DNA of 52,148 bases, taken from positions 1-52,148 of the IMG/VR virus record IMGVR_UViG_3300037137_001787; one strand, 5' to 3'. A model generated the notes under the pieces. That model made no database searches and had not been told where the DNA came from. It saw only the letters and a program-made list of their open reading frames with translations. The position numbers were made by a program, and so were the translations under genes. Positions 1 to 52,148 of the stretch are shown here, one piece after another. The DNA is from a virus. Taxonomy: Duplodnaviria; Caudoviricetes. Within the stretch, counting starts at the first letter, position 1. Every line of letters begins with the position of its first letter.

Positions 1-127
1 GCATTATCAAAGGCATACCATCTATAACCAATTACTGCTCCAACTGTTGAATTTAATGTTTTGCTTACATTTGCCCATTGTGGTGTTGCAGTCCAGTTTA
101 CTGCACTATCATTAACCCAAGTCCCAG
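1..127. repeat. Terminal direct repeat (copy 1), circular-assembly overlap
   Basis: 1-127 is identical to 52022-52148. The LamG gene reads in frame through the junction. Confidence 0.97.
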
Positions 128-1925
128 TATTGTTAGTTGAAAAGATATACTGCCCGTTAGGATGCAATGCTGTAGTGTCATTGTATTGAATTGAGAATAA
201 TGTTGGTTGTCCTGCTGTGGTCTGATTATGTGATGCATCTGAGTAAGTTGGAGCTGTAGTATCTCCGACTGATGCTGTCTGCGTCCAGAAAGTTACCTTT
301 ATCAGTTCTGGTGTGGATGTTGTATTTCCTGCCAGTCTTACTTGTACATCAGTATTTTGATATTTTGTTGTTATAGACAAGCTGTTGTTTCCTGTCAGCG
401 TACCGCCAAGCTGAGAATATGTACTGCCATTATTCGCATACCAGACAGTGTAATTACTGTTTGCATCTGTGGTAGCATTGACGTCTATTTGATATGTTTC
501 ATTGCCTGTGCCAGCGTCATACCATGTTGTCAGATTGCCTGATGCTTTCATGGTATTATTCATGGTCTGGTTGATTTCGTCATTGGTGAGGGCACGGTTG
601 TATATCTGGACATTATCGATAAGACCATTAAAAGGATTACTACCCGAACCAGTCGCCCCTATCCCCAAGGGAACGTTATTAACTACAAGATTCTCTACAA
701 TTGGTTTAGTTGATACCAATATTCCATTATCATAAAAACACACATTAGAAGCAGAAAGCTTAAAAGTCATCGCTACATAATGCCAGTTCGTATCCGGTAT
801 AGTATATAAACTATCTATAATTACCCAACCATTATTATTATAAACAAATTGTAAATTGCCCCCTGTTGTTATATCAAAGTCATAATTTTCTAAATTTAAC
901 CCATACTTTCTGATTATTGTCCTTTCGTTTGCTGCCGTAACACTATTTAGTTTTATCCATGAAGATAATGTAATGTTTGTTGTTATATCTAAACTATTTG
1001 AATCTGGAATAGTAACATAATCATTTGTCCCATCAAATCTCAGCGCATTCCCGAACTTACCAGAACTATTCCAACCAGAAGTACCATTATTCAGTCCTGT
1101 ATTCATATTAGTGAGAGTGCCATTGTTATTTCCAGTAGTATTCTCATCATACGATACAGTGCCAGAACTACCATCAAACCGCCAATAAGAAATATAATCA
1201 TATACTTCCTGCCTGAGAAAGATACGATTCGTATCTCTGTTCAATGTGGTATTATCTTTGCTACTGTTACCCGTCCACGCATTGCCACCTTCACCAACAA
1301 TCCATGATTTAAGTTCAAAAGTAATATTCCCAGACATTTTATTAGCTTCTGCTTTCAGGAAATAAAGCCGGATTTCATCATTAACTATCCTGAATTGATA
1401 AGCAGATTTATTCAGAGTGGTAACATCATCGTAAATCTCAATATGTTCTTGTCCTGCCTGAAACATCCATCTACCGACTTTGATATTATGCTCATCGGCA
1501 TAATCCTTTATTTGTGAAAGCGAATAAGGAAACGTCAGATACGCCACTGTGATATTGACAGACACCATATTATTAAGCAAGGCTGTTTTGGTATAAGTCA
1601 GCGAAGGACTTATTTTGAACAGGCTCATGTCGAATTTGGTATTCGCCTTCGGGATTGAAATAGTCCTGTTATCCGCTGTAAAGTTCATTCTTGTTGGTAA
1701 GTCATCGATTTTGTAAGACCAGTTACCATTTGAGATATTCAACCATTCTTCGGGAATCCATTGATTATCCCATCGAAGATAAGTGGGATGATTAGAATAA
1801 GCACATTTACCGTCTGAGTAACATTCTTTCTGCCAACCATTACCATAGGTAACAGAATTCGCTGACGCTGCGCCTGCCAGTAACAAAATTGCTAACATGG
1901 ATATCAACATCAACGATTTATTCAT
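1..1925 (-). CDS. Secreted LamG/concanavalin-like jelly-roll adhesin, 5' part (continues across the origin to 51901; ~681 aa)
   Basis: Absent from the ORF track because it crosses the window edge. ATG at 1925 gives the signal peptide MNKSLMLISMLAILLLAGAASA. LamG motifs seen: YWRFDG, GKFGNALRFDGTNDYV, FNGLIDNVQIYNRAL. Many N-x-S/T sequons. Confidence 0.85.
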   Translation of the reverse strand, partial: MNKSLMLISMLAILLLAGAASANSVTYGNGWQKECYSDGKCAYSNHPTYLRWDNQWIPEEWLNISNGNWSYKIDDLPTRMNFTADNRTISIPKANTKFDMSLFKISPSLTYTKTALLNNMVSVNITVAYLTFPYSLSQIKDYADEHNIKVGRWMFQAGQEHIEIYDDVTTLNKSAYQFRIVNDEIRLYFLKAEANKMSGNITFELKSWIVGEGGNAWTGNSSKDNTTLNRDTNRIFLRQEVYDYISYWRFDGSSGTVSYDENTTGNNNGTLTNMNTGLNNGTSGWNSSGKFGNALRFDGTNDYVTIPDSNSLDITTNITLSSWIKLNSVTAANERTIIRKYGLNLENYDFDITTGGNLQFVYNNNGWVIIDSLYTIPDTNWHYVAMTFKLSASNVCFYDNGILVSTKPIVENLVVNNVPLGIGATGSGSNPFNGLIDNVQIYNRALTNDEINQTMNNTMKASGNLTTWYDAGTGNETYQIDVNATTDANSNYTVWYANNGSTYSQLGGTLTGNNSLSITTKYQNTDVQVRLAGNTTSTPELIKVTFWTQTASVGDTTAPTYSDASHNQTTAGQPTLFSIQYNDTTALHPNGQYIFSTNNTGTWVNDSAVNWTATPQWANVSKTLNSTVGAVIGYRWYAFDN

Positions 1926-1938
1926 TTCTTTTTACCTC

Positions 1939-2430
1939 TTAATATATTGCAGATATTGTTACCGTCTGCGAATATACATCAGACGGTGAATCTTTCGGAA
2001 CTGTCAGGGTGAACGTTAGTGTTGTGTCGCCAATTGGGAATTTATTATCCGTTGGTACTCCTGTAACAACAGTAGTATCCGCAGGCATTTCATTTGGCGA
2101 GACAGAACCTATCCATTTACTGAGTTCAATAGATATAGGAACATTAGTTGGTGCTGACATACCACACACGGGAAGGAATCCACTTGTGGTTATACTTAAC
2201 TTCAAATCCTTCGCATATGTATTTATAATTTCATTGGAGTCCAATGTTTCAAAGTTCAAAGTATTAGTATTTACACCGATTCCTATTAAGTTTGGTGGGC
2301 ACGCATCTGCTATGTTTACCACTTTGACTTTTCCCGTAACGATTGTTCCCGAACTTTCAGCCATAACAACTGGCTGTACCGTAACTATCATCAAGATAGC
2401 TACTATTGCCATCGCTAATATTTTTTTCAT
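1939..2430 (-). CDS. Secreted beta-sandwich protein with signal peptide
   Basis: MKKILAMAIVAILMIVTVQPVVMA signal peptide. C-terminal FTLTVP..YSQTVTISA strand pattern. In operon. Confidence 0.7.
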   Translation of the reverse strand: MKKILAMAIVAILMIVTVQPVVMAESSGTIVTGKVKVVNIADACPPNLIGIGVNTNTLNFETLDSNEIINTYAKDLKLSITTSGFLPVCGMSAPTNVPISIELSKWIGSVSPNEMPADTTVVTGVPTDNKFPIGDTTLTFTLTVPKDSPSDVYSQTVTISAIY

Positions 2431-3029
2431 TTCTTTTCAACCTCTTTCGATTTGTTCTTTTTATTCTTTATCACAATTCCGATAAATACCAGTATTAAGA
2501 ACACCAGTATTATTGAATTTATGAAATTTATATTCGAATAATCTACATTGTTAGACTGTTTATCAACACCCAAAACATTTAGAATTATCTGTTTTCCAAG
2601 TTTTACATTTACTTTGCCAGTTTCTTCAGTAAATACAAAAATCGTTCCATTGAGTTGTTCTTTTCCTGAGTAATCCTTTGGAATATTAATTTTTACATTA
2701 ATATCTGTTAATTCTTTTGGAACTAAGGTTAGTTCTTTTGGATATTCAAGATATTTTGATACATCGCCAATAACATTTAACTTAACTGTTATTGTATCAT
2801 TTGCATCATTCAACACTCCATATTTTGTATAACTACTGTTTCCAATACTTACATTTATAGAAAGCGAACCAATGGTTTGTTGAAGAGCAGATGCCTGCCC
2901 GATAAAAAACAAAGCTGAGATAAGAATCAGCACGAAAAATAAGCTAACTTTGGGCATACTCAATCTCAATTTTATCGCCGTTTCGAGGAGATGAAGTGAA
3001 GTTGATGCTTTTCGTTGCAACACTTTCAC
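2427..3029 (-). CDS. Membrane-anchored Ig-like protein (true start probably the internal MPKVSLFF)
   Basis: Signal-like N-terminal hydrophobic stretch, C-terminal TM helix followed by a Lys-rich tail. AT-rich. Confidence 0.7.
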   Translation of the reverse strand: MKVLQRKASTSLHLLETAIKLRLSMPKVSLFFVLILISALFFIGQASALQQTIGSLSINVSIGNSSYTKYGVLNDANDTITVKLNVIGDVSKYLEYPKELTLVPKELTDINVKINIPKDYSGKEQLNGTIFVFTEETGKVNVKLGKQIILNVLGVDKQSNNVDYSNINFINSIILVFLILVFIGIVIKNKKNKSKEVEKK

Positions 3030-5298
3030 TATAAGAGCCTGCTGTAAAGTTAAGTGGTTGCCTAAGTCCGTTCACATAAACTCTTGTAGAATTTACAAGA
3101 TAATTGACTGAAAGAGTATAATTTTGTTCTGTTCCTGATGCCGTGAATTGCTCAGTAGAGATTGTCGTGAATCCCATCGTACTCGCTATTGTGATGTTTG
3201 TTCCTGATTGCGTGAGAGTGATATTAGTACCCTGCACAAGGGAAGCATTTGCAGTTATTACAGGTTGCCCACTAACATTTATCCCGCCGCCCGTTGATGT
3301 ACCTGTATTCTGGTCAGTGTCGCAATTCCACCATGAACCATTCCAGATATTTTTATCTGTGCCTGTGCATATTGTAGCATTTACCACTTTCATGAAAGTA
3401 GTATTGACAAATGCTCGGTCTTGTGTATCGTTTGATTGCAACCCCGTGATTGAACTATTCTGAGTATCTTCTATCTCTTGCAAACCTGTTATGTTTCCAA
3501 CCCCAAGAGTTATCCATTGCTTCAACCCGTTCCAGAAAGTGTTTGAAGTTGAACCTGTTATGGTTGGCTCTTTCCCTGCCAAGTCGGAAACAAGACCTGA
3601 AACATTGGCTTGTGGCAACGCAGGTATAACCGAATAATTAATTGTTCCTGTAAGATTGGCTGCGTTCTGGTTATACAGGTCAGCATATTGATTAACTTCA
3701 TTAAGTGTGATCCCCCCACCAGTTCCACCAGATGAACTGATTTGAGCTACACAAGCCGAAGGGCAACCAGACCATGTAATTGTGACATTTGAGCCTGCTG
3801 ACACATTGTTTAGTTTCAAGTCATAGGTAGCGTTGTAAGTAGCGTTCCAGTTAGCCAAATTGTCTGCGACTGTGTTATTTGGGGCATTAGTTAAGAGGGT
3901 ATGGTAAGAACTATTGTAGGTAGCATTCCAGTTTACGAGATTACCATTAACTATACTGGTGGTACTATTGTGAGTATCGAGTATCTCCTGCAAGCCTGAA
4001 ATATAACTTATCAAAATATCCTTGAATGTTTTATCCCAACCATAGAATTTACTGGCTGTAGATGAACTAATAGCAGGTTCTTTTCCCGACAAATCTGAAA
4101 TTAGATTCGTTACTTGCGTTTCGGTTATCTGAGCGCTTGAATTAACTACCGTAAGTGTGGTTTTTGAGGTTACTGTATCCCATATAGCTTCCTTCGATGC
4201 AATAGTATTATTCGGATAAGTCGTTCTCTCATCTTTGATTGTAACATCGGTCGTTCCAGTATATGTCAAAGGACTCTGAGCAGTTACGGAAGATACATTT
4301 CCTCCTGCTGCTCCGGTCTGGTCTGTGCCACAGGTTACGGTTTCTCCATCGTCTGAGACTAACTTTCCTGTTGTGGCATTGCATACCGGTATTTCAGCAT
4401 GAAACGAAGTATTGAAGTTCGTTCCGAATGCTGAAGTAAGAAGGTAATTAACCAGGGAGGAATTAGGGAAGTTTCCTGCATAACTGGAAATCAACAAATA
4501 ATTGACAAGCGAAGAATTTGGGTAATTCCCGTTTAGGTTCGCTATCGTGGTGTTCGGAAAATTACCGGAATAAGTCAGGATAGGAAGAAAAGTAGTATTG
4601 ACGTAAGTCCTGTCTGCCGTATCGTTGTTCTGCAATGTGATTATCAAAACCGAATGAGAATCATAAGTAGCGTTATAGGTAGCATTCCAGTTTGCGAGGT
4701 TTCCGGCTACTGTTGAAGTGGTGTTGGCATAAGTTGAATTATATGTTGTCGTCCATGTTGATGGCGCTGTTATTGTACATATGATGTCGTCGGTTCCTGT
4801 GCAATCCAGAGTTCCTGCGGGTGCGCCGGTGACTGAAGATACATTACCACCGCCAGCACCACTTCCATAACTACCGTTCTTCAAGAACACTGCTGAGAAG
4901 TTGCGGGAATATATCGTCCCTTTCTTATTTGAGTATACTTCAAAGCCGTAATAATGAGTTCCTGTGGACTCGTTAAAAGCTATCTCATACGAGCCAACCT
5001 GAGCGTACACAGACTGAGTTAAGTTGAACCGCCCTAATGATTCGCCATCACGCATGAACCGCCCGTATAGAGGCGCAGTGAAGTTCATACGAGCATCCCA
5101 GGAAGCTTTCAGGAATGTGACTCCATCGCCGGTTGCGAGGGTGATATTGTGTAACTCACTGTATGATGCTGCAGTTGTATATTCGGTACTGTTTGAAGCA
5201 ATGCCAGAAACTACGTCATACGTTGCTCCCGCCATCGGTATTAGCAATAGCATTGAGGTAATACAAAGTATTACAAGTCGTAGTTTCTGGTTACTCAT
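2944..5298 (-). CDS. Large secreted, repeat-containing fibre/adhesin-like glycoprotein (784 aa)
   Basis: Signal peptide. Internal repeats: NWNATYN x3, SDL.GKEP.I x2, GGNVSSVT x2. Very many N-x-S/T. C-terminal VYVNGLRQ...GDKIEIEY module typical of virion fibre proteins. Confidence 0.75.
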   Translation of the reverse strand: MSNQKLRLVILCITSMLLLIPMAGATYDVVSGIASNSTEYTTAASYSELHNITLATGDGVTFLKASWDARMNFTAPLYGRFMRDGESLGRFNLTQSVYAQVGSYEIAFNESTGTHYYGFEVYSNKKGTIYSRNFSAVFLKNGSYGSGAGGGNVSSVTGAPAGTLDCTGTDDIICTITAPSTWTTTYNSTYANTTSTVAGNLANWNATYNATYDSHSVLIITLQNNDTADRTYVNTTFLPILTYSGNFPNTTIANLNGNYPNSSLVNYLLISSYAGNFPNSSLVNYLLTSAFGTNFNTSFHAEIPVCNATTGKLVSDDGETVTCGTDQTGAAGGNVSSVTAQSPLTYTGTTDVTIKDERTTYPNNTIASKEAIWDTVTSKTTLTVVNSSAQITETQVTNLISDLSGKEPAISSSTASKFYGWDKTFKDILISYISGLQEILDTHNSTTSIVNGNLVNWNATYNSSYHTLLTNAPNNTVADNLANWNATYNATYDLKLNNVSAGSNVTITWSGCPSACVAQISSSGGTGGGITLNEVNQYADLYNQNAANLTGTINYSVIPALPQANVSGLVSDLAGKEPTITGSTSNTFWNGLKQWITLGVGNITGLQEIEDTQNSSITGLQSNDTQDRAFVNTTFMKVVNATICTGTDKNIWNGSWWNCDTDQNTGTSTGGGINVSGQPVITANASLVQGTNITLTQSGTNITIASTMGFTTISTEQFTASGTEQNYTLSVNYLVNSTRVYVNGLRQPLNFTAGSYSESVATKSINFTSSPRNGDKIEIEYAQS

Positions 5299-5301
5299 GT
5301 T

Positions 5302-5619
5302 CTAAGTTCCTGGATCGTCTGTTTTACTTTCAAGATATGATTTTACAAGTTTGCTGACGATTGCCTGCAAACCATAGCCTGCCAAGACCGCTGCTTTGAT
5401 CGCATCCGTATCAATCACATCGACTTTCGCCGGGAGTCCAAAAAGAACAGCGACAATTACGCCGAGCAAAAGTACAGCAACATACTTCCAGTTCACTGTA
5501 GTTGCCGGATCATTCCATTTGTTCAGGATGTATGGGAATATAACTGCTAATGTCGCACCAAGAATCATCAGTGCTGCATATATCAGCATTTCAGTTCCAC
5601 CTGCTATTTCTATTGCCAT
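5302..5619 (-). CDS. Small 3-TM membrane protein, holin-like
   Basis: Three hydrophobic helices, located in the late operon. Confidence 0.5.
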   Translation of the reverse strand: MAIEIAGGTEMLIYAALMILGATLAVIFPYILNKWNDPATTVNWKYVAVLLLGVIVAVLFGLPAKVDVIDTDAIKAAVLAGYGLQAIVSKLVKSYLESKTDDPGT

Positions 5620-5620
5620 T

Positions 5621-6082
5621 TCAGTTCACCTTATTCCTGCATTCTTTATCGTACCCTCTACACCAGCCATTACCTTCATTATCATATGGTCTGGTCATAT
5701 CGGGTTGTATGAATGTAACGGTTTTTATTCCTGCTTTCTGGTTCTCAATCTTCCTGAGCCATTCACGGAGTTGCTGGTAATTTTCCCTATTTCGCCCGCT
5801 ATTCGTATGATGGATAACAGCATCCTCAAGAGTATCCATAGTCCATCTATCTCTACTTCCTGCATCGTATGCAGTCAGGGAAACTTTGACAACTTCATAT
5901 TCGCTCATATGTTCTCCCGTCCTGAGTTCAGGAGGGATGTATGCGCTTGCTGTAAATGCAAGCATTATTATGGTGAGTATCACCATTAGTTTCTTGTTCA
6001 TTATTTCACTGCTCCAAATGTTGTTAACAGCCATGTTGTAAGTATGACTGTAATCAGACTTAGCACTATGGGTACAATCCAC
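5621..6082 (-). CDS. Hypothetical protein with signal peptide (true start probably MNKKLMVIL, ~6001)
   Basis: ORF in operon with a signal-like segment. Confidence 0.55.
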   Translation of the reverse strand: MDCTHSAKSDYSHTYNMAVNNIWSSEIMNKKLMVILTIIMLAFTASAYIPPELRTGEHMSEYEVVKVSLTAYDAGSRDRWTMDTLEDAVIHHTNSGRNRENYQQLREWLRKIENQKAGIKTVTFIQPDMTRPYDNEGNGWCRGYDKECRNKVN

Positions 6083-6294
6083 ATTGCTCCGGCAATCTTA
6101 TGGCGCCAATCGCAAAGTGTTGTAATCTCTTTTTTGTGCTCGTCAAGTCTTGAATGAGCTTTATTTGCAATAACTTCAATATTGTCAAATTGTACTTTCC
6201 AATATTTATCCTGGGATTCGGCTCTTTCTTTGAGATTATCATCCATTCTATCTAATCTGTCAAGAATCGCCCGAAGTTCTGAACTTTCTGACAT
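6001..6294 (-). CDS. Coiled-coil plus C-terminal TM protein (holin/XhlA-like)
   Basis: Coiled-coil N-terminus and a single C-terminal TM helix. Confidence 0.55.
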   Translation of the reverse strand: MSESSELRAILDRLDRMDDNLKERAESQDKYWKVQFDNIEVIANKAHSRLDEHKKEITTLCDWRHKIAGAMWIVPIVLSLITVILTTWLLTTFGAVK

Positions 6295-6647
6295 TATGCA
6301 TTCGCCTTCTTCACAGAATAATTTGAAGATGTTGCTGCTGCTTCTTCTTCGATTGTCTCGAATACAAGTGCTTTTGCTGCTAATCTTAGATTCTCTGCTT
6401 TCTTATCGAGACTATAATATTTTGCACCGGATTCTCCCGGAAGACCGCCAGTAAGATGTAATCTTTCGTACCATCCAGCCTTGGATAATAATGATGATGA
6501 TGCTTTCGTTACTGTTGTTGTCAGTGAGTACATATCAATCCATCCCTGTATCTCGCGTTCAGCCTGATCGATGATTTCCTGAAGTATTGTATCTGCTTCA
6601 GCAGTTCCTACCTGCTTCCTGAATTCAGCTACTGAAAGTGTACTCAA
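6294..6647 (-). CDS. Head-tail connector (gp6/gp15-like adaptor)
   Basis: LSVAEFRKQVG...DTILQEIIDQAEREI pattern, downstream of the MCP. Confidence 0.65.
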   Translation of the reverse strand: MSTLSVAEFRKQVGTAEADTILQEIIDQAEREIQGWIDMYSLTTTVTKASSSLLSKAGWYERLHLTGGLPGESGAKYYSLDKKAENLRLAAKALVFETIEEEAAATSSNYSVKKANA

Positions 6648-6892
6648 TCGCCTACCTCCGGTCTTTTTCTAATATCGATCTTATTTGATTTCGGGATTGA
6701 ATTTGTATCGACGGGCGCATTGTCGATTTTATAAGTATCTGGATCATTGATACCCAATCCTTCTATTGTTATGTGCAAATCATCAAGTCCATATAATCCA
6801 GTAGTTGCTATTCCTGATGAATCTTTTAATGCTCGCTCACGCTCTCTCTGCCATGCTCCTGAAAGTTCCTTCTCTGATTGTGCTGTGATCAT
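6644..6892 (-). CDS. Hypothetical virion-module protein
   Basis: ORF translationally coupled within the head operon. Confidence 0.55.
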   Translation of the reverse strand: MITAQSEKELSGAWQRERERALKDSSGIATTGLYGLDDLHITIEGLGINDPDTYKIDNAPVDTNSIPKSNKIDIRKRPEVGD

Positions 6893-6897
6893 ATATA

Positions 6898-7284
6898 TTA
6901 AATTACATAGACTATTACAGATATTGTTGCTGCTGCTCCTGTTTGTGCGTTCGTTGCGGTTGCTTGGAATGTTATATTCCCTGCAACTACAATACCGTGC
7001 GGCGTTGCTGCTGCAACCATTCCAACATCTAATGTCTTTGCTCCTTCTGCCACTGATGCTTTTGAGTAATGAGATGTCCCGTCTGCATCAAGAACCGCAA
7101 TTGTCACGGTGGTTGTGCCAACAAGCGCAGGAACATCATAAATCATTTTAACGATTCTTCCGCATACTTCTTGGGATGTACTTCCAACCGTCCCTTCCGC
7201 TGCAATTGTAATCGGAATTACCCGTTGTCCGACTGGATATATTGGGTCTCCTCTTTTATCTTCTGTGGTCAATACTGTTACCAT
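6898..7284 (-). CDS. Putative structural beta-rich protein
   Basis: Immediately after the MCP, with a GAGGTG RBS. Ala/Thr/Val-rich. Confidence 0.6.
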   Translation of the reverse strand: MVTVLTTEDKRGDPIYPVGQRVIPITIAAEGTVGSTSQEVCGRIVKMIYDVPALVGTTTVTIAVLDADGTSHYSKASVAEGAKTLDVGMVAAATPHGIVVAGNITFQATATNAQTGAAATISVIVYVI

Positions 7285-7344
7285 ATTTTCACCTCATAAA
7301 AATAAAAACAGAAAGAGAGAATTATCCCTCTTCCAAGTTCAACC

Positions 7345-8454
7345 TTATGAAGTCCAGTGGTAATGAGCGGATGCCGCAGGATGCAGATAGTTCACATCGC
7401 AACGCATAGTTGCAGTCAGTGTATGTAGTTCTTTCTCAATATCATCGAACTTATTCACTGTTGTATCTCTGCGCATTGCAATACCAAATGCTCGCTTTGC
7501 TTCCATGACCACAAGACCCACATCGTTCGAGTCCACGTATGCCCAGGGATTTGTTCCATCAACTGTGGTACTGCCGTTGTCAGTAATGAATATATTCAAT
7601 CCATACACATTTTTTGGCAGTCTTCCAGTACGGATGACCTCAGAACCGCCCGCATAGTTCGCATATGCAAGTTGGTCCTTGTGCATCAGATCATGTTCAA
7701 CAACACTCGTTATAATGGCTGTATCTGGGAAGAACCCTGCTTTACGGATGGTATTAACACAGTCAAGCATTGCAGCCAATGATCCACCGGCTGTATTTGC
7801 GCCTGCTGTGGTGATTGACCCTACACCAGTTCCATTGGTGATGAGTGCTGTCAGAGAGTCGTAATTGAGTTTGTTCTCAATCGCTGCGCCCGCAAAGAAG
7901 ATTTCTTCTGCAACTACATCAACAAGCCCATCCTCAACCATCTCGTATGATATCCTGGGTTTCATACCGTATTTCACGATACTGAAATCCCTATATCCAT
8001 ACTCCTGTGTTCTATCAGGTATTGGCGCGCCTTCACTGACTACAGGTGCGTTTACCTGTGCTTCTCCGAGAGGGACACGAAGAGCATTTGATTTGGTCTG
8101 GTACATCGCCACTCCAGCATTACGGAACACTTTCATTTTATCCGCTCCTGCTAAGACCGTCCTCAACACCTCTTCGTTCAGAAGTGAGGTCGATGCGATA
8201 CTTTCTGTCAATAACAGTTCGGCTGCCGGATATCTGGTTGCATCAGGTTCATCGTTCAGGAATGCGTCTATCTTGGATGCACCAAGTTGTGCCGGAAGTC
8301 CAAGAACAAGTTTTCTTCTCTGTCTGTTCCCATACTTCTCTCCTTTAATATCGAGTTGCGCTATTTCAAGCATTTTTGAAAGTGTTGCAACGTGAGGATC
8401 GTTTGACGCAGGTCTATACTGCATTGGTTCCACATTAATTGATTTTTCACTCAT
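7345..8454 (-). CDS. Major capsid protein (HK97 fold)
   Basis: APVVSEGAPIP, KYGMKPRISYEMVEDG and YGLNIF motifs. 369 aa, located after the protease and decoration genes. Confidence 0.9.
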   Translation of the reverse strand: MSEKSINVEPMQYRPASNDPHVATLSKMLEIAQLDIKGEKYGNRQRRKLVLGLPAQLGASKIDAFLNDEPDATRYPAAELLLTESIASTSLLNEEVLRTVLAGADKMKVFRNAGVAMYQTKSNALRVPLGEAQVNAPVVSEGAPIPDRTQEYGYRDFSIVKYGMKPRISYEMVEDGLVDVVAEEIFFAGAAIENKLNYDSLTALITNGTGVGSITTAGANTAGGSLAAMLDCVNTIRKAGFFPDTAIITSVVEHDLMHKDQLAYANYAGGSEVIRTGRLPKNVYGLNIFITDNGSTTVDGTNPWAYVDSNDVGLVVMEAKRAFGIAMRRDTTVNKFDDIEKELHTLTATMRCDVNYLHPAASAHYHWTS

Positions 8455-8467
8455 GATTTTGGTCTCC

Positions 8468-8983
8468 TTAGCTTGAATTTGCCTGAGTCAATGTTCCAGT
8501 CCTGACGAGCATTCGTCCTTTAGAACCGACAGTGCCTGTACTTACCGCAATTGCTTCGAGCGCAACGCCAACTATACCACCATGATATGTTGCTGTTGCT
8601 CCGCCCGTTGCCGCAACTGCCGCTATGCTTACTGCACCTTTACACGGGGCATCATTAGCCTCAAGAATATCTCCTGCTTCGATTGCTGCTGCGTCATCTG
8701 AGTTTACAACGTAAACGATACAACCATCGCCCGCAATAGTCACCTGTTCACCGGCAGCCACTGTGTTTATAGCCACACCGATTGGTCTTCCGCCAGATTC
8801 CGCGACTGCCGCATTAACGGCAAGATCTAACCCGGTTGCATCTATCTCCACAACCTGTCCAGCCAACACTTTATCGGTTGCTGTCATCTGGAAGAATTTG
8901 TTTCCTTGCCATACCACATTCTTTATTGCCGTAGTTGGCGATCCCGTATCTCCTGGGAAATATGTTGCTCCTAAGTCACCCAT
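8468..8983 (-). CDS. Capsid decoration/cement protein
   Basis: AGQVV...IGVA...AAGEQVTI...IEAGD beta-tulip-like pattern, between protease and MCP. Confidence 0.7.
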   Translation of the reverse strand: MGDLGATYFPGDTGSPTTAIKNVVWQGNKFFQMTATDKVLAGQVVEIDATGLDLAVNAAVAESGGRPIGVAINTVAAGEQVTIAGDGCIVYVVNSDDAAAIEAGDILEANDAPCKGAVSIAAVAATGGATATYHGGIVGVALEAIAVSTGTVGSKGRMLVRTGTLTQANSS

Positions 8984-8985
8984 AA

Positions 8986-10221
8986 TTAATCACCGAAATC
9001 CTGTATTGACATTGCAGGGTAGTCCCCTGAGTCAAGTTCTGCTGCTGTTCTCCTGCCATCCACGGATGCCGAAATGGTCGTGTGTATGACTGGTTGGTTT
9101 GAGATTGCTTTTACCTGATGTTCAAGTTCAGCAACTCTCTTCTGATAGTCAGTATTCGCAAGTTGTTTTGACAATGTTGCAACCTGTTCTTTCAGAAGTT
9201 CGTTCTCTTTCTTCATTGTTTCGTGCTGTGCCAGGAATGCATTTGAATTTGCGTTCTGTTTATCTTTGATTTCCTGTTCAAGCATAGCAATCCTCTGTTT
9301 CTGTTCACTATTCAATTCCACAGTGACACCACCATTCGTAGCAGTGCCACCGGTAGGTGGTGTTCCGTCTGTCATATTTTCTGTATCTCCTTCATTGAAA
9401 GTGCATACACGACATGCTCCTTTTCGCACTGTGGCTGCACCCATGAACATAATTCCGGCTGGTTTCGAGCCGTCTAAGATATCTTCAAAAAAGAATTCCG
9501 GTGAAACGTCAGTGATTTGCTTGCGTTTTATCAGTGTGACAATATCTTTACCTAACGCAGTCGGATATATTCTGACATCCCCCCTCCATGTTGCAGGATT
9601 CAGGGATAACTTTGCATTCTCGATAATCCCTATTTCGTTTGTGAGCGGAAGATCTTCGTAAATATCATGTTGCGCTTTGAATGACACCCTTTTGAATGTC
9701 ATTCGTGAAAGTTCAGTTGCCGAATATGTCAATGGTTTCTTATTCAGTGAATCCGTCCACGTTCCCTCTGCCATCAAGGTAACATCATGAAAAATTGTAT
9801 CGCCTGTGCGTGGACAGTCGGTGAAATTGACCATATCCTGCGGGAATGACAGAAACGCAGACATATGTGCTTTAATTTCAATCCCGAATTTACCTGCGGC
9901 AGATTTTATTTTTGCTTTAATTGAGTTCACTTGTTCGGCAGTATATGGTTTCTGATTCTTTGGCATATTGATATATGACCATGCTGCACGCACATGTTCC
10001 TCAGTATCAATCGGATATCGATGAACCTTATCATCCTGATACCCAGGATCAGCATACTCAACATCTCCATAAGGCTTATTCCCCGCCATCTCGCCATGTT
10101 TCTGTTTATGTTCTTCTTGCAATTTGCCGCAGACTTTCTTGGCTACTTCTTCAGAATATCCTTCTTTCTCTTTCATGTGCGTGACGCAGGCAGAAAAATC
10201 AGGGAAATCAGCGAATGGCAT
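8986..10221 (-). CDS. Prohead protease-scaffold fusion with a DUF6582-like insert
   Basis: LMAEGTWTDS and DVSPE protease-like motifs, C-terminal coiled-coil scaffold, and an N-terminal YADPGYQ..RYPIDTEEHVRAAWSY module. Confidence 0.75.
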   Translation of the reverse strand: MPFADFPDFSACVTHMKEKEGYSEEVAKKVCGKLQEEHKQKHGEMAGNKPYGDVEYADPGYQDDKVHRYPIDTEEHVRAAWSYINMPKNQKPYTAEQVNSIKAKIKSAAGKFGIEIKAHMSAFLSFPQDMVNFTDCPRTGDTIFHDVTLMAEGTWTDSLNKKPLTYSATELSRMTFKRVSFKAQHDIYEDLPLTNEIGIIENAKLSLNPATWRGDVRIYPTALGKDIVTLIKRKQITDVSPEFFFEDILDGSKPAGIMFMGAATVRKGACRVCTFNEGDTENMTDGTPPTGGTATNGGVTVELNSEQKQRIAMLEQEIKDKQNANSNAFLAQHETMKKENELLKEQVATLSKQLANTDYQKRVAELEHQVKAISNQPVIHTTISASVDGRRTAAELDSGDYPAMSIQDFGD

Positions 10222-10354
10222 ATACTCCTAATTATGATACGATGGTTATCATAATAATTCCTATGTTTTTATAGGAAACATTGGTTTCGTTGTGTTGTAT
10301 GGACACCCCACAAAATCCCACTGAACCCATACACGCATTGAACATCGCTGAGTA

Positions 10355-10516
10355 TTATCGAGTGGTGTTCTGTTTTTCATTGGATAGTTTTTGAATATGC
10401 TTTCTCACGCAAGTTTGAGAAATAAATAACGCAACCGCTATCTGGTTGTTGAACATTTTGTCTTTATTATCGAGAATAAACTTCTTATCCGATTCAGTCA
10501 GTGATTGTCCTTTCAT
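10355..10516 (-). CDS. Small HTH-like protein (53 aa)
   Basis: Translated by hand: MKGQSLTESDKKFILDNKDKMFNNQIAVALFISQTCVRKHIQKL. Start overlaps the portal stop. Confidence 0.55.
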   Translation of the reverse strand: MKGQSLTESDKKFILDNKDKMFNNQIAVALFISQTCVRKHIQKLSNEKQNTTR

Positions 10517-11811
10517 GTTAGCGGTTGCTGAATTCCCGGCGGTTCTTTCGCTGACTGTTCCTGTCCCTTTTGTTCTGGCACTTCTTGAGATGGTTTGGTC
10601 GCTGGCTCATTGTCTAATTCTCCCGATTCGATATTAAAACGTTTTTGTATCCATTGAACTGGAAATACTGCAAATGGATCTTGTGGACTCGCCATCATTA
10701 CTTTCGATATATACGTTGCTATCAGATTTTCATCTGATGGATCAGGATCATTCCATATAAGGCGGATTTTCCCCGGAGTGCCTGTTTTCCTGTCAATGAC
10801 GTTCGTATTATAACATTGCGCGACAAATCCCTGGAATGTTTGGATCTTTTTATAGAATGCTTTGATACGCTGAGTTCCTGTGTTGTCAGTACTGCTTCTT
10901 TTTAATCCAACCAGTTCTTCTGGTACACCAAGGGCAGCCGCAACGCGCATCAAAGAAACATCATTATACTCTTCTATTTTCTCAAGACCGCCTTCATCAA
11001 TATTTTTTATTTCAATATCGTGTGGAGTTATGAATTCGTTCTTGACCTCAATATCTTCAAACTTCTTGCGGATATCATCAAGAATATCATCTGGTATGAG
11101 TTCTGCTTCCCTACCGACTTTAACATGATATTTCTTGAATCCATGCCTGAACATTGCTGTAGATGATGCATCAGCAACTTTTGTATCCCTGATAATATCA
11201 TCATAGGCACGTTTCATTAACGATAAACCATATAATGAACCGCTTTGCGGCAACAGAACAAGATGAGTTATCTGGTCGGGTTTAAGTTTCGTTCCGGTTC
11301 CAGTATTCTCGTCCTGGACCTGAGTATAAGATTTGATGATACCCTTATCATCATAATCAATATTGAAATCAATCGGACTTCTGGGCGCGAGCGTGATTAT
11401 TTCCCCTCCGTTGCCCCGTGTTCCGACATTTTCCTGGAACGCATCACCGAAAACAATCGCATCACTGACAGCCTGCCAGACAATTTGAGGGAAGTTGATG
11501 GAATCTAACCAATCTTTTATTTCATTGTTATTATCCCCTTCAAGTCGGTATCCATTTGAGAGAATAAAAAGAGGGTACAGATCAAGTGCAGTCGAAACAA
11601 GACCGCCCTGTTCATACATATCACGATACTTTTTAAGAGTTTCACGATTACGTTTCTTTTCACCGAAGAATTCTTTTTGTTTCCCGCCCGTTTCAATCCA
11701 GGTACGGGGTTTGGCTTTCGCTATTTCTTCGGGAGATACTGGAGCGAGCACGGCGGCAGGTAATGATTCAAGTTCTTCTAACGTCTTTTGCCTGCTGCCG
11801 ATGATAATCAT
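10513..11811 (-). CDS. Portal protein
   Basis: DAIVFGDAFQE, YGLSLM and AALGVPEELVG motifs, between terminase and protease. Confidence 0.9.
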   Translation of the reverse strand: MIIIGSRQKTLEELESLPAAVLAPVSPEEIAKAKPRTWIETGGKQKEFFGEKKRNRETLKKYRDMYEQGGLVSTALDLYPLFILSNGYRLEGDNNNEIKDWLDSINFPQIVWQAVSDAIVFGDAFQENVGTRGNGGEIITLAPRSPIDFNIDYDDKGIIKSYTQVQDENTGTGTKLKPDQITHLVLLPQSGSLYGLSLMKRAYDDIIRDTKVADASSTAMFRHGFKKYHVKVGREAELIPDDILDDIRKKFEDIEVKNEFITPHDIEIKNIDEGGLEKIEEYNDVSLMRVAAALGVPEELVGLKRSSTDNTGTQRIKAFYKKIQTFQGFVAQCYNTNVIDRKTGTPGKIRLIWNDPDPSDENLIATYISKVMMASPQDPFAVFPVQWIQKRFNIESGELDNEPATKPSQEVPEQKGQEQSAKEPPGIQQPLT

Positions 11812-11891
11812 ATTATTATGATAATAGTGTTATAGGTATTTAATTTTAATGTAAAGGATAGTTATTTATACATTGACGTTAATGTTAATGT

Positions 11892-12011
11892 ATGAAGCGG
11901 ATCAATGTTATGGTCTCTAATGAGGCGAAAGAAATAATTCTGGAATTCCAGAAAGAACAAAAAATAAATACGCTCGATGAAGCTGTTAATTCTTATATTT
12001 TAACAAAATGA
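11892..12011 (+). CDS. Small ribbon-helix-helix-like DNA-binding protein (39 aa)
   Basis: MKRINVMVSNEAKEIILEFQKEQKINTLDEAVNSYILTK, with a TTTATA box ~25 nt upstream. Confidence 0.55.
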   Translation: MKRINVMVSNEAKEIILEFQKEQKINTLDEAVNSYILTK

Positions 12012-12016
12012 TACTT

Positions 12017-12141
12017 ATCGAGTCGAATCAAGTCTCATCAAGTCTCATCAAGTCAAGTCGTGTCATATCTCATCGAGTCCTGTCAGGTCGGGTCGAATCA
12101 TGTCAAATCGCGTCAACTCTTGTCAAACCGAATCATATCAA
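12017..12141. repeat. Degenerate pentamer array (RTCNN) x25
   Basis: atcga gtcga atcaa gtctc atcaa ... keeps strict 5-nt phase for 125 bp. Confidence 0.9.
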
Positions 12142-12159
12142 TCGAATTGAATTGAACAA

Positions 12160-13470
12160 TTACCATCTTCTTTTTTTACTAATGATGTTTCTAAAACGGT
12201 TTGGATCACCATTTCCACTCAACTGATTAAATGCCATAGAAACCGAATCAATAATATCGTCGTGTCGCCCCATAGGGAAAAGAACAAATTCATTCAAAAT
12301 ATCAGGAATAATCGGAATGCCTGAGTAAATCTTAACATTGTGATGACTTGCGGCGGCAGACAATCCTTGAGCACGTGTCACCTTGTCACCCGTAGATTTT
12401 ACACCATAAAATGAATATCCTTTCAATACTCGTCGTGCGTAATCTTCAATAACTATCTTTCCTGATGATCCTGGCTCTTGTTCTGCATAAATCTGTACCG
12501 CCTTTCCATCCATTTCAGCAACTTGCTGGATAAGTTTCTCCACATCTCCGGGATTTTTACGGAATCTTACTACATCCTTGATGAAAAACTGCCCCTGAAA
12601 CTCGGTCATGAGGCAGCCAACAGTATAATCAGCATCCGAATAATCTTTCTGTTCAGTCGCCGCCATATCCCATGCACGAATCGTTCTTCCTCTTGGCACG
12701 TCATGCACGAAATCGAACCATTCCCTCCTGAACATACCTGAGCTGAACGAAATATCCCAATTACCTTCTTTGAGCTGGGCGCGAGTTATGGGGTCGAGTT
12801 TATCCAATGCCAGTTCATATTCTTTTTGGTCTAAGTGTGGATTATCAAGATATGTAGCAGGGACGAAAAATCTATCTTTCCCTTTATAAGTGATGAATCG
12901 TGATTTGACGAAATCGTGACCTACGTCACCAGGATTCGATGCCGCCCTCATCCGTATTGGGATTTCGCTATTTTTTAGTCGACGCAATCTTGAGAAAAGA
13001 TATAAATATTGACTTTCGAGAAACTGTGAAAGTTCATCGAATCCACAAAATTGAAAATTTGACCCTTGATATCTGAATTTATCTCGTTCTGCTTCCAGAT
13101 ATCCAAATGTTAATGTAGCTCCTGATGGAAATTGCCACGTTTTAGTAATATCGTCCCAATGTGCATCTGTATCACTGAGCCATTCCCATGCCCTATCCAT
13201 CAATGCGCCGGGGAGAGATAGATCTTTGAATGACCTTCGTAATAATATTGCAGAATATCCGGAGTACTGGACATATTGTAAAGCTGCCATTAACAGCCCT
13301 GAACTTTTCCCAGGCCCAGCAGATCCACCCAGAAGTCCTTCTATTTCATCGTGCATCAAAAACATAGCTTGTTTGAAACTCGGTTTCTGTTTGATATATG
13401 GATTCTCACGTACTGTTTTCAGGAATAATGCCATTCGCTGCTTGTCGGAATCGGTGATTATATTCGTCAT
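12160..13470 (-). CDS. terL: Terminase large subunit
   Basis: Walker A GGSAGPGKS, Walker B FDE, ASNPG motif, RNase H-like nuclease motifs (AWDMA...HDDIIDS). Confidence 0.95.
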   Translation of the reverse strand: MTNIITDSDKQRMALFLKTVRENPYIKQKPSFKQAMFLMHDEIEGLLGGSAGPGKSSGLLMAALQYVQYSGYSAILLRRSFKDLSLPGALMDRAWEWLSDTDAHWDDITKTWQFPSGATLTFGYLEAERDKFRYQGSNFQFCGFDELSQFLESQYLYLFSRLRRLKNSEIPIRMRAASNPGDVGHDFVKSRFITYKGKDRFFVPATYLDNPHLDQKEYELALDKLDPITRAQLKEGNWDISFSSGMFRREWFDFVHDVPRGRTIRAWDMAATEQKDYSDADYTVGCLMTEFQGQFFIKDVVRFRKNPGDVEKLIQQVAEMDGKAVQIYAEQEPGSSGKIVIEDYARRVLKGYSFYGVKSTGDKVTRAQGLSAAASHHNVKIYSGIPIIPDILNEFVLFPMGRHDDIIDSVSMAFNQLSGNGDPNRFRNIISKKRRW

Positions 13471-13477
13471 ATTGTTC

Positions 13478-13819
13478 CTATCGACTCAACTCAATCGCCT
13501 TCGCGTATTCTTCAACTTCTTTCTTGATATCTATCTTTACGATATTCAATGTCTTATTGCTTCTATCCAGATCTCCTTTCAGTTCTGCACGTAACTCCTG
13601 CGCTTTTATCAATGAATTAATGAGTGGCGCAATCTTTTCAGGACTCACACCGACATTCTGCGCTTCGATAATGAGTTGATTGATCTTCTCTACAATCGAA
13701 TTCATCGCTTCGGTCGGCTCTGAGGAGAGGGGTGTAATTGGTTTCGGTAAACTGACCTTGTTCATCGCTTCGAGCTTATTGAATATTGCCTGCGCCTGTT
13801 CACTGATTACGATTGACAT
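13478..13819 (-). CDS. Probable terminase small subunit
   Basis: Helical 113 aa protein directly upstream of terL. Positional inference. Confidence 0.5.
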   Translation of the reverse strand: MSIVISEQAQAIFNKLEAMNKVSLPKPITPLSSEPTEAMNSIVEKINQLIIEAQNVGVSPEKIAPLINSLIKAQELRAELKGDLDRSNKTLNIVKIDIKKEVEEYAKAIELSR

Positions 13820-13927
13820 ATGGTATTATTCTCCTTTGATTATCTTAAAGGCTTCGCACTTGTAGTGCGGGGTATCGGTCTGTTCGCTGTGAACATACGC
13901 ATCCATTTTTTTTATAATTCGTGGGGT

Positions 13928-15274
13928 CAAGGGGTTAGAGAAAACCCCGCGCCTTTAGGCCGGGGATGAATCGTACCCCTTGGAATTGTAATACCTGTCC
14001 CAAAATAGCAATTGTCGAGAAAGCACGAAAGGACAGGCAAAGGATAATAAAGTATTAAAACAATATAAAGATGTCGAGTAAAACATGAAAAAAACATTCC
14101 AATTCAGGATATACCCAAACAAGAATCAAGAAGTAGCCCTGAACAGAACACTTTCTACATGCAGACGACTCTATAATGATTCTCTTGCTGAACGAAAACG
14201 GCAAGCTGAACTTAACGAACTTGAAAGGACATTCGATGTAACTCCGTGGGGTAAACCCGAATGGTTAAACTACTACGATCAAGCCAATAGTCTATCGGGT
14301 TCAAAGACCGTCTTCCAGAAAGACGTATTCTCTCAGGTCTTACAAAACGTCTTGAAAAGAGTCGAAAGAAGCTTTAAGAATTTTTTTAATGGCTTTGGCT
14401 ACCCCCGTTTTCAGGGAAGAGAAAGGTATAATAGTTTTACCTTTCCGCAATCTGGCTTCAAAATCGAAGATGGAAAACTCAATCTCTCGAAAATAGGAAA
14501 CATTAAGATAGTCCTGCATCGTGAAATTGAAGGCATAATCAAAACCTGTACCATCAAAAAGGATATTGATCAATGGTATGTTTCCTTCTCATGCGAAATC
14601 GACATACCCATAATTCCTGTTGAGGTCAAGACCGAAACAGGCATAGACGTTGGATTGAAATCCCTGATAACCATGAGCAACGGTTGCCAGATTGAGCCTC
14701 CCGAATTTCTAAGAGTATCAGAAAAGAAGCTAACCCGCGAACAGAAGCGACTAAGTCGGAAAAAGAAAAGATCACAAAACAGGAACACCCAGAGAATCGT
14801 AGTAGCAAAAGTACATCGAAGGATCAGGAATCAGAGAAAAGATTTTGCTCATAAGATAAGCAGGAAACTTGTTACTGAATATGATCATATTGTGTTTGAG
14901 GATTTGCAGATACAAAACATGGTTAAGAACTATCGTCTTGCTAAATCCATATCAGATGCAGGATGGTCACAGTTAATCAATTTCACAAAAACCAAAGCAG
15001 AATACGCTGGGAAGATAGTTGAATTGGTTAATCCAAGAAATACAAGTCAGAATTGTAGCAGTTGTGGTAATTCAGTCAAAAAAGACCTATCTATGAGGAT
15101 ACACAGTTGTCCCTTTTGTGGTCTTGTTCTGGATAGAGATCATAATGCTGCAATTAATATCTTAGGACGATCAAATAGTACGGTAGGAATTACCGGAATT
15201 AACGCCCGTCAAGGACTTTCAATAGAGAGCCGATGCAGCGGGACGCCCCCAGCCTTTAGGCGGGGGTAATTCAC
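13928..15274 (+). mobile_element. IS200/IS605-family element 1 (TnpB only)
   Basis: Left-end hairpin ccccgcgcctttaggccgggg. Right-end hairpin cccccagcctttaggcggggg followed by taattcac (ends TCAC). Confidence 0.85.
14085..15269 (+). CDS. tnpB: TnpB RNA-guided nuclease
   Basis: FRIYP HTH, RuvC GIDVG / VFEDL / DRDHNAAINI, and a CxxC..CxxC Zn finger. Confidence 0.95.
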   Translation: MKKTFQFRIYPNKNQEVALNRTLSTCRRLYNDSLAERKRQAELNELERTFDVTPWGKPEWLNYYDQANSLSGSKTVFQKDVFSQVLQNVLKRVERSFKNFFNGFGYPRFQGRERYNSFTFPQSGFKIEDGKLNLSKIGNIKIVLHREIEGIIKTCTIKKDIDQWYVSFSCEIDIPIIPVEVKTETGIDVGLKSLITMSNGCQIEPPEFLRVSEKKLTREQKRLSRKKKRSQNRNTQRIVVAKVHRRIRNQRKDFAHKISRKLVTEYDHIVFEDLQIQNMVKNYRLAKSISDAGWSQLINFTKTKAEYAGKIVELVNPRNTSQNCSSCGNSVKKDLSMRIHSCPFCGLVLDRDHNAAINILGRSNSTVGITGINARQGLSIESRCSGTPPAFRRG

Positions 15275-15309
15275 AGTGTAGTAAAACTTGACAAAAATAA
15301 TTAAAATAT

Positions 15310-15350
15310 ATCGAAAAAAAAATAGTGGAAAAAAAGGAAGGAAAGTGGAT
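15310..15350 (-). terminator. Oligo-pyrimidine (T-rich) archaeal terminator-like tract
   Basis: The minus strand has runs of T/C directly after the stop at 15351. Confidence 0.4.
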
Positions 15351-15575
15351 TTAACTCTTTCCCTTTGCTTCAAGTTCTCTCATTTTTCTCAGCAGTAATT
15401 CTTGAACTTGCGGATCGCTGAACAATTTATTCAAAGTCTCATCGGCGCCTTTTCTTGAGTTAAGGTCTTGCCTGATTTCCTGCATCTGTTCCCTGAGCTT
15501 CTCATTTTCTTCGCGCAATTTTTTGTATCCATCGGATTCAACTACAAGAGGCTTGATATTGCGTAAGAACGTTAA
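15351..15575 (-). pseudogene. 5'-truncated gene remnant, possibly the C-terminal tail of a tyrosine integrase
   Basis: Open 74-codon frame LTFLRNIKPLVVESDGYKKLREENEKLREQ...GKS* with no upstream start, cut by the palindrome at 15576. The integrase assignment is by resemblance only. Confidence 0.45.
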
Positions 15576-15611
15576 GTGAATTACCCCCGCCTAAAGGCTG
15601 GGGTAATTCAC
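15576..15611. repeat. 36-bp palindromic solo IS605 right end
   Basis: gtgaattacccccgcctaaaggctggggtaattcac. 15576-15603 is the exact reverse complement of 15247-15274. Confidence 0.9.
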
Positions 15612-16229
15612 TCCCCATGCCTTCTTAATACCAATAATAGACTTCTTAATTAAGCACTTAGAATCTAAATCAGATGGTATCCATTTCATATCCCAATATT
15701 GTTTTGATAATCTTGCTATTTTAATATAACTATTACCATCAAGACTTTTTATATTCTTGAAATATGTTTTGTACCATAATTGTTTGCTTGGACTCCCCCC
15801 TAATAAATGAATGTTATAATTACAAATGTCCCAAGTCGCCAATCCCTCTGTTCCTCCATAGCTTGTAGGAATTGAAAAACCAATCATAAATTTTCTTTCA
15901 ATTCTTTCAATTATATCTTTACATTTTGGTATTATTATTACATTCTGAGAATATTGTCTTAACTCCTCTGCCAAATCTAAAATAGTATCTAAATCCGATT
16001 CGTTGAATATATCAGGAGCACAAACATATTTTGGTTTGATAAGTTTGCACAGTTGTAGGTGTTTTTCGATATCCGGTTTTTTATATGCAAAATCAAGAAA
16101 TTGAAGATTGTATTTCGTTCTTAGAGAATTAGCAGCATGTGTATTCGCTCCACATAGTATTTTAGTTTCGACTGCAATATCTAAATATTTTGGTTTGTCG
16201 ATACACATAATTAAATCTATTTTGTGCAT
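15591..16229 (-). CDS. TGT/DpdA-like TIM-barrel protein (DUF6610-like), putative deazaguanine transglycosylase
   Basis: FLD, APD, IHLLGG and SLDGNS motifs resemble TGT-fold enzymes. Coupled to queF. Confidence 0.6.
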   Translation of the reverse strand: MHKIDLIMCIDKPKYLDIAVETKILCGANTHAANSLRTKYNLQFLDFAYKKPDIEKHLQLCKLIKPKYVCAPDIFNESDLDTILDLAEELRQYSQNVIIIPKCKDIIERIERKFMIGFSIPTSYGGTEGLATWDICNYNIHLLGGSPSKQLWYKTYFKNIKSLDGNSYIKIARLSKQYWDMKWIPSDLDSKCLIKKSIIGIKKAWGVNYPSL

Positions 16230-16630
16230 ATTATCTCTGTTAAAATCCCACCACGAACATTAACTTTTAAGCGAAGTTCACAACTATCAGGTTTTACTGC
16301 ATCACAAAAATCCTTCAATACTTTTTGTGCAAGATGTTCATGAAGAATGCCTATTTCTTTATAAACTGATAAATACATTTTCAAGCTTTTCAATTCCGGG
16401 ATATTTCTAAATGGGACATATTTAAGATGTAACTCATAAAAATCAAGTAACCCAGTCATAGGACATAATGCAACAAGTTCTGTTGTACTATAGATTATTT
16501 CCGTTTTTTCTATTTGTATATATTCGAGTATAGCTATACTATATATGTTCTTTTGCATTACTTCATTCTGTTGTTTATTAACGTCTTGCAACGGCATATC
16601 TTCAATATGTTTTACAGTTTCTTTATCCAT
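16217..16630 (-). CDS. queF: QueF 7-cyano-7-deazaguanine (preQ0) reductase
   Basis: Catalytic LCPMTG..D, QueF signature ELKSLKMY, HE motif and C-terminal RGGI. Confidence 0.88.
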   Translation of the reverse strand: MDKETVKHIEDMPLQDVNKQQNEVMQKNIYSIAILEYIQIEKTEIIYSTTELVALCPMTGLLDFYELHLKYVPFRNIPELKSLKMYLSVYKEIGILHEHLAQKVLKDFCDAVKPDSCELRLKVNVRGGILTEIICTK

Positions 16631-17016
16631 ATATTTAATTCCCTTTTTCTTCCTTTAACTGTTTGTATTAGTTCGAAACCAAGATGTTTATAAAAACCAT
16701 TACTAAAGTTATCAACAGGGCATTTCAATTTAATGATAGTACGATTAAGAATTAGGGATTGTCTTACTAATTCATTTATTAATTCCTTCCCGTATCCCAT
16801 TTTTTGATATTCGGGTAATATCATCAATTCGTATATTGTTGTTTGTTGATCTCTCTTTCGATGATAGAAATGTAAAAACCCAATGATTCTTTCATCTTTC
16901 TTTTGAATAATTATTCTTTTTTCATTAATTGCCTTTTCAAGAATTCTTGTAGTAACAAAACCAATATCTTTTTTACACGAATCGGCAATTTTCTTAAGTT
17001 CTTCGAGGCATGTCAT
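16612..17016 (-). CDS. GNAT acetyltransferase
   Basis: IYELMILPEYQKMGYGKELI (acetyl-CoA motif A) and N..SNGFYKHLGF. Confidence 0.9.
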   Translation of the reverse strand: MTCLEELKKIADSCKKDIGFVTTRILEKAINEKRIIIQKKDERIIGFLHFYHRKRDQQTTIYELMILPEYQKMGYGKELINELVRQSLILNRTIIKLKCPVDNFSNGFYKHLGFELIQTVKGRKRELNIWIKKL

Positions 17017-17029
17017 TTTTTTTTAACCT

Positions 17030-17079
17030 ATGCGTCCGTTCGTAGATGCCTCGAAATTATATTCCGAGGTCGTGGTCAC
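17030..17079 (+). repeat. Solo IS605 right-end-like hairpin, ATGCG...GATGCCTCG-loop-CGAGGTCGTGGTCAC
   Basis: Same family as the reverse complement of 35779-35830. Ends in TCAC. Confidence 0.75.
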
Positions 17080-17114
17080 AATGATAATATACCACACATG
17101 CAACGGGTCAATTC

Positions 17115-18020
17115 TCATGGCAGGATGCTCGTTTTCATCGATGGCGGCGCAGGTTTCTTCGCAGCAAGTTTGTTCTTGTTTTCGTACCTGCTCTGATCTA
17201 TGCAGAACTTACAGTTCTCTGGCTTGTTATTGGCGCACGTCTCGAAAGCAACATCATCACAAGAGCCATCTTCCTGACCTTTCGGTTCTTCAAGAACCGC
17301 ATCATCATTATGATTATCACCAACAAGCGCAGATAACGGAACGTCCTTCAGGAATCCACGTAGGATAACGGCTTTATTCACGTAAGTCGCCACACCATAA
17401 GCATGCAGTATTGCCGTTTGTTCTGCCGGATGCTCATACAGATACACCAAGTCGCTGATGTTCGCATGAACGAACAGTAGATATCCAACTCGTGAAATGC
17501 GAATCTTCACTCCACCAGGATGAAGCCAATATATTGACTTCCCTGCTGTTTTTGGCTGAACCGAAAATTCAAACGCGGCGATCTCCTCGAATTGGAATGT
17601 TGGTGAACTCGGAGACAACTTCGTCTCAATCTTGCTCTGCGAGTTTGTTTCAGTCACAGGTCTCTCTGGCTTTACACTATCTATTTCAGTCACATTCGCG
17701 CGTGGATATGTTGAATCCCCACTCGCACTATTGCCGACTAACGCCAGCGTTAGTGAAGCACCTGAACTATCAGCCCGAGGCCCAGTTCTGCGATCAGTGA
17801 TACCCAACAGTTCCTTGACTTTCTGAACCAGTTTATCTTTCGAGACTGCAAACGTCTTGAACGTGCCGCCTGCTTTTACCAAATATCCTTCCGTACATTC
17901 GTCTATTGTTACACTTCTCATTATTTCACCGCACTTATTTCCCATTCGTGTTCGCAAAATACCTTGGGTTTGCCTTGATGTCGATTTCCTGGCGCGCCGG
18001 TGACATGATTCCACCGACAA
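17115..18020 (-). CDS. Hypothetical protein with a C-terminal Cys cluster (start probably ~17920)
   Basis: Long ORF with no recognised family. Confidence 0.55.
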   Translation of the reverse strand: MSVESCHRRARKSTSRQTQGILRTRMGNKCGEIMRSVTIDECTEGYLVKAGGTFKTFAVSKDKLVQKVKELLGITDRRTGPRADSSGASLTLALVGNSASGDSTYPRANVTEIDSVKPERPVTETNSQSKIETKLSPSSPTFQFEEIAAFEFSVQPKTAGKSIYWLHPGGVKIRISRVGYLLFVHANISDLVYLYEHPAEQTAILHAYGVATYVNKAVILRGFLKDVPLSALVGDNHNDDAVLEEPKGQEDGSCDDVAFETCANNKPENCKFCIDQSRYENKNKLAAKKPAPPSMKTSILP

Positions 18021-18434
18021 TCATGGACATGCGTTGAATCCCCATCATCCAACGGCAAACCAATGCCTATACATGGTAGAATTCTTCGAGGATTCATGAG
18101 TCCACCTCAGTCTCAGTTATAGCGTGTCTTGAAAATAGAAGGCAAGCCATTTCTTCTGAGTATTCATCTAATTTCTGTTGTATCTCGGCTTTTCGTTGAT
18201 TACATTGCCAACGGAATAACCAATACCTCTTATCTTTTAATAGATTATTCTTACACACTACCACTTTTAAGACTATCTGTATATTCGGCATTAATCCTCC
18301 TTCTTTCTGAGATTTACTCCTGAACCCCAAACATGTCTTCGGCTTGCATGACTTGTACTTCCTGTTAGTGGCAAGATTCACCGTCTGGCAGCCGAAACGA
18401 CCTGAATGATTCATGCAAGGATGCCCCAACATAA

Positions 18435-18632
18435 TCACGTCCTATTTAACAAATCTACGTTCTCATAACGCAACTCAGCAGCAATCCGAGCTTTAGTCAA
18501 TTTCCGCAAATGTGCCGTCAAAGCATCTTCCGCAAACATACTCAAATCACCCTTCTTCCCGCCACTCTCAGCTACGAATATTCTTATCTCCCTATCGATA
18601 TCATCACTTATCTGAAAATGCATGTGTCCCAT
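18435..18632 (-). CDS. Ribbon-helix-helix regulator
   Basis: MHFQISDDIDREIR...KKGDLSMFAEDAL, an archaeal RHH pattern. Confidence 0.7.
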   Translation of the reverse strand: MGHMHFQISDDIDREIRIFVAESGGKKGDLSMFAEDALTAHLRKLTKARIAAELRYENVDLLNRT

Positions 18633-18634
18633 AC

Positions 18635-19160
18635 CCTATACTTATGTGCGTATTCTATATATACTTATGTGCGCAAAACGATACGAAAAAACGGGGGGAA
18701 TTCTGGACTCCCTTTTTTATATGTGAAAAAAATCAGTGAAACAAAGCCCCCCACCACCACCACCACCACCATACCAAACGATACGAAATATGAAAGATAT
18801 GCGTGAAGATGTATAAATATAAAAGGAAAGAATTACTTTTAATAAACGCTAATAGATTGATACCGGGGCATGTACGTTAGTGTTAATGTCTTAACACTAT
18901 AGATGCTAACAACATAGCAAGTACATAGTGTTAGGTAACTTAACACTAACGCGCGCGCGATCTATCATTGTTCCGCGCGCATGTGCATGATGAGTATGCG
19001 CATGATTATGTGTTTTGCCTGGATCATTGCGCCGATCCGATCATTGCGCCATAATTTGCGTAACGCTATTGCGCACATATAAATGTTTTTGTAAATATAA
19101 ATAAGATGATTAGCACAACCATCTATATATACTTTAACATTGTATATACTATCTGATTGA
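18635..19160. promoter_or_regulatory. Divergent non-coding control region with direct and inverted repeats
   Basis: Strand switch. atacttatgtgcg x2, aaacgatacgaaa x2, a (CCA)n tract, tagtgtta/taacacta inverted pairs, a CG run and TATA-like boxes. Confidence 0.5.
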
Positions 19161-19161
19161 T

Positions 19162-19551
19162 ATGAGTATATGGCAAGGTATCCCGAAAACAACAGAAAAG
19201 AGTAAACGATCACAATATCTAGAAAAATCAATAACAGAACGATTTTATACACATTTTGTTAAAGGAAATAAAGATGATTGTTGGATATGGAATGGCTCAT
19301 TACATAACGGATATGGTATTTTTGTGTATAATTATGTTCGGATATATGCTTATAGATATTCTTATACTCTAAAATATGGCGCCTTCCCTGAAAATATGTT
19401 AGCATGTCATGCATGTAATAATAGAAGATGTGTGAATCCAGATCACATCTACCCTGGAACGCCTGCGGAAAATCAGCAAGACCAATCATTTAGACCACAC
19501 GCAAACCCTCATAGATTAAAAACTTATAAAGTCAAAAGGATAACTATTTAA
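19162..19551 (+). CDS. HNH endonuclease (phage HNH_3 type)
   Basis: CWIWNG...GYG...YRYSY...CHACNNRRCVNPDHIYPGTPAENQQD. Confidence 0.9.
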   Translation: MSIWQGIPKTTEKSKRSQYLEKSITERFYTHFVKGNKDDCWIWNGSLHNGYGIFVYNYVRIYAYRYSYTLKYGAFPENMLACHACNNRRCVNPDHIYPGTPAENQQDQSFRPHANPHRLKTYKVKRITI

Positions 19552-19971
19552 ACTAATAAGTTCATAAGTAAAAATGCTGCTTTACGCGGCAGGAGAAAAT
19601 AAACTATGAACAACTATGAAACACAATTTAATAAGTATGTGGCCGCCACAATTGACGAAACCGCAAAGCACGGAATAAATGTGCATCAAATCGATTGGCT
19701 TGGTGTGATGCTGGAAGCAAGACGCATTTTTAATGAACGATATATTGAGGTGTGAACTATGAAATATGAAATCGGAGTTAAGAGTGGGCATGGAAATATC
19801 TATTACACAGGCATGACAATACATGCAGAGAACAGAGATATGGCAATAGACAACTACTTCACGATATCCCATGATGATGTGGCGCGAAATCTGGTATATG
19901 CGAATGAGGTGTGAGCAGGGCAAGCGCAGAGAGCGGCGGATTACATAACCGCTGCTAATTAATTTTTTGGA

Positions 19972-20406
19972 GTGATAAATATGAGTACTAAAATGGAAGC
20001 AATCGAAGCTATCAAGACAGTACGCGAGTACATGCCAACAGCAGAACTAAACGCGATAGCCAGAGGATGCAGAAGCGAAGAAAAACAGTTTTTCTTTGAT
20101 AAACTGGTAGAAATGGCGCAGATAATCAATACCATGCCGGTAACGTATGAGCAGGACGGCAAGGGAGATCAAGCAATAGCATACCTGCACTACTTCAAGG
20201 GTAATCAGGACTGGTACATCACAGAGCGCGATATAGGCGCGCCTGGAGATTTTGAGCAGAGGCAGGCGTTTGGCTTAGCAGACCTGGGATATGGCGCAGA
20301 ACTAGGCTATATTTCAATTGTGGATTTATGTACGGCAGGGATTGAACTTGACCTGCACTTCACGCCGTGCACCTTGGGAGAAATACGCGCGGAGGCAACA
20401 ACATGA
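19972..20406 (+). CDS. DUF2958-like protein
   Basis: YLHYF..DWYITE..AFGLADLGYGAELGYISI..ELDLHF. Confidence 0.7.
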   Translation: MINMSTKMEAIEAIKTVREYMPTAELNAIARGCRSEEKQFFFDKLVEMAQIINTMPVTYEQDGKGDQAIAYLHYFKGNQDWYITERDIGAPGDFEQRQAFGLADLGYGAELGYISIVDLCTAGIELDLHFTPCTLGEIRAEATT

Positions 20407-20545
20407 GCGCGCTGGATGATATGACTATGGACGAACTGGTAAGACTTGAGAACAAATATAATGAAGATCGGACTGGCTTTATACTACAGGTGCGGACAGC
20501 AATCAAACACAAACAGATCGCCGCATTTCGCGCGGAGGCAGAAGC

Positions 20546-20851
20546 ATGAGCAGAGCACAGGCAAAAATACTCATGCGCCGGTCAATAGCCGGCGCTCATC
20601 CGCTTTTGAACGAAAAAATCAAATGGAGATACAACCAGCGGCAGCGCGCGGCAGAGCAGGCAGGATTGAACTTTCGATATCATGGCAGGATAGTACCCGT
20701 GCATGGTATCCGTAAGTTCTTAGAGGCAAATAACTATCATACCGGCGCGCATGGTCTCTGCATGGTATGCGGCAGAGAGGCGCAGGTATGCGAATGTAAG
20801 ATCATAGTTCAAGATCGAACCGGCGCGGTTGTCCGGGAGATGATAGTATGA
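20546..20851 (+). CDS. Hypothetical protein with a CxxC..CxC Zn motif
   Basis: ORF with a GGAGG RBS in the early operon. Confidence 0.55.
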   Translation: MSRAQAKILMRRSIAGAHPLLNEKIKWRYNQRQRAAEQAGLNFRYHGRIVPVHGIRKFLEANNYHTGAHGLCMVCGREAQVCECKIIVQDRTGAVVREMIV

Positions 20852-21146
20852 CCACAGGCGAACTTAAGCAATGGCTTTTGAATGAAGCACTACCTGGGTT
20901 TGTTATGATAATCATACTCATGATAATCGCGGGAGGTTTATCTGTGTTGTTGTTTGGGAGGCCATGATGAAGCACCGTAAGGACGGGAAGCATTGTAATT
21001 GTCCCGAATGCCGCGCGGAAGGTGTGCGTTTTTGGAAACATCATAGAAGCAATAGAAGGTAAGATAACACCTATAACTAAGTGGTAAGTATAATACAAAT
21101 AAGTATATAACCATTTAGTTACTATTTATATTAAGGATTACCTAAT

Positions 21147-21458
21147 ATGACACGAGTACAGAAACAACTATCTTTACCTGCCGAATACTGGCAGGCTATA
21201 GAATCGAATATAGACCACAAACTTATAAGGTCACGTGGAGACGCATTATTAAGTATATTAGATAAAGTGTATCCTCACTTAACTACAGCAGTACATACAC
21301 CTATACAACCACAGCCCAAAAAGCCCAAATCACCATTATGTAAAAAATGTAAACATACAGAAGAAGCACACGGTAAGGAGTATTGTTATGGAATACTTAA
21401 TAACGGGGGCGCATGTCACTGCCAACAATTCACAGCAGAAGCAGAGCAGGGCGCGTAG
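21147..21458 (+). CDS. RHH-like plus Zn-finger protein
   Basis: KQLSLP..W RHH-like N-terminus, CKKCKH..H..C..CHC C-terminus, TATA-like boxes upstream. Confidence 0.55.
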   Translation: MTRVQKQLSLPAEYWQAIESNIDHKLIRSRGDALLSILDKVYPHLTTAVHTPIQPQPKKPKSPLCKKCKHTEEAHGKEYCYGILNNGGACHCQQFTAEAEQGA

Positions 21459-21649
21459 CCATGACCTCATATTATCCCAGCAATGAGTACGGCGTGTTCC
21501 ATTTCGTGATGGGGACACAGTCGGATACAACCCTTCTTGTGTTGGTTCTGGTGGCGATTACGATCCTGGTAGGCGCGTGGTACATCTGGCTACACGTGCC
21601 TGCGAAATCATGATACGCACAGCCACAGCAGAACTGGACGAGTTGATAT

Positions 21650-21895
21650 TTATTTCCGGTTTGATGAAACTTTCTTAAAGTTTCTTTTCGTGAAGTGCTG
21701 CACTATCGCGCGATCGATCTGCTCAGGATCATTCCTGAACTTCTCGATAAGAACACTTACCATTTCCTGAACTGTAGCAGCAGAGAAAGGCGCGTCATCG
21801 AAACGCAAGTTCAAGATATTCCGCGCGTCCTTGATGTTCTTATCACTCCAGATATATCGGGGGTAAGCCGGATCATTAAACTGCATTATTCCCAA
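21650..21895 (-). CDS. Hypothetical protein
   Basis: Overlaps the primase stop on the same strand. Confidence 0.5.
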   Translation of the reverse strand: MGIMQFNDPAYPRYIWSDKNIKDARNILNLRFDDAPFSAATVQEMVSVLIEKFRNDPEQIDRAIVQHFTKRNFKKVSSNRK

Positions 21896-24669
21896 CCTCG
21901 TGATTTACAAAAGTTGCTAATTAAGGTCTTAATTGTGTAATTATCGTCCTTATTTTCGTTATTTTCGTCTATTTCAGGGTCTAAATTTGACATAATATGC
22001 ACTTCCATTTGATCTTTTAGTTTCTCGAGATGAATAAAACTATTTGGTTTAGGTATCTTCTCATACTCTTTCTTTAAAATATCTCTTATTTTCTCTTGGA
22101 CAGATTGGACAGATTGGACAGATTGAGAAATTATACCATTTCCGTTACCATTGGACGCATTGGACACGTTGGACACATTATTATTACATGTGACTGTCGT
22201 ACTTAATGGGGGGCTATGGCTAAACAATCTGTCCAATGCGTCCAAATAAGAAATATCAAGTAGCCCGTTATCGATGGACAGATGGACAGATGTTAAATTC
22301 GCATTCATCTGACATCCTCTCTTAATTCTGACCCCTTTTGCTTTCTCACTGATAATATCTCTTTCATTCAATGCCTGCGAGAATGCCTTATCAGATAATT
22401 TATAAATGTGTTTATATTCACACCATTTTAAAAATAAATTATATAATAATTGAAATGAAACAGAACATTCTTTCCCTATAACACAACATGTCTCTAAGAA
22501 CTCCCCAAGCGAATCCATCTCATCAAAATATGTTTCTGTGGCTGCTTTTGCTTTATCAGGAAACCCAATTCCATTTTCCTGCCATGCTTTTACTCCCTGG
22601 AGTGCCCAATTTAATATTCCGGGTGCTTCTGCATGTAATTTTCGATCAAGGTCTTTATCTTTCTCTGCATCGGGAATCTTCACACTAAACGGTATAAATC
22701 GTATGCGCCTGTGTAATCCTTCATCAACGCTTTTTATAACAGGTTTATGATTAAAAGAAATAAATAATTTAAATTGTGGTTGATATTCTTCAGGCTCGCA
22801 GAACTTCCGGCAACACGATATCTTTTCTCTCCCCGTAACGTCCTTAATCTTTCCCTCATCGAGGCGTTTGCCTTTGTTGGGTTCTGATGCGTATGCGAAT
22901 CTTACCCCTTTCAGTGCTGCGATATCAGAGGATAATGCGGACTCGTTCTTCATTTCCATGACTGTATGGATAGCTGTTTTTCTTGCGTACTCTCCCATCA
23001 TGAACGCCAGCGCGTCTATGAACTTGCTCTTACCGTTCGCGCCTGTGCCGTATAACATGAATATACACTCTTCTGAACTATCGCCAGTCAAGGCATATCC
23101 CGCCGCGCGCTGCAAGAACGTAATCATACTCTCATCATCCTGCATTATGCGTTTCAAAAACCCCGCCCATATAGGAGCAGTAGCATTGTTATCATAAGTT
23201 ACGTTTGCAACTTGCGTAATCATATCCTCGCGCCGGAACTCCCGGAATGTCCCGGTTCGTAAATCCACCGTGCCATTAATTACATTGATTAAATATTTAT
23301 CCTTATCAAAATCATCCGGGTCTATGGCTACTCCCGGCAATCCCTGTGCCAGCCTTATCATTGCCATGATGTGATGCTCGGACTCGGATTTTTCGGCGTG
23401 ATCTAACAATTCAGCGCCGTCAGAATTTCTATCCATTTTACCAGCCTCTACATGCATGTTCTGTAACACCTGATCAACGCAAGGAACTATTCCACTATTA
23501 TCTTTTTCTATCCATCTCTTTCCATCATAAATCATCCATGTTTTCCACACCGGAACATATCTCAGATTCCCTCTATGAAATTCAACGAATCGTTTGGCGT
23601 TTCCTAAATCTGTATAAGGTAATTGTTTGATTTCATTGAGATGATCTGATGTGCTTTTTTTCTTTTTTTCTTTTGGTTTGTTCTTGCAAGATTCACATAA
23701 TCCATTAAGAAACACTGAGCAGTTCTCAATGATTTTCTTACAACCCATCGGCTTTTTTCCAGTGGCTATATAATTCTCAACAGATTTTATTTGATTCTCG
23801 GATGTTTCCCTGGAATAATCAGATTGTATCTTAAAATAATCATGTACTTGTTCGTTTGTGGCGCCGTTATAAATCATATCGCCAGCAATCGCTAAATGAA
23901 ACTCATGCCCCGCATCGCCTTTCCCATGTAAATTTAATTTCTCGTCATACGCTTTGACTATACAGGGTTTAATATTTTCTATTTTAAATACATCATAAAA
24001 GTATGCGCCTGTTTTTATGGGGGGAATTTTTCCTTCGTTCAAAGCATCAACACTAAATACACTATCAGGCAATGCCATTAAATAATTTATTGCATCCTGT
24101 TTTTCAAATGGTTGCATCGTTTCAGGATTGATGATTTGGGATCTCGCTTTTGTTCGATTATTAAATTGAAATGGCAGCTTTACAAGGTTGCCAAAACTAT
24201 CGGGGTTTACTTCTGTCTGTTTTGGGAATACTTCATGTCCTTTCAAATCAAGCGTCTTAAGAACCGTATCAAGAACAGTTTTACATGTTTTTGCAGATGT
24301 TGGTTTGCAGATTAATCCAATATGTGCGCCCTGGCTTAACTCCCCACCCGATGCTTCTATGTACGGGTTGAGTCCAATTCGTTTTAACTCATTGACTATT
24401 TTCAAAACACTATCGTTCACATTCACATTATTATCATGATTATCAACATCGATCTGAGGATTCGTACAGGTATTGTTTACCGGATTGACAATGTATGCGC
24501 CGATAGTTTTTTTTTCGCCTAAAATCGAATCATAGATATCATTTTCAGTAAGTTTGAGTTTCTTTGTGAAATATCCATAACGTCCTTTAGTATCTGCCTT
24601 TGTGTTCTGTTGTGCCCATACATCCCAGCGCGAAATAATTCTTTGATATACCTCAAACTCATTGGTCAC
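21886..24669 (-). CDS. AEP primase - D5/P4-type SF3 helicase (927 aa)
   Basis: AEP motifs IDVD, SGG..GAH and GNLVKLP, a Cys cluster, D5_N TDLGNAKRF, Walker A GTGANGKS, and RRIRFIPF. Confidence 0.92.
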   Translation of the reverse strand: MTNEFEVYQRIISRWDVWAQQNTKADTKGRYGYFTKKLKLTENDIYDSILGEKKTIGAYIVNPVNNTCTNPQIDVDNHDNNVNVNDSVLKIVNELKRIGLNPYIEASGGELSQGAHIGLICKPTSAKTCKTVLDTVLKTLDLKGHEVFPKQTEVNPDSFGNLVKLPFQFNNRTKARSQIINPETMQPFEKQDAINYLMALPDSVFSVDALNEGKIPPIKTGAYFYDVFKIENIKPCIVKAYDEKLNLHGKGDAGHEFHLAIAGDMIYNGATNEQVHDYFKIQSDYSRETSENQIKSVENYIATGKKPMGCKKIIENCSVFLNGLCESCKNKPKEKKKKSTSDHLNEIKQLPYTDLGNAKRFVEFHRGNLRYVPVWKTWMIYDGKRWIEKDNSGIVPCVDQVLQNMHVEAGKMDRNSDGAELLDHAEKSESEHHIMAMIRLAQGLPGVAIDPDDFDKDKYLINVINGTVDLRTGTFREFRREDMITQVANVTYDNNATAPIWAGFLKRIMQDDESMITFLQRAAGYALTGDSSEECIFMLYGTGANGKSKFIDALAFMMGEYARKTAIHTVMEMKNESALSSDIAALKGVRFAYASEPNKGKRLDEGKIKDVTGREKISCCRKFCEPEEYQPQFKLFISFNHKPVIKSVDEGLHRRIRFIPFSVKIPDAEKDKDLDRKLHAEAPGILNWALQGVKAWQENGIGFPDKAKAATETYFDEMDSLGEFLETCCVIGKECSVSFQLLYNLFLKWCEYKHIYKLSDKAFSQALNERDIISEKAKGVRIKRGCQMNANLTSVHLSIDNGLLDISYLDALDRLFSHSPPLSTTVTCNNNVSNVSNASNGNGNGIISQSVQSVQSVQEKIRDILKKEYEKIPKPNSFIHLEKLKDQMEVHIMSNLDPEIDENNENKDDNYTIKTLISNFCKSRGWE
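22096..22290. repeat. 9-bp TTGGAC-core iteron-like repeats inside the primase 3' region
   Basis: ttggacaga x3 (22096-22122), three variants (22151-22177), two inverted copies (22228-22245) and atggacag x2 (22274-22290). Confidence 0.8.
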
Positions 24670-24878
24670 TGTTTACCACCCAAAATATTATCGATCAACA
24701 CAAAATCACAATTCAATCTGCCTGAGTTCCTTAAACTTCGGATCTCAAGTGAATCCCCAGAATGCCACACTTTAATTTTCCCACATTTGGGTACTACTTC
24801 TTCTTTACATTCAGGACATATAGCAATAGTTCTGGGTGATGCGCGGATTCTTTCAAGATGATGTAGAGCGATAAGCAT
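24666..24878 (-). pseudogene. Truncated CoiA-like N-terminal Zn-ribbon fragment
   Basis: AICPECKEEVVPKCGKIKVWH with no following nuclease domain. Confidence 0.5.
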
Positions 24879-24928
24879 AATCTTGCCTATTCAAAAGTTA
24901 GTCGTGCGGTCATGTACATAAGGCGCCC

Positions 24929-25087
24929 CTATTCGAATGTCAGCAGCGCAGTCTTTTGTCCTGTATCTTCAATAGTGCATTTTCGGGGTTCGGTTGTCTC
25001 TTTCAGATTGAAATAGCGCGCCATATTAGCCGGGATACGGACACACACCGAATCCCCTACGTTGAAAACAGTAGTATCATCCTTCAT
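24929..25087 (-). CDS. AbrB/MazE-like DNA-binding protein (52 aa)
   Basis: Translated by hand: MKDDTTVFNVGDSVCVRIPANMARYFNL. Confidence 0.65.
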   Translation of the reverse strand: MKDDTTVFNVGDSVCVRIPANMARYFNLKETTEPRKCTIEDTGQKTALLTFE

Positions 25088-25089
25088 AA

Positions 25090-25235
25090 CATCTTAATAC
25101 ACATATAATATATATATAACTTTCGACTCTTAGAACGTGGTGTCAAGGGGTACGTTCATTCATACCCTAACCGCAATTTATTTATACCTTAAAGTACATA
25201 AGTATGATTGCCGACAAGGCAAATGGAGGAAATAA
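25090..25235. promoter_or_regulatory. Divergent archaeal promoters
   Basis: TATATATA tract (~25105-25119) and TTTATTTATA (~25177-25186) between divergent operons. GGAGG RBS before 25239. Confidence 0.5.
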
Positions 25236-25238
25236 ACT

Positions 25239-25460
25239 ATGACAACAATCGAACATATGAAAATGAGCAATGTACAGTATAACTACAAATTCGATAAGAA
25301 CGAGTACGACTTCACAAAAGAACTTGACGGTGCTATCATAGACGTGTCTGTGTTAACTATGTTGGTAGTCTGTGAGAAGTGTACTCAAGAAATAGAGCAA
25401 GAAGCTATAATCAAGAACGGAAGACCGTTTCATTATACCTGTTCTGGTATTGAGTTGTGA
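25239..25460 (+). CDS. Hypothetical protein
   Basis: GGAGG RBS and a CxxC motif. Confidence 0.6.
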   Translation: MTTIEHMKMSNVQYNYKFDKNEYDFTKELDGAIIDVSVLTMLVVCEKCTQEIEQEAIIKNGRPFHYTCSGIEL

Positions 25461-25463
25461 GGT

Positions 25464-25715
25464 ATGAACATGAGCAGAGCAGATTTTGATCTTGAAGCCA
25501 ATGAAGAGCGCGGCCAACAGCAAGCACTCCGGGAAGAGAAGTTCCTGGAGGATTGGAAAGAAGAGCAGTGGCAGAAGAAGCAAGTACCGAAATACCTGAA
25601 CTGCGATGATATCGGCGCATTCACGAAAGAAGTGAAGTGCCGGCACTGTAATGCGATACTTCCACATGACCTTGCATTCCAGATCAAACATCTGGAAAAT
25701 TGCAGAGGACTCTAA
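25464..25715 (+). CDS. Hypothetical Zn-finger protein
   Basis: GAGGT RBS and a CRHC...H...C motif. Confidence 0.6.
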   Translation: MNMSRADFDLEANEERGQQQALREEKFLEDWKEEQWQKKQVPKYLNCDDIGAFTKEVKCRHCNAILPHDLAFQIKHLENCRGL

Positions 25716-25903
25716 AATATGCTAATTCTAAAAGAAAACAACGAGAACTGGTTTGTATTAGAATCAGACTATCGAGTTATGGGGCTTGATTATAAGGATT
25801 TGGTTGAGGTTAATCGATTAACCCGCGAGAAACTGGTTCAGATCGAACGAAGAAAATCGCAAGCCATCCTCTAATTTTTCAAAATAAAAGAGAGGTAAAA
25901 ACT

Positions 25904-26254
25904 ATGAGTGAAATAATAAATATTGCAAAACCAACAAAAGAAGCAATTAGAGAAATAGCAGAACAAGAAAAGATAACAAGAAGAGGGTTGATAGATGCAT
26001 TCATAAATATCGATACGGGCGAGTGCGCCGGGATTTTCTGGAGAAATGATGGATATTCTTGGTATGAAAATGAGCCAGAAAATACCTATATGGTCTCAAT
26101 TCCAGCAAGAACAGAACTTGATGAGACAGGGGAAGATTGGGAAGAAGAACTGAAAGACAACATAGACAGAGCGATAGATAGACTCATAGAGAAAATAGAG
26201 AAGCAGCGCTGCTCAAGAAGGAGAAAGTGGTCAGCGCCAAGCTCAGTGGGGTGA
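25904..26254 (+). CDS. Hypothetical acidic protein (C-terminus probably altered by an insertion)
   Basis: GAGGT RBS. The last ~14 codons run into GC-rich structured sequence. Confidence 0.6.
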   Translation: MSEIINIAKPTKEAIREIAEQEKITRRGLIDAFINIDTGECAGIFWRNDGYSWYENEPENTYMVSIPARTELDETGEDWEEELKDNIDRAIDRLIEKIEKQRCSRRRKWSAPSSVG

Positions 26255-26352
26255 TTTAGGATCGTATCAGGCTAATCCCCGCGACTTCAGTCGTGGGATA
26301 CAGCCGTAACTCACCGAAACAATTATTACTTATGATAACCATCTACTATTAA

Positions 26353-26793
26353 ATGAGCAAACAAGAACACTGGATAAGCGGCAGAGGTTGTGTTTACAAC
26401 ATCAACTATCATATGGTATGGAGTACCAAATACCGTAAAAAGGTGTTGATAGGTGATATTGTGGATTACTTGAAACAATTACACGAACAGATTGCAGGTG
26501 AAAAAGGTATAATATTGAGAGAACAAGAGGTAATGCCTGACCATGTTCATCTGTTCATAACAGCTCATCCTAAATATTCGCCATCTCAGATCGTAAAAAT
26601 CTTTAAAGGAATTACAGCAAAAGAACTATTTGAAAAATTCCCTATACTGAGAACCAGAATGTATAATAGGGGACATCTCTGGAACCCAAGCTATTATTGC
26701 GGTACTATGGGCGATGTGACAAAGGATATAGTTCTAAAATATATTGAAATGCAGAAGGTCAAAGATAAAAATGATATTCCAGAAATCTCTTAA
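26353..26793 (+). CDS. tnpA: IS200/IS605 Y1 HUH transposase TnpA
   Basis: YHMVWSTKYRKK, DHVHLF (HUH), LWNPSYY and KYIEMQ (catalytic Tyr). Confidence 0.95.
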   Translation: MSKQEHWISGRGCVYNINYHMVWSTKYRKKVLIGDIVDYLKQLHEQIAGEKGIILREQEVMPDHVHLFITAHPKYSPSQIVKIFKGITAKELFEKFPILRTRMYNRGHLWNPSYYCGTMGDVTKDIVLKYIEMQKVKDKNDIPEIS

Positions 26794-28051
26794 AATCCCT
26801 ATTCATTACGATACAACAAACACCAAAATAGGTATACTGGATAGGCTAACAGCAAGAATAACATATTGTATTATGCTTATTTCAGGACTCATTACTGATG
26901 AAACAGAGATAGATAGAAAAACAATACGAAAAATAGTCAAAGATAACGATATCGCATCAAAAACGGGTTTGTCAGCAGGTTTCATAGATCAGTGTATAGA
27001 TAAGGTCGTCTGGTCATGGAAATCGTATAAGAAACTTCATAATGATTGGGAAAAGAAGGTCAATCGAGCAGAGGAAAGAATAACATCATCAAGAGATGAT
27101 AAAGAAAAAGAGAAAAGAGAGAAATCATTTGACAAACTACTCAAAAGAGAACCATCAATACCTGCGTTTGAAGAAAAGACTCCATGCAGGATAGATTACA
27201 GAACAGGAAACATGCAGTGGGGAAAGGGTAAATTTTCACCATTGTGGATCCGTATATCCACACTGGAGAAAAACAAAAGAATAGATATTCCTTTAAATCC
27301 ATCTCAGTATCATCTGAACCAGCTTCAGAATGCTGAAATAGATGATTTTGAGATCATAAAGCTAAACAATAAATATTACGTTCATATTTCTATCACGAAA
27401 GTGGTAGAGGATAAACCAATAAGATCCATCGGAGGTATAGATCAGGGTCTGAACAGATCCATAGCAGTCGTACTGCTGGAAACACCTGTACCTCGTGAAG
27501 AGCTTTTATTGGATGCAGTAAAGAGAGATCTTCTGGATAAGTACGATAATATAATATCATCGTTACAGGAATCCGGGAAATGGGATAAACTCAGAGAACT
27601 CAGGAACAAAAGAAGTAACGTATCAACATACCATGACTGGTGTCTTGCAAACGAAGTAGCTGACTTCACCGAAGGTTCTCTGATAGCTATAGGTAACACT
27701 CCATTCAGACAGACCCAGTTCAGAGGTAATGGCATGCCCACACTACGAAAACGAATCGGTAAGTGGAGTTATGGTAGACAGAGGATGTTCATAGCTCTGA
27801 AGAGAGCTGAACGTGGTTATTCCACAAAACTAAGAGAAGAAAGGAACACGTCACGAGAATGTCATTGCTGTGGCTCGTTGCTCACCACACGAAAATGGTC
27901 AGATGGCAGTTCATATATCCTCTGTCATTCCTGCGGAGTGAAAGAGGATGCTGATATCAATGCTGCATACAATATAGCTTTTCGATGCCAGGATGACTGG
28001 CTGAAAGTGCAGATGAACATGATAGGAGAAAAACCTCATGCGAGTGCATAA
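26744..28051 (+). CDS. tnpB: Divergent TnpB with rearranged RuvC-II (start probably MIFQKS, 26771)
   Basis: GIDQG, IAIGN in place of the E-motif, EERNTS, CHCC..CHSC and DADINAAYNIA. Confidence 0.85.
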   Translation: MKCRRSKIKMIFQKSLKIPIHYDTTNTKIGILDRLTARITYCIMLISGLITDETEIDRKTIRKIVKDNDIASKTGLSAGFIDQCIDKVVWSWKSYKKLHNDWEKKVNRAEERITSSRDDKEKEKREKSFDKLLKREPSIPAFEEKTPCRIDYRTGNMQWGKGKFSPLWIRISTLEKNKRIDIPLNPSQYHLNQLQNAEIDDFEIIKLNNKYYVHISITKVVEDKPIRSIGGIDQGLNRSIAVVLLETPVPREELLLDAVKRDLLDKYDNIISSLQESGKWDKLRELRNKRSNVSTYHDWCLANEVADFTEGSLIAIGNTPFRQTQFRGNGMPTLRKRIGKWSYGRQRMFIALKRAERGYSTKLREERNTSRECHCCGSLLTTRKWSDGSSYILCHSCGVKEDADINAAYNIAFRCQDDWLKVQMNMIGEKPHASA

Positions 28052-28089
28052 GAATGGATGCTCGCCTTTTCAAAGGCGAGAGAAGTCAC

Positions 28090-28716
28090 AAAAACAGTAT
28101 CAGACAGATTGGGGAGAAACTATGAGCAGTTCACTTCTGCAAGAGACCGAACAGAACAACATGGTCTCTCAGATTATTTTCTCCAATCTATTCTATAGAG
28201 AGACCCAGGCGGGAAACAACATCCTATCCACCTTCGAAACACCTGTTGTTTCCGTCTGTACTATTCGGGATGATGTTCAGAGCCACCCGTATATCAATGG
28301 TAAAGATATATCGAATGCTCAGGAACCAAAGACGGATTCGCGATCCGTTCATCCCCTTCCGGCACGCATCGGATCACCCTCATGTCTGCCGGATACAACG
28401 GGCGCAGGACAAATCTTTTACACCACTAACCCCCACTCCTGCGCCCACTATAATTATCAAAACATCGGTTCTGGTTCAGCTATCGCGGGTTCAGTCTCGC
28501 TCCACCACAACCAAACAACCACACCTCCGAACAAAACAGAAGGAAGAAAGGTACGACATCCGACAAGGCGAGAAAGTCAGGAAAGATTCCCGGCAGGGAC
28601 TCAACTACACAAATTAGCTTACGGTTGTGTAGCCTTTCCATACCCCGTATCCTTGTCGGAAGGCGACTTGCCGGGGCGGACCTCCCCGGCATTCTACTGA
28701 CGCGGGGGTAATTCAC
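28090..28716 (+). ncRNA. Putative large structured non-coding RNA of unknown family
   Basis: At least 8 stems, e.g. 28206-21/28244-58, 28400-09/28437-46 and 28559-68/28651-60. G-U wobbles favour the + strand. Linkers are A/C-rich, and the overlapping ORFs look non-protein-like. Confidence 0.65.
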
Positions 28717-28730
28717 AGGAGATTCATTAA

Positions 28731-28928
28731 ATGCCGTCAGGACAACCAACATTCGATAAAATAAACGATTTGCTTGTTTCTGATTCGTGCTTTGAGATTT
28801 TGAAGGATTTGGGGCGCGCAGTTGAAAATTACAATACTAAATTTGGACGAGAGATGTTGCATAATGCTATTAAAAAAATTCAGGCATTAAAAAAAGCACA
28901 TGATCTTACGCCAGGAACCAAGCGATAA
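28731..28928 (+). CDS. Hypothetical protein
   Basis: AGGAG RBS. Confidence 0.55.
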   Translation: MPSGQPTFDKINDLLVSDSCFEILKDLGRAVENYNTKFGREMLHNAIKKIQALKKAHDLTPGTKR

Positions 28929-28969
28929 CTATTTAAGCCAATAGTATCATACAATGATATTGTGATTGT

Positions 28970-29191
28970 ATGACATTATCAGAAATACAGAAACAAACAA
29001 TAGTGCAAATAAAAGAACTGGAAAAAGAGTTTGGTGTGAGGTGGTTCGTTCAGGCAGAGTTGCTTGGTGTAACACTTCGTACCATGAGAGCTCTTGTTGA
29101 GAAAGGGTATCTTGTGGATAGGGAGTTTAATGATTTACCTTATTATCAATGGAAAGGAAAAGAAATCGAAGATGAAAATCTCAAACGGTGA
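28970..29191 (+). CDS. Small winged-helix-like protein
   Basis: QAELLGVTLRTMRALVEKGYL. Confidence 0.55.
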   Translation: MTLSEIQKQTIVQIKELEKEFGVRWFVQAELLGVTLRTMRALVEKGYLVDREFNDLPYYQWKGKEIEDENLKR

Positions 29192-29197
29192 TAACTC

Positions 29198-29557
29198 ATG
29201 AACAACCAAGAACTTGTACAAAAACTTGAATCATTGCCTGAAAGCATCCGGACCAAAAGTCTTGAGTTGCTTGCAATCCAAGAACAGATCGATACATTCC
29301 AGAACGATGTATATACCTTAAAAACAACGGCAATGGAAAAGGTACTGACTGACGGACTTGCTACGAACGATAAAGCAAGAGTTACAGCGCAAACCAGCCT
29401 TCTATCAAAAGATCAGCTTTACATCGATGCGGAAAAGTCGCTTCGGGAACAACAAAAGAAACTCAGACAGGAACAGGCGCAACTGGAGTATCTCCACGGT
29501 ATATTCAGTGCATACAAAGCGATTGCAAACATGATGTCAAATCCGGCGGTGTACTAA
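29198..29557 (+). CDS. Coiled-coil hypothetical protein
   Basis: Heptad-rich ORF in operon. Confidence 0.6.
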   Translation: MNNQELVQKLESLPESIRTKSLELLAIQEQIDTFQNDVYTLKTTAMEKVLTDGLATNDKARVTAQTSLLSKDQLYIDAEKSLREQQKKLRQEQAQLEYLHGIFSAYKAIANMMSNPAVY

Positions 29558-29560
29558 AAT

Positions 29561-29959
29561 ATGTGCAAAGGACTTGCAGTTATAACGGAAAAAATCAAAG
29601 ACGAATGGAAAGTGTACGCAAAACAGGGCGAATCATCACATGACAAAATACTTCATGAACAACGGGACGATTTACGATTTGGAAAAGCACCCCATCTCAA
29701 ATTTGAAGTATTATTTCCTGTCAGAGTTCAAGATAATATTCAACAGGATTGCGAATATCCAACTGGATGGATAGAACTTCAGTGGGGTAAGAAAGTTGCA
29801 TGTAAGGACGCATTCTTCGCAGTTTTCAAGCATTTGCGTGATAATCCTGAGTTGCTTGAGTTCATGCCAAGTATGTTTCAAGAGGCTGACCTGAGTGGGG
29901 CTGATACAAAAGGAACGATCTTTCCTGAAAAGTTCAAAAGCCCAGAGGTGAAATCATGA
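29561..29959 (+). CDS. Hypothetical protein with a vestigial pentapeptide repeat
   Basis: MCK..A N-terminus, SH motif and EADLSGAD near the C-terminus. Confidence 0.55.
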   Translation: MCKGLAVITEKIKDEWKVYAKQGESSHDKILHEQRDDLRFGKAPHLKFEVLFPVRVQDNIQQDCEYPTGWIELQWGKKVACKDAFFAVFKHLRDNPELLEFMPSMFQEADLSGADTKGTIFPEKFKSPEVKS

Positions 29960-31476
29960 ATGTAGACCAACAGTCCGTGATCAAATCCTTGCTCATCAAG
30001 CGAGGATATAAAGAATCCGGCATTACAAAGGGTTGGTTTTTCACAGAGGATGGTAGCGACAGGGCTGCCGACTTGCGGAAAGCCAAGCCGATCATCGGTA
30101 TTCTGATATCGGGCAACATAGTCACTGAAGGGCATGGAAATCTCAAAATTCTGGACGATATCCAGGAAGTTGAAGCGATCATGCGTGCTGGGCACATCAG
30201 CGGAAACGAGGGCGTTCTAAAGTCTGACACTCCTGACACTCCTGACACTTCAAAGAAAGGCACTACCACAGCGATATGCGAAAGGTGTAAGCTCCAATTC
30301 AATGTTACAAATGTAGATCAGGCGCAAAAAATCATAGAACAGTATGGTAAGTTATTCTGTCTGAAATGCCAGAGTTCCCCTCCTACAATGGATAGCAAGA
30401 TTGAACTGCCGAAAAACAACGCAAAGCCCGATTCAAGAATTGTAACCAAGAACTGTAAATCGTGCGGTCTGGAATTGTCAGGCGCCAGGGCGTTATACTG
30501 CTACCAGAAAGAGAAACCGTTCACATGCGAGGATTGTTATGAAAAAGAATATAAGGAAACGGAAAAGGGAAAAGATGCGACGATTGAGAAACGTGAAGCC
30601 AGACCCGAAGAATCAAAGATAATTCGCCAGCCGGACGCAAGGATACCAATACAAACACACACTCAACAGGGCGGCAGTATTATCAAAGGATTCCAACCAT
30701 CCCTAAAAGAGATTGGCAAAATCAAAATAGGCAGCAAGGGTGAAGAAAAACCAAAAGCAGGAGGCGGCACATTCCGATTGCCCGTAAAATTCGATCACTT
30801 TGAGATCGTATCCCTTGTACGAAATGAGAAAGGAGATTTCATCAAAGATCCGGTAATGCAGTTGCTTGGCGAGAACCCGAAAGAACTTGATATAATGTTG
30901 CTGTTCAACGAACCGACACTGAACTTCATTACCCGATACAATCAATATCAGGGCGGAAAATGTCTTTGTCAGGGCGATGGAGCAACGGCAAAACAAATAG
31001 ATGGCGCACAGGTAGAATGCAACCCAGATACCTGCCCACAGTTCGCTCAAAAGAAATGCAAGCCAAATGGTATCCTGTCAGTAATCCTCACGAAATCCCC
31101 CCGGCTTGGCGGCGTGTACAAATTCAGGACAACATCGTTCAATAGTATTAGATCAATACTATCCTCGCTATTCTTCCTCAGCAACCTTACAGGCGGCGTT
31201 CTGGCGATGATCCCATTGAAATTGACAGTATCCCCTATGCAGGTTCAACCGAAGGATTCTGCGAAGCCACAGACAATCTTCGTGGTAAATATTGAGTTCT
31301 CAGGAACCGCACCTGAATTGCTACAAAAGACGTTTGAAGTACATACCTATCAGAAAGATATGAGGGAACATATTATCAAGCTCGAAAGCACAGCACGTGC
31401 AGCACTGACCGCGCCAGAGAGCAAGGAAGAAATCAATGAGATAGAAGCTGAGTTCTATCCGAAGCAGGAGAAATGA
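29956..31476 (+). CDS. Recombination protein: Zn fingers plus a Gp3/RDF-like C-terminal domain
   Basis: EIGKIKIG, CQGDG, CKPNGILSVIL and GGVYKFRTTSFNS, with several CxxC pairs. Confidence 0.65.
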   Translation: MNVDQQSVIKSLLIKRGYKESGITKGWFFTEDGSDRAADLRKAKPIIGILISGNIVTEGHGNLKILDDIQEVEAIMRAGHISGNEGVLKSDTPDTPDTSKKGTTTAICERCKLQFNVTNVDQAQKIIEQYGKLFCLKCQSSPPTMDSKIELPKNNAKPDSRIVTKNCKSCGLELSGARALYCYQKEKPFTCEDCYEKEYKETEKGKDATIEKREARPEESKIIRQPDARIPIQTHTQQGGSIIKGFQPSLKEIGKIKIGSKGEEKPKAGGGTFRLPVKFDHFEIVSLVRNEKGDFIKDPVMQLLGENPKELDIMLLFNEPTLNFITRYNQYQGGKCLCQGDGATAKQIDGAQVECNPDTCPQFAQKKCKPNGILSVILTKSPRLGGVYKFRTTSFNSIRSILSSLFFLSNLTGGVLAMIPLKLTVSPMQVQPKDSAKPQTIFVVNIEFSGTAPELLQKTFEVHTYQKDMREHIIKLESTARAALTAPESKEEINEIEAEFYPKQEK

Positions 31477-31998
31477 TTGCTCTTGGTACTTTTTTCGTTC
31501 AGTATCTCATCGATGATTGACCTTATCAAAACGGGAGAAAAAACGCAAACCACCCGTGTCCCGCGCAAGCTAAAGAAGAACGGCGAACCTGCGTACAAAA
31601 TCGGTGATAAGGTGCAGTTGTACTACAAGTCACGGATGAGAAACAAATGTGAAAATTGCATAGTAGTATCTCCACCAAACCCGTGTGGATTATATAATGA
31701 TGATATTATTGATTATTGTTTCCATTACACGAACTTCTTCGGCGAATCTGAGATAATCGATATTATCCATTATCATCATAGTGATTATAAAGAACAGTAT
31801 CATGAAGTGTGGATGGGATACACTCTCGCATTAGCGGGCAAAGAAGATATGGATGCATGGGCAATCGCTGATGGGTTTCCGAACGGATATATTCAGGCTC
31901 ACGATTTCTTCAAATCAATTAATCCGAATTGGGCAGACCAGAACCTTGACGTGATTGTGTGGTCAAAAGATCAGATTATTGCGAGGTGGCAGAAATGA
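31477..31998 (+). CDS. ASCH/PUA-like domain protein
   Basis: IKTGEKTQTTR...GDKVQLY...AIADGF. Confidence 0.7.
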   Translation: MLLVLFSFSISSMIDLIKTGEKTQTTRVPRKLKKNGEPAYKIGDKVQLYYKSRMRNKCENCIVVSPPNPCGLYNDDIIDYCFHYTNFFGESEIIDIIHYHHSDYKEQYHEVWMGYTLALAGKEDMDAWAIADGFPNGYIQAHDFFKSINPNWADQNLDVIVWSKDQIIARWQK

Positions 31999-32660
31999 AC
32001 AAAACAAAAATCGAATGGACAGATTATGTCTGGAATCCTGTTACTGGATGTGAACACCAATGTCCATACTGCTATGCCCGAAAGATGGCAAACAGATTAA
32101 AAGGAAGATATGGATATCCAGTCGATGAACCATTCAAGCCGACGTTCCATGAACTAAAATTATGGGATACTTTTCCAAAGAGACCATCCAAGATATTTGT
32201 CTCATCGATGGGGGATCTTTTCGGTGAGTGGGTAACAGCTGAATGGATTAATCGGGTTTTGGACGTAGTTAGAATAAATTATAAGCATACCTTCATATTT
32301 CTCACAAAGAACCCGAAGAGATACTCGGAGTTTGACTTTCCCAAGAATGCATGGATTGGATATAGTACGACGGGGACACTACACCATAAATGGGATGAAC
32401 GACATAATGACAACATTAAATTTGTAAGTATAGAACCAATGAAAGAGCCCCTGAATATAAGGTTAAATGGATATGCGCAAGCGATAAACTTTGATTGGTT
32501 GATAGTTGGAAAAGAGACCGGAAACCGCAAAGGAAAATATTTGTTTGTTAATGAATGGCTTGACGATGTTCAAGACTTTACATCTAAAATGGGAATTCCG
32601 TTATTCGTAAAAGATAACATCGGTAAGTGGGAACAACAATTTCCAGAGGCGATATCATGA
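31995..32660 (+). CDS. DUF5131 (phage Gp37/Gp68) radical-SAM-like protein
   Basis: KTKIEWTD..WNPVTGC...CPYCYA, IFVSSMGDLF, LTKNP and SIEP. Confidence 0.88.
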   Translation: MNKTKIEWTDYVWNPVTGCEHQCPYCYARKMANRLKGRYGYPVDEPFKPTFHELKLWDTFPKRPSKIFVSSMGDLFGEWVTAEWINRVLDVVRINYKHTFIFLTKNPKRYSEFDFPKNAWIGYSTTGTLHHKWDERHNDNIKFVSIEPMKEPLNIRLNGYAQAINFDWLIVGKETGNRKGKYLFVNEWLDDVQDFTSKMGIPLFVKDNIGKWEQQFPEAIS

Positions 32661-32817
32661 TGCCGCCAATATGCCCATATCCGTTTTTACGTTGCATTAA
32701 TAATCCAACGAAATCAATTTGTGAACACTATGTAAACTTGCTTTCTTGTCCTAAATACAGGGAAATTCGGGATGCTAAGCGAACGAAGATAGCTAACAGG
32801 GATAAGCAGAGGAAATT

Positions 32818-33102
32818 ATGAATATGGAATGCCCGTTTTATAAATTAGGTGAAAACATTAGACCAGAGATATTGTTTTTTGCTGAGCAGATGGAAAAGGT
32901 TATGAAAAGCCATGATGCTGATAAAGGCGATTCATGGAAATGCATGACAAATAAACAATTACTTACATTATTAAAAAATGAATACACTGAAGCTAAAGTT
33001 GGAATATTTACAAAAGAATATATTGATGTTGCCAATATTTGTATGATGCTTTTCTGGAATGGATGCAAACAATCTAACTGGAATCTTCCTGAAACGGAGT
33101 AA
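32818..33102 (+). CDS. MazG-like nucleotide pyrophosphohydrolase-type protein
   Basis: FAEQMEKVM..D..KG.SW...EYIDVANICMM. Confidence 0.55.
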   Translation: MNMECPFYKLGENIRPEILFFAEQMEKVMKSHDADKGDSWKCMTNKQLLTLLKNEYTEAKVGIFTKEYIDVANICMMLFWNGCKQSNWNLPETE

Positions 33103-33121
33103 AATGAATCAAAAGCAAATC

Positions 33122-34401
33122 GTAACTTTAACTCCCCACTATAAAGTGGGGAGCATTATCACTATGTTCAGCATCAATTCCCTTACGGGCTTCGGCTTCA
33201 TCACACGCAATGTATGGCTGAGTTACAGGCAACCTACTATCCTGAGATTTACCCAAGATAGCAATGTTTCTGGCAGCATTGAGGTCAGCATGGAGTTGAA
33301 AACCACACTTAACACAATTGAAAGAATGTCCTTTCCGGTTTCCTTTGTAGATATGTCCGCAGTTAGAACATTTCTGACTGGTATATCTGGGATCAATCAT
33401 TACAACCGTTTTTCCAAGAGCTTCAGCTTTATATTTCAAAAACTGTTCAAGTTCATAGAAAGCCCAGTTATTAAGTTTTCTCGTAAACTCAACTCCTTTT
33501 GTTCTGCTCTGAACTCTTATGCTGGTCAAATCTTCAATAGCAAATATATCATAGGGCATAGTTACAATTTCCTTAGAGATATTATGATTGATCCAAGTTA
33601 CAAACTGTTGTTCCTTCCGAGAAATCTTCCTGAGAAGCTTCTTAGCGGATTTAGTGCCTTTGGCTTGGAGTTTCGCTCTAAGATATGCGTACTTTGCTCT
33701 TACGTTTTTGACAGGTTTACTATTGAAAAAATGATTGTTAGAAGTTACAGCAATATTGACTATTCCTCTATCTATCCCAAGAACCTTATCGCCAACAGGT
33801 TCAGGAGATTGTTTCTTGATAGTTACATGCAAGTAAAAGGTATCCTGCTGTTTGTTATAGGAAAGTGTAGAAGTTCGAAGTTCCCAGGTAAGATATTGCC
33901 TGTAATATTCAGGAATCGGGAAAGTTGCTTTTACTCTGCCTTTAGTAGTAGCGAGGGTAACGACTTGCCTGGAAAGATTGATATTGCAAACTCTTTTATT
34001 ATATCGGATAGCGGAATATTGCTTACTCTTCGGCAGCTTCTTAAGTTCGACTCCTTTAAGAGCTTCGCAGGCAACATCTCTAACCCCCTGGAGAATAGCA
34101 CAGGGAAGTTCAGGATACTTTCCCCGGATATCGTAATAAGTAGCATGGTGAATAGATACTTTGCTGCAAGTATGGTTCTCAAAACCGTATTGAGCAATCA
34201 TATTAAAAACGTGATTACTCAATGTCATGGTAAGTCGGAGAGTTTCTTTATCGTACTCAGACAAATCCAGCTTAAGTTTAATCGTTCTATCCACACTCAT
34301 ATATTACAACGTATAACCTTAAATAGTTTGGGGTATGTTGATATTATAAAGCGGGGTATGCTCCTCCTCGGACTTGAAGTCCGAGGTATCCGCTACCCCT
34401 G
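33122..34401 (-). mobile_element. IS200/IS605-family element 3 (TnpB only)
   Basis: Left-end hairpin cctcggacttcaagtccgagg, right-end hairpin ctccccactttatagtggggag. Removing 33122-34401 restores the ORF MNQKQI|HPTEDTMKLKD. Confidence 0.85.
33128..34300 (-). CDS. tnpB: TnpB (Cas12f-like)
   Basis: GIDRG / AIEDL / HADLNAARNI, TSQKCSNCG and CVKCG. Confidence 0.93.
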   Translation of the reverse strand: MSVDRTIKLKLDLSEYDKETLRLTMTLSNHVFNMIAQYGFENHTCSKVSIHHATYYDIRGKYPELPCAILQGVRDVACEALKGVELKKLPKSKQYSAIRYNKRVCNINLSRQVVTLATTKGRVKATFPIPEYYRQYLTWELRTSTLSYNKQQDTFYLHVTIKKQSPEPVGDKVLGIDRGIVNIAVTSNNHFFNSKPVKNVRAKYAYLRAKLQAKGTKSAKKLLRKISRKEQQFVTWINHNISKEIVTMPYDIFAIEDLTSIRVQSRTKGVEFTRKLNNWAFYELEQFLKYKAEALGKTVVMIDPRYTSQKCSNCGHIYKGNRKGHSFNCVKCGFQLHADLNAARNIAILGKSQDSRLPVTQPYIACDEAEARKGIDAEHSDNAPHFIVGS

Positions 34402-34700
34402 CACCCCACGGAGGACACAATGAAACTCAAGGATGCACTTATCCTCGCCAAGAAGCGAACCGCAGAAACAAATACCAAAAAGTACCTGCAACGGTATTAT
34501 CAGGAACGAAGGATGAATATGCAATAAGGAGAACGAGACAATGAGCATCCCTAACAGGTTCTGCAACGAATGCGGCGCGCAGGTCCAGACAGTAGATGTG
34601 GAGATCAGGAACTCTGAGACGAAATGGGCAGCGCTGACCGTCATGCAGGGTGTATGCATTGTTTGCGGAAAAACAATGACGTTCGGGGCGTGAAAGGGAA

Positions 34701-35078
34701 ATGGAGGCTGTACGCGATATGAAAGAAGGAATAATCAAAATAACAGATACAGATAACCTGTATTACGATAGCAATACGAAACAATATAAATCAAGAATGC
34801 ATTGTCCGTATTGTGGCAAAGCATCTGGGTGTTGGTGTTATCCTGACTTTGATAGCGTGTCTATGTGGGATGAAGATTATCCGAATGTATATTGTTGTAA
34901 TGTGCATTTCGTTCTCGATCAGGAAGATAATATATACGAACTTGTCGAGATTGCCATGGGACTGGGTATCACCATCAAGCCAACGATGGAAGAATGGAAC
35001 GCAGCAAAGATCGTAAAAGTAATTATGGAAGATATTGATAACATGTGGGATGTATCGGGGGGTTGCTGCGAAACATGA
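34701..35078 (+). CDS. Cys-rich hypothetical protein
   Basis: CPYCG motif, in operon. Confidence 0.55.
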   Translation: MEAVRDMKEGIIKITDTDNLYYDSNTKQYKSRMHCPYCGKASGCWCYPDFDSVSMWDEDYPNVYCCNVHFVLDQEDNIYELVEIAMGLGITIKPTMEEWNAAKIVKVIMEDIDNMWDVSGGCCET

Positions 35079-35097
35079 AGGAAAATGAGGGAAAATA

Positions 35098-35382
35098 ATG
35101 TCAATACTATCTAAATTCGTGATCGAAAACCTTGACTTGGAATTCAAGAAAGAAATTTCAAAAGAAATTTCAAATGGGAGATTACTTGAGACGATGGCTC
35201 GGTTTGAAAGGACATATCAGATTAGAAAGGAGGAAAAAAATATGACAAACAAAACAGTATATTGCCCTCATTGTCGGAGATACGGCATGGAATCGGTAGA
35301 AGAAAACCTTGCGGTGTGCCCAGACTGCGGCGGAAAGGCACAATGGGAGGATGAAGTCCTCAAATACAGGATGAAAATATGA
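35098..35382 (+). CDS. Zn-ribbon hypothetical protein
   Basis: CPHC...CPDCG. Confidence 0.5.
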   Translation: MSILSKFVIENLDLEFKKEISKEISNGRLLETMARFERTYQIRKEEKNMTNKTVYCPHCRRYGMESVEENLAVCPDCGGKAQWEDEVLKYRMKI

Positions 35383-35523
35383 ATCGGATTGAATATCCAC
35401 ATCTCTATGACTTTCTGCATCGATTAGAGAATGAGTCGATACGGAAAAGAGAGAACAGACAGCTTAGAGAAGATTATGGTATTTCTATTGGACTGGCGAA
35501 CGGAGAAAGCATTTCAATTTCTC

Positions 35524-35597
35524 GTCACACTGACCCCGTACTCAAGTACGGGGCATGAACGGGACGGGTAACGACTCTGCGGAGTCGCTTGGCGCAT
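35524..35597 (-). repeat. IS605 right-end-like hairpin repeat
   Basis: ccccgtactcaagtacgggg hairpin. 35564-35597 is identical to 36402-36435. Confidence 0.75.
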
Positions 35598-35778
35598 AAA
35601 CAACAATAATAAAGAGGTTGAAAATGGTATCAGATGAGGAAGCTGCTGATATGGTTATATCTAACCTGAAATCTAAAGGGTTTGCAGTCAAAGACAGGAA
35701 TCTGATAATTGCAGATATTCATGCAATCAGAGAACGAAAAATAAAAGGGACAAAAGATGTAACGGATAAATGGAGAAT

Positions 35779-35830
35779 GTGACCACGACCCCGGACTACA
35801 AGTCCGAGGCATCGCTACACATGGGCGCAT
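35779..35830 (-). repeat. IS605 right-end-like hairpin repeat
   Basis: gtgaccacgaccccggactacaagtccgaggcatc...ggcgcat. Confidence 0.75.
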
Positions 35831-35857
35831 GAATTAATATATAGAAAAGAGGTAATT

Positions 35858-36331
35858 ATGGCTGAACACGAAGAGAAACGATTAACAGAAACCCCCATCA
35901 AAGATTGTTGCGAGTTCATTCGCGACAATTTTGATAATATAATACCGTTTGAGGTAAAAAGTGGATATGGATTTCAGATTAGAATGGGTGAAGCTACATA
36001 CAGAGAACTTCCTGAAAAGTATAAGTCTGAACTAAAACAGTTTGCTTATTTCGGTGAGCAAAGGGTACGTGATAGTATCTGGCAACGATACTTACTGGAT
36101 TATTTCTGGACATATACACAAGAATATATTTTTAATTTCAATATCGAAAAAGCAATATCTATAGAAACAAAATGTGTTTATGGATATGAAGGAGTTGAGG
36201 ACTCGGATCAAGAAATCGTATTTATAGATGTGGTTGCGTTTCCTGAATTTATTATGCTAAATATTGGTTTAGGACAAAAGGATATACTAAAATATCCAAA
36301 AGATGCGCATGTTTCCGTTTCAAGTGTATGA
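35858..36331 (+). CDS. AT-rich hypothetical cassette protein
   Basis: GAGGT RBS, bracketed by repeats. Confidence 0.65.
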   Translation: MAEHEEKRLTETPIKDCCEFIRDNFDNIIPFEVKSGYGFQIRMGEATYRELPEKYKSELKQFAYFGEQRVRDSIWQRYLLDYFWTYTQEYIFNFNIEKAISIETKCVYGYEGVEDSDQEIVFIDVVAFPEFIMLNIGLGQKDILKYPKDAHVSVSSV

Positions 36332-36346
36332 AGCTGCTCCCCCGAA

Positions 36347-36435
36347 GTGACCGATACCCCGCACTCCGCTGCGGCTAAAGTGCGAGGCATCTACGGACGA
36401 AACGGGTAACGACTCTGCGGAGTCGCTTGGCGCAT
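36347..36435 (-). repeat. IS605 right-end-like hairpin repeat
   Basis: gtgaccgataccccgcact...agtgcgaggcatctacg...ggcgcat. Confidence 0.75.
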
Positions 36436-36597
36436 GAAACAAGCATATAGAAAAGAGGTTAAAATATGATACCAAAAGGTTGTTATAGGGACAACACAGA
36501 ACGATTATATGATGATTTAACAAAATCGTTATGCACGCTATCAAATCCTCCTGCGAAGAATATTGAGGAGTGGACTGAACGGTATGGAAGCGACTGA

Positions 36598-37260
36598 ATG
36601 ACACCAACTATTTATGTTGATTCTCATGAATTACGCAGTCCAGTAGCTCGATTATTGGATTTAAAAGGAGTAAATATAATAATACGCACCATTGAAGTGG
36701 GAGATTATATACTCAGTGAAAATTGTGGTTGCGAGAGGAAAACGGCAGAAGATGCTTTAAGTTCATTTATCGGAGAAGAAAAAGGCAAGATATTCAGGCA
36801 ATGCTATGATCTTGTTAATGCATATTCTCATCCAATCTTAATCATGGAGTGTGATTTATCTGATTTGTTTATCCGCAACATTCATCCCAGTGCAATATGG
36901 GGAATGCTTCGTTCAATAATATGGGGGGGGTGTGCAATCACTTTCACATATAATGCAGAAGGTACAGCCAATAAATTATATGAACTTGCTAAATTAGAAC
37001 AGGAAGGAAACAATAAAGAGTTCTCACCACACGGTTCTAAGACAAAAAGAACTAAGCATGAGCAACTTGAATACATAATCTCAAGTATTCCTGACATTGG
37101 ACCAGCCACAACAAAAAACCTCTTATGTCACTTCGGCAACATAGAGTCGATATGTCGTGCGGGAATAGACGAATTGATGTGCGTGGACGGAATAGGAACT
37201 GCTACCGCAGAAAAAATTAGGGGCATTATAACTCAAAACTATAATCAATTATTGAAATAA
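36598..37260 (+). CDS. ERCC4/XPF (Hef-like) structure-specific nuclease with HhH2
   Basis: VDSHE, GDY, ERKTAED, and tandem HhH IPDIGP / VDGIG. Confidence 0.93.
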   Translation: MTPTIYVDSHELRSPVARLLDLKGVNIIIRTIEVGDYILSENCGCERKTAEDALSSFIGEEKGKIFRQCYDLVNAYSHPILIMECDLSDLFIRNIHPSAIWGMLRSIIWGGCAITFTYNAEGTANKLYELAKLEQEGNNKEFSPHGSKTKRTKHEQLEYIISSIPDIGPATTKNLLCHFGNIESICRAGIDELMCVDGIGTATAEKIRGIITQNYNQLLK

Positions 37261-37502
37261 GAGGTAAAAAAATGGATCAAATACCACGATGTAAAACCCA
37301 TAATAGAAAGATGAGAATGTCAGAATATGAAGGCGTTGGATTTAGACCGGTGTGTGATGAATGTTCATTAGAAGAAAACTGGGAACGAGTAAGAAGAGGG
37401 GAAGTTTAGTAACCGACTCCGCTTTAAAAAGCGAAGCATTACGCTAAATAAGGATGCACAAAGTTATGGAAACAAAACAAACCCAAAGGGAAAAAAGAGG
37501 GT

Positions 37503-38330
37503 ATGATGAAATATGAAAAGGAATGGGACGTGGTATCTGATAAACTTCATGATTGGAATCCAGATGTCGAACCTTGCATTGCGGATATGCGAATCTTGAG
37601 GGCTGTTAGATACATTGCATACACAAAAAAGGACGCTGTTATTTTAGACATTGGGTGTGGTGAAGGGGATTTGCTAAGACTATTATTTAAAATGGGTTAC
37701 AAAAATTTGACGGGTACTGAAATATCAGAACGGCGGATATCTGTCGCAAAAGAAAAGAACGAGGATATCAACTATATGCATTCTAATAATCTCATGGATT
37801 TCGATAACGAAAGTATAGATACACTAATCTCAACAGGAGTAATTGAGCATCTTGAAAACCCTGAAGAATTTATATCAGAATGTAGCAGAATACTAAAGCC
37901 AAATGGACAATTAATAATCACGACAAATTGCTATTTTTGGCGAGTTCAAAAAGCATTGGGATTATATAGAACGGTAATGCCTATCGATGATGCTCCATTT
38001 CCCACAACTTTAATCAATTGGGGAAAGAAAAACGGTCTTGATATAGTGCATTATGATGCATGGGGTTCTTTTCTATTTCACCCATACTTTGCCATCACAA
38101 ATGTAATGTCGATTATTATTCCAAAATTCATTAAACAGTATTTTATTTCGACATACGAAAAAGGATTAACCACAACATACAATCCTAAGAAAGAAGAACA
38201 TTTATTTTTACAATCAGTGCCGATTTCTCTCAAAACAAGTAAGTTGGCAATTTTAAAATGTATATTCCTGATAGATGATATATTTTATTTTCAAAAGAAA
38301 TTGCGGCATGAATTCATTACCAGTGTTTGA
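37503..38330 (+). CDS. Class I SAM-dependent methyltransferase
   Basis: ILDIGCGEG, GVIEHL and RILKPNG. Confidence 0.88.
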   Translation: MMKYEKEWDVVSDKLHDWNPDVEPCIADMRILRAVRYIAYTKKDAVILDIGCGEGDLLRLLFKMGYKNLTGTEISERRISVAKEKNEDINYMHSNNLMDFDNESIDTLISTGVIEHLENPEEFISECSRILKPNGQLIITTNCYFWRVQKALGLYRTVMPIDDAPFPTTLINWGKKNGLDIVHYDAWGSFLFHPYFAITNVMSIIIPKFIKQYFISTYEKGLTTTYNPKKEEHLFLQSVPISLKTSKLAILKCIFLIDDIFYFQKKLRHEFITSV

Positions 38331-38810
38331 AGTTGCTCCCCGAAATAACAATCCTCGTACTCCGTTGCGACTCCGTACGAGGTCTTACTTAATCCAATCC
38401 GGGAAACATCGCTCTAAGAAATGTAAGGAATGGCGTTCGAAGATCTCATCTATACATTCATCCTTTCCTTTTCGAGCAACAAGACTGCGCCATATTTGTT
38501 TTAAGCCTTTCATACCAGACACTTCATCCAAGCTCATGTTTTGATAATCCCTGCGCTATTCCCAGCAAGTAATGTCTGCGTATAACTTTCAAGAGTAATA
38601 TCCTGGAAGTGAGTTATCATATGTGTTGTTCGCACGCACATCATGATCGTATTTGCGGTACGTCGCTCCGGCACACAGGTACTCATTCCCATATTGACTT
38701 CGTATGCTTCCATCATCCACCTGCAAGCAACCGCAACACAACAGTTATCATCATCATCACAATTATGATTAAAGGTATCCAGTATTTGTCCATGAAACTT
38801 GATTGTGTTG

Positions 38811-39251
38811 TCATATTATCATTATCCAGACATTCTCATGAGATGGAATAAAGATATCATCCGTTTGCGGTTCGACATACCACAGCGTTTTATTTTCATC
38901 AATGAAGAAGTTCCATGCATGTGGCGCATCATCGCTGGCACGATTGCCCCAGACTATACCGAATGCCCCATCTGAATTCCATGTGGAAACATCACCCATG
39001 AGTTCAAAGCTATAATCATCACAATCATGAGCATCTACATAATAGGCACGCTTGTTTACTGGATTGACTTTCAGGAACTCTTCAAGTGATCTCTTGTTGA
39101 TTGTGGAATATTTTGCATCACTCAACCAGAGGTTACTGCAATATGGCTTCAGAATCTGTCCCAGGTCAACCCCAGAGAGACTTTGAGGGTATGGGATAGG
39201 TACAGGTGTCGGCTTTCTAAAAAAGTCCCATATCCAATCTAAAAGGCTCAT
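38811..39251 (-). CDS. Papain/transglutaminase-like cysteine protease (Agglutinin_C/MOA-related)
   Basis: HDCDDYS (Cys), HAWN (His) and YVEPQTD. Confidence 0.75.
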   Translation of the reverse strand: MSLLDWIWDFFRKPTPVPIPYPQSLSGVDLGQILKPYCSNLWLSDAKYSTINKRSLEEFLKVNPVNKRAYYVDAHDCDDYSFELMGDVSTWNSDGAFGIVWGNRASDDAPHAWNFFIDENKTLWYVEPQTDDIFIPSHENVWIMII

Positions 39252-39260
39252 TGTGTGGTC

Positions 39261-39434
39261 TCAATCATGTGGTTTAGGTGTACTCCGGTCAAGTTCCTGT
39301 TGTCGCAGATTATATCCACGTATCACACCCAGAGCCAGCATTCGCAGATCGTGCGTCTCTTTGAGTGCGGCTTCAAGTTCGAGTTCTCTTGCTTCGAGTT
39401 TCGTTGCTTCAAGTTGCAGTTCTTCGATTCCCAT
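39261..39434 (-). CDS. Small coiled-coil protein (57 aa)
   Basis: Translated by hand: MGIEELQLEATKLEARELELEAALKE... Confidence 0.55.
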   Translation of the reverse strand: MGIEELQLEATKLEARELELEAALKETHDLRMLALGVIRGYNLRQQELDRSTPKPHD

Positions 39435-39473
39435 ATACTATGAATTGTATCTGATTGGATTTATAGTTTAGCA

Positions 39474-40181
39474 TCATGTGGATTTAGGTATCTTCACTGA
39501 CTTCACACCAGTACTATTCGGATCCTCACAACTCAATTTCCACGACTTGTTGTATGCTATTGTCGTCTGTGCGGAATAGTCACCAGATGCTACATGCATA
39601 ATACCTGTTGAAGCAAGTATATCCCACCCCGCTTTCATTGTTTTTTTGGCTGTTGCCCATGATGTTCCCACACCAGTGTCGTTAGCTTTATTAATATCAA
39701 CATAAACATTTGACAAACCTTCCCTTATATTATCAATGTGGAAATGACGGTCACAGCCACTTCCTGGTGAATAACTAAAATATAGTCTGATAACAAAATC
39801 ATGAACTCCACTATAGGCACTCAAATCTAAAGTATTATTCAACCATTCAGTCCCAGACTCATCGCCTAACTTTTCCCATACCACGGTTGTATCAATAAGT
39901 ATTTGATAGTGAACATAGGCTTCTTCGCTTGAGTATTCTTTTCTAAAATCAAAAATTATATTAAAGTTGCTTGGAATATTTATTGATTGTTTTATCTGTG
40001 CATATTCGCCATTAATGAATACTCCTCCTCCCGAATGTAATAATAGGTAGGCATATGTCCCCTCTGTTTTCCATTCAGTATTTTGTCCTCCTGATAATAC
40101 ACCATTAGAGTCGTTTTCAGAATATATCCAATTCGTTACTGTTTCAAATCCTGGTTCAAGGATAGTTACCATATTAAGCAC
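39474..40181 (-). CDS. Carbohydrate-binding-like virion protein
   Basis: Jelly-roll-like N-terminus. C-terminal VYVD...G.GTSWATAKKT motif. Confidence 0.6.
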   Translation of the reverse strand: MLNMVTILEPGFETVTNWIYSENDSNGVLSGGQNTEWKTEGTYAYLLLHSGGGVFINGEYAQIKQSINIPSNFNIIFDFRKEYSSEEAYVHYQILIDTTVVWEKLGDESGTEWLNNTLDLSAYSGVHDFVIRLYFSYSPGSGCDRHFHIDNIREGLSNVYVDINKANDTGVGTSWATAKKTMKAGWDILASTGIMHVASGDYSAQTTIAYNKSWKLSCEDPNSTGVKSVKIPKST

Positions 40182-41493
40182 TCACAATAAATTCGTAAAC
40201 GCCACCAGACGGGATTGTGAACCGCATATTTGAACCGTTCTTATCTATCTTCAATGTCGTAGCTTCGATATAATGAATCTGTGCGAATATCTCATTCCAG
40301 AATAGAGAAGATGAACCCAAATCCTTTGTTCCTGTTGAACCGGGTGTGATTGTCCCAATGCTTTTGATATCTGCGTATGTATTCGCTGCTTTCAAACCAC
40401 TCAAATCATCACCGAAAATAACATCAGACCCACCGCCTGCCGTGCCTCTGAGTTTGTTTGCACCTAAGACAACATCTACTGCCGCAGTGATTGCCGCATC
40501 TGCAAAAGTACATACTGTAACACTATTCAATACCATTTTTATTTGACTTACAGTATCAAATCCAATCCAGTCATACTGAGCTTCAGCACCGCCAATATAT
40601 TTAGTCCACACTACATTCCAGAGATTGCTAACTCCACCGAGATTATAAGCAGCACTTGCATTAGGCAGTAAAGTGCCACCCATATTTCTTGCACCCGAAG
40701 CAAGTAGGTATTGAGTATGATCATCATCGCTCAGCCCGGTGAGCAATCCATGATCAGTTACGCCTCCCCCGAGTGGCTGCCAGTCAGGAACCGCATAAGT
40801 CCCTTTATTCACATATACATTATTATTATCAGTATCAAGATAAGCCCCCCCTTTATCAGTATATGCTGGGGGTACTGCAAGATTCTCAAACCTGAATCTA
40901 TTAAATTCTGCATTAGCAAAATAAACTTTATTAATTCCAGTTGCATAAATACTGATTCCAGCATCAGTGATTTTTATTCCATTTCCAGCAGGTTCAGCTA
41001 AATAATCTCCAATATAGAAACTTCCTGGATTAGTCCCGTGTGTATTATATGGAGTAACTTGAAGACCATAATAATCAACAGTCTCAACGGCTGTCTTCTT
41101 TGAAAATATTTCCCCTGTTTTTAAACCGTTATAATATACTGTTTTTGTCGCCAGCATTTCAATATCTTCAGATGATGTTATCGTACTTCCATCATCGATA
41201 AGATGCGAATTTCCTATTGCAGTTGCGCCAGTGAATCGAGGAAGGTAATTTGTCGTGCCTGAACCTGTGATACCACCGCCTCCACCGCCGCCGCCTGAAC
41301 CTATCTCTGTTCTACCAGTATCCTTCTGGTAATAGGCATGTCTACCAACTCCAGGGGTAAGAATAATATCACCACGACTGGAAATAACTGTATTCCCGCC
41401 AGCTCCAGCAAACTCAGGAACTTTCATTCTTGCTGTTCTTAATTCATCCTGTATCGTTGCCCGAATTAAGCGTACCAATTCTTCATCAATCAT
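40174..41493 (-). CDS. Tail fibre/spike protein
   Basis: Gly linker, GTTNYLPRFTG, DHGLLTGLSDDDHTQY, and YNLG/DLGS..W repeats. Confidence 0.75.
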   Translation of the reverse strand: MIDEELVRLIRATIQDELRTARMKVPEFAGAGGNTVISSRGDIILTPGVGRHAYYQKDTGRTEIGSGGGGGGGGITGSGTTNYLPRFTGATAIGNSHLIDDGSTITSSEDIEMLATKTVYYNGLKTGEIFSKKTAVETVDYYGLQVTPYNTHGTNPGSFYIGDYLAEPAGNGIKITDAGISIYATGINKVYFANAEFNRFRFENLAVPPAYTDKGGAYLDTDNNNVYVNKGTYAVPDWQPLGGGVTDHGLLTGLSDDDHTQYLLASGARNMGGTLLPNASAAYNLGGVSNLWNVVWTKYIGGAEAQYDWIGFDTVSQIKMVLNSVTVCTFADAAITAAVDVVLGANKLRGTAGGGSDVIFGDDLSGLKAANTYADIKSIGTITPGSTGTKDLGSSSLFWNEIFAQIHYIEATTLKIDKNGSNMRFTIPSGGVYEFIVSA

Positions 41494-43511
41494 ACTCTAA
41501 ACGCCCTCACGAATGTTTTAACCTGTTTACCTTTAAGTGTATGCCGTTGTTCAGTACAACGCACCATAACCATCTCATCAAGCTCAGGGGAGTATATCTC
41601 AAGATACAACCCAACAAGATTTGCAGTCCACCCATTCTTAAAGACCAGATTAACATCAAGAGGTTCACGGATCTTAGAACTTGTGTTCTGGTGACATTCA
41701 TAAATATCTTTACTTCGTTTTCTGCAATTTGTAGTCCATACATTTAAACTACTTGTTCCAGAATATGACGAGGTTAATCCAAGAATACCGTATTTAGCAT
41801 TTACTGATTCTGCTGGAGTAGCCAACGGATCAGGGTAACACCCCATTCTATCCGGGCATTTGTTGTTTGTTGCGCCACCATCTGGACATCCTATAAGGTT
41901 TGTGGCTGTAAGAACACCAACCTCAGCACATTTGCCCTGAGTTGCAACGAATGTCTTTAATCGCCGATAACTAATTTTTGTGGTAGGGTTCTCCGCATCA
42001 TGAACAATATTATATTTAGCTGGAGAATAGACAAGTCCCCCGGTTGTATTTATTGCAAATGCTCCGGCAGTTACTAATGTCGCATCCCATTTATAAGTAC
42101 CTGTTGTCTGTGTCGGGACTGAAACATATTTTCCACCATGAGTATTATTAGAATCATATGGTACAAACTCATATCCTGTTGATGGATACGCATATATCTG
42201 TGACCATGCCCCACTAATCCATTTATAAAGAATTAATTGGAACCAATACTCATTATTAGTTACTGCTGTGAATGGAACATACACTAAATTGTATTTATTG
42301 ACTGCACCGCTTGGAATTGTGAAACTGGTATTGTCCTGCGCACCCCAAGTATCACGGAAATCCTCATCAACTGCATGTGCTTTATCGAATCCACCCAGAA
42401 CAACATCAATTACGCCAGTTCCAGAACAGGATGGAATATATTTCTTGCCAATACCTTCCACGGAACCCATGTGAGTAAGTATCTTTCTTAGGATTTCCCA
42501 TGTTGGATAATCTTTAGTGCTGACAATAGATTGAATGTTCATGTTATATGAACTTGCCCCGGCGCCACCGGTTGCACTATAATTTGCTGTAAGTGTGAGA
42601 GATGTTGCGCTTTCGATTGATGATATAATTACCCATGTTGCATCAGCATTGAGGCGAATCTTCATTCCGGGGAAGAAATCAATATCGAATTGTGTACTAA
42701 CTCCAGTAACTGTTGCGCTTGCGTTTGTGAATGTCACAGTTGCTGCCGTCCCGTCGTTTTTTAATATCGCTGTTGCTATCGGATCAAAAATAGATGTAGT
42801 GTATGGCGCAGCAGCTTTTGGTGTATATGAATAAGTAATTGGATAATCTGTTGTGGGTTTGCCTTTGTTCATCCACGCTACAATTAAAGTAATGATTGCA
42901 TCGAAGGTGATATCATCGTTTGTCGTGAAATTCCAATGATATTGATCTGTGGTTCCATTTGCTCTATGATACCATATTGGTGCGCCAATATCGTTCTGTA
43001 ACTGAAATGTTTCCGGTGATTCAAAATCAAGCATTACTTGAAACATACCATCTTGTTGATTATCCTGTTTCAAGTCACCGACCATATCAATCGAGATGTC
43101 AGTAAGATTCCCAACGAACCGCGCAGGAGATGGCATCGACCCATCATCTTTTGCTTGTAAATTAAGACGATGTGTACGGTATGGAAACTTCATTCTTGGG
43201 AGCTGGTGACCTGACCCCTCATTATCTGTAATCTCAAAGATATCCCGGTCAGATTCAGTCAGCATAGCAATTGAAGCCCATGAACCCTGGTCAAGAGTTT
43301 TCGTGATTTCCATGAACTGAACGGGGGCACGCAATCCATCAGAATATCTTTGCCCGGGAATGTATTGATATATCTCAGGAAGCGTATCTGTTGGAAACGA
43401 AGTTATGTTTAGATATGCTAACTCCCATGGATCATACCAATCTTGTGTTGCTGAAAATCCTGGTGTAAAATGGGGTGTAAAAAAAGATTCCCATTTAAAA
43501 TCGACTACCAT
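41490..43511 (-). CDS. Tail/baseplate-like structural protein (673 aa)
   Basis: VTG..TQF...ISSIESATSLTL module, located in the tail operon. Confidence 0.6.
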   Translation of the reverse strand: MVVDFKWESFFTPHFTPGFSATQDWYDPWELAYLNITSFPTDTLPEIYQYIPGQRYSDGLRAPVQFMEITKTLDQGSWASIAMLTESDRDIFEITDNEGSGHQLPRMKFPYRTHRLNLQAKDDGSMPSPARFVGNLTDISIDMVGDLKQDNQQDGMFQVMLDFESPETFQLQNDIGAPIWYHRANGTTDQYHWNFTTNDDITFDAIITLIVAWMNKGKPTTDYPITYSYTPKAAAPYTTSIFDPIATAILKNDGTAATVTFTNASATVTGVSTQFDIDFFPGMKIRLNADATWVIISSIESATSLTLTANYSATGGAGASSYNMNIQSIVSTKDYPTWEILRKILTHMGSVEGIGKKYIPSCSGTGVIDVVLGGFDKAHAVDEDFRDTWGAQDNTSFTIPSGAVNKYNLVYVPFTAVTNNEYWFQLILYKWISGAWSQIYAYPSTGYEFVPYDSNNTHGGKYVSVPTQTTGTYKWDATLVTAGAFAINTTGGLVYSPAKYNIVHDAENPTTKISYRRLKTFVATQGKCAEVGVLTATNLIGCPDGGATNNKCPDRMGCYPDPLATPAESVNAKYGILGLTSSYSGTSSLNVWTTNCRKRSKDIYECHQNTSSKIREPLDVNLVFKNGWTANLVGLYLEIYSPELDEMVMVRCTEQRHTLKGKQVKTFVRAFRV

Positions 43512-46223
43512 TTAAAATCCACACCCATGATATTTGCCCCCTAATCTCCTTATTGATTGCCTGACTATGCCTTCGGGAGTATTTCTAACTGACCATACCC
43601 AATCTGTAGCATTATATATGTTTATACCCATTCCAACTTTAGCTATTTTCTGAAGTGTGGTTTTGTCCGGATCGCTGATGTATTTTGCCGTGCTTACTAT
43701 CCTTGAGAATGGGGCTGCTTTCACCAGATATTCGCCTTGGTTTGTTATATTTTTTCCTGACCACATCTCTTTACCCATTGCTTCTTCAATAGGCAATTTA
43801 ACAATTGGATATAACATCGTTCCACCAATTCTGTTCTGAGACGTGTTACTTTCCATTAAATAAGGCAATTTAGTTATATCTTCAAAAGGCAATCCAGTTC
43901 CTGCCCAAGTATTATTTCCAAACGGCATAATTGCACCGCCTTTCAACCAGTCAGGCATGTATGATTTCTCAACATCTGTCTGTTGGTTATCGTTACTATG
44001 CATGATTTTATCTACAACCGAATAGCGATTCGGCGTAGTGACCATCATGTATGCTTCATTGATGCGGTTCTCTCGATTCCATGTATAGAATGGGATTAAT
44101 CGTTTCAGGATATCTTCTTCGATATCTGAATATGTTTTTTTATAATCAAAATGATAAGTATTTATTTTACCCTCAATTGTAGCAATATCATCACCCCGTT
44201 CAACCGCATCGAATAACATCATCTCCCTAACTCTTGATTCAATGCCGCGTCCGATCATCATCGGATATTTAAATAGTAAATCTCCTGGCGCTTTTCCTAC
44301 AGCCTCACCGGTTGGGCCCACTTGCCCATAAATTCCCATATTCATACCAAGTTCACGCATTTCTCTTTGGGTGTGTGATACTCCAAACTTATCTACTATG
44401 ACTATAGCATCATCACCACCTTTAGCGGCTTTTCCTTTTATCCAAGTTAGAGGATTCACACCAGACATGACGTTTTTCCACATTGAACCATAGATATTAC
44501 GTGCATGGAATTCAGGGAAAAGAATCGTATTCATCCTCGCCCATAGGTTATTATATGAATCATAAGCATTCAGAGCAATTTTACCAAGACCTTCTTTTGG
44601 TTTAGATTTCATCAGGTTTTTGATTACTGCATCATCTTCTAATATTTTGAGCATGTCTTTAGGAAGCCAGACATTCTTCATTCCAGGCAAAGAACTTTGT
44701 ACAAATCCTAGGAGTTGCCGTGCATCCCTTTTTGTTTTGCCGAACGTAGTTGCAATGAAATCAAAATACTTTGCTGTTTCGACTGTAGCCACATCTTCTT
44801 TAATCCTATATGCTGTAGCACGAAACCCGTTCTCGTCAAACATCTTCGTTGCAAACTTTGCCATTGAATCTATATTGGCTTGAATAATTGTCTTGTCTAC
44901 ATCCCTGTGAAGCGCATATGCGTTTGATTTCACGCCACTACTGGTCAATTGCATCATTCTTTTGTATTGATTGGTAACAAGATGCCTGATATAATTTTGT
45001 TTTTCAGAAGTAAGTAACCCCAACTTCTTTTCTTCAACGGCCATTGTCGCATGAATTTCTTGAATTCTATCTGCGATTGGCTTTATTCCACTGAAATAAC
45101 CTCGTACTGTTGGGTCTTCTATGTATCGTGATAATATTGAACCGGCATTATTACCGTACATATTCTTGGCTTGTTTTTCAAGTGATCTCAGTTCAGACAA
45201 CTTTTCTTCAGTTCTGAGCGCAATTCTGCCTTGAAGATTTACTAAACTTTGTACTCCACGTCCAGTAATATCTCTTGAATAGTCTTTCTTGCCAATGGTC
45301 CTGAGTGCAGAAATGAAATTATTATCATTGAGAGTTACTTTCCGATTCAATCCCCGGACTTGTTCTTTCAATCCAACGTAAAGCTCATTGACCTTCCCGC
45401 CCGTCTTTGATGCAACTGACCCGACATAACTCCATGGGAGATATTTTTGTGGAAGTATATTCCAATTTTGATAGATAAATCTTAGTCCTGATGCTTGCAC
45501 CATTCCTGGATTGTTCCTGAGAATCGCCGACATCATATGCCGGACTTCTGGATTGATGTGGAATACTTCTTGTCCGGTTGCAGTAACTGTCTTTATTCGA
45601 GGATATTGTTTGAGCAATTCAGTATATGCTTTTACTCCACTTGGAGCCAATCCTTTGATTTTACCAGCAGATGATATAAATTTAGTTGCTCCACCGATAC
45701 CAGAGGTAATAAATGTTGTCGGATCCCATGCAATATCTGTGTATATCTTTTTGCCCCATTGAGGGAGTATTTGATACACTGGATTGTACCTAGTAGCTTT
45801 TTCCCATCGTCTTGATTCAGCAGTAGACTTGCCTTCAGGTAGCAACACTTCGCTTGGGAATATTGCATCTTTGATTCCTGCTTTTGCTTCTTTACCTAAT
45901 CGTTTATCCTGTTCGTTCTTGAGCCACGCACCAGAAGCATATGAACCTGTGGAGAATATATCAAGACTTAATATGTTGTACCCCGGTTTATCTGGCGGTT
46001 GCACACCACCTTGTTTTGTATATTGCAAACCACTATAATCCCGCATATTCTCAGGCAATTGAGACTGAGCATAAAACATATTCTGAACGTCTTTACGATT
46101 GTTCATTTCCCATAACTTCAACCGTTCGTTACGGGTCATGTTCCAACCTTCGGCTCTTGGAACTATTTCATCTTCTTTAGTGATAGGATTCGTTTGTTTC
46201 TTGAATCCTTCCGGTGCAGGCAA
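43512..46223 (-). CDS. Large internal virion/ejection-like protein (903 aa)
   Basis: FHARNIYG, FDY...E...KRLIPFYTW and PDWLK motifs typical of large polyvalent/ejection proteins. Confidence 0.6.
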   Translation of the reverse strand: MPAPEGFKKQTNPITKEDEIVPRAEGWNMTRNERLKLWEMNNRKDVQNMFYAQSQLPENMRDYSGLQYTKQGGVQPPDKPGYNILSLDIFSTGSYASGAWLKNEQDKRLGKEAKAGIKDAIFPSEVLLPEGKSTAESRRWEKATRYNPVYQILPQWGKKIYTDIAWDPTTFITSGIGGATKFISSAGKIKGLAPSGVKAYTELLKQYPRIKTVTATGQEVFHINPEVRHMMSAILRNNPGMVQASGLRFIYQNWNILPQKYLPWSYVGSVASKTGGKVNELYVGLKEQVRGLNRKVTLNDNNFISALRTIGKKDYSRDITGRGVQSLVNLQGRIALRTEEKLSELRSLEKQAKNMYGNNAGSILSRYIEDPTVRGYFSGIKPIADRIQEIHATMAVEEKKLGLLTSEKQNYIRHLVTNQYKRMMQLTSSGVKSNAYALHRDVDKTIIQANIDSMAKFATKMFDENGFRATAYRIKEDVATVETAKYFDFIATTFGKTKRDARQLLGFVQSSLPGMKNVWLPKDMLKILEDDAVIKNLMKSKPKEGLGKIALNAYDSYNNLWARMNTILFPEFHARNIYGSMWKNVMSGVNPLTWIKGKAAKGGDDAIVIVDKFGVSHTQREMRELGMNMGIYGQVGPTGEAVGKAPGDLLFKYPMMIGRGIESRVREMMLFDAVERGDDIATIEGKINTYHFDYKKTYSDIEEDILKRLIPFYTWNRENRINEAYMMVTTPNRYSVVDKIMHSNDNQQTDVEKSYMPDWLKGGAIMPFGNNTWAGTGLPFEDITKLPYLMESNTSQNRIGGTMLYPIVKLPIEEAMGKEMWSGKNITNQGEYLVKAAPFSRIVSTAKYISDPDKTTLQKIAKVGMGINIYNATDWVWSVRNTPEGIVRQSIRRLGGKYHGCGF

Positions 46224-46236
46224 CTGACCCTCCTAT

Positions 46237-47250
46237 TTAAGTCGCGTTGGGGTATGTGGTCGTATTATTGTAGACGTCTATCCTTATAGAATATGTTGCG
46301 GTCTTATCAATCATAGGAATGAAATCAACCACCGGTTCTATTGTCCCTTCACCATCAACAGCCCTCTCATATGTTGTGAATACACCACGAGGAAATACTA
46401 TTTCCATCTTGTAATTGCTTCCATTACCTGATGGAATAGCAACACCAGTATCAAGAACTATACCTAATGACGTTTCAGTTCCCGCTTCAAAATCAGCGAT
46501 ACGATGAGTTGTCCTGAGTTTTGTTACGAAGTTCACCGCAGTTCTGACTTTTCCATCAACAATATCATCTGTGTATCCAAGCTGGTCACTCTGGAAGTTA
46601 TCGGCGTTTAGATCACGCGACATATCAAATTTGGCTGAGAACGGGTCTTTCCATTGTGCCATCGCAGCTATCGTCGTAGCTCCTGCTGCACCAACGTAAA
46701 CTTTGAATCCATTGAACGCTACTGTGAGTTCATCTACTGCAAACGATGGTGATCCAGGATCAGAGCCAGTTTCGTTGGTTTGCCCCGTTGCTCTGCAATC
46801 ACAATATACTGTATCCATTCTTGGAACGAAAAGGGAAAAGGAATTGATAGCATTCCCAATATAGTTTTTGTATAATGCAGAGCTCATCCCCCCTTCATCT
46901 ATTAGTGCTTTGAAATATTTGAATGCATTACCGAATTTTAGAGTATGTTTATACTCTGAGGTTGCGCCCTGCTGTGCTGTTGTTATACTCCCCATGAACC
47001 ATTTTAGGATGTCGACAATGGTTGTCATATCAAGTTCAAACCGTAACCGTCCTGTAACGAAATGAGATATTTGTTTTGAGATACCAATTTCACTACTCGC
47101 AGCATAATCAGAAGTTACATAGTTAGGGACTTTGTGGAACCCCGCTTCATGCCTTCGTAACCATACTGATCTTTGTCCTGTGCCAAGAGTCGCCAATGCG
47201 CTCTGTTCTTTGAGAAGAATTTTACTATCTAATCCGGTGCCAACGCTCAT
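46237..47250 (-). CDS. Tail tube protein
   Basis: LKEQSAL..G, YKHTL, YIGNAINSFSL and YKMEIVFP siphoviral tube-like pattern. Confidence 0.75.
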   Translation of the reverse strand: MSVGTGLDSKILLKEQSALATLGTGQRSVWLRRHEAGFHKVPNYVTSDYAASSEIGISKQISHFVTGRLRFELDMTTIVDILKWFMGSITTAQQGATSEYKHTLKFGNAFKYFKALIDEGGMSSALYKNYIGNAINSFSLFVPRMDTVYCDCRATGQTNETGSDPGSPSFAVDELTVAFNGFKVYVGAAGATTIAAMAQWKDPFSAKFDMSRDLNADNFQSDQLGYTDDIVDGKVRTAVNFVTKLRTTHRIADFEAGTETSLGIVLDTGVAIPSGNGSNYKMEIVFPRGVFTTYERAVDGEGTIEPVVDFIPMIDKTATYSIRIDVYNNTTTYPNAT

Positions 47251-47253
47251 ATT

Positions 47254-47928
47254 TTATGCTCCATAATATATTCCTGCTTCTATTTTAAGAATAGCAGTAT
47301 TGTAATCGGCAATCATCTGTGAAGCCATTGCGGGACTGATTCTCTGGGTTTGTTGTTCAAGTCCTCTTGCTGCACCTTTATTATCCAAAGCCCTCAATGC
47401 ATGAGCTACAGCTCCGTCCTTAATAACTATATTCTTCCAATCTGCATTGAGCGTTTGCATTGCAATCAAAGCGTATCTTATTGTTGCCATCGTGACTTCT
47501 GATGTTGCTCTGTCAAGACATAATTGAACCTGTGCGCTAGTGAGATCCCCAGACGCGCTAATAGTATAACCATACATCGTCAACCACGCTTCAACATCAG
47601 ATAATGATACTGTTGATGATAAACCAGTCCCGAAGAAATACGCTACATCGACCTGCAATGAGCTGGCATCGAAGTAATACTCGAATGTTCGTGCAGCCGT
47701 CAAAGAAAGTTTGAGATCCACACTTTCGAGTGGTAGCAATGATTTCTGATAGAATGGGGTTGTGCCAGTATCACGCCAGTTGAAGCTACAAGGGGTATCG
47801 CCGGTATTCGTGACACGGATGTCTGCGTTTGTGCTGCCCGCGGTCACACATCCGCTGAGATCGCCGGTTTTAGGACTATCTGCAGTTCCACCCGGTGTAC
47901 TGTCCAAAAATGCTGTGACTATTGACAT
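47254..47928 (-). CDS. Structural protein with a C-terminal head-tail adaptor-like domain
   Basis: SLSDVEAWL...LTSAQVQLCLDRATSEV. Confidence 0.5.
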   Translation of the reverse strand: MSIVTAFLDSTPGGTADSPKTGDLSGCVTAGSTNADIRVTNTGDTPCSFNWRDTGTTPFYQKSLLPLESVDLKLSLTAARTFEYYFDASSLQVDVAYFFGTGLSSTVSLSDVEAWLTMYGYTISASGDLTSAQVQLCLDRATSEVTMATIRYALIAMQTLNADWKNIVIKDGAVAHALRALDNKGAARGLEQQTQRISPAMASQMIADYNTAILKIEAGIYYGA

Positions 47929-47971
47929 TTTATCACTACCATTATTATGATGTTGTGATATTTATGTTTAT

Positions 47972-49783
47972 TCATATCATTATCACCTGTATGAACTCTC
48001 GTATAGCTTCTCCTGCCTGCGCTGGTGAGATTGTCCACAGCCATGTAATTGAAGATGAATTGCCACTTGGATTTGTTCCAGTTGCGGTGATATTGTGCGT
48101 TCCGTTTATAAGACTTGAATTCGTGTACGAAGCAGTAGTTACAGAATTATTTGTCTGGATAGATGTGCTGTTCCAATACCAAGAAACATTCACAGTTTGA
48201 TTCCATGTCGCTGTAAATGTTCGATATGTTGAGTTTGAGATGATTGATGGTGATGATGCTATTTCCACCGCTCCCAATTGTGCTGTCGGCTCAGGCGAGG
48301 CGTATTTGCGGACACGAACATCGTCTAAAGCAATTTGCTGTCCTTGCCCAGAATTTCCGTAGTTGGCAAAGCCTATTTTTCCAGCGGGCAAAACATTGTT
48401 TGTCCACGTATTTGTTACTCCCCTGTACAGGTATGTAATGTTCCCTGTGTCATTTATTGTAAGCTTGAAATTTTCCCATGTGTTTAGCGAACCGCCAACA
48501 AGGTTAGCACCAGGGCTTAAATCAGTTCTGGTCCCGCCGTTCATATATACAGGAATCACAATGCCGTCAGTCAATTCGAGATAATAAATGATATAATATG
48601 TATTATCGGTTGAATGCCTGAAAGTTATCCCAGGATAGCGTTGTATGTGATTGACCCTGCCTTCATACACTGTGGACAGAGAACTCGCCATTGCGGTAGC
48701 ATAAGCTGCTGTATGAAATTTGCCATCAGTATCTGGTATCGTTGATTTTAAGTATCTGGTACTGTCAGTTGGCATAGATAATGTTGCCGTTGAGCCTGCT
48801 GTCCACCCATTGTAATTTCCATCCTCAAAATCATCAAAAAACTTAAACGTATTCGTGCCGTTGCTCGTGAATGCTCCAGGCACAATGTAAAGATAATATG
48901 TATTATTTGTCCACACCGATGCTGGTATAGATGATAAATTCATCCAGAGATTAATATAGCTTCCATTAATCGAGCTGCTGTTGTCAATCCATAATGGCTG
49001 CACAGTGCCATCAGTATCATTGATTATCAGGAAATCTGAACCATTGCCTGCCATAATGCTTGCATTAATGGTAATATTTGCGGGAACTTCGAAGTGAGTC
49101 AGTGTATTTGCATTTCCTGTATTGTTCACTTTGATTGGATATTTCCATGTTGCAGAACCATTCCACCAGGTCAGCTCCTTAATACTCGCACCCATAAACT
49201 TAGGCTTGAGAAGGATAGAAAACTCCCCTATCTCTGGCATCTTTTTTGTCACTTTGATAAATGTTAGTATTTGTCCTGCTTGTATTTTCTTATTTGTAGG
49301 AGTAAACAAGCTTTGGTTTATTCGAGTTCTATTCTCAGTATGATTGCCTACCACAACCTGAATAGTATAATTATTCCAGATGGTTTCATTGAGTCCTGTC
49401 TGATTATTATATCTTTCTTCAGACGTGTTCTGCCAACTCGGTTCAGTATCGTCAATGACAATCATGTAATTCTCTAATACTTGAGAATACCATGTTGTTG
49501 ATAATTCTGACGACCTGCTTTTCCCTTTGTGAACTTCATAATCTTCACCGAAATCATCAAGAACAGAAAAATCATAATTATAGTTGCTGGTGACTATGAT
49601 TTTCTCTCGCATTTCAACGATATTAGAAGATAATATTTCTCCTTGTATTGAAAACCATTTTTGTGAGTTTTTATAAATGGTTGCCGTTTTATTCTGCTCG
49701 TCCCAATTATAATAATCAATAGCAGCAAAGGCTTGGACACTCAGGATGCTCAGAAGTATAATACCTGTAAGAAGGAGTTTCAT
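47972..49783 (-). CDS. Secreted DUF2341-domain adhesin-like protein
   Basis: Signal peptide, WKYPIKVNN...SDFLI...LWI, FKFFDDFEDG, DDVRVRKYASPEP, and many sequons. Confidence 0.75.
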   Translation of the reverse strand: MKLLLTGIILLSILSVQAFAAIDYYNWDEQNKTATIYKNSQKWFSIQGEILSSNIVEMREKIIVTSNYNYDFSVLDDFGEDYEVHKGKSRSSELSTTWYSQVLENYMIVIDDTEPSWQNTSEERYNNQTGLNETIWNNYTIQVVVGNHTENRTRINQSLFTPTNKKIQAGQILTFIKVTKKMPEIGEFSILLKPKFMGASIKELTWWNGSATWKYPIKVNNTGNANTLTHFEVPANITINASIMAGNGSDFLIINDTDGTVQPLWIDNSSSINGSYINLWMNLSSIPASVWTNNTYYLYIVPGAFTSNGTNTFKFFDDFEDGNYNGWTAGSTATLSMPTDSTRYLKSTIPDTDGKFHTAAYATAMASSLSTVYEGRVNHIQRYPGITFRHSTDNTYYIIYYLELTDGIVIPVYMNGGTRTDLSPGANLVGGSLNTWENFKLTINDTGNITYLYRGVTNTWTNNVLPAGKIGFANYGNSGQGQQIALDDVRVRKYASPEPTAQLGAVEIASSPSIISNSTYRTFTATWNQTVNVSWYWNSTSIQTNNSVTTASYTNSSLINGTHNITATGTNPSGNSSSITWLWTISPAQAGEAIREFIQVIMI

Positions 49784-49785
49784 GT

Positions 49786-50490
49786 TTAATCCTCCAGATA
49801 ATCTAAATCAAGTGTTGCAAGTTTGACCGTATCCGTGCTGTTCACTTGTATAGTGAACCAATCCCCTCTGGATACTGTAGTAGTCCATCCCGCAAGAGTA
49901 GTATTCTGGACTTTATTAGCATTGCTCAAAGTAACGGGAGTTCCGCCAGTGATACTATCATCTGAAGTTGGAGGAAAATTAGCATAAGTGTCTTTCCAGA
50001 TATTTACTGTCATGTTGCCTGTTTCATTCGTGACAAGCGTAGCCATTTGGAGGGTGCCATTTTTACCAACCCTGAAATGTCCTTTTACTCCAGTTGTAAT
50101 AACTGAGTCACCGCCAGAAATTATGAAGGGAATATTAAAGCGTCTCTGATTATTATCAAGTCTGGCGGATGGAAGCGTATCTGTTGCAAGAGTCAGGCTT
50201 CTATTCACAGTGGTATTCGTTACGAATCCCTGCCCCGTGATATTCGTCCAGTAATCACTAATATTCTGAGTATAGATTCCAGTGCCATATCTTCCACTTC
50301 CAATAGTACCGCCAGTAAACTCACCAATATCCGTCTTGTTTCCTTTCAGGTTATTTGTGGCATTCTGAGCATCCTGCTGTTCCTGCAAGCCGTCCACCTG
50401 CGATATGTGCAGTTTTGCTTCGTTGGTTATTGCATTGGCTGCTCCAATGAGAAATAACAGACCCACAATTAATATTACATGGTTTTTCAT
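49786..50490 (-). CDS. Secreted virion-type beta-sandwich protein
   Basis: Signal peptide, ITTGVKG, IWKDTYANFPPT..DSI and LAGWTT.V..GD. Confidence 0.65.
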   Translation of the reverse strand: MKNHVILIVGLLFLIGAANAITNEAKLHISQVDGLQEQQDAQNATNNLKGNKTDIGEFTGGTIGSGRYGTGIYTQNISDYWTNITGQGFVTNTTVNRSLTLATDTLPSARLDNNQRRFNIPFIISGGDSVITTGVKGHFRVGKNGTLQMATLVTNETGNMTVNIWKDTYANFPPTSDDSITGGTPVTLSNANKVQNTTLAGWTTTVSRGDWFTIQVNSTDTVKLATLDLDYLED

Positions 50491-50506
50491 CTTGTCATCT
50501 CCTAAT

Positions 50507-51909
50507 GTGACATCCTCCCCCCCCCTGAAGGGACGGGGCTTCCTGTTTCGTTGATCGGGCTTGCTATGTTCGACATAGTATCGGCTCGATCTCCACAGGC
50601 GTAAATTCGGTACTGTCCGTACCTACATTCTTGCATTTGCCTCTATTTTCTATTAGTATTGCTGAAACGTGATCCCTGTTGAGTACAAGACCACAGGAAG
50701 GACATGAGTGTATCCTTACTGACAGGTCTTTAGGTACAGGATATCCACAAACACATGTCTGTGACGTTCCATTAGGATTGACCTGAATGACTGATTTCCC
50801 AGCTTCTTCCGCTTTGGATATCGTCATCCTGATCAACTGACCCCAACCAGCATCCGAGATACTCTTAGCAAGACAATGATTCTTGACCATGTTATTGATA
50901 TGTAATTTCTCGAATACGATCCGGTCAAAATTATTAACAAGCATTCTGCTTGTCTTATGAGCAAAATCTTTTCTCTGGTTCCTGATTTTCCTGTGCACTC
51001 TGGCTACCTTGATCCTCTGTTTATTTCTGTTCTTTGATCTGAGTTTCTTTTTTGATAGTTGTCTCTGTTCATGGATGAGTTTCTCTTCTGACAATCTCAG
51101 GAACTTCGGGGGTTCTATCTGGTCTCCATTACTCAAGGTCAAAAGAGATTTCAAACCAACATCGATGCCTATTATGGTTTCTACAGGAATCTTCTTGATC
51201 TCTCGATCTATTTCGGTTGTGAATATCACATACCACTGATCCACATCCTTCTTGATGGTACATGTCTTGATCTTCCCTTCAATTTCCCTGTGTAAGAATA
51301 TCCTGATGTTACCTATCTTCGACAGGTTGAGCTTTCCATCCTCGATTCCAAACCCTTTTTGTGGATACGTAAACGTATTATATCTATTTCTTCCTTTGAA
51401 ACGGGGATAGCCATTTCCTCCAAAGAAATTCAGAAAACTTCTATCCAGTCTCTTCAGGACGTTCTGCAGAACTTGTGAGAATACTTCTTTCTGAAAAGGG
51501 GTTTTCGATCCGGGAAGATCGTTTGCCTGATCTTCATATTTTATCCATTCCGGTTTTCCCCATGGAATTATTCCAAAATCCCGTTCGAGATTGTTTAGTT
51601 CTGCTTCTCTTCTTCGTTCTTCCAGAGCATCATTGTAAAGATGACGACATGTGGAAAGTGTTCTGTTCAGTTTAACTTCCTGATTCTTGTTCGGGTATAT
51701 CCTGAACTGGTATGCTTTCTTCATGTTATCAGTCTCCGTAATATCTATATTGTTTCGATGCATTATATAGTTTATGCCCGTCCCGTAATCAGTCTTCGCA
51801 AACTGTTTTTCCGGGACGGGTATTATTATTTTCATGGTTTTCTATCGCCGTTATGAGTGGGGGTACGATTCATCCCCGCCCTGAAGGAACGGGGTTTTCT
51901 CTACCCCTC
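50507..51909 (-). mobile_element. IS200/IS605-family element 4 (TnpB only), relative of element 1
   Basis: Left end aggggtagagaaaaccccgttccttcagggcggggatgaatcgtacccc is nearly the same as in element 1. Right end gaagccccgtcccttcaggggggggaggatgtcac. Confidence 0.85.
50564..51724 (-). CDS. tnpB: TnpB RNA-guided nuclease (start MKKAYQF at 51724)
   Basis: GIDVG / VFEKL / NRDHVSA and a Zn finger. Clearly homologous to 14085-15269. Confidence 0.93.
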   Translation of the reverse strand: MKKAYQFRIYPNKNQEVKLNRTLSTCRHLYNDALEERRREAELNNLERDFGIIPWGKPEWIKYEDQANDLPGSKTPFQKEVFSQVLQNVLKRLDRSFLNFFGGNGYPRFKGRNRYNTFTYPQKGFGIEDGKLNLSKIGNIRIFLHREIEGKIKTCTIKKDVDQWYVIFTTEIDREIKKIPVETIIGIDVGLKSLLTLSNGDQIEPPKFLRLSEEKLIHEQRQLSKKKLRSKNRNKQRIKVARVHRKIRNQRKDFAHKTSRMLVNNFDRIVFEKLHINNMVKNHCLAKSISDAGWGQLIRMTISKAEEAGKSVIQVNPNGTSQTCVCGYPVPKDLSVRIHSCPSCGLVLNRDHVSAILIENRGKCKNVGTDSTEFTPVEIEPILCRT

Positions 51910-52148
51910 AACCCCGCTTCTATAACTCCTGAACGTATTAACATAACTATAAACGATATTTCCTGCAACTGCTGCGCTCTGAACCGTTAAGGTATAAATT
52001 GGTGTATTATTCCAGTTATTTGCATTATCAAAGGCATACCATCTATAACCAATTACTGCTCCAACTGTTGAATTTAATGTTTTGCTTACATTTGCCCATT
52101 GTGGTGTTGCAGTCCAGTTTACTGCACTATCATTAACCCAAGTCCCAG
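51901..52148 (-). CDS. 3' part of the origin-spanning LamG adhesin gene
   Basis: In frame with 1-1925 (...GYRWYAFDNANNWNNTPIY...RSGVEG*). The stop is supplied by the left end of IS element 4. Confidence 0.8.
   Translation of the reverse strand, partial: GTWVNDSAVNWTATPQWANVSKTLNSTVGAVIGYRWYAFDNANNWNNTPIYTLTVQSAAVAGNIVYSYVNTFRSYRSGVEG
52022..52148. repeat. Terminal direct repeat (copy 2)
   Basis: Identical to 1-127. Confidence 0.97.

Follow-up and report, generated by a model that had tools for sequence, protein, structure and literature searches.

A family of small GNAT acetyltransferases was found to be a widespread partner of the transglycosylases associated with 7-deazaguanine bases in viral DNA. 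The securest gain of our analysis is this conserved and often fused acetyltransferase-transglycosylase pair, for which we count no fewer than 49 loci and 56 fusion clusters, and we consider it very likely that the two enzymes are functionally coupled. Viral 7-deazaguanine DNA modifications are a main route of escape from restriction enzymes, with eight derivatives known, and the cassette described here points to acetylation as a further tailoring step. The new part is the GNAT as a widespread transglycosylase partner; that DpdA4 and QueF give dPreQ1 has already been published for HVTV-1. We tentatively read the cassette as a three-gene DNA-hypermodification (anti-restriction) system of an archaeal tailed virus that includes acetylation of the preQ1 amine, a reading that seems to us nearly as likely to be right as wrong.

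The window (the whole 52,148-nucleotide stretch analysed, a 52-kb IMG/VR record) is the complete genome of a tailed virus. The virus is archaeal, and its host is probably a Methanoperedens-like archaeon. The cassette consists of three overlapping minus-strand genes in the order GNAT-QueF-DpdA4, with overlaps of 19 nt between the end of GNAT and QueF, and of 13 nt between the end of QueF and DpdA4. The original prediction had described three overlapping, AT-rich genes, and it holds on both counts: the ORF list gives the same positions, and the operon has a GC content of 29.7%, against 40.3% for the genome, which places it within the lowest 0.2% of equal-sized windows and makes it the most AT-rich island of the genome. 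Upstream of GNAT, a 98-nt A/T-rich spacer (17017..17114, minus strand) contains the TATA-like boxes tatattat and aatataat, as well as an AGGT ahead of the GNAT ATG, and by its sequence is a possible archaeal-type promoter for the cassette. Six-frame searches of the complete record gave no QueC, PTPS/QueD, GTP cyclohydrolase I or TGT, consistent with the earlier view that the virus has no folE or queCDE genes, and there were no DpdB- or DpdC-like genes in the window. The sole radical-SAM match from the six-frame search was weak (17.3 bits) and fell inside a gene that matches DUF5131 at 3.4e-40; this gene was rejected as a QueE candidate. As an archaeal virus that encodes no preQ0 genes, the window virus would rely on preQ0 from its host, as had been proposed.

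Pfam matches bear out the identities first assigned to QueF and GNAT. The 137-aa unimodular QueF (16217..16630, minus strand) matches PF14489 (4.1e-17, 62.6 bits; cut-off 27.3) and scores 81.4 bits against the NCBIfam equivalog TIGR03139, just below the cut-off of 86.9. Its closest solved structure is B. subtilis QueF (4F8B, E 1.1e-10) rather than the archaeal QueF-like 5JYX (2.1e-5), as expected for a reductase and not a QueF-like amidinotransferase. Residues C56, D63 and H97-E98 align with counterparts in 4F8B, and we take them to be the thioimide nucleophile cysteine, the aspartate seven residues on and the His-Glu pair, respectively. The two enzyme types are separated by the NADPH motif E-(S/L)-K-(S/A)-h-K-(L/Y)-(Y/F/W), and the window protein carries E79-LKSLKMY86, the ELKSLKMY stretch (79-86) that had been singled out at the start. 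Thus, the window QueF is of the reductase type and is predicted to convert preQ0 to preQ1. Among control genomes, QueF matches were found in none of the four archaeal and seven of the ten bacterial ones.

The third protein (212 aa; 15591..16229, minus strand) had been described as TGT-like, with a possible relation to DUF6610. Both motifs quoted for it, HLLGG (141-145) and SLDGNS (162-167), are present, and it belongs to DUF6610 (PF20314, 4.3e-41, 141.2 bits; cut-off 27), the family renamed DpdA4 by Hutinet et al. (2023; PMC10516641), and is a putative DNA guanine transglycosylase. By tblastn it is 29-33% identical to homologues in HF1/HF2- and HVTV-like haloviruses (E 1e-17 to 4e-22), and D73, H141-LLGG145 and D164 are invariant in the family. 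When 123 DpdA4 domains were aligned with five host TGTs by hhalign, the match was weak (E 0.031, probability 1.6%), and in this weak alignment D73 and D164 coincide with Asp positions of TGT that are presumably catalytic. The alignment of DpdA4 with a GNAT-fused TGT-like family gave E 0.003 and a probability of 10%; the DpdA4 profile found no hhalign match to two single sequences, the DpdA of phage R5C and a protein adjoining GNAT in a Thermocrinis virus, and a profile search of solved structures gave chance matches only (E ≥ 0.86). The published HHpred comparison relates DpdA4 to PF01702 at 92.5%; the same report also treats 7-deazaguanine insertion into DNA by DpdA4 as an inference, and relates that attempts to obtain a working DpdA4 in E. 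coli were unsuccessful (Hutinet et al., 2023; PMC10516641). DpdA4 is fused to DNA methylases at L043 (a C5 DNA methylase) and L030, and DNA methylases lie beside it at L092 and G001. Contrary to the earlier view, the family is not confined to archaeal viruses but is common in bacterial phages and prophages; among 401 Chloroflexota genomes, DUF6610 was matched in a single one, which was already known.

The first gene of the cassette (16612..17016, minus strand; 134 aa) encodes a member of the classical acetyl-CoA-dependent GNAT family, judging from its matches to PF13508 (6.3e-12), PF00583 (8.6e-12) and PF13673, all above cut-offs. The acetyl-CoA motif Q-x-x-G-x-G is present as Q71-KMG74-YG76, 30 family members show at least 90% conservation of G74 and G76, and the family alignment gives a further signature of K-C99-P, an invariant N106, F-Y109 and G113-F114. 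Cys99 of the KCP motif is nearly invariant, which is unusual in a GNAT. Background was low, with matches to only five of 50,697 phage records at E ≤ 1e-3. The best 150 representatives of the family are mostly stand-alone proteins.

We looked for a pairing of this family with DpdA4 across 129 non-redundant loci, which remained of 146 after 17 were dropped as duplicates or because they had no complete ORF. In 49 of these, GNAT and DpdA4 are no more than 3 kb apart. For the 48 loci with both matches, GNAT is upstream in 22, downstream in four, fused in ten and present as overlapping ORF calls in 12, and the two are on the same strand in every case and on opposite strands in none. The fusions occur in both domain orders and include one triple fusion, GNAT-DUF6610-C5 methylase. 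PF20314 is also present in 56 of the 59 longer database relatives of GNAT, and 28 of the best 150 representatives are 200 aa or longer; a scan of all 28 detected DUF6610 in 12 and the TGT domain PF01702 in one. The PF01702 domain of this fusion resembles host TGTs (96% hhalign probability) and is 36% identical (E 4e-51) to the Thermocrinis-virus protein that adjoins GNAT (host taken from PMC7689252). In Dinoroseobacter phage vB_DshS-R5C (R5C) the gene order is QueC-FolE-QueF-x-DpdA-x-GNAT; among cultured phages, it alone was seen to combine this GNAT family with QueF and a DpdA. The same GNAT family is therefore adjacent or fused to two further transglycosylase families besides DpdA4. In the literature that we searched, the GNAT-DpdA4 pairing has no published description.

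The combination with QueF recurs as well, in keeping with the expectation that the trio would be conserved: L091 has the same gene order as the window, L115, a sister to HVTV-like haloviruses, has QueF-GNAT-DpdA4, L030 has GNAT-DpdA4 together with QueF and a Vut_1 transporter and no QueC, and phage R5C has GNAT and QueF with its own transglycosylase. A first tblastn pass had suggested that no locus carried both GNAT and QueF, a result overturned by the metagenome scan and an iterated profile. The trio with QueF recurs independently. Against the preQ1 reading, GNATs with a QueF in their context are scattered across the GNAT tree, and viral QueF and QueC are missing from most GNAT-DpdA4 modules. 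QueF was absent from the fetched ~6-kb flanks of 45 of the 49 GNAT-bearing non-redundant loci; two loci had it within 3 kb, and L030 at ~4 kb (L094 and L095 are near-identical short copies of L093). The association of the GNAT family is with the transglycosylase rather than with QueF.

We propose the following order of events. QueF would use NADPH to reduce host-made preQ0 to free preQ1, as its family and conserved residues suggest, a reaction of which the archaeal host itself would be incapable. DpdA4 would then exchange guanines in the viral DNA for preQ1, giving dPreQ1, by homology to the HVTV-1 system. In the last and weakest step, for which context, chemistry and precedent argue, the GNAT might use acetyl-CoA to acetylate the 7-aminomethyl amine, either on DNA or on the free base ahead of insertion, and so form 7-(acetamidomethyl)-7-deazaguanine. 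The original prediction had insertion of preQ0 come before reduction, which is probably wrong; reduction probably precedes insertion, because phage QueFs reduce the free base and the DpdA associated with QueF inserts preQ1 (PMC10516641). That the cassette yields a preQ1-type base in DNA appears probable to us. We are more reserved about the preQ1 amine as the acetyl acceptor of GNAT, which we would put just short of an even call. It has precedent, given that methylated and formylated forms of dPreQ1 have been described (PMC10516641), and that a GNAT, gp48 of phage PaMx11, acetylates 5-aminomethyl-dU in DNA (PMC8989533).

A link of the GNAT to preQ1 is also indicated by the cassette itself, a single island of 29.7% GC in which QueF is placed between the other two genes and the stop and start codons overlap. 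To our knowledge, preQ1 is the sole intermediate of the pathway that bears a primary aliphatic amine. N-acetyl-preQ1 is the best single reading that we infer, and it is held with slightly less than balanced confidence, as QueF is mostly absent from GNAT-DpdA4 modules. More tentative still is the general model, in which N-acetyl-dPreQ1 would be the ninth 7-deazaguanine base to occur naturally in DNA, installed in many viruses of bacteria and some of archaea by GNAT-transglycosylase modules, adjacent or fused, that involve at least three transglycosylase families. Where a bacterial virus has GNAT and DpdA4 only, it could take preQ1 made by host QueF, and archaeal viruses would have to bring QueF. 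Both archaeal-context GNAT lineages (the window with L091, and L115) carry QueF, compared with only two of 11 bacterial-context lineages; the chance of both archaeal lineages carrying it is ~0.08 by a hand calculation on 13 lineages, with hosts assignable for only nine GNAT-bearing, QueF-lacking lineages (with Amidase_2 as the indicator of a bacterial host, only four of 35 GNAT-bearing records could be placed). Of two genomes that host GNAT-DpdA4 proviruses, one has QueF. Should the product be confirmed, a new natural base would be added to those of DNA, and the module, compact at one or two genes, would be a tool to derivatise DNA at selected sites.

The alternative that survives best, doubtful but with a serious claim, is that the cassette makes plain dPreQ1, as in HVTV-1, and that the GNAT is a true transglycosylase partner with another acceptor. 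This acceptor could be an exocyclic amine on one of the other DNA bases, by Mom- or NAT10-like chemistry, DpdA4 or a protein of its complex, or a different incoming base prepared for insertion. In IMG/VR records, viral QueF accompanies GNAT in one of 35 cases and is found in 14 of 42 records without GNAT, the corresponding numbers for QueC over cut-off are 0 of 35 and 14 of 42, and eight of the nine GNAT-bearing viral records at least 90% complete have neither; the GNAT is thus negatively associated with viral QueF. The provirus host G078, a Thermoflexales MAG that is possibly incomplete, has a TGT, no detected QueF and no clear QueC. C5 and other DNA methylases are likewise found fused to DpdA4, so that its fusion with GNAT may do no more than link modifiers that work on DNA independently. 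Direct action on DNA bases is known within the GNAT superfamily (Mom; PMC7824862), and the near-invariant Cys99 of the KCP motif, unusual in a GNAT, may also count for this alternative. On the other hand, the three transglycosylase families linked to this GNAT have in common the reaction that they perform and the 7-deazaguanine that it yields, and the pairing therefore points to this product. QueF sits between GNAT and DpdA4 with overlapping codons in L091 as well as in the window and adjoins GNAT in L115, and L092, a close relative of the window whose DpdA4 is 76% identical, has neither GNAT nor QueF. In addition, small stand-alone GNATs are not known to acetylate exocyclic base amines, which are weak nucleophiles, unless ATP-dependent helpers assist.

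We regard it as very improbable that the trio acts on RNA, for example by placing preQ1 or its acetylated derivative at position 15 or 34 of host tRNA so as to bias translation. TGT-family enzymes are classically tRNA enzymes and QueF is a member of the tRNA queuosine pathway; however, the canonical TGT is retained in all five host genomes, DpdA4 is fused to or beside the DNA methylases noted above, and the single DpdA4-encoding virus analysed has preQ1 at 30% of its DNA guanines (PMC10516641). Equally far-fetched is a GNAT unrelated to base modification, such as a host-takeover protein acetyltransferase travelling in a mobile AT-rich island: host proteins are a common target of acetylation by phage GNATs (PMC7824862), one family member in a 735-kb phage has no DpdA4 nearby and most of the best 150 representatives stand alone, but this would leave the covalent DUF6610 fusions in both orders (ten of 129 loci and 56 of 59 longer relatives), the shared strand in 48 of 48 loci and the recurrence with two more transglycosylase families without a reason.

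The window virus can be compared with several known systems. Like HVTV-1, which has DpdA4 (gp69), QueF and FolE/QueD/QueE/QueC (Hutinet et al., 2019, 2023; PMC10516641), it is an archaeal tailed virus with DUF6610/DpdA4 and a reductase-type QueF, for which preQ1 in DNA is the expected product. Unlike HVTV-1, it has no preQ0 genes and depends on the host, and it adds a GNAT that HVTV-like genomes do not have within the flanks examined; identity between the two DpdA4s is only about 30-33%. DpdM (methyl) and DpdN (formyl), which tailor dPreQ1 in Cellulophaga and Flavobacterium phages (PMC10516641), have the same role as proposed for the window GNAT, decoration of the 7-aminomethyl amine of preQ1 in viral DNA. 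The GNAT, with acetyl-CoA, differs from them in fold and cofactor, its product is a predicted one, and it usually occurs with the transglycosylase alone, whereas phages with DpdM or DpdN encode the whole preQ1 path.

PaMx11 gp48 is likewise a phage GNAT that acetylates a major-groove aminomethyl group on a base in polymeric DNA (PMC8989533). Its substrate, however, is a pyrimidine and not a 7-deazapurine, its partners are a kinase, an amino-acid transferase and a flavin lyase, and there is no close sequence kinship, PaMx11 being outside the five phage records matched by the window GNAT. Bacterial Dpd systems also combine a DNA transglycosylase with a dedicated partner protein and tailor the base after insertion, but there the partner is the DpdB ATPase and tailoring by DpdC is nitrile hydration to ADG. 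Finally, Mom of phage Mu is an anti-restriction DNA-base modifier of the GNAT superfamily that acylates adenine N6, in contrast to the window GNAT, which matches PF13508 and PF00583, has the Q-x-x-G-x-G motif and is tied to guanine transglycosylases.

The cassette comprises three overlapping minus-strand genes for a GNAT protein (17016..16612, 134 aa), QueF (16630..16217, 137 aa) and a DUF6610 protein (16229..15591, 212 aa). Pfam confirms all three families with scores well over the cut-offs, and the overlaps are 19 nt (GNAT/QueF) and 13 nt (QueF/DUF6610). The ORFs lie exactly where the original prediction had placed them, and the AT-richness it noted is confirmed: at 29.7% GC, compared with 40.3% for the genome, the cassette ranks among the 0.2% of same-length windows with the least GC and is therefore a compositional island.

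The view of QueF as a true reductase is also supported. The catalytic residues Cys56 and Asp63, the ELKSLKMY motif (79-86) and His97-Glu98 all align to Bacillus subtilis QueF (4F8B; E 1.1e-10), compared with a much weaker match to the QueF-like amidinotransferase (2.1e-5); the score against the NCBIfam equivalog, 81.4, is slightly below the cut-off of 86.9. We found no QueC, QueD/PTPS, GTP cyclohydrolase I or canonical TGT in the viral genome, where the sole radical-SAM signal (17 bits) lies inside a DUF5131 gene. Thus, as had been proposed, 7-deazaguanine synthesis must start from host preQ0. The predicted order of insertion followed by reduction did not hold up as well: free preQ0 is reported as the substrate of phage QueFs, and a QueF-associated DpdA as inserting preQ1 (Hutinet et al., 2023; PMC10516641). 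It is therefore likely that QueF would reduce host preQ0 to preQ1 first, and that the DUF6610 protein would then exchange a preQ1-type base into viral DNA. Very probably, the cassette modifies viral DNA with such a base derived from host preQ0.

The combination of a DUF6610 protein with QueF to give dPreQ1 DNA is an already known kind of system. The DUF6610 protein of HVTV-1, which has preQ1 in place of 30% of G in its DNA, was renamed DpdA4, with HHpred probabilities of 100% for PF20314 and 92.5% for TGT (Hutinet et al., 2023; PMC10516641). In our hands, an hhalign comparison of 123 DpdA4 domains with host TGTs yielded a weak match (E 0.03, probability 1.6%), which places the family-invariant D73 and D164 on TGT aspartate positions; a sequence search of solved structures found no DpdA4 relative. 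Published accounts treat DpdA4 as specific to archaeal viruses; here it is common in bacterial contexts (loci L081-L087, G001 and L093). It occurs in Chloroflexota, Acidobacteriota, Streptomyces and Meiothermus genomes, in phages with peptidoglycan-binding endolysins and in three Mycobacterium phage records, and its atlas clusters are 46-67% Bacteria. The range of DpdA4 extends beyond archaeal viruses. A weak DpdA4-like match in Mycobacterium phage Knocker (MZ150786.2, 682-1134; 25% identity, E 2e-5) falls within gene 1, whose annotation is that of a ParB-like nuclease domain protein.

We collected 146 DpdA4 loci, of which 77 came from viruses, 10 from genomes and 59 from metagenomes; removal of 17 duplicates or incomplete ORFs left 129 non-redundant loci. 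Searching with a profile iterated from the window GNAT, we found a family member at most 3 kb from DpdA4 in 49 of the 129: adjacent in 36, fused in 10, adjacent together with QueF in two, and in one with a DpdA4 ORF that was not re-detected. Among the 48 loci with both matches, the GNAT was upstream in 22, downstream in four, fused in 10 and in overlapping ORF calls in 12; in no case did the two lie on opposite strands. The domains of the fused proteins are found in either order, and one locus (L043, 5530-8019) encodes an 829-aa triple fusion of GNAT, DUF6610 and a C5 cytosine DNA methylase. In a large protein database, the GNAT profile has 59 longer relatives, and 56 of these carry PF20314. 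At E <= 1e-10 the family counts 748 representatives, and a domain scan of all 28 proteins of at least 200 aa among the best 150 of these found DUF6610 in 12, a canonical TGT domain in one (P0179) and ParB_N in one (P0153, a ParB_N-GNAT fusion). P0178 and P0179 represent a second fused architecture (~460-480 aa), with an N-terminal GNAT and a divergent C-terminal TGT-like domain bearing a Cys/His cluster. Against host TGTs, the P0179 domain reaches an hhalign probability of 96%, and it shares 36% identity (E 4e-51) with the protein whose gene immediately follows that of the GNAT in a Thermocrinis Great Boiling Spring virus, where the pair is split (L079, 3953-5130). The same GNAT family is found in the cultured Dinoroseobacter phage R5C, in the order QueC-FolE-QueF-x-DpdA-x-GNAT, and matches only five of 50,697 phage records overall. 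From these fusions and adjacencies, we infer that one GNAT family was recruited to three guanine-transglycosylase families. A functional partnership between the GNAT and the transglycosylase is almost certain. We found no description of this pairing in literature on DUF6610/DpdA4, deazaguanine acetyltransferases or acetylated preQ1, and neither "acetyl" nor "GNAT" occurs in the main text of Hutinet et al. (2023). This widespread, undescribed module and the broader range of DpdA4 are the most solid new content of our analysis.

The complete trio, whose conservation elsewhere had been suggested as a check, recurs in L091, L115, L030 and phage R5C. In the close relative L091, as in the window, QueF is wedged between GNAT and DpdA4 with overlapping codons (identities to the window of 78% for DpdA4, 59% for GNAT and 55% for QueF). 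The order in L115, whose DpdA4 is sister to the ~102-kb HVTV-like haloviruses, is QueF-GNAT-DpdA4. The third, L030, a complete 70-kb phage, carries GNAT-DpdA4, a second DUF6610 and QueF followed by an overlapping Vut_1-family, YhhQ-type membrane transporter (6019-6923). L030 has no QueC, and this pair points to the virus salvaging a precursor of queuosine. The second DUF6610 (6829-7929) runs on into an SPPF/DPPY-like methylase motif region, and its ORF leaves the locus end. In L092, another close relative, whose DpdA4 is 76% identical to that of the window, GNAT and QueF are both missing and their slot is filled by other ORFs, one with a DPPY methylase-like motif; the two genes were gained or lost together in this lineage.

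As for what the GNAT acetylates, the best single hypothesis, which we hold tentatively but find quite possible, is that it would act on a preQ1-type base to give N-acetyl-(d)preQ1. PreQ1 is the sole pathway intermediate with a primary aliphatic amine, and R5C combines the whole deazaguanine pathway with the GNAT. A phage GNAT, PaMx11 gp48, acetylates 5-aminomethyl-dU within DNA (PMC8989533), and methylation and formylation of dPreQ1 are already known (PMC10516641). Among GNAT lineages with an assignable host, QueF accompanies both of the archaeal-context lineages and two of the 11 bacterial-context ones (L030 and R5C). The lineages lacking it are G001 (PG_binding_1 endolysin), L093 (DnaG-type primase), G036, G053 and G066 (Amidase_2), a Chloroflexota MAG, an Acidobacteriota MAG, a cyanobacterial fusion protein and an Aquificae virus. 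The QueF family was found in seven of 10 bacterial and none of four archaeal control genomes. This pattern fits, if thinly and for the minority of loci with a host assignment, bacteria supplying preQ1 where archaea cannot; the chance of QueF in both archaeal lineages is ~0.08 by hand calculation, with most loci outside the host-assigned set.

Other observations count against preQ1 acetylation and favor the main rival, somewhat doubtful in our estimate, in which the GNAT is coupled to the transglycosylase but acts on another acceptor. Among whole viral records, QueF was found in one of 35 with the GNAT versus 14 of 42 without it, and QueC in none of 35 versus 14 of 42. Eight of nine complete GNAT-bearing genomes have neither gene. 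In the Thermoflexales MAG that hosts a GNAT-DpdA4 provirus, TGT was found, QueF was not and QueC was not clear, and QueF-context GNATs are scattered in a poorly resolved GNAT tree. Because DpdA4 has DNA methylases as fusion partners too, being fused is not by itself proof that two domains act in consecutive steps. The nearly invariant Cys99 ("KCP") and invariant Asn106 of the GNAT alignment count on this side as well. Family members fall into size classes of ~100 aa and ~125-145 aa; in the short form, the N-terminal ~30-45 residues present in canonical GNATs are missing.

The viral genome (52,148 bp) has 127-bp direct terminal repeats and is 100% complete by CheckV. It encodes a large terminase, portal, HK97-type capsid and tail tube, a D5-type primase-helicase and a short XPF-type nuclease (ERCC4+HhH2). 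The terminase shares 47% identity (E 7e-120) with its counterpart in Methanobacterium phage psiM2, and the capsid protein 58% identity with a capsid protein named from Candidatus Methanoperedens nitroreducens (3.3-Mb contig); on these matches and the nuclease, an archaeal, Methanosarcinales-like host is likely. Outside the cassette, there are an HNH_3 endonuclease (19162-19551, +), a class I SAM methyltransferase (Methyltransf_11; 37503-38330, +) and, at 29956-32660 (+), a 506-aa Gp3-like "recombination directionality factor-like" protein followed by the DUF5131 protein, whose N-terminus is weakly radical-SAM-like. The genome also carries four TnpB-like genes (OrfB_IS605/Cas12f-like TNB) and one IS200 TnpA, at 14085-15269 (+), 26353-28051 (+), 33128-34300 (-) and 50564-51835 (-). 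One TnpB lies directly downstream of the cassette in convergent orientation, and the copy at 33128-34300 is antisense inside a 454-aa ORF (33059-34423, +) without a Pfam match.

Follow-up and report, generated by a model that had tools for sequence, protein, structure and literature searches.

The window analysed here (52,148 nt) is the complete 52-kb genome of a head-tail virus with terminal repeats, the host of which is probably Ca. Methanoperedens. In this archaeal virus genome a foreign segment of ~675 nt (26207-26254 and 28090-28716, hereafter U) is set between the last codons of one virus gene and the next gene, and is itself interrupted by an insertion sequence (element 2). The locus is made up of an insertion sequence nested in a 0.7-kb foreign, tightly folding stretch, which is probably non-coding. 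Its features are as follows:

25904..26206, plus strand: conserved core (101 codons) of the upstream virus gene, the 3' end of which is the insertion site of U
26207..26254, plus strand: U-left (48 nt), which adds an aberrant 15-residue tail and a stop to the upstream gene and includes a gcgctg/cagcgc hairpin
26255..28089, plus strand: element 2, a complete IS200/IS605-family insertion sequence, delimited by homology limits, aligned ends and assembly branch points
26353..26793, plus strand: tnpA, encoding a Y1 HUH transposase of 146 aa (Pfam PF01797 Y1_Tnp, E 1.9e-39)
26771..28051, plus strand: tnpB, 426 aa from ATG (Pfam PF07282, E 2.3e-13)
28090..28716, plus strand: U-right (627 nt), rich in GC and C and folding strongly, the principal part of the finding
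28122..28700, plus strand: open frame of 192 codons with GGGGAG ahead of it (220 codons if counted from ATG 28038 within tnpB), unlikely to be a protein gene
28398..28452, plus strand: hairpin with homology to a host-order small RNA, with stem GGGCGCAGG/CCTGCGCCC and loop ...CUUUUACACCACUAACCCCCAC...
28702..28716, plus strand: 15-nt remnant gcgggggtaattcac, equal to the last 15 nt of the right end of element 1
28731..28928, plus strand: downstream virus gene (65 aa), with an AGGAG ribosome site immediately 3' of U

The upstream gene has six homologues (P0130-P0135, 68-84% identity), which could be aligned up to residue 101. All six stop 3-6 residues past the residue matching Q101, and the tail RCSRRRKWSAPSSVG, which is missing from every one of them, is therefore foreign. 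This supports a left edge near 26205-26207, in line with the deletion from ~26205 in the first-pass annotation; the ...KQEIH* end that it reconstructed agrees in length with the homologues, and the gcgctg/cagcgc hairpin that it described is present at 26207-26237. The triplet CAG occurs at both junctions of U (26204-06 and 28716-18). A tblastn search with P0125 across the joined site gained only 6 more residues (+0.8 bit), a weak hint. Neither the core of the upstream gene nor the downstream gene matched a Pfam or PHROG family. The profile of the upstream gene had no match in 53 genomes of the host family, and its alignment, used as a query in the related-locus search in IMG/VR, returned no relatives. 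The GC content across 28100-28700 is 0.45-0.53, with C in excess, compared with 0.32-0.46 in neighbouring sequence.

IS200/IS605 elements transpose by a single-strand 'peel and paste' mechanism, and a guide RNA is derived from their right end. The right end as a guide source is described in a preprint (10.1101/2023.08.02.551345). Element 2 is an ordinary autonomous member of this family, which transposed into pre-existing U. In blastn searches its homology extended to 16 genomic loci (Methanoperedens, Methanotrichaceae and Methanosaeta), with nothing outside window positions 26255-28101. The limits 26255/6 and 28089 were set by six left and twelve right ends, in which the subterminal hairpin ends are conserved and the flanks are unrelated, and the assembly graphs of three runs had branch points at 26260/26268 and 28089/28090. 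The homology of the 16 copies and the aligned ends delimit a separate TnpA-TnpB insertion, in agreement with the earlier proposal that an IS had landed inside the foreign stretch. The left end starts with TTTAGGA and has a hairpin at 26278-26297; the right end has a hairpin at 28061-28080 and the last bases ...GTCAC. Like other IS200/IS605 elements, element 2 encodes TnpA and TnpB, carries a subterminal hairpin at either end and lacks inverted terminal repeats, and its many genomic copies have conserved ends; apart from a TnpB that matches only the TNB-domain Pfam model, nothing about it is unusual, and U falls outside it. The ATG at 26771 was taken as the start of tnpB, the ORF list beginning at TTG 26744. 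This TnpB had 331 homologues at E <= 0.001, mostly of 424-426 aa, and those with names were from Ca. Methanoperedens; as a query in the related-locus search in IMG/VR it gave no relatives. Read depth in the main population was ~410 across element 2 and ~414-425 in its flanks. No contig of the sequencing-run assemblies links 26254 with 28090, and therefore no empty-site allele was seen.

Every stem listed by the first-pass annotation was found at its coordinates. The stem 28106-19/28177-89 has 13 bp (-16.4 kcal/mol), 28206-21/28244-58 reaches -19.2 kcal/mol, and 28400-09/28437-46 and 28559-68/28651-60 are perfect over 10 bp each. The proposed pseudoknot pair (-14.2) and the pair 26241-53/28690-703 (-15.0) also form. 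The stretch 28052-28716 folded at -219.8 kcal/mol compared with -173.2 +/- 6.9 for 20 dinucleotide shuffles (z = -6.7); the minus strand gave z = -3.7. Across 173 tiled 300-nt windows of the genome, z averaged -0.52 (sd 1.7) and was <= -2.5 in 21 of them; 27901-28800 was the sole run of three consecutive windows with z <= -2.5, and it had the lowest three-window sum of z (-9.36), followed by the element-1 region (-9.25). Nowhere else in the genome is folding as consistent as in U. It exceeds the genome background but is not unique, since individual windows, among them some inside tnpB, have z values down to -5 and fold as well as U. U contains three perfect stems of at least 9 bp, where the genome averages 0.49 per 627 nt, with a maximum of 5. 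The closure of the ends that had been suggested was recovered in the IS-free minimum-energy fold, where 16 pairs connect 26234-26252 with 28691-28709; 4 of 150 shuffles of U-left reached 14 such pairs. A plain duplex search of U-left against U-right did no better than shuffles (P = 0.81), which counts against the reading preferred below.

The right tip of U had been reported as identical to the end of element 1, and the identity covers 15 nt, or 17 nt counting the flanking AG. Where chance would give 0.05 matches, the motif GGGGGTAATTCAC occurs three times: at 28704, at the end of element 1 (15262) and, on the minus strand, at 15576. U lacks at its end both the right-end hairpin's 5' arm and the body of an omega-RNA, and when the last 110 nt were compared with 20 right ends of the family, the alignment was limited to the final 15 nt. 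The homologue P0126 continues beyond the position of the remnant and lacks the motif. For the element-1 family, a covariance model of its omega-RNA (R2; 21 sequences, 24 base pairs) scored 146.8 bits at element 1, 37.3 at element 3 and 20.3 at a solo right end. It recovered these three true ends of the window, and at 28716 it had no match even at E <= 10; the scaffold (hairpins and terminal stem) that precedes a ...TA(A/G)TTCAC end is not present in U. Because the model finds no match, the IS605-like end of U is only a 15-nt remnant. The left-end consensus GTGGGGTCAAGGGGTAGAG... was not found in U either, except for a 9-mer with one mismatch at 26246-54.

Non-autonomous IS200/IS605 derivatives are named PATEs. 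U was rejected as such a derivative: it has neither the left-end nor the right-end hairpin, only the last 15 nt of the right end, and multiple dispersed copies were not found, U being single-copy in the virus. Like the omega-RNAs of TnpB and PATEs, it has as its last 15 nt those of an element-1-type right end, and a potential 'guide' comes after them; unlike them, it lacks the right-end hairpin, the left end and the omega-RNA scaffold, and occurs once. GOLLD, ROOL, HEARO and the group I and group II introns are Rfam families. U resembles the large phage and virus non-coding RNAs and the IStrons in size (~0.6 kb), in its dense stems and in the IS605-type genes adjoining it, but it belongs to none of the families in Rfam: the window at gathering thresholds, and 26552-30216 at E <= 1, gave no match. 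The earlier suggestion of an IStron or known ribozyme is unsupported, since Rfam, which includes group I/II introns and the large phage RNAs, returned nothing even at E <= 1, and group II intron, group I intron, RNase P, SRP, GOLLD and ROOL were dropped as candidates on the same result. U is neither a TnpB guide RNA nor an IStron, it falls into no Rfam family, and what resembles IS605 at its tip is a 15-nt relic of the right end of an element-1-type element.

In a second sediment run U-right was found with three indels, zero substitutions and a different left neighbour. The indels lie in a bulge (the 28106-19/28177-89 stem becomes perfect), in a hairpin loop and beyond the fold, and the sole indel inside the open frame is of 3 nt. 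The variant in run X3 differs by 11 nt around 28714-28726, which alters the end motif; a 24-nt piece of its loose end had no match in IMG/VR, and a 30-mer of the loose end showed no significant similarity to U-left (P = 0.20). The idea that U is a mobile element was not upheld. It has one copy in the virus, no DNA copy in the 53 family genomes (the matches being confined to the ~29-43 nt hairpin described below), no match in 284 genomes of the order, and five metagenomic relatives, all singletons. Translated U gave one noise-level match in the 53 family genomes (E 0.0088, 5 stops) and none among phages and plasmids. No relatives were detected with the DNA of 26200-28730 among 50,697 phage records, or in the IMG/VR related-locus search with both flanking proteins and the alignment of the ORF in U. 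An exact 21-mer of U was absent from IMG/VR, and a metagenome scan with a 20-mer returned one contig, which was unrelated.

One hairpin of U is homologous to a small RNA of the host order. In blastn searches, U matched 15 of 53 Methanoperedenaceae genomes at this hairpin (83-90% over ~29-43 nt, with a different stem). A covariance model built from 13 host units (R1) matched 28398-28452 with 29.4 bits (E 1.3e-6), the only match in the window below E 0.09. The host family, for which Rfam 15 has no entry, was present in all 53 Methanoperedenaceae and in 147 of 151 Methanosarcinales genomes. The RNA is ~58 nt long and occurs in up to 20 copies in Methanoperedenaceae; changes in its stem are compensatory and its C-rich loop is invariant, and the units have a TATA box ~26 nt upstream and a T-run after the stem. 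As the family requires, the viral stem encloses a loop with a U-run and ACUAACCCCCACUCC, and it shares the ACUAACCCCCAC loop core. It differs from the host RNA in that its stem is longer and has an additional G-C step, its loop is shorter, and it is embedded in a 675-nt fold; it has neither a TATA-box promoter of its own nor a T-run, which counts against the preferred reading. Judged from translations, the loop motif is not retained in two homologues of U. A 15-mer scan of IMG/VR gave 19 stretches, and the hairpin unit was found only in L044, a 55-kb virus record in which U was not found.

The segment had been called ORF-less, which is wrong: the frame 28038/28122-28700 covers it. A stop-free run of 202 codons is unexpected in non-coding sequence (P = 0.0018 with dinucleotide shuffles, <= 0.002 with 15-627-nt block shuffles) and counts against the RNA reading. 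U may instead be a fast-evolving orphan protein gene (a 'moron' of ~190-212 codons), which the IS cut after about ten codons, in which case expression from ATG 28122 may persist and the hairpins may be incidental or mRNA-regulating. In favour of such a gene, the plus strand, and it alone, is depleted of stop triplets (10 compared with 21-28 expected; 1, 3 and 6 per frame), ribosome-site candidates precede ATG 28122 (GGGGAG) and, in the IS-free form, GTG 26227 (AAGGAG), strand and spacing match those of the neighbouring genes, and the one indel of the strain variant within the frame is 3 nt long. Five metagenomic ORFs match the frame (E 3e-24 to 1e-4), all of them called in U's own frame, although a protein search favours the detection of in-frame relatives; P0124 (219 aa) is open across the whole unit, and the other-frame ORF P0122 had no relatives. 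Formally, the protein-level matches that by the criterion of the first-pass annotation would speak against an RNA do exist, but they behave like translated nucleotide conservation. The starts and ends of the related ORFs vary, and three of the five span U only partly, one of these on a 19-kb contig.

Other properties of the frame argue against protein-level selection on U. The in-frame codon score (-0.159) is under those of all 37 virus genes and four IS genes (-0.075 to +0.30), the 3-periodicity is the lowest among 42 frames tested, and GC is flat across codon positions (GC1/2/3 = 0.51/0.49/0.50). Over 471 positions aligned with the five homologous ORFs (identity 0.53), mismatches had a share of positives of 0.21 and a mean BLOSUM62 score of -0.72, as in a simulation of neutral in-frame drift (0.24 +/- 0.05 and -0.67) and outside all 15 real-protein pairs of the same window (0.36-0.58 and -0.05 to +0.40). 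AlphaFold2, run on a shallow 6-row alignment, predicted no fold (mean pLDDT 48.4, pTM 0.17, no residue >= 70). No Pfam or PHROG family matched and a protein atlas gave no usable match; the protein-language-model recognition value was 1142, where 91 of 100 known-family proteins reach 2300 and a control query gave no value. Together with the host non-coding RNA match inside the frame and the folding of U (z = -6.7), these results make the orphan gene possible but rather unlikely.

The remaining explanations differ in how much of U they account for. U may be a decaying relic without present function, derived either from captured DNA or from an element-1-type IS605, as its cargo or as what remains of it, with only the last 15 nt of that element left and the whole broken further by the second IS. 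The absence of right-end hairpin, left end and omega-RNA body agrees with this, as do the rarity of U, its lack of a promoter signal (no canonical TATA box at <= 1 mismatch on the plus strand of U-right), an inserted IS that was tolerated and fixed in the main population, as the even read depth indicates, and the solo right-end copy elsewhere in the virus, which shows that such relics persist. We consider a relic unlikely, given the strongly conserved blocks in distant contigs, including 42 consecutive residues identical in P0123, a strain variant without substitutions in U and with indels that avoid stems, and folding and stop depletion that both point to constraint. Other archaeal viruses integrate into tRNA genes, and the host-like hairpin could by the same logic be an attachment site, with integration into the multi-copy host small-RNA gene and U as the attP region. 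In L044 a full small-RNA unit adjoins an ORF that matches Phage_integrase weakly (E 3.9e-4) and does not reach the Pfam cut-off. In the present virus, no integrase was found among 39 window ORFs scanned with Pfam (a subset of all ORFs), the host match is not an exact core, and the remaining 570 nt, which are folded and conserved, would be left unexplained, so that this explanation is very improbable. The first-pass annotation had put forward a stand-alone omega-RNA of unusual size, which would direct a TnpB of the element-1 type to the sequence past 28716; this idea is close to refuted. In its favour are the identity at the scaffold/guide junction and the two TnpB genes of the element-1 family in the virus; against it, R2 gave nothing at 28716, the alignment with family right ends does not extend past the remnant, and the motif is missing in P0126 and changed in the strain variant.

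We therefore prefer two nested insertions, with U as a structured plus-strand non-coding RNA that carries a host-like hairpin, and give this reading an even chance of being correct. Of the large viral non-coding RNA proposed originally, the structured, non-coding part is favoured by the codon statistics, the neutral replacements and AlphaFold2. Since no canonical TATA box lies inside, the highly folded plus-strand RNA would be transcribed from upstream, by the gene block or the IS. Its paired ends would close a multi-hairpin body with A- and C-rich long loops and linkers, one hairpin of which is apparently a diverged copy of the promoter-driven hairpin RNA found in nearly every genome of the host order. 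As the likeliest, though speculative, mechanism, the loop of this hairpin and similar C-rich loops of U might be displayed as a mimic or decoy of the host RNA, and might then engage the G-rich partner of that RNA. The partner could conceivably be a protein, or an RNA such as ribosome-binding-site-like sequences, as for Methanosarcina sRNAs. A resemblance of several loops to the 3' end of 16S rRNA is conceivable and is given no weight here. PMC5867862 describes ribosome-site masking by sRNA154 and sRNA41 of Methanosarcina mazei, which are intergenic sRNAs of the same archaeal order that act via exposed anti-ribosome-site sequences. By analogy with these two sRNAs, the C-rich loops might work in the same way in U and in the host hairpin, a sequence relation not being claimed. 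It is a more tentative and rather doubtful proposal that U represents a new class of virus-borne long non-coding RNA (~0.6-0.7 kb), a host-hairpin mimic whose C-rich loops sponge or hijack the partner while the virus infects methane-oxidising archaea, the host family itself being an undescribed, near-universal Methanosarcinales regulator.

If U is an RNA, it would be among the few large structured non-coding RNAs known from archaeal viruses, and an example, from methane-consuming archaea, of a host small RNA that a virus has copied; should it prove to be a relic or an orphan gene, what remains is a nested IS insertion of an ordinary kind. The host hairpin RNA family is a by-product of the analysis that may outweigh U itself, and it is carried by the genetically tractable Methanosarcina, which makes its function testable.

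Element 2 is a normal IS200/IS605 element, and the stretch 28090-28716 lies outside it. Sixteen loci were obtained through its TnpB protein, and with 26200-28730 as the blastn query homology to these loci was restricted to 26255 to about 28101. Alignment of six left and twelve right ends set the limits of the element at 26255/6 (TTTAGGA...) and 28089 (...GTCAC), the flanks being unrelated in each aligned copy, and in three sediment runs the assembly graphs have branches precisely at these ends. Two genes were assigned to it:

within element 2: tnpA, Y1 transposase (PF01797, E 1.9e-39)
26771-28051: tnpB (PF07282, E 2.3e-13), 426 aa, as in its relatives

The only Pfam match of this TnpB (26771-28051) is to the TNB-domain model, without an OrfB_IS605 or HTH model, and in this it differs from the two further TnpBs that the virus encodes. 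Its clade extends to more than 300 close relatives among sequences of the Methanoperedens and Methanothrix type.

The sequence on both sides of element 2 is a foreign insertion, here called U. In six of six homologues the product of the upstream gene stops 3-6 residues past the equivalent of Q101, with short E-rich tails, while the window copy runs on into RCSRRRKWSAPSSVG instead of ending; the comparison therefore places the left edge of the foreign segment at about 26207. The gene end reconstructed in the first-pass annotation (...KQEIH*), with the start of the next gene directly after it, fits this edge. U thus comprises 26207-26254 and 28090-28716 (675 nt), and CAG is present at either junction.

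It is likely, although not proven, that U is one unit split by the insertion sequence, as indicated by a closing helix predicted in silico, the extension of a relative across the site and the tail of the upstream gene. With the element removed, the minimum free energy structure closes U with 16 pairs (26234-26252 with 28691-28709); shuffling of the left part gave at least 14 closing pairs in 4/150 cases and at least 10 in 8/150. The alignment of P0125, a metagenomic relative of the open frame of U, crosses the joined site by six residues, adding just 0.8 bit. When duplexes between the left and right parts were sought without constraint, the result was no better than shuffles, and an IS-free allele was not seen in the three sediment runs.

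Strain variants show three different sequences to the left of position 28090. In runs X1 and X3, a 4,084-nt contig with a depth of 11.6, versus about 410, shares 26231-26260 and then diverges, and a 292-nt contig (depth 20.3) and a contig from X3 reach 28090 from two other sequences, both with the same 2-nt deletion at 28111. In minor strains, the site is occupied by something other than element 2.

All stems listed in the first-pass annotation form where it had placed them, as do its proposed pseudoknot and long-range pair. The stretch is real and unusual, and was well delimited. The 665 nt after tnpB fold with -219.8 kcal/mol, compared with -173.2 +/- 6.9 for shuffled sequences (z = -6.7; z = -3.7 for the opposite strand). 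In a control covering all 173 windows of 300 nt in the genome (mean z -0.52, sd 1.7), 27901-28800 was the sole run of three adjacent windows at z <= -2.5, and no other three-window sum was as low; some of the other windows taken singly, also within tnpB, go to z -5, and the region of element 1, another TnpB element, is nearly as extreme. The GC content is 45-53%, with an excess of C, versus about 32-46% nearby in the genome. The observation of a folded stretch holds with one correction, namely that an open frame spans it.

The last nucleotides of U had been taken as an IS605 right-end motif and U as an ORF-less mobile element, possibly an omega-RNA or IStron-like. The motif is real: the terminal 13-mer has three exact occurrences in the window, versus 0.05 expected at <=1 mismatch, and U and element 1 share their ends over 15 nt. 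However, it is a remnant only. A covariance model of the omega-RNA and right end was built from 21 copies of the element-1 family, whose TnpB is present in 29/53 Methanoperedenaceae genomes. With this model element 1 scored 146.8 bits, element 3 scored 37.3 bits and a solo right end on the minus strand (15576-15744) scored 20.3 bits. Even a cut-off of E <= 10 gave no match where U ends, so that U was rejected as a guide RNA of this family. When the last 110 nt of U were aligned with right ends of the family, the similarity was limited to the final 15 nt, and the motif is missing at the equivalent place in P0126, another metagenomic ORF relative, and changed in the X3 strain variant. U has neither the 5' arm of the right-end hairpin nor any family left end, and was rejected as a recognisable non-autonomous IS605 derivative. 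Comparison with Rfam gave no family for the window at gathering thresholds, nor for 26552-30216 at E <= 1. The readings as an omega-RNA, an IStron and an ORF-less mobile element are unsupported, and an omega-RNA is extremely improbable.

The alternative of an orphan gene draws on the frame itself, which has 202 stop-free codons (P = 0.0018 with dinucleotide shuffles and <= 0.002 with composition-keeping block shuffles) and is preceded by plausible ribosome sites. The plus strand of 28090-28716, unlike the minus strand, holds fewer than half of the TAA/TAG/TGA triplets expected (10 versus 21-28; 1, 3 and 6 per frame), which keeps this reading alive. A search of 1.84 billion representative proteins (E <= 0.001) returned seven matches. 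One was the ORF of U itself and another a weak multi-stretch match to a protein of 874 aa; the remaining five (E 3e-24 to 1e-4) are credible relatives, each of them called in the frame of U, although a protein search can find only in-frame relatives and the sample is thus biased. Each of the five is a singleton. Their contigs measure 684-19,003 nt, and the longest, a JGI contig, encodes P0126; the starts and ends of the five ORFs differ, and three of them cover U in part. Codon statistics and replacement pattern, in contrast, look non-coding. None of the 41 comparison genes has an in-frame codon score as low as that of the frame (-0.159), which also has the weakest three-base periodicity and an even GC content over codon positions. 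The replacements are the most telling: over 471 aligned positions, 21% of non-identical residues are BLOSUM62-positive (mean -0.72), compared with 24 +/- 5% (mean -0.67) after neutral DNA mutation and translation at equal identity, and with 36-58% (mean -0.05 to +0.40) in 15/15 real-protein pairs from the window, so that no selection of the protein type is seen. AlphaFold2 with a six-row alignment gave no fold (pLDDT 48.4, pTM 0.17), a result of weak weight because the alignment is shallow, and the frame matches no Pfam or PHROG family. Given the neutral-like replacements, the poor codon statistics and the varying ORF limits, the database matches resemble conservation at the nucleotide level that has been translated in one frame. 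An orphan gene is accordingly regarded as unlikely; that U is a relic is distinctly unlikely, and that it is an attachment site very unlikely. That U is a structured non-coding RNA is held with about even confidence.

This virus is represented in full by the 52,148-nt record, with direct terminal repeats of 127 nt and genes for a large terminase, portal, major capsid protein, tail tube and D5-type primase-helicase. Since the named closest relatives of its transposon genes are from Ca. Methanoperedens, Methanotrichaceae and Methanosaeta, a Methanoperedens-type archaeon is the probable host. A preprint (10.1101/2023.08.02.551345) describes viruses of such archaea, as well as TnpB genes common to the host, its viruses and other extrachromosomal elements.

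In a DNA search of 53 Methanoperedenaceae genomes, the only part of U with a match was 28398-28439 (17/18 places, 15 genomes). The host unit is a hairpin of about 58 nt with an archaeal TATA box ahead and a T-run behind, often in tandem (units of 126-143 nt) and sometimes in runs of four. Loci in host genomes include:

L022:1428-1962, host small-RNA locus
L019:1496-1683, host small-RNA locus
L087-L094 and L107-L111, host small-RNA loci

The window hairpin is homologous to these units, scoring 29.4 bits (E 1.3e-6) with a covariance model built from 13 host units, and the model matched 53/53 family genomes (1-20 copies) and 147/151 sampled genomes of the Methanosarcinales. Paralogues and other families have compensatory stem pairs (GGGCAGG/CCUGCCC, GGGCGGG/CCCGCCC, GGGUAGG/CCUACCC, GAUGAGCGGG/CCCGCUCAU), while the loop ...UAACCCCCACUCCCC... 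(also written ...CUUUUUU...ACUAACCCCCACUCCCC...) is invariant. Rfam holds no family for the units, and the 15-mer motif was not found in the literature searched.

Since the window copy lacks its own promoter and terminator, it would be expressed only within a longer RNA. U might be transcribed with the plus-strand gene block or via read-through from the insertion sequence; its exposed C-rich loops, among them the copy of the host RNA's invariant loop, could then make it a mimic or decoy for the partner of the host small RNA. For the latter, masking of ribosome-binding sites, as documented for Methanosarcina sRNAs in PMC5867862, would be a reasonable model by analogy.

A full small-RNA copy with TATA box and T-run (51.2 bits) lies at L044:2052-2135, in a second IMG/VR virus record (54,970 nt). 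The 3' stem of the window copy, CCTGCGCCC, recurs in the 3' tail of this unit. The unit directly adjoins an ORF of 463 aa whose Phage_integrase match is weak (E 3.9e-4) and does not reach the cut-off, and on account of this neighbour it is a possible attachment site. Complete genomes of the order also carry the same C-rich motif (on one strand GGGAGTGGGGGTTA) in two or three tandem copies, 18-24 nt apart, which suggests that more RNAs or binding sites were made from it:

G192:C1:419623-419684, 1225112-1225144 and 147878-147910, tandem C-rich motif
G201:C1:1139703-1139741 and 1702734-1702766, tandem C-rich motif

Other transposon sequences and repeats were noted in the window. The solo element-1-family right end (15576-15611 (-) with 15599-15611 (+); hairpin and TAATTCAC) has no TnpB gene and makes up a near-palindrome where a DUF6610 gene has its 3' end. 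Two TnpB-only IS605-type elements of one family, at 13925-15274 (+) and 50518-51907 (-), encode proteins of 394 and 423 aa; their left ends are alike (90% complementary over 48 nt when taken as an inverted pair) and their genes are 71-74% similar. Genomic copies of this family have in common a left flank similar to an archaeal TATA box, TTTAT..C, ahead of GTGGGGTCAAGGGG. A direct repeat of 42 nt (93% identical), which includes an GACTCTGCGGAGTC hairpin, lies at 35559-35600 and 36397-36438, on either side of a 157-aa gene (35858-36331). Within the 3' part of the primase-helicase gene, 22096-22285 holds a 9-nt unit (TTGGACAGA and variants) seven times, grouped into two clusters, and inverted copies of it lie at 22225-22245. 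This stretch has the highest number of perfect stems in the genome and is a candidate replication origin with iterons.

Follow-up and report, generated by a model that had tools for sequence, protein, structure and literature searches.

The IMG/VR record IMGVR_UViG_3300037137_001787 is the complete genome of a 52-kb head-tail archaeal virus, and the whole of its 52,148 nucleotides, referred to here as the window, was analyzed. On the plus strand between 35618 and 38330 lies a group of accessory genes comprising ORFs of 54, 157, 43 and 45 amino acids without family, an ERCC4/HhH nuclease (36598-37260) and a SAM methyltransferase (37503-38330); the nuclease, when used as a query, retrieved no related viral locus. 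Set among these genes are copies of a single structured repeat, five of which (A to E, 35524-38391) had been listed in an earlier note on this DNA and were all found at the positions given there. Two more, at 13852 and 17040, lie outside the span of that listing and bring the number in the window to seven. Every copy sits at a gene junction, and the orientation is uniform relative to the flanking genes. A hairpin-plus-CAT pattern matched the window at 35534, 35789 and 36357 (0.00 expected, 100 shuffles), while an Rfam search of the whole window gave no family at gathering score and a tRNA search of the window found none. The virus is unusually rich in IS200/IS605 material: besides the seven miniature ends it has one tnpA gene and four tnpB genes.

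Read on the transposon top strand, a copy consists of a GCATCC-like terminal motif, a spacer, ATGC, a GC-rich hairpin and, after 4-7 nt, the pentamer GT[C/G/A]AC; full copies continue for about 30-45 nt past the pentamer and end in ..CATGCGCATC(C). Some copies also contain short ACGCAT...ATGCGT inverted motifs. Elements A to E lie on the minus strand, so that for A (35524-35597; 39.2 bits with the covariance model) the transposon top strand is the minus strand of the window. Element A combines a right-end (RE)-like hairpin at 35534-35553, which is read through by the upstream ORF 35379-35558, with a second hairpin module at 35564-35597. Element B (35779-35830; 39.0 bits) has its hairpin at 35789-35809 and is without the second one, and in element C (36302-36437; 44.7 bits), the longest copy, a long-form hairpin (36357-36387) is followed by a second hairpin module at 36402-36435. 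Elements D (37402-37456; 38.0 bits) and E (38308-38391; 31.2 bits) had been described as "degenerate" copies, and both have the flanks and hairpin geometry of the family. The hairpin of D (37417-37436) carries the C.A mismatch typical of the family (T.G on the top strand), its flank CATTACGCTAA is also present in the related viral contig L007, and GGATGC stands at its downstream end as read on the sense strand. Element E, at the 3' end of the methyltransferase gene, has a long-form hairpin (38353-38382), matches L007 5373-5429 at 82% and shares an upstream motif with C. The model scores of D and E (38 and 31 bits) hold by construction, because both are in the training set.

The sixth copy (13820-13904, plus strand; hairpin 13852-13872; 42.4 bits), found as repeat family D8, has an intact terminal ..ACGCATCC, lies upstream of a small-terminase-like gene (13478-13819, minus strand) and adjoins a TnpB IS at about 13918-15276. 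The seventh (17030-17086, plus strand) lies between two minus-strand genes, 17115-18020 and 16612-17016; it is outside the training set and was detected by the covariance model only (17040-17086; 33.7 bits, E 7e-9). The longest identical run between A and C is the 34 nt that the earlier note had reported (35564-35597 in A, 36402-36435 in C). Only these two elements have the run in common and the copies have otherwise diverged, which argues against a recent burst.

Conservation of the hairpin is evident from covariation: among 13 aligned copies, six of the nine stem pairs are changed on both sides (20 cells), the covariation score was reached by none of 500 shuffles, and slid controls drop to 27-48% paired. 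The strand is marked as well. Pairing holds for 107 of 117 cells on the gene-sense strand versus 114 of 117 on the opposite strand, all eight C.A mismatches turn into T.G wobbles on the strand opposite the genes (in many copies the top strand has such a wobble at the third hairpin pair), and 11 of 14 elements have the lower RNA minimum free energy on that strand. Folded as single-stranded DNA, the elements give modest z-scores of -0.4 to -3.6 (5 of 7 at -1.85 or below), which counts against reading them as IS ends. So does the single hairpin of most viral copies, given that canonical TnpA excision requires structured ends on both sides; the RE-side hairpin occurs in all copies, and the second hairpin is confined to A, C and element e2 of L007. 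The hairpins are followed by no T-tract on either strand and are thus not like archaeal terminators. Two further candidates were rejected, a double-stranded operator (palindromic repressor site) on account of loop lengths of 3 to 16 nt and half-sites that change in a compensatory way, and a solitary CRISPR repeat on account of the single copy at most host loci, the lack of any array-like series and the linkage of several copies to tnpA.

That the opposite strand reads like IS605 right ends was also proposed in the earlier note, and the resemblance proves to be homology. A covariance model built from the viral copies (R1) matched two Methanoperedens-type host contigs, L035 at 6865-6912 (31.4 bits, E 6e-8) and L041 at 5159-5206 (17.5 bits), in both cases directly 3' of a complete tnpA and in the same orientation, i.e. 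with the hairpin where the right end of an autonomous copy stands on the top strand. Fragments or 3' ends of tnpA precede copies in L024, L043, a second site of L035 (L035b), L059 and L061-L063; in genome G009 four copies are preceded by tnpA-like 3' coding ends, and the linked tnpA is multi-copy. The T.G wobble of the viral repeats recurs in the tnpA-linked host ends. Conversely, a model made from only five tnpA-linked host ends (R2) was run over 92 kb, and its four best matches were known viral copies, all on the expected strand: L007 e3 (E 0.001), L009 f3 (0.004), L009 f2 (0.0095) and element A of the window (21.1 bits, E 0.03). Because R1 and R2 match reciprocally, the repeats are homologues of IS200/IS605 right ends.

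The distribution of the family points to the same source. A pattern scan across 185,579 species genomes returned 34 loci; 24 are archaeal, mostly from Methanoperedens, ANME-2 and Methanosarcinales, and R1 matched 23 of these. All five whole host genomes searched gave 8-10 matches each at E<=0.001, hence at least 8-10 dispersed copies, and the element region of L021 has dozens of dispersed matches in relatives. Copies thus occur both in related viruses (L007, L009 and L071) and in host genomes, and the host lineage is probably Methanoperedens/ANME-2 within the Methanosarcinales. Host copies adjoin ordinary cellular genes as well as tnpA, and short host copies have GCATCC-like motifs at both ends, which could be read as target plus element end. 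With up to 3 mismatches allowed, the window has no match to the host IS200 left-end hairpin, and a search of 61 host-lineage genomes for the second hairpin of A and C found none. Eight orthologous host loci, which have no conserved sequence downstream of the Fae-Hps gene, yielded no pair of empty and filled sites.

Several copies contribute either the stop or final codons to upstream genes that are unrelated to one another, or a Shine-Dalgarno-like motif to the next gene. The TGA stop of ORF 35618-35782 falls within the GTGAC pentamer of element B; the terminal segment of C provides the final codons and stop of ORF 35858-36331, and E provides the last codons of the methyltransferase gene (..EFITSV*). 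Both of the latter ORFs end in ...SV* inside a common 20-nt motif, as had been noticed before, and the motif occurs exactly twice, versus 0.00 expected, at the ends of proteins that are unrelated (best BLASTP E 0.029 over 14 amino acids). An AAGAGG ribosome-binding site with a start codon had been ascribed to most copies; this holds for A, B and C, each with AAGAGG and an ATG downstream, while D is followed by AAGGATG and then by AAGAGGG ahead of the methyltransferase, and E has no gene downstream on that strand. In L009 f3 and L071 g3 the terminal motif itself reads GAGGATGCGT(A)AAATG, and a TATA-like TTAATATATA follows element B.

TerL-based scans retrieved only three viral and four metagenome relatives, mostly short, and in IMG/VR the second hairpin and the ORF-end motif, scanned as exact patterns, matched L007 alone. 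The family numbers seven copies in the window, five in L007 (one weak) and three each in L009 and L071, where they occupy other junctions than in the window. All 18 viral copies have their top strand on the strand opposite the neighbouring gene; by contrast, copies at about 13 of 16 host loci are co-oriented with a neighbouring gene, according to rough ORF calls. Such a contrast could point to selection for a function in the virus instead of passive survival. Homology between relatives breaks at an element at three junctions. No tblastx match to the window exists for L007 2200-6000, the stretch with elements e1-e4, although its flanks are syntenic; L007 e4 (5441-5480) and the window copy at 13852 are 97.5% identical over 40 nt up to the start codon, after which the genes differ; and the copy at 17040 and L071 g1 both follow orthologous genes and are themselves followed by different ones. 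The 3' end of TerL likewise differs, with f1 and extra ORFs in L009, e5 in L007 and no element in the window or L008. Breakpoints of phage mosaics fall at gene boundaries in any case, so the coincidence with elements rests on three junctions. Within the population, contigs of the sample that is the probable source break at elements, and minor variants (depth 11-15 versus about 440) diverge exactly at the element edges 35523/35524 and 35779. Runs X2-X4 left parts of the stretch without cover, and no inference was drawn from them.

A tnpA (26353-26793; Y1_Tnp, E 1.9e-39) and a tnpB make up a resident IS200/IS605 element at 26353-28051 (plus strand) whose end hairpins (26277-26297 and 28061-28080) are unlike the repeat family and have no R1 match. 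For this reason the viral TnpA, previously put forward as a possible driver of the system, is probably not the cognate enzyme; the cognate-looking TnpA is of the host IS200 type and 41% identical to the viral one. A tnpB-only IS (33115-34425, minus strand; tnpB 33128-34300) has weak R1 matches at its right-end hairpin (33115-33162; 20.4 bits, E 3e-4) and at a left-end one (34366-34386; 21.6 bits).

It seems fairly probable that the repeats are non-autonomous miniature RE derivatives of an IS200/IS605 element of the host lineage and act as recombination-prone junctions. Copies would have come into the virus from host elements several times, either by single-strand transposition with a host-type Y1 (HUH) TnpA acting in trans or by recombination, and would have persisted only at gene boundaries, in the orientation that is harmless to expression. 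In that orientation the sense strand would give TGA or TAA stops within GTGAC/GTAAC, and some copies would add a GAGGATGCGT Shine-Dalgarno-like end. The dispersed, co-oriented homologies of 50-135 nt may then serve as crossover points, and crossover at elements would explain both why the gene content of relatives differs exactly there and why unrelated genes carry the same last codons or the same upstream leader. Present mobility of the copies, a host-type TnpA as the responsible enzyme and shuffling mediated by the repeats are suggested by this account.

A rather unlikely alternative is that the copies are virus-adapted regulatory cassettes, in the manner of the PeSLs of T4 or the motif of HGTV-1, in which case the IS ancestry would be incidental and recombination a by-product. 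Through their hairpins and flanks such cassettes would protect or process mRNA 3' ends, or would supply promoters or ribosome-binding sites. The single orientation of all 18 copies at junctions, the ribosome-binding sites and ATG codons close downstream (including the terminal motifs of L009 f3 and L071 g3), the TATA-like sequence past element B and the maintenance of the hairpins with covariation are all consistent with it, and the PeSLs (PMC2839356, PMC4122927) and the HGTV-1 motif (PMC3950731) are precedents. The sense strand, however, is the one on which pairing is worse, T-tracts are absent from both strands, and in hosts members of this family adjoin tnpA and ordinary cellular genes. Host IS copies, moreover, already show both the covariation and the T.G wobble, so that selection in the virus is not needed to account for them.

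A bolder form of the transposon-end reading, which we consider improbable, is that a lineage of Methanoperedens viruses made host IS200 right ends into portable, orientation-locked junction modules, each of which carries a stop codon or a C-terminal tail together with a single-strand hairpin and an end resembling a Shine-Dalgarno sequence, and that a Y1 HUH transposase moves or swaps module-gene units via single-stranded intermediates. If true, an archaeal virus would possess a transposase-based counterpart to integron cassettes.

Decidedly improbable is a functional analogue of integron cassettes in which TnpA excises and reinserts element-gene units as single-stranded circles, using a left-end-like second hairpin from one element and an RE-like hairpin from the following element as ends. 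The virus does encode a Y1 TnpA, and there is a likeness between the left-end hairpin of the resident tnpA-tnpB element and the second-hairpin core (GCGACT/AGTCGT, including a G.T wobble) in A, C and L007 e2; most elements, however, lack the second hairpin, the viral TnpA has ends that differ from the repeat family, and no gene was seen in two locations with elements on its flanks. In one minor contig 35813 is joined to 35544, 270 nt back, as would fit a 270-nt circle or a duplication with ORF 35618-35782, but this joint occurs in a single contig with a shorter side of 33 nt and is equally explained by a related strain in which element B still has its second hairpin.

In integron attC sites the boxes R'' (RYYYAAC) and R' (GTTRRRY) surround an imperfect palindrome with extrahelical bases. 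The integron-style mechanism first proposed, a true array of attC-type sites worked by a tyrosine recombinase, matches the locus in layout only, with a single-strand-foldable repeat at the 3' end of each short ORF that sometimes contains the stop codon, and is, as far as the sequence goes, refuted by the absence of Phage_integrase, IntI or any other recombinase family among the 60 window ORFs scanned (Pfam), by 0 RYYYAAC...GTTRRRY box pairs on either strand of 35400-38500 (shuffle mean 0.64), by folds that have wobbles and no extrahelical or bulged bases, and by a different ancestry, the repeats being homologous to IS200 ends.

Read as IS200/IS605-derived miniature elements of PATE- or REP-like kind, the repeats tie the virus to its probable host lineage through a common family of transposon ends. 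Co-oriented hairpin repeats of this sort would provide a concrete substrate for the exchange of small accessory genes in archaeal head-tail viruses, by recombination or by HUH action. If confirmed, the opposed orientation rules of virus and host would inform how single-strand transposons select a strand during viral as against chromosomal replication.

Among known systems, the REP and REPIN elements with their RAYT transposases (PMC2817692, PMC3116915, PMC3337134) are likewise short extragenic palindromes, rich in GC, with a conserved short tag next to them, an evolutionary link to Y1 HUH transposases and, as in BIMEs, a mosaic make-up. The viral tag is, however, GTSAC, 3' of the hairpin on the top strand, whereas that of REPs is a 5' GTAG or CGTC; there are no inverted pairs, all viral copies being co-oriented; and in contrast to the single-copy RAYT gene flanked by REPs, tnpA here is a multi-copy IS gene and the repeat is its own end. 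The PeSLs of T4-type phages (promoter-plus-terminator units of phage origin) and the TATA-plus-inverted-repeat motif before most left-arm ORFs of the haloarchaeal virus HGTV-1 are also described as short stem-loop cassettes that lie between small, non-essential genes of plastic regions and as exchange points between otherwise unrelated sequences; unlike PeSLs, the present repeats are transposon ends of host origin without a T-tract. PeSL-type cassettes are characterized by a stem-loop terminator with an early promoter, by breakpoints of indels and replacements that fall at them when close relatives are compared, and by mini-circles.

PATEs of Haloquadratum (PMC3119063) and PATE-like elements of Geobacillus (PMC10055086) are defined by palindromes close to both termini, no terminal inverted repeats, insertion without target duplication and polymorphism of presence and absence. 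Like them, the viral repeats are of IS605 type, have a palindrome near a terminus and, at 50-135 nt, are too short for a transposase gene, and they are multi-copy in an archaeal genome beside autonomous relatives. The earlier suggestion of PATE-like mini-elements as cassette borders thus comes close to the data in its short, multi-copy elements and departs from them in that the viral copies are mostly RE-only, with a single hairpin and without a left end of the host type. A literature search gave no description of these hairpin repeats in Methanoperedens viruses, with supplementary files (e.g., Table S8 of PMC3119063) outside its scope, and the main text of 10.1101/2023.08.02.551345 (supplementary figures likewise outside scope) has 0 occurrences each of "hairpin", "palindrom" and "TnpA".

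A further parallel is found in the plasmids of Borrelia, which carry free-standing and gene-linked IS605 stem-loops (Delihas 2009, PMC2775950). These stem-loops too are specific to IS200/IS605 ends and dispersed without a transposase gene, wobble pairs mark their strand, and they lie at the 3' ends of genes that are unrelated and remain conserved once the IS itself has dissipated. The present repeats differ in that their replicon is an archaeal virus and all copies are oriented opposite to the genes, and in that they also give stop codons and Shine-Dalgarno-like ends and coincide with breakpoints of gene content.

The repeat found at gene junctions of this archaeal head-tail virus is real, structured and homologous to the right ends of IS200 elements in the probable host lineage. 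All five elements described in the earlier note are present in the window (A to E, at 35524-35597, 35779-35830, 36302-36437, 37402-37456 and 38308-38391), and the hairpin-plus-CAT pattern occurs three times versus 0.00 expected. A and C share the claimed 34-nt identical run; there are exactly two occurrences of the 20-nt motif in which ORFs 35858-36331 and 37503-38330 have their stop codons (0.00 expected), and comparison confirmed that the two encoded proteins are unrelated. Two more copies lie beyond the reported span: one at 13852-13872, upstream of a small-terminase-like gene, and one at 17040-17086, detected only by covariance model (33.7 bits, E 7e-9) and absent from the training set.

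The viral record, classed as complete, has a 127-bp direct terminal repeat on its 52,148 bp, and its genes include those for large terminase, portal, major capsid protein, tail proteins and primase-helicase. The closest deposited phage for the terminase is Methanobacterium phage psiM2 (46.9% identity). Between the terminase and portal genes (12027-12127) are arrays of 10-nt repeats with units ATCAAGTCTC and GTCAAATCGT, and related contigs L008 and L014 carry iterations of the GGTTCACA/GGTTTTCA type at the corresponding position after TerL; these arrays may be a packaging or replication site.

The decisive link between the repeat and the IS200 right end comes from matches in cellular genomes. 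When one genome per species was scanned for the pattern, 34 loci matched, where by our own estimate about a dozen are expected by chance: 10 bacterial and 24 archaeal, the latter mostly from Methanoperedens, ANME-2 and Methanosarcinales. R1, the covariance model built from viral copies, matches 23 of the 24. At host loci L035 and L041 a complete IS200-type tnpA is followed directly after its stop codon by the R1 match, both on one strand; the element comes after tnpA fragments at L024, L043 and a second L035 site, and in genome G009 four of the fetched copies follow tnpA-like 3' coding ends. R2, a model made from five tnpA-linked host ends only, was searched against 92 kb, and its top four matches were known viral elements, all on the expected strand: copies e3 of related virus L007 (28.2 bits, E 0.001), f3 and f2 of L009 (E 0.004 and 0.0095) and window element A (E 0.03). 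These alignments extend through GUGACUUCGG and onward to AUGCGUC. The matches of R1 to tnpA-linked host ends, and of R2 from them, bear out the earlier suggestion that the repeats resemble IS605 right ends when read on the opposite strand.

The remaining host copies stand alone, with Fae-Hps, NACHT, TraB and aminotransferase genes and one IscB-like gene as neighbours. The last (RRXRR plus HNH, 478 aa; 6418-7926 of Methanosarcinales contig L020) begins directly downstream of a repeat copy that lies on the other strand. Each of five whole host genomes holds 8-10 matches at E<=0.001, and the element part of L021 has dozens of dispersed matching sites in relatives. GCATCC-like motifs on both sides delimit the host short forms, and such a motif is also seen in viral copies D, L009 f1, L009 f3 and the 13852 copy. 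Going by rough ORF calls, solo copies at most host loci (about 13 of 16) share their orientation with a neighbouring gene, whereas viral copies always oppose theirs. The hairpin and ATGC flank in L032, a contig labelled as a Desulfobacteria MAG, are identical to a copy in Methanophagales contig L015, and L032 may be mis-binned.

Some features sit awkwardly with a simple mini-transposon: the host IS200 left-end hairpin has no match in the window, a single hairpin is the rule among viral copies, 61 host-lineage genomes searched with up to 3 mismatches allowed yielded no match to the second hairpin of A and C, and no empty insertion site was recovered among the host relatives compared. Outside A and C, that second hairpin was seen only in L007 e2 and among minor variants of the probable source sample, one of which has an additional compensated C-G pair; in its core the hairpin is similar to the one at the left end of the resident tnpA-tnpB element. 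The best interpretation of the repeat is a miniature transposon end that has persisted at viral gene junctions and marks accessory-gene exchanges, which it probably mediates.

Resident elements comprise four tnpB-like genes (14085-15269, 26744-28051, 33128-34300 and 50564-51835) and one Y1 tnpA (26353-26793). Left ends of three tnpB elements have the common layout GGGGT..AGGGGTAG..hairpin..TACCCC. The 17-nt end of the TnpB IS at 14085-15269 (15260-15276, plus strand) recurs about 300 nt downstream as an inverted copy with 2 mismatches (15574-15590, minus strand) and exactly at 28702-28718 (plus strand), about 650 nt past the tnpB stop of the tnpA-tnpB element, whose true right end may thus be near 28718. 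ORF 28038-28700 may be non-coding, perhaps a guide-RNA region.

In an alignment of 13 copies (6 window, 4 L007, 3 L009), both sides of the 9-bp stem have changed in 6 pairs (20 cells), none of 500 shuffles reached the covariation score, and sliding the partner columns drops pairing to 27-48%. Loops are 3 to 16 nt long, and long forms contain an inner mini-hairpin, which argues against a double-stranded operator. Paired cells number 114 of 117 on the strand opposite the viral genes versus 107 of 117 on the sense strand, all 8 C.A mismatches becoming T.G wobbles on the former. The opposite strand has the lower RNA minimum free energy in 11 of 14 elements, against a slightly higher one in three (A, L007 e1 and e2); single-strand DNA fold z-scores are modest (-0.4 to -3.6), and the 17040 copy, with a G.T wobble on the sense strand, is a counter-example. 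Host ends too have the T.G wobble at their third stem pair, so the asymmetry would most simply be inherited from the active strand of the transposon. Each copy, on the opposite strand, reads A-N-G-C, hairpin, 4-7 nt, GT[C/G/A]AC, a layout also seen in the hairpins immediately 3' of the tnpB genes that the window itself carries; R1 also has weak matches (20.4 and 21.6 bits) at both ends of the tnpB-only IS at 33128-34300.

The family recurs at other junctions in relatives (L007 e1-e5, L009 f1-f3, L071 g1-g3), and every one of the 18 viral copies (one is weak) has its transposon top strand opposite to the gene beside it. TGA or TAA within GTGAC/GTAAC ends window ORF 35618-35782, L007 TerL and L071 gene 5511-7034, and three unrelated proteins have their final 8-10 codons in the terminal segment of an element (the window 157-aa ORF and methyltransferase, and an L007 HNH protein). 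In L009 f3 and L071 g3 the end motif GAGGATGCGT(A)AAATG stands ahead of the next gene.

Gene content was compared at the repeats, and homology between relatives breaks at an element at three junctions. L007 2200-6000, which holds e1-e4, has no tblastx match in the window, and both its flanks are syntenic; e4 and the window 13852 copy are 97.5% identical over 40 nt from the hairpin 3' arm to the start codon, and past e4 come two extra ORFs and then terminase genes. Orthologous genes precede window 17040 and L071 g1, and unrelated genes follow; the DUF6610 (15591-16229), QueF-like (16217-16630) and GNAT acetyltransferase (16612-17016) genes of the variable region downstream of 17040 are missing from the equivalent stretches of L007 and L071. 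What lies at the TerL stop codon differs: in L009 it is f1, with four small ORFs and a further two elements after it; in L007 it is e5, immediately ahead of the portal gene; neither the window nor L008 carries an element there. Contigs of the probable source sample break at elements: minor variants (depth 11-15 versus about 440) part from the main sequence exactly at 35523/35524 and at 35779, one skips the accessory block 36598-38390, with its ERCC4/helix-hairpin-helix structure-specific nuclease (36598-37260) and SAM methyltransferase (37503-38330), ending at the edge of E, and one contig joins 35813 back to 35544. These variant contigs have short sides, could derive from related strains, and are no proof that elements recombine with one another.

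The integron-style array proposed earlier has little support as a mechanism and fails as membership, since no recombinase family was found in 60 window ORFs scanned, no attC R''/R' box pairs in 35400-38500 and no bulged bases in the hairpin folds. A preprint on Methanoperedens extrachromosomal elements reports tnpB genes common to the host and these elements, viruses included; its main text mentions no hairpins, palindromes or TnpA. Among known systems, PATEs are repeats alike in kind, REP/RAYT systems are alike in ancestry but differ in tags, pairing and transposase biology, and PeSLs and the HGTV-1 motif are alike in genomic behaviour. The closest precedent is the free-standing IS605 stem-loops tied to gene 3' ends on Borrelia plasmids (Delihas 2009).
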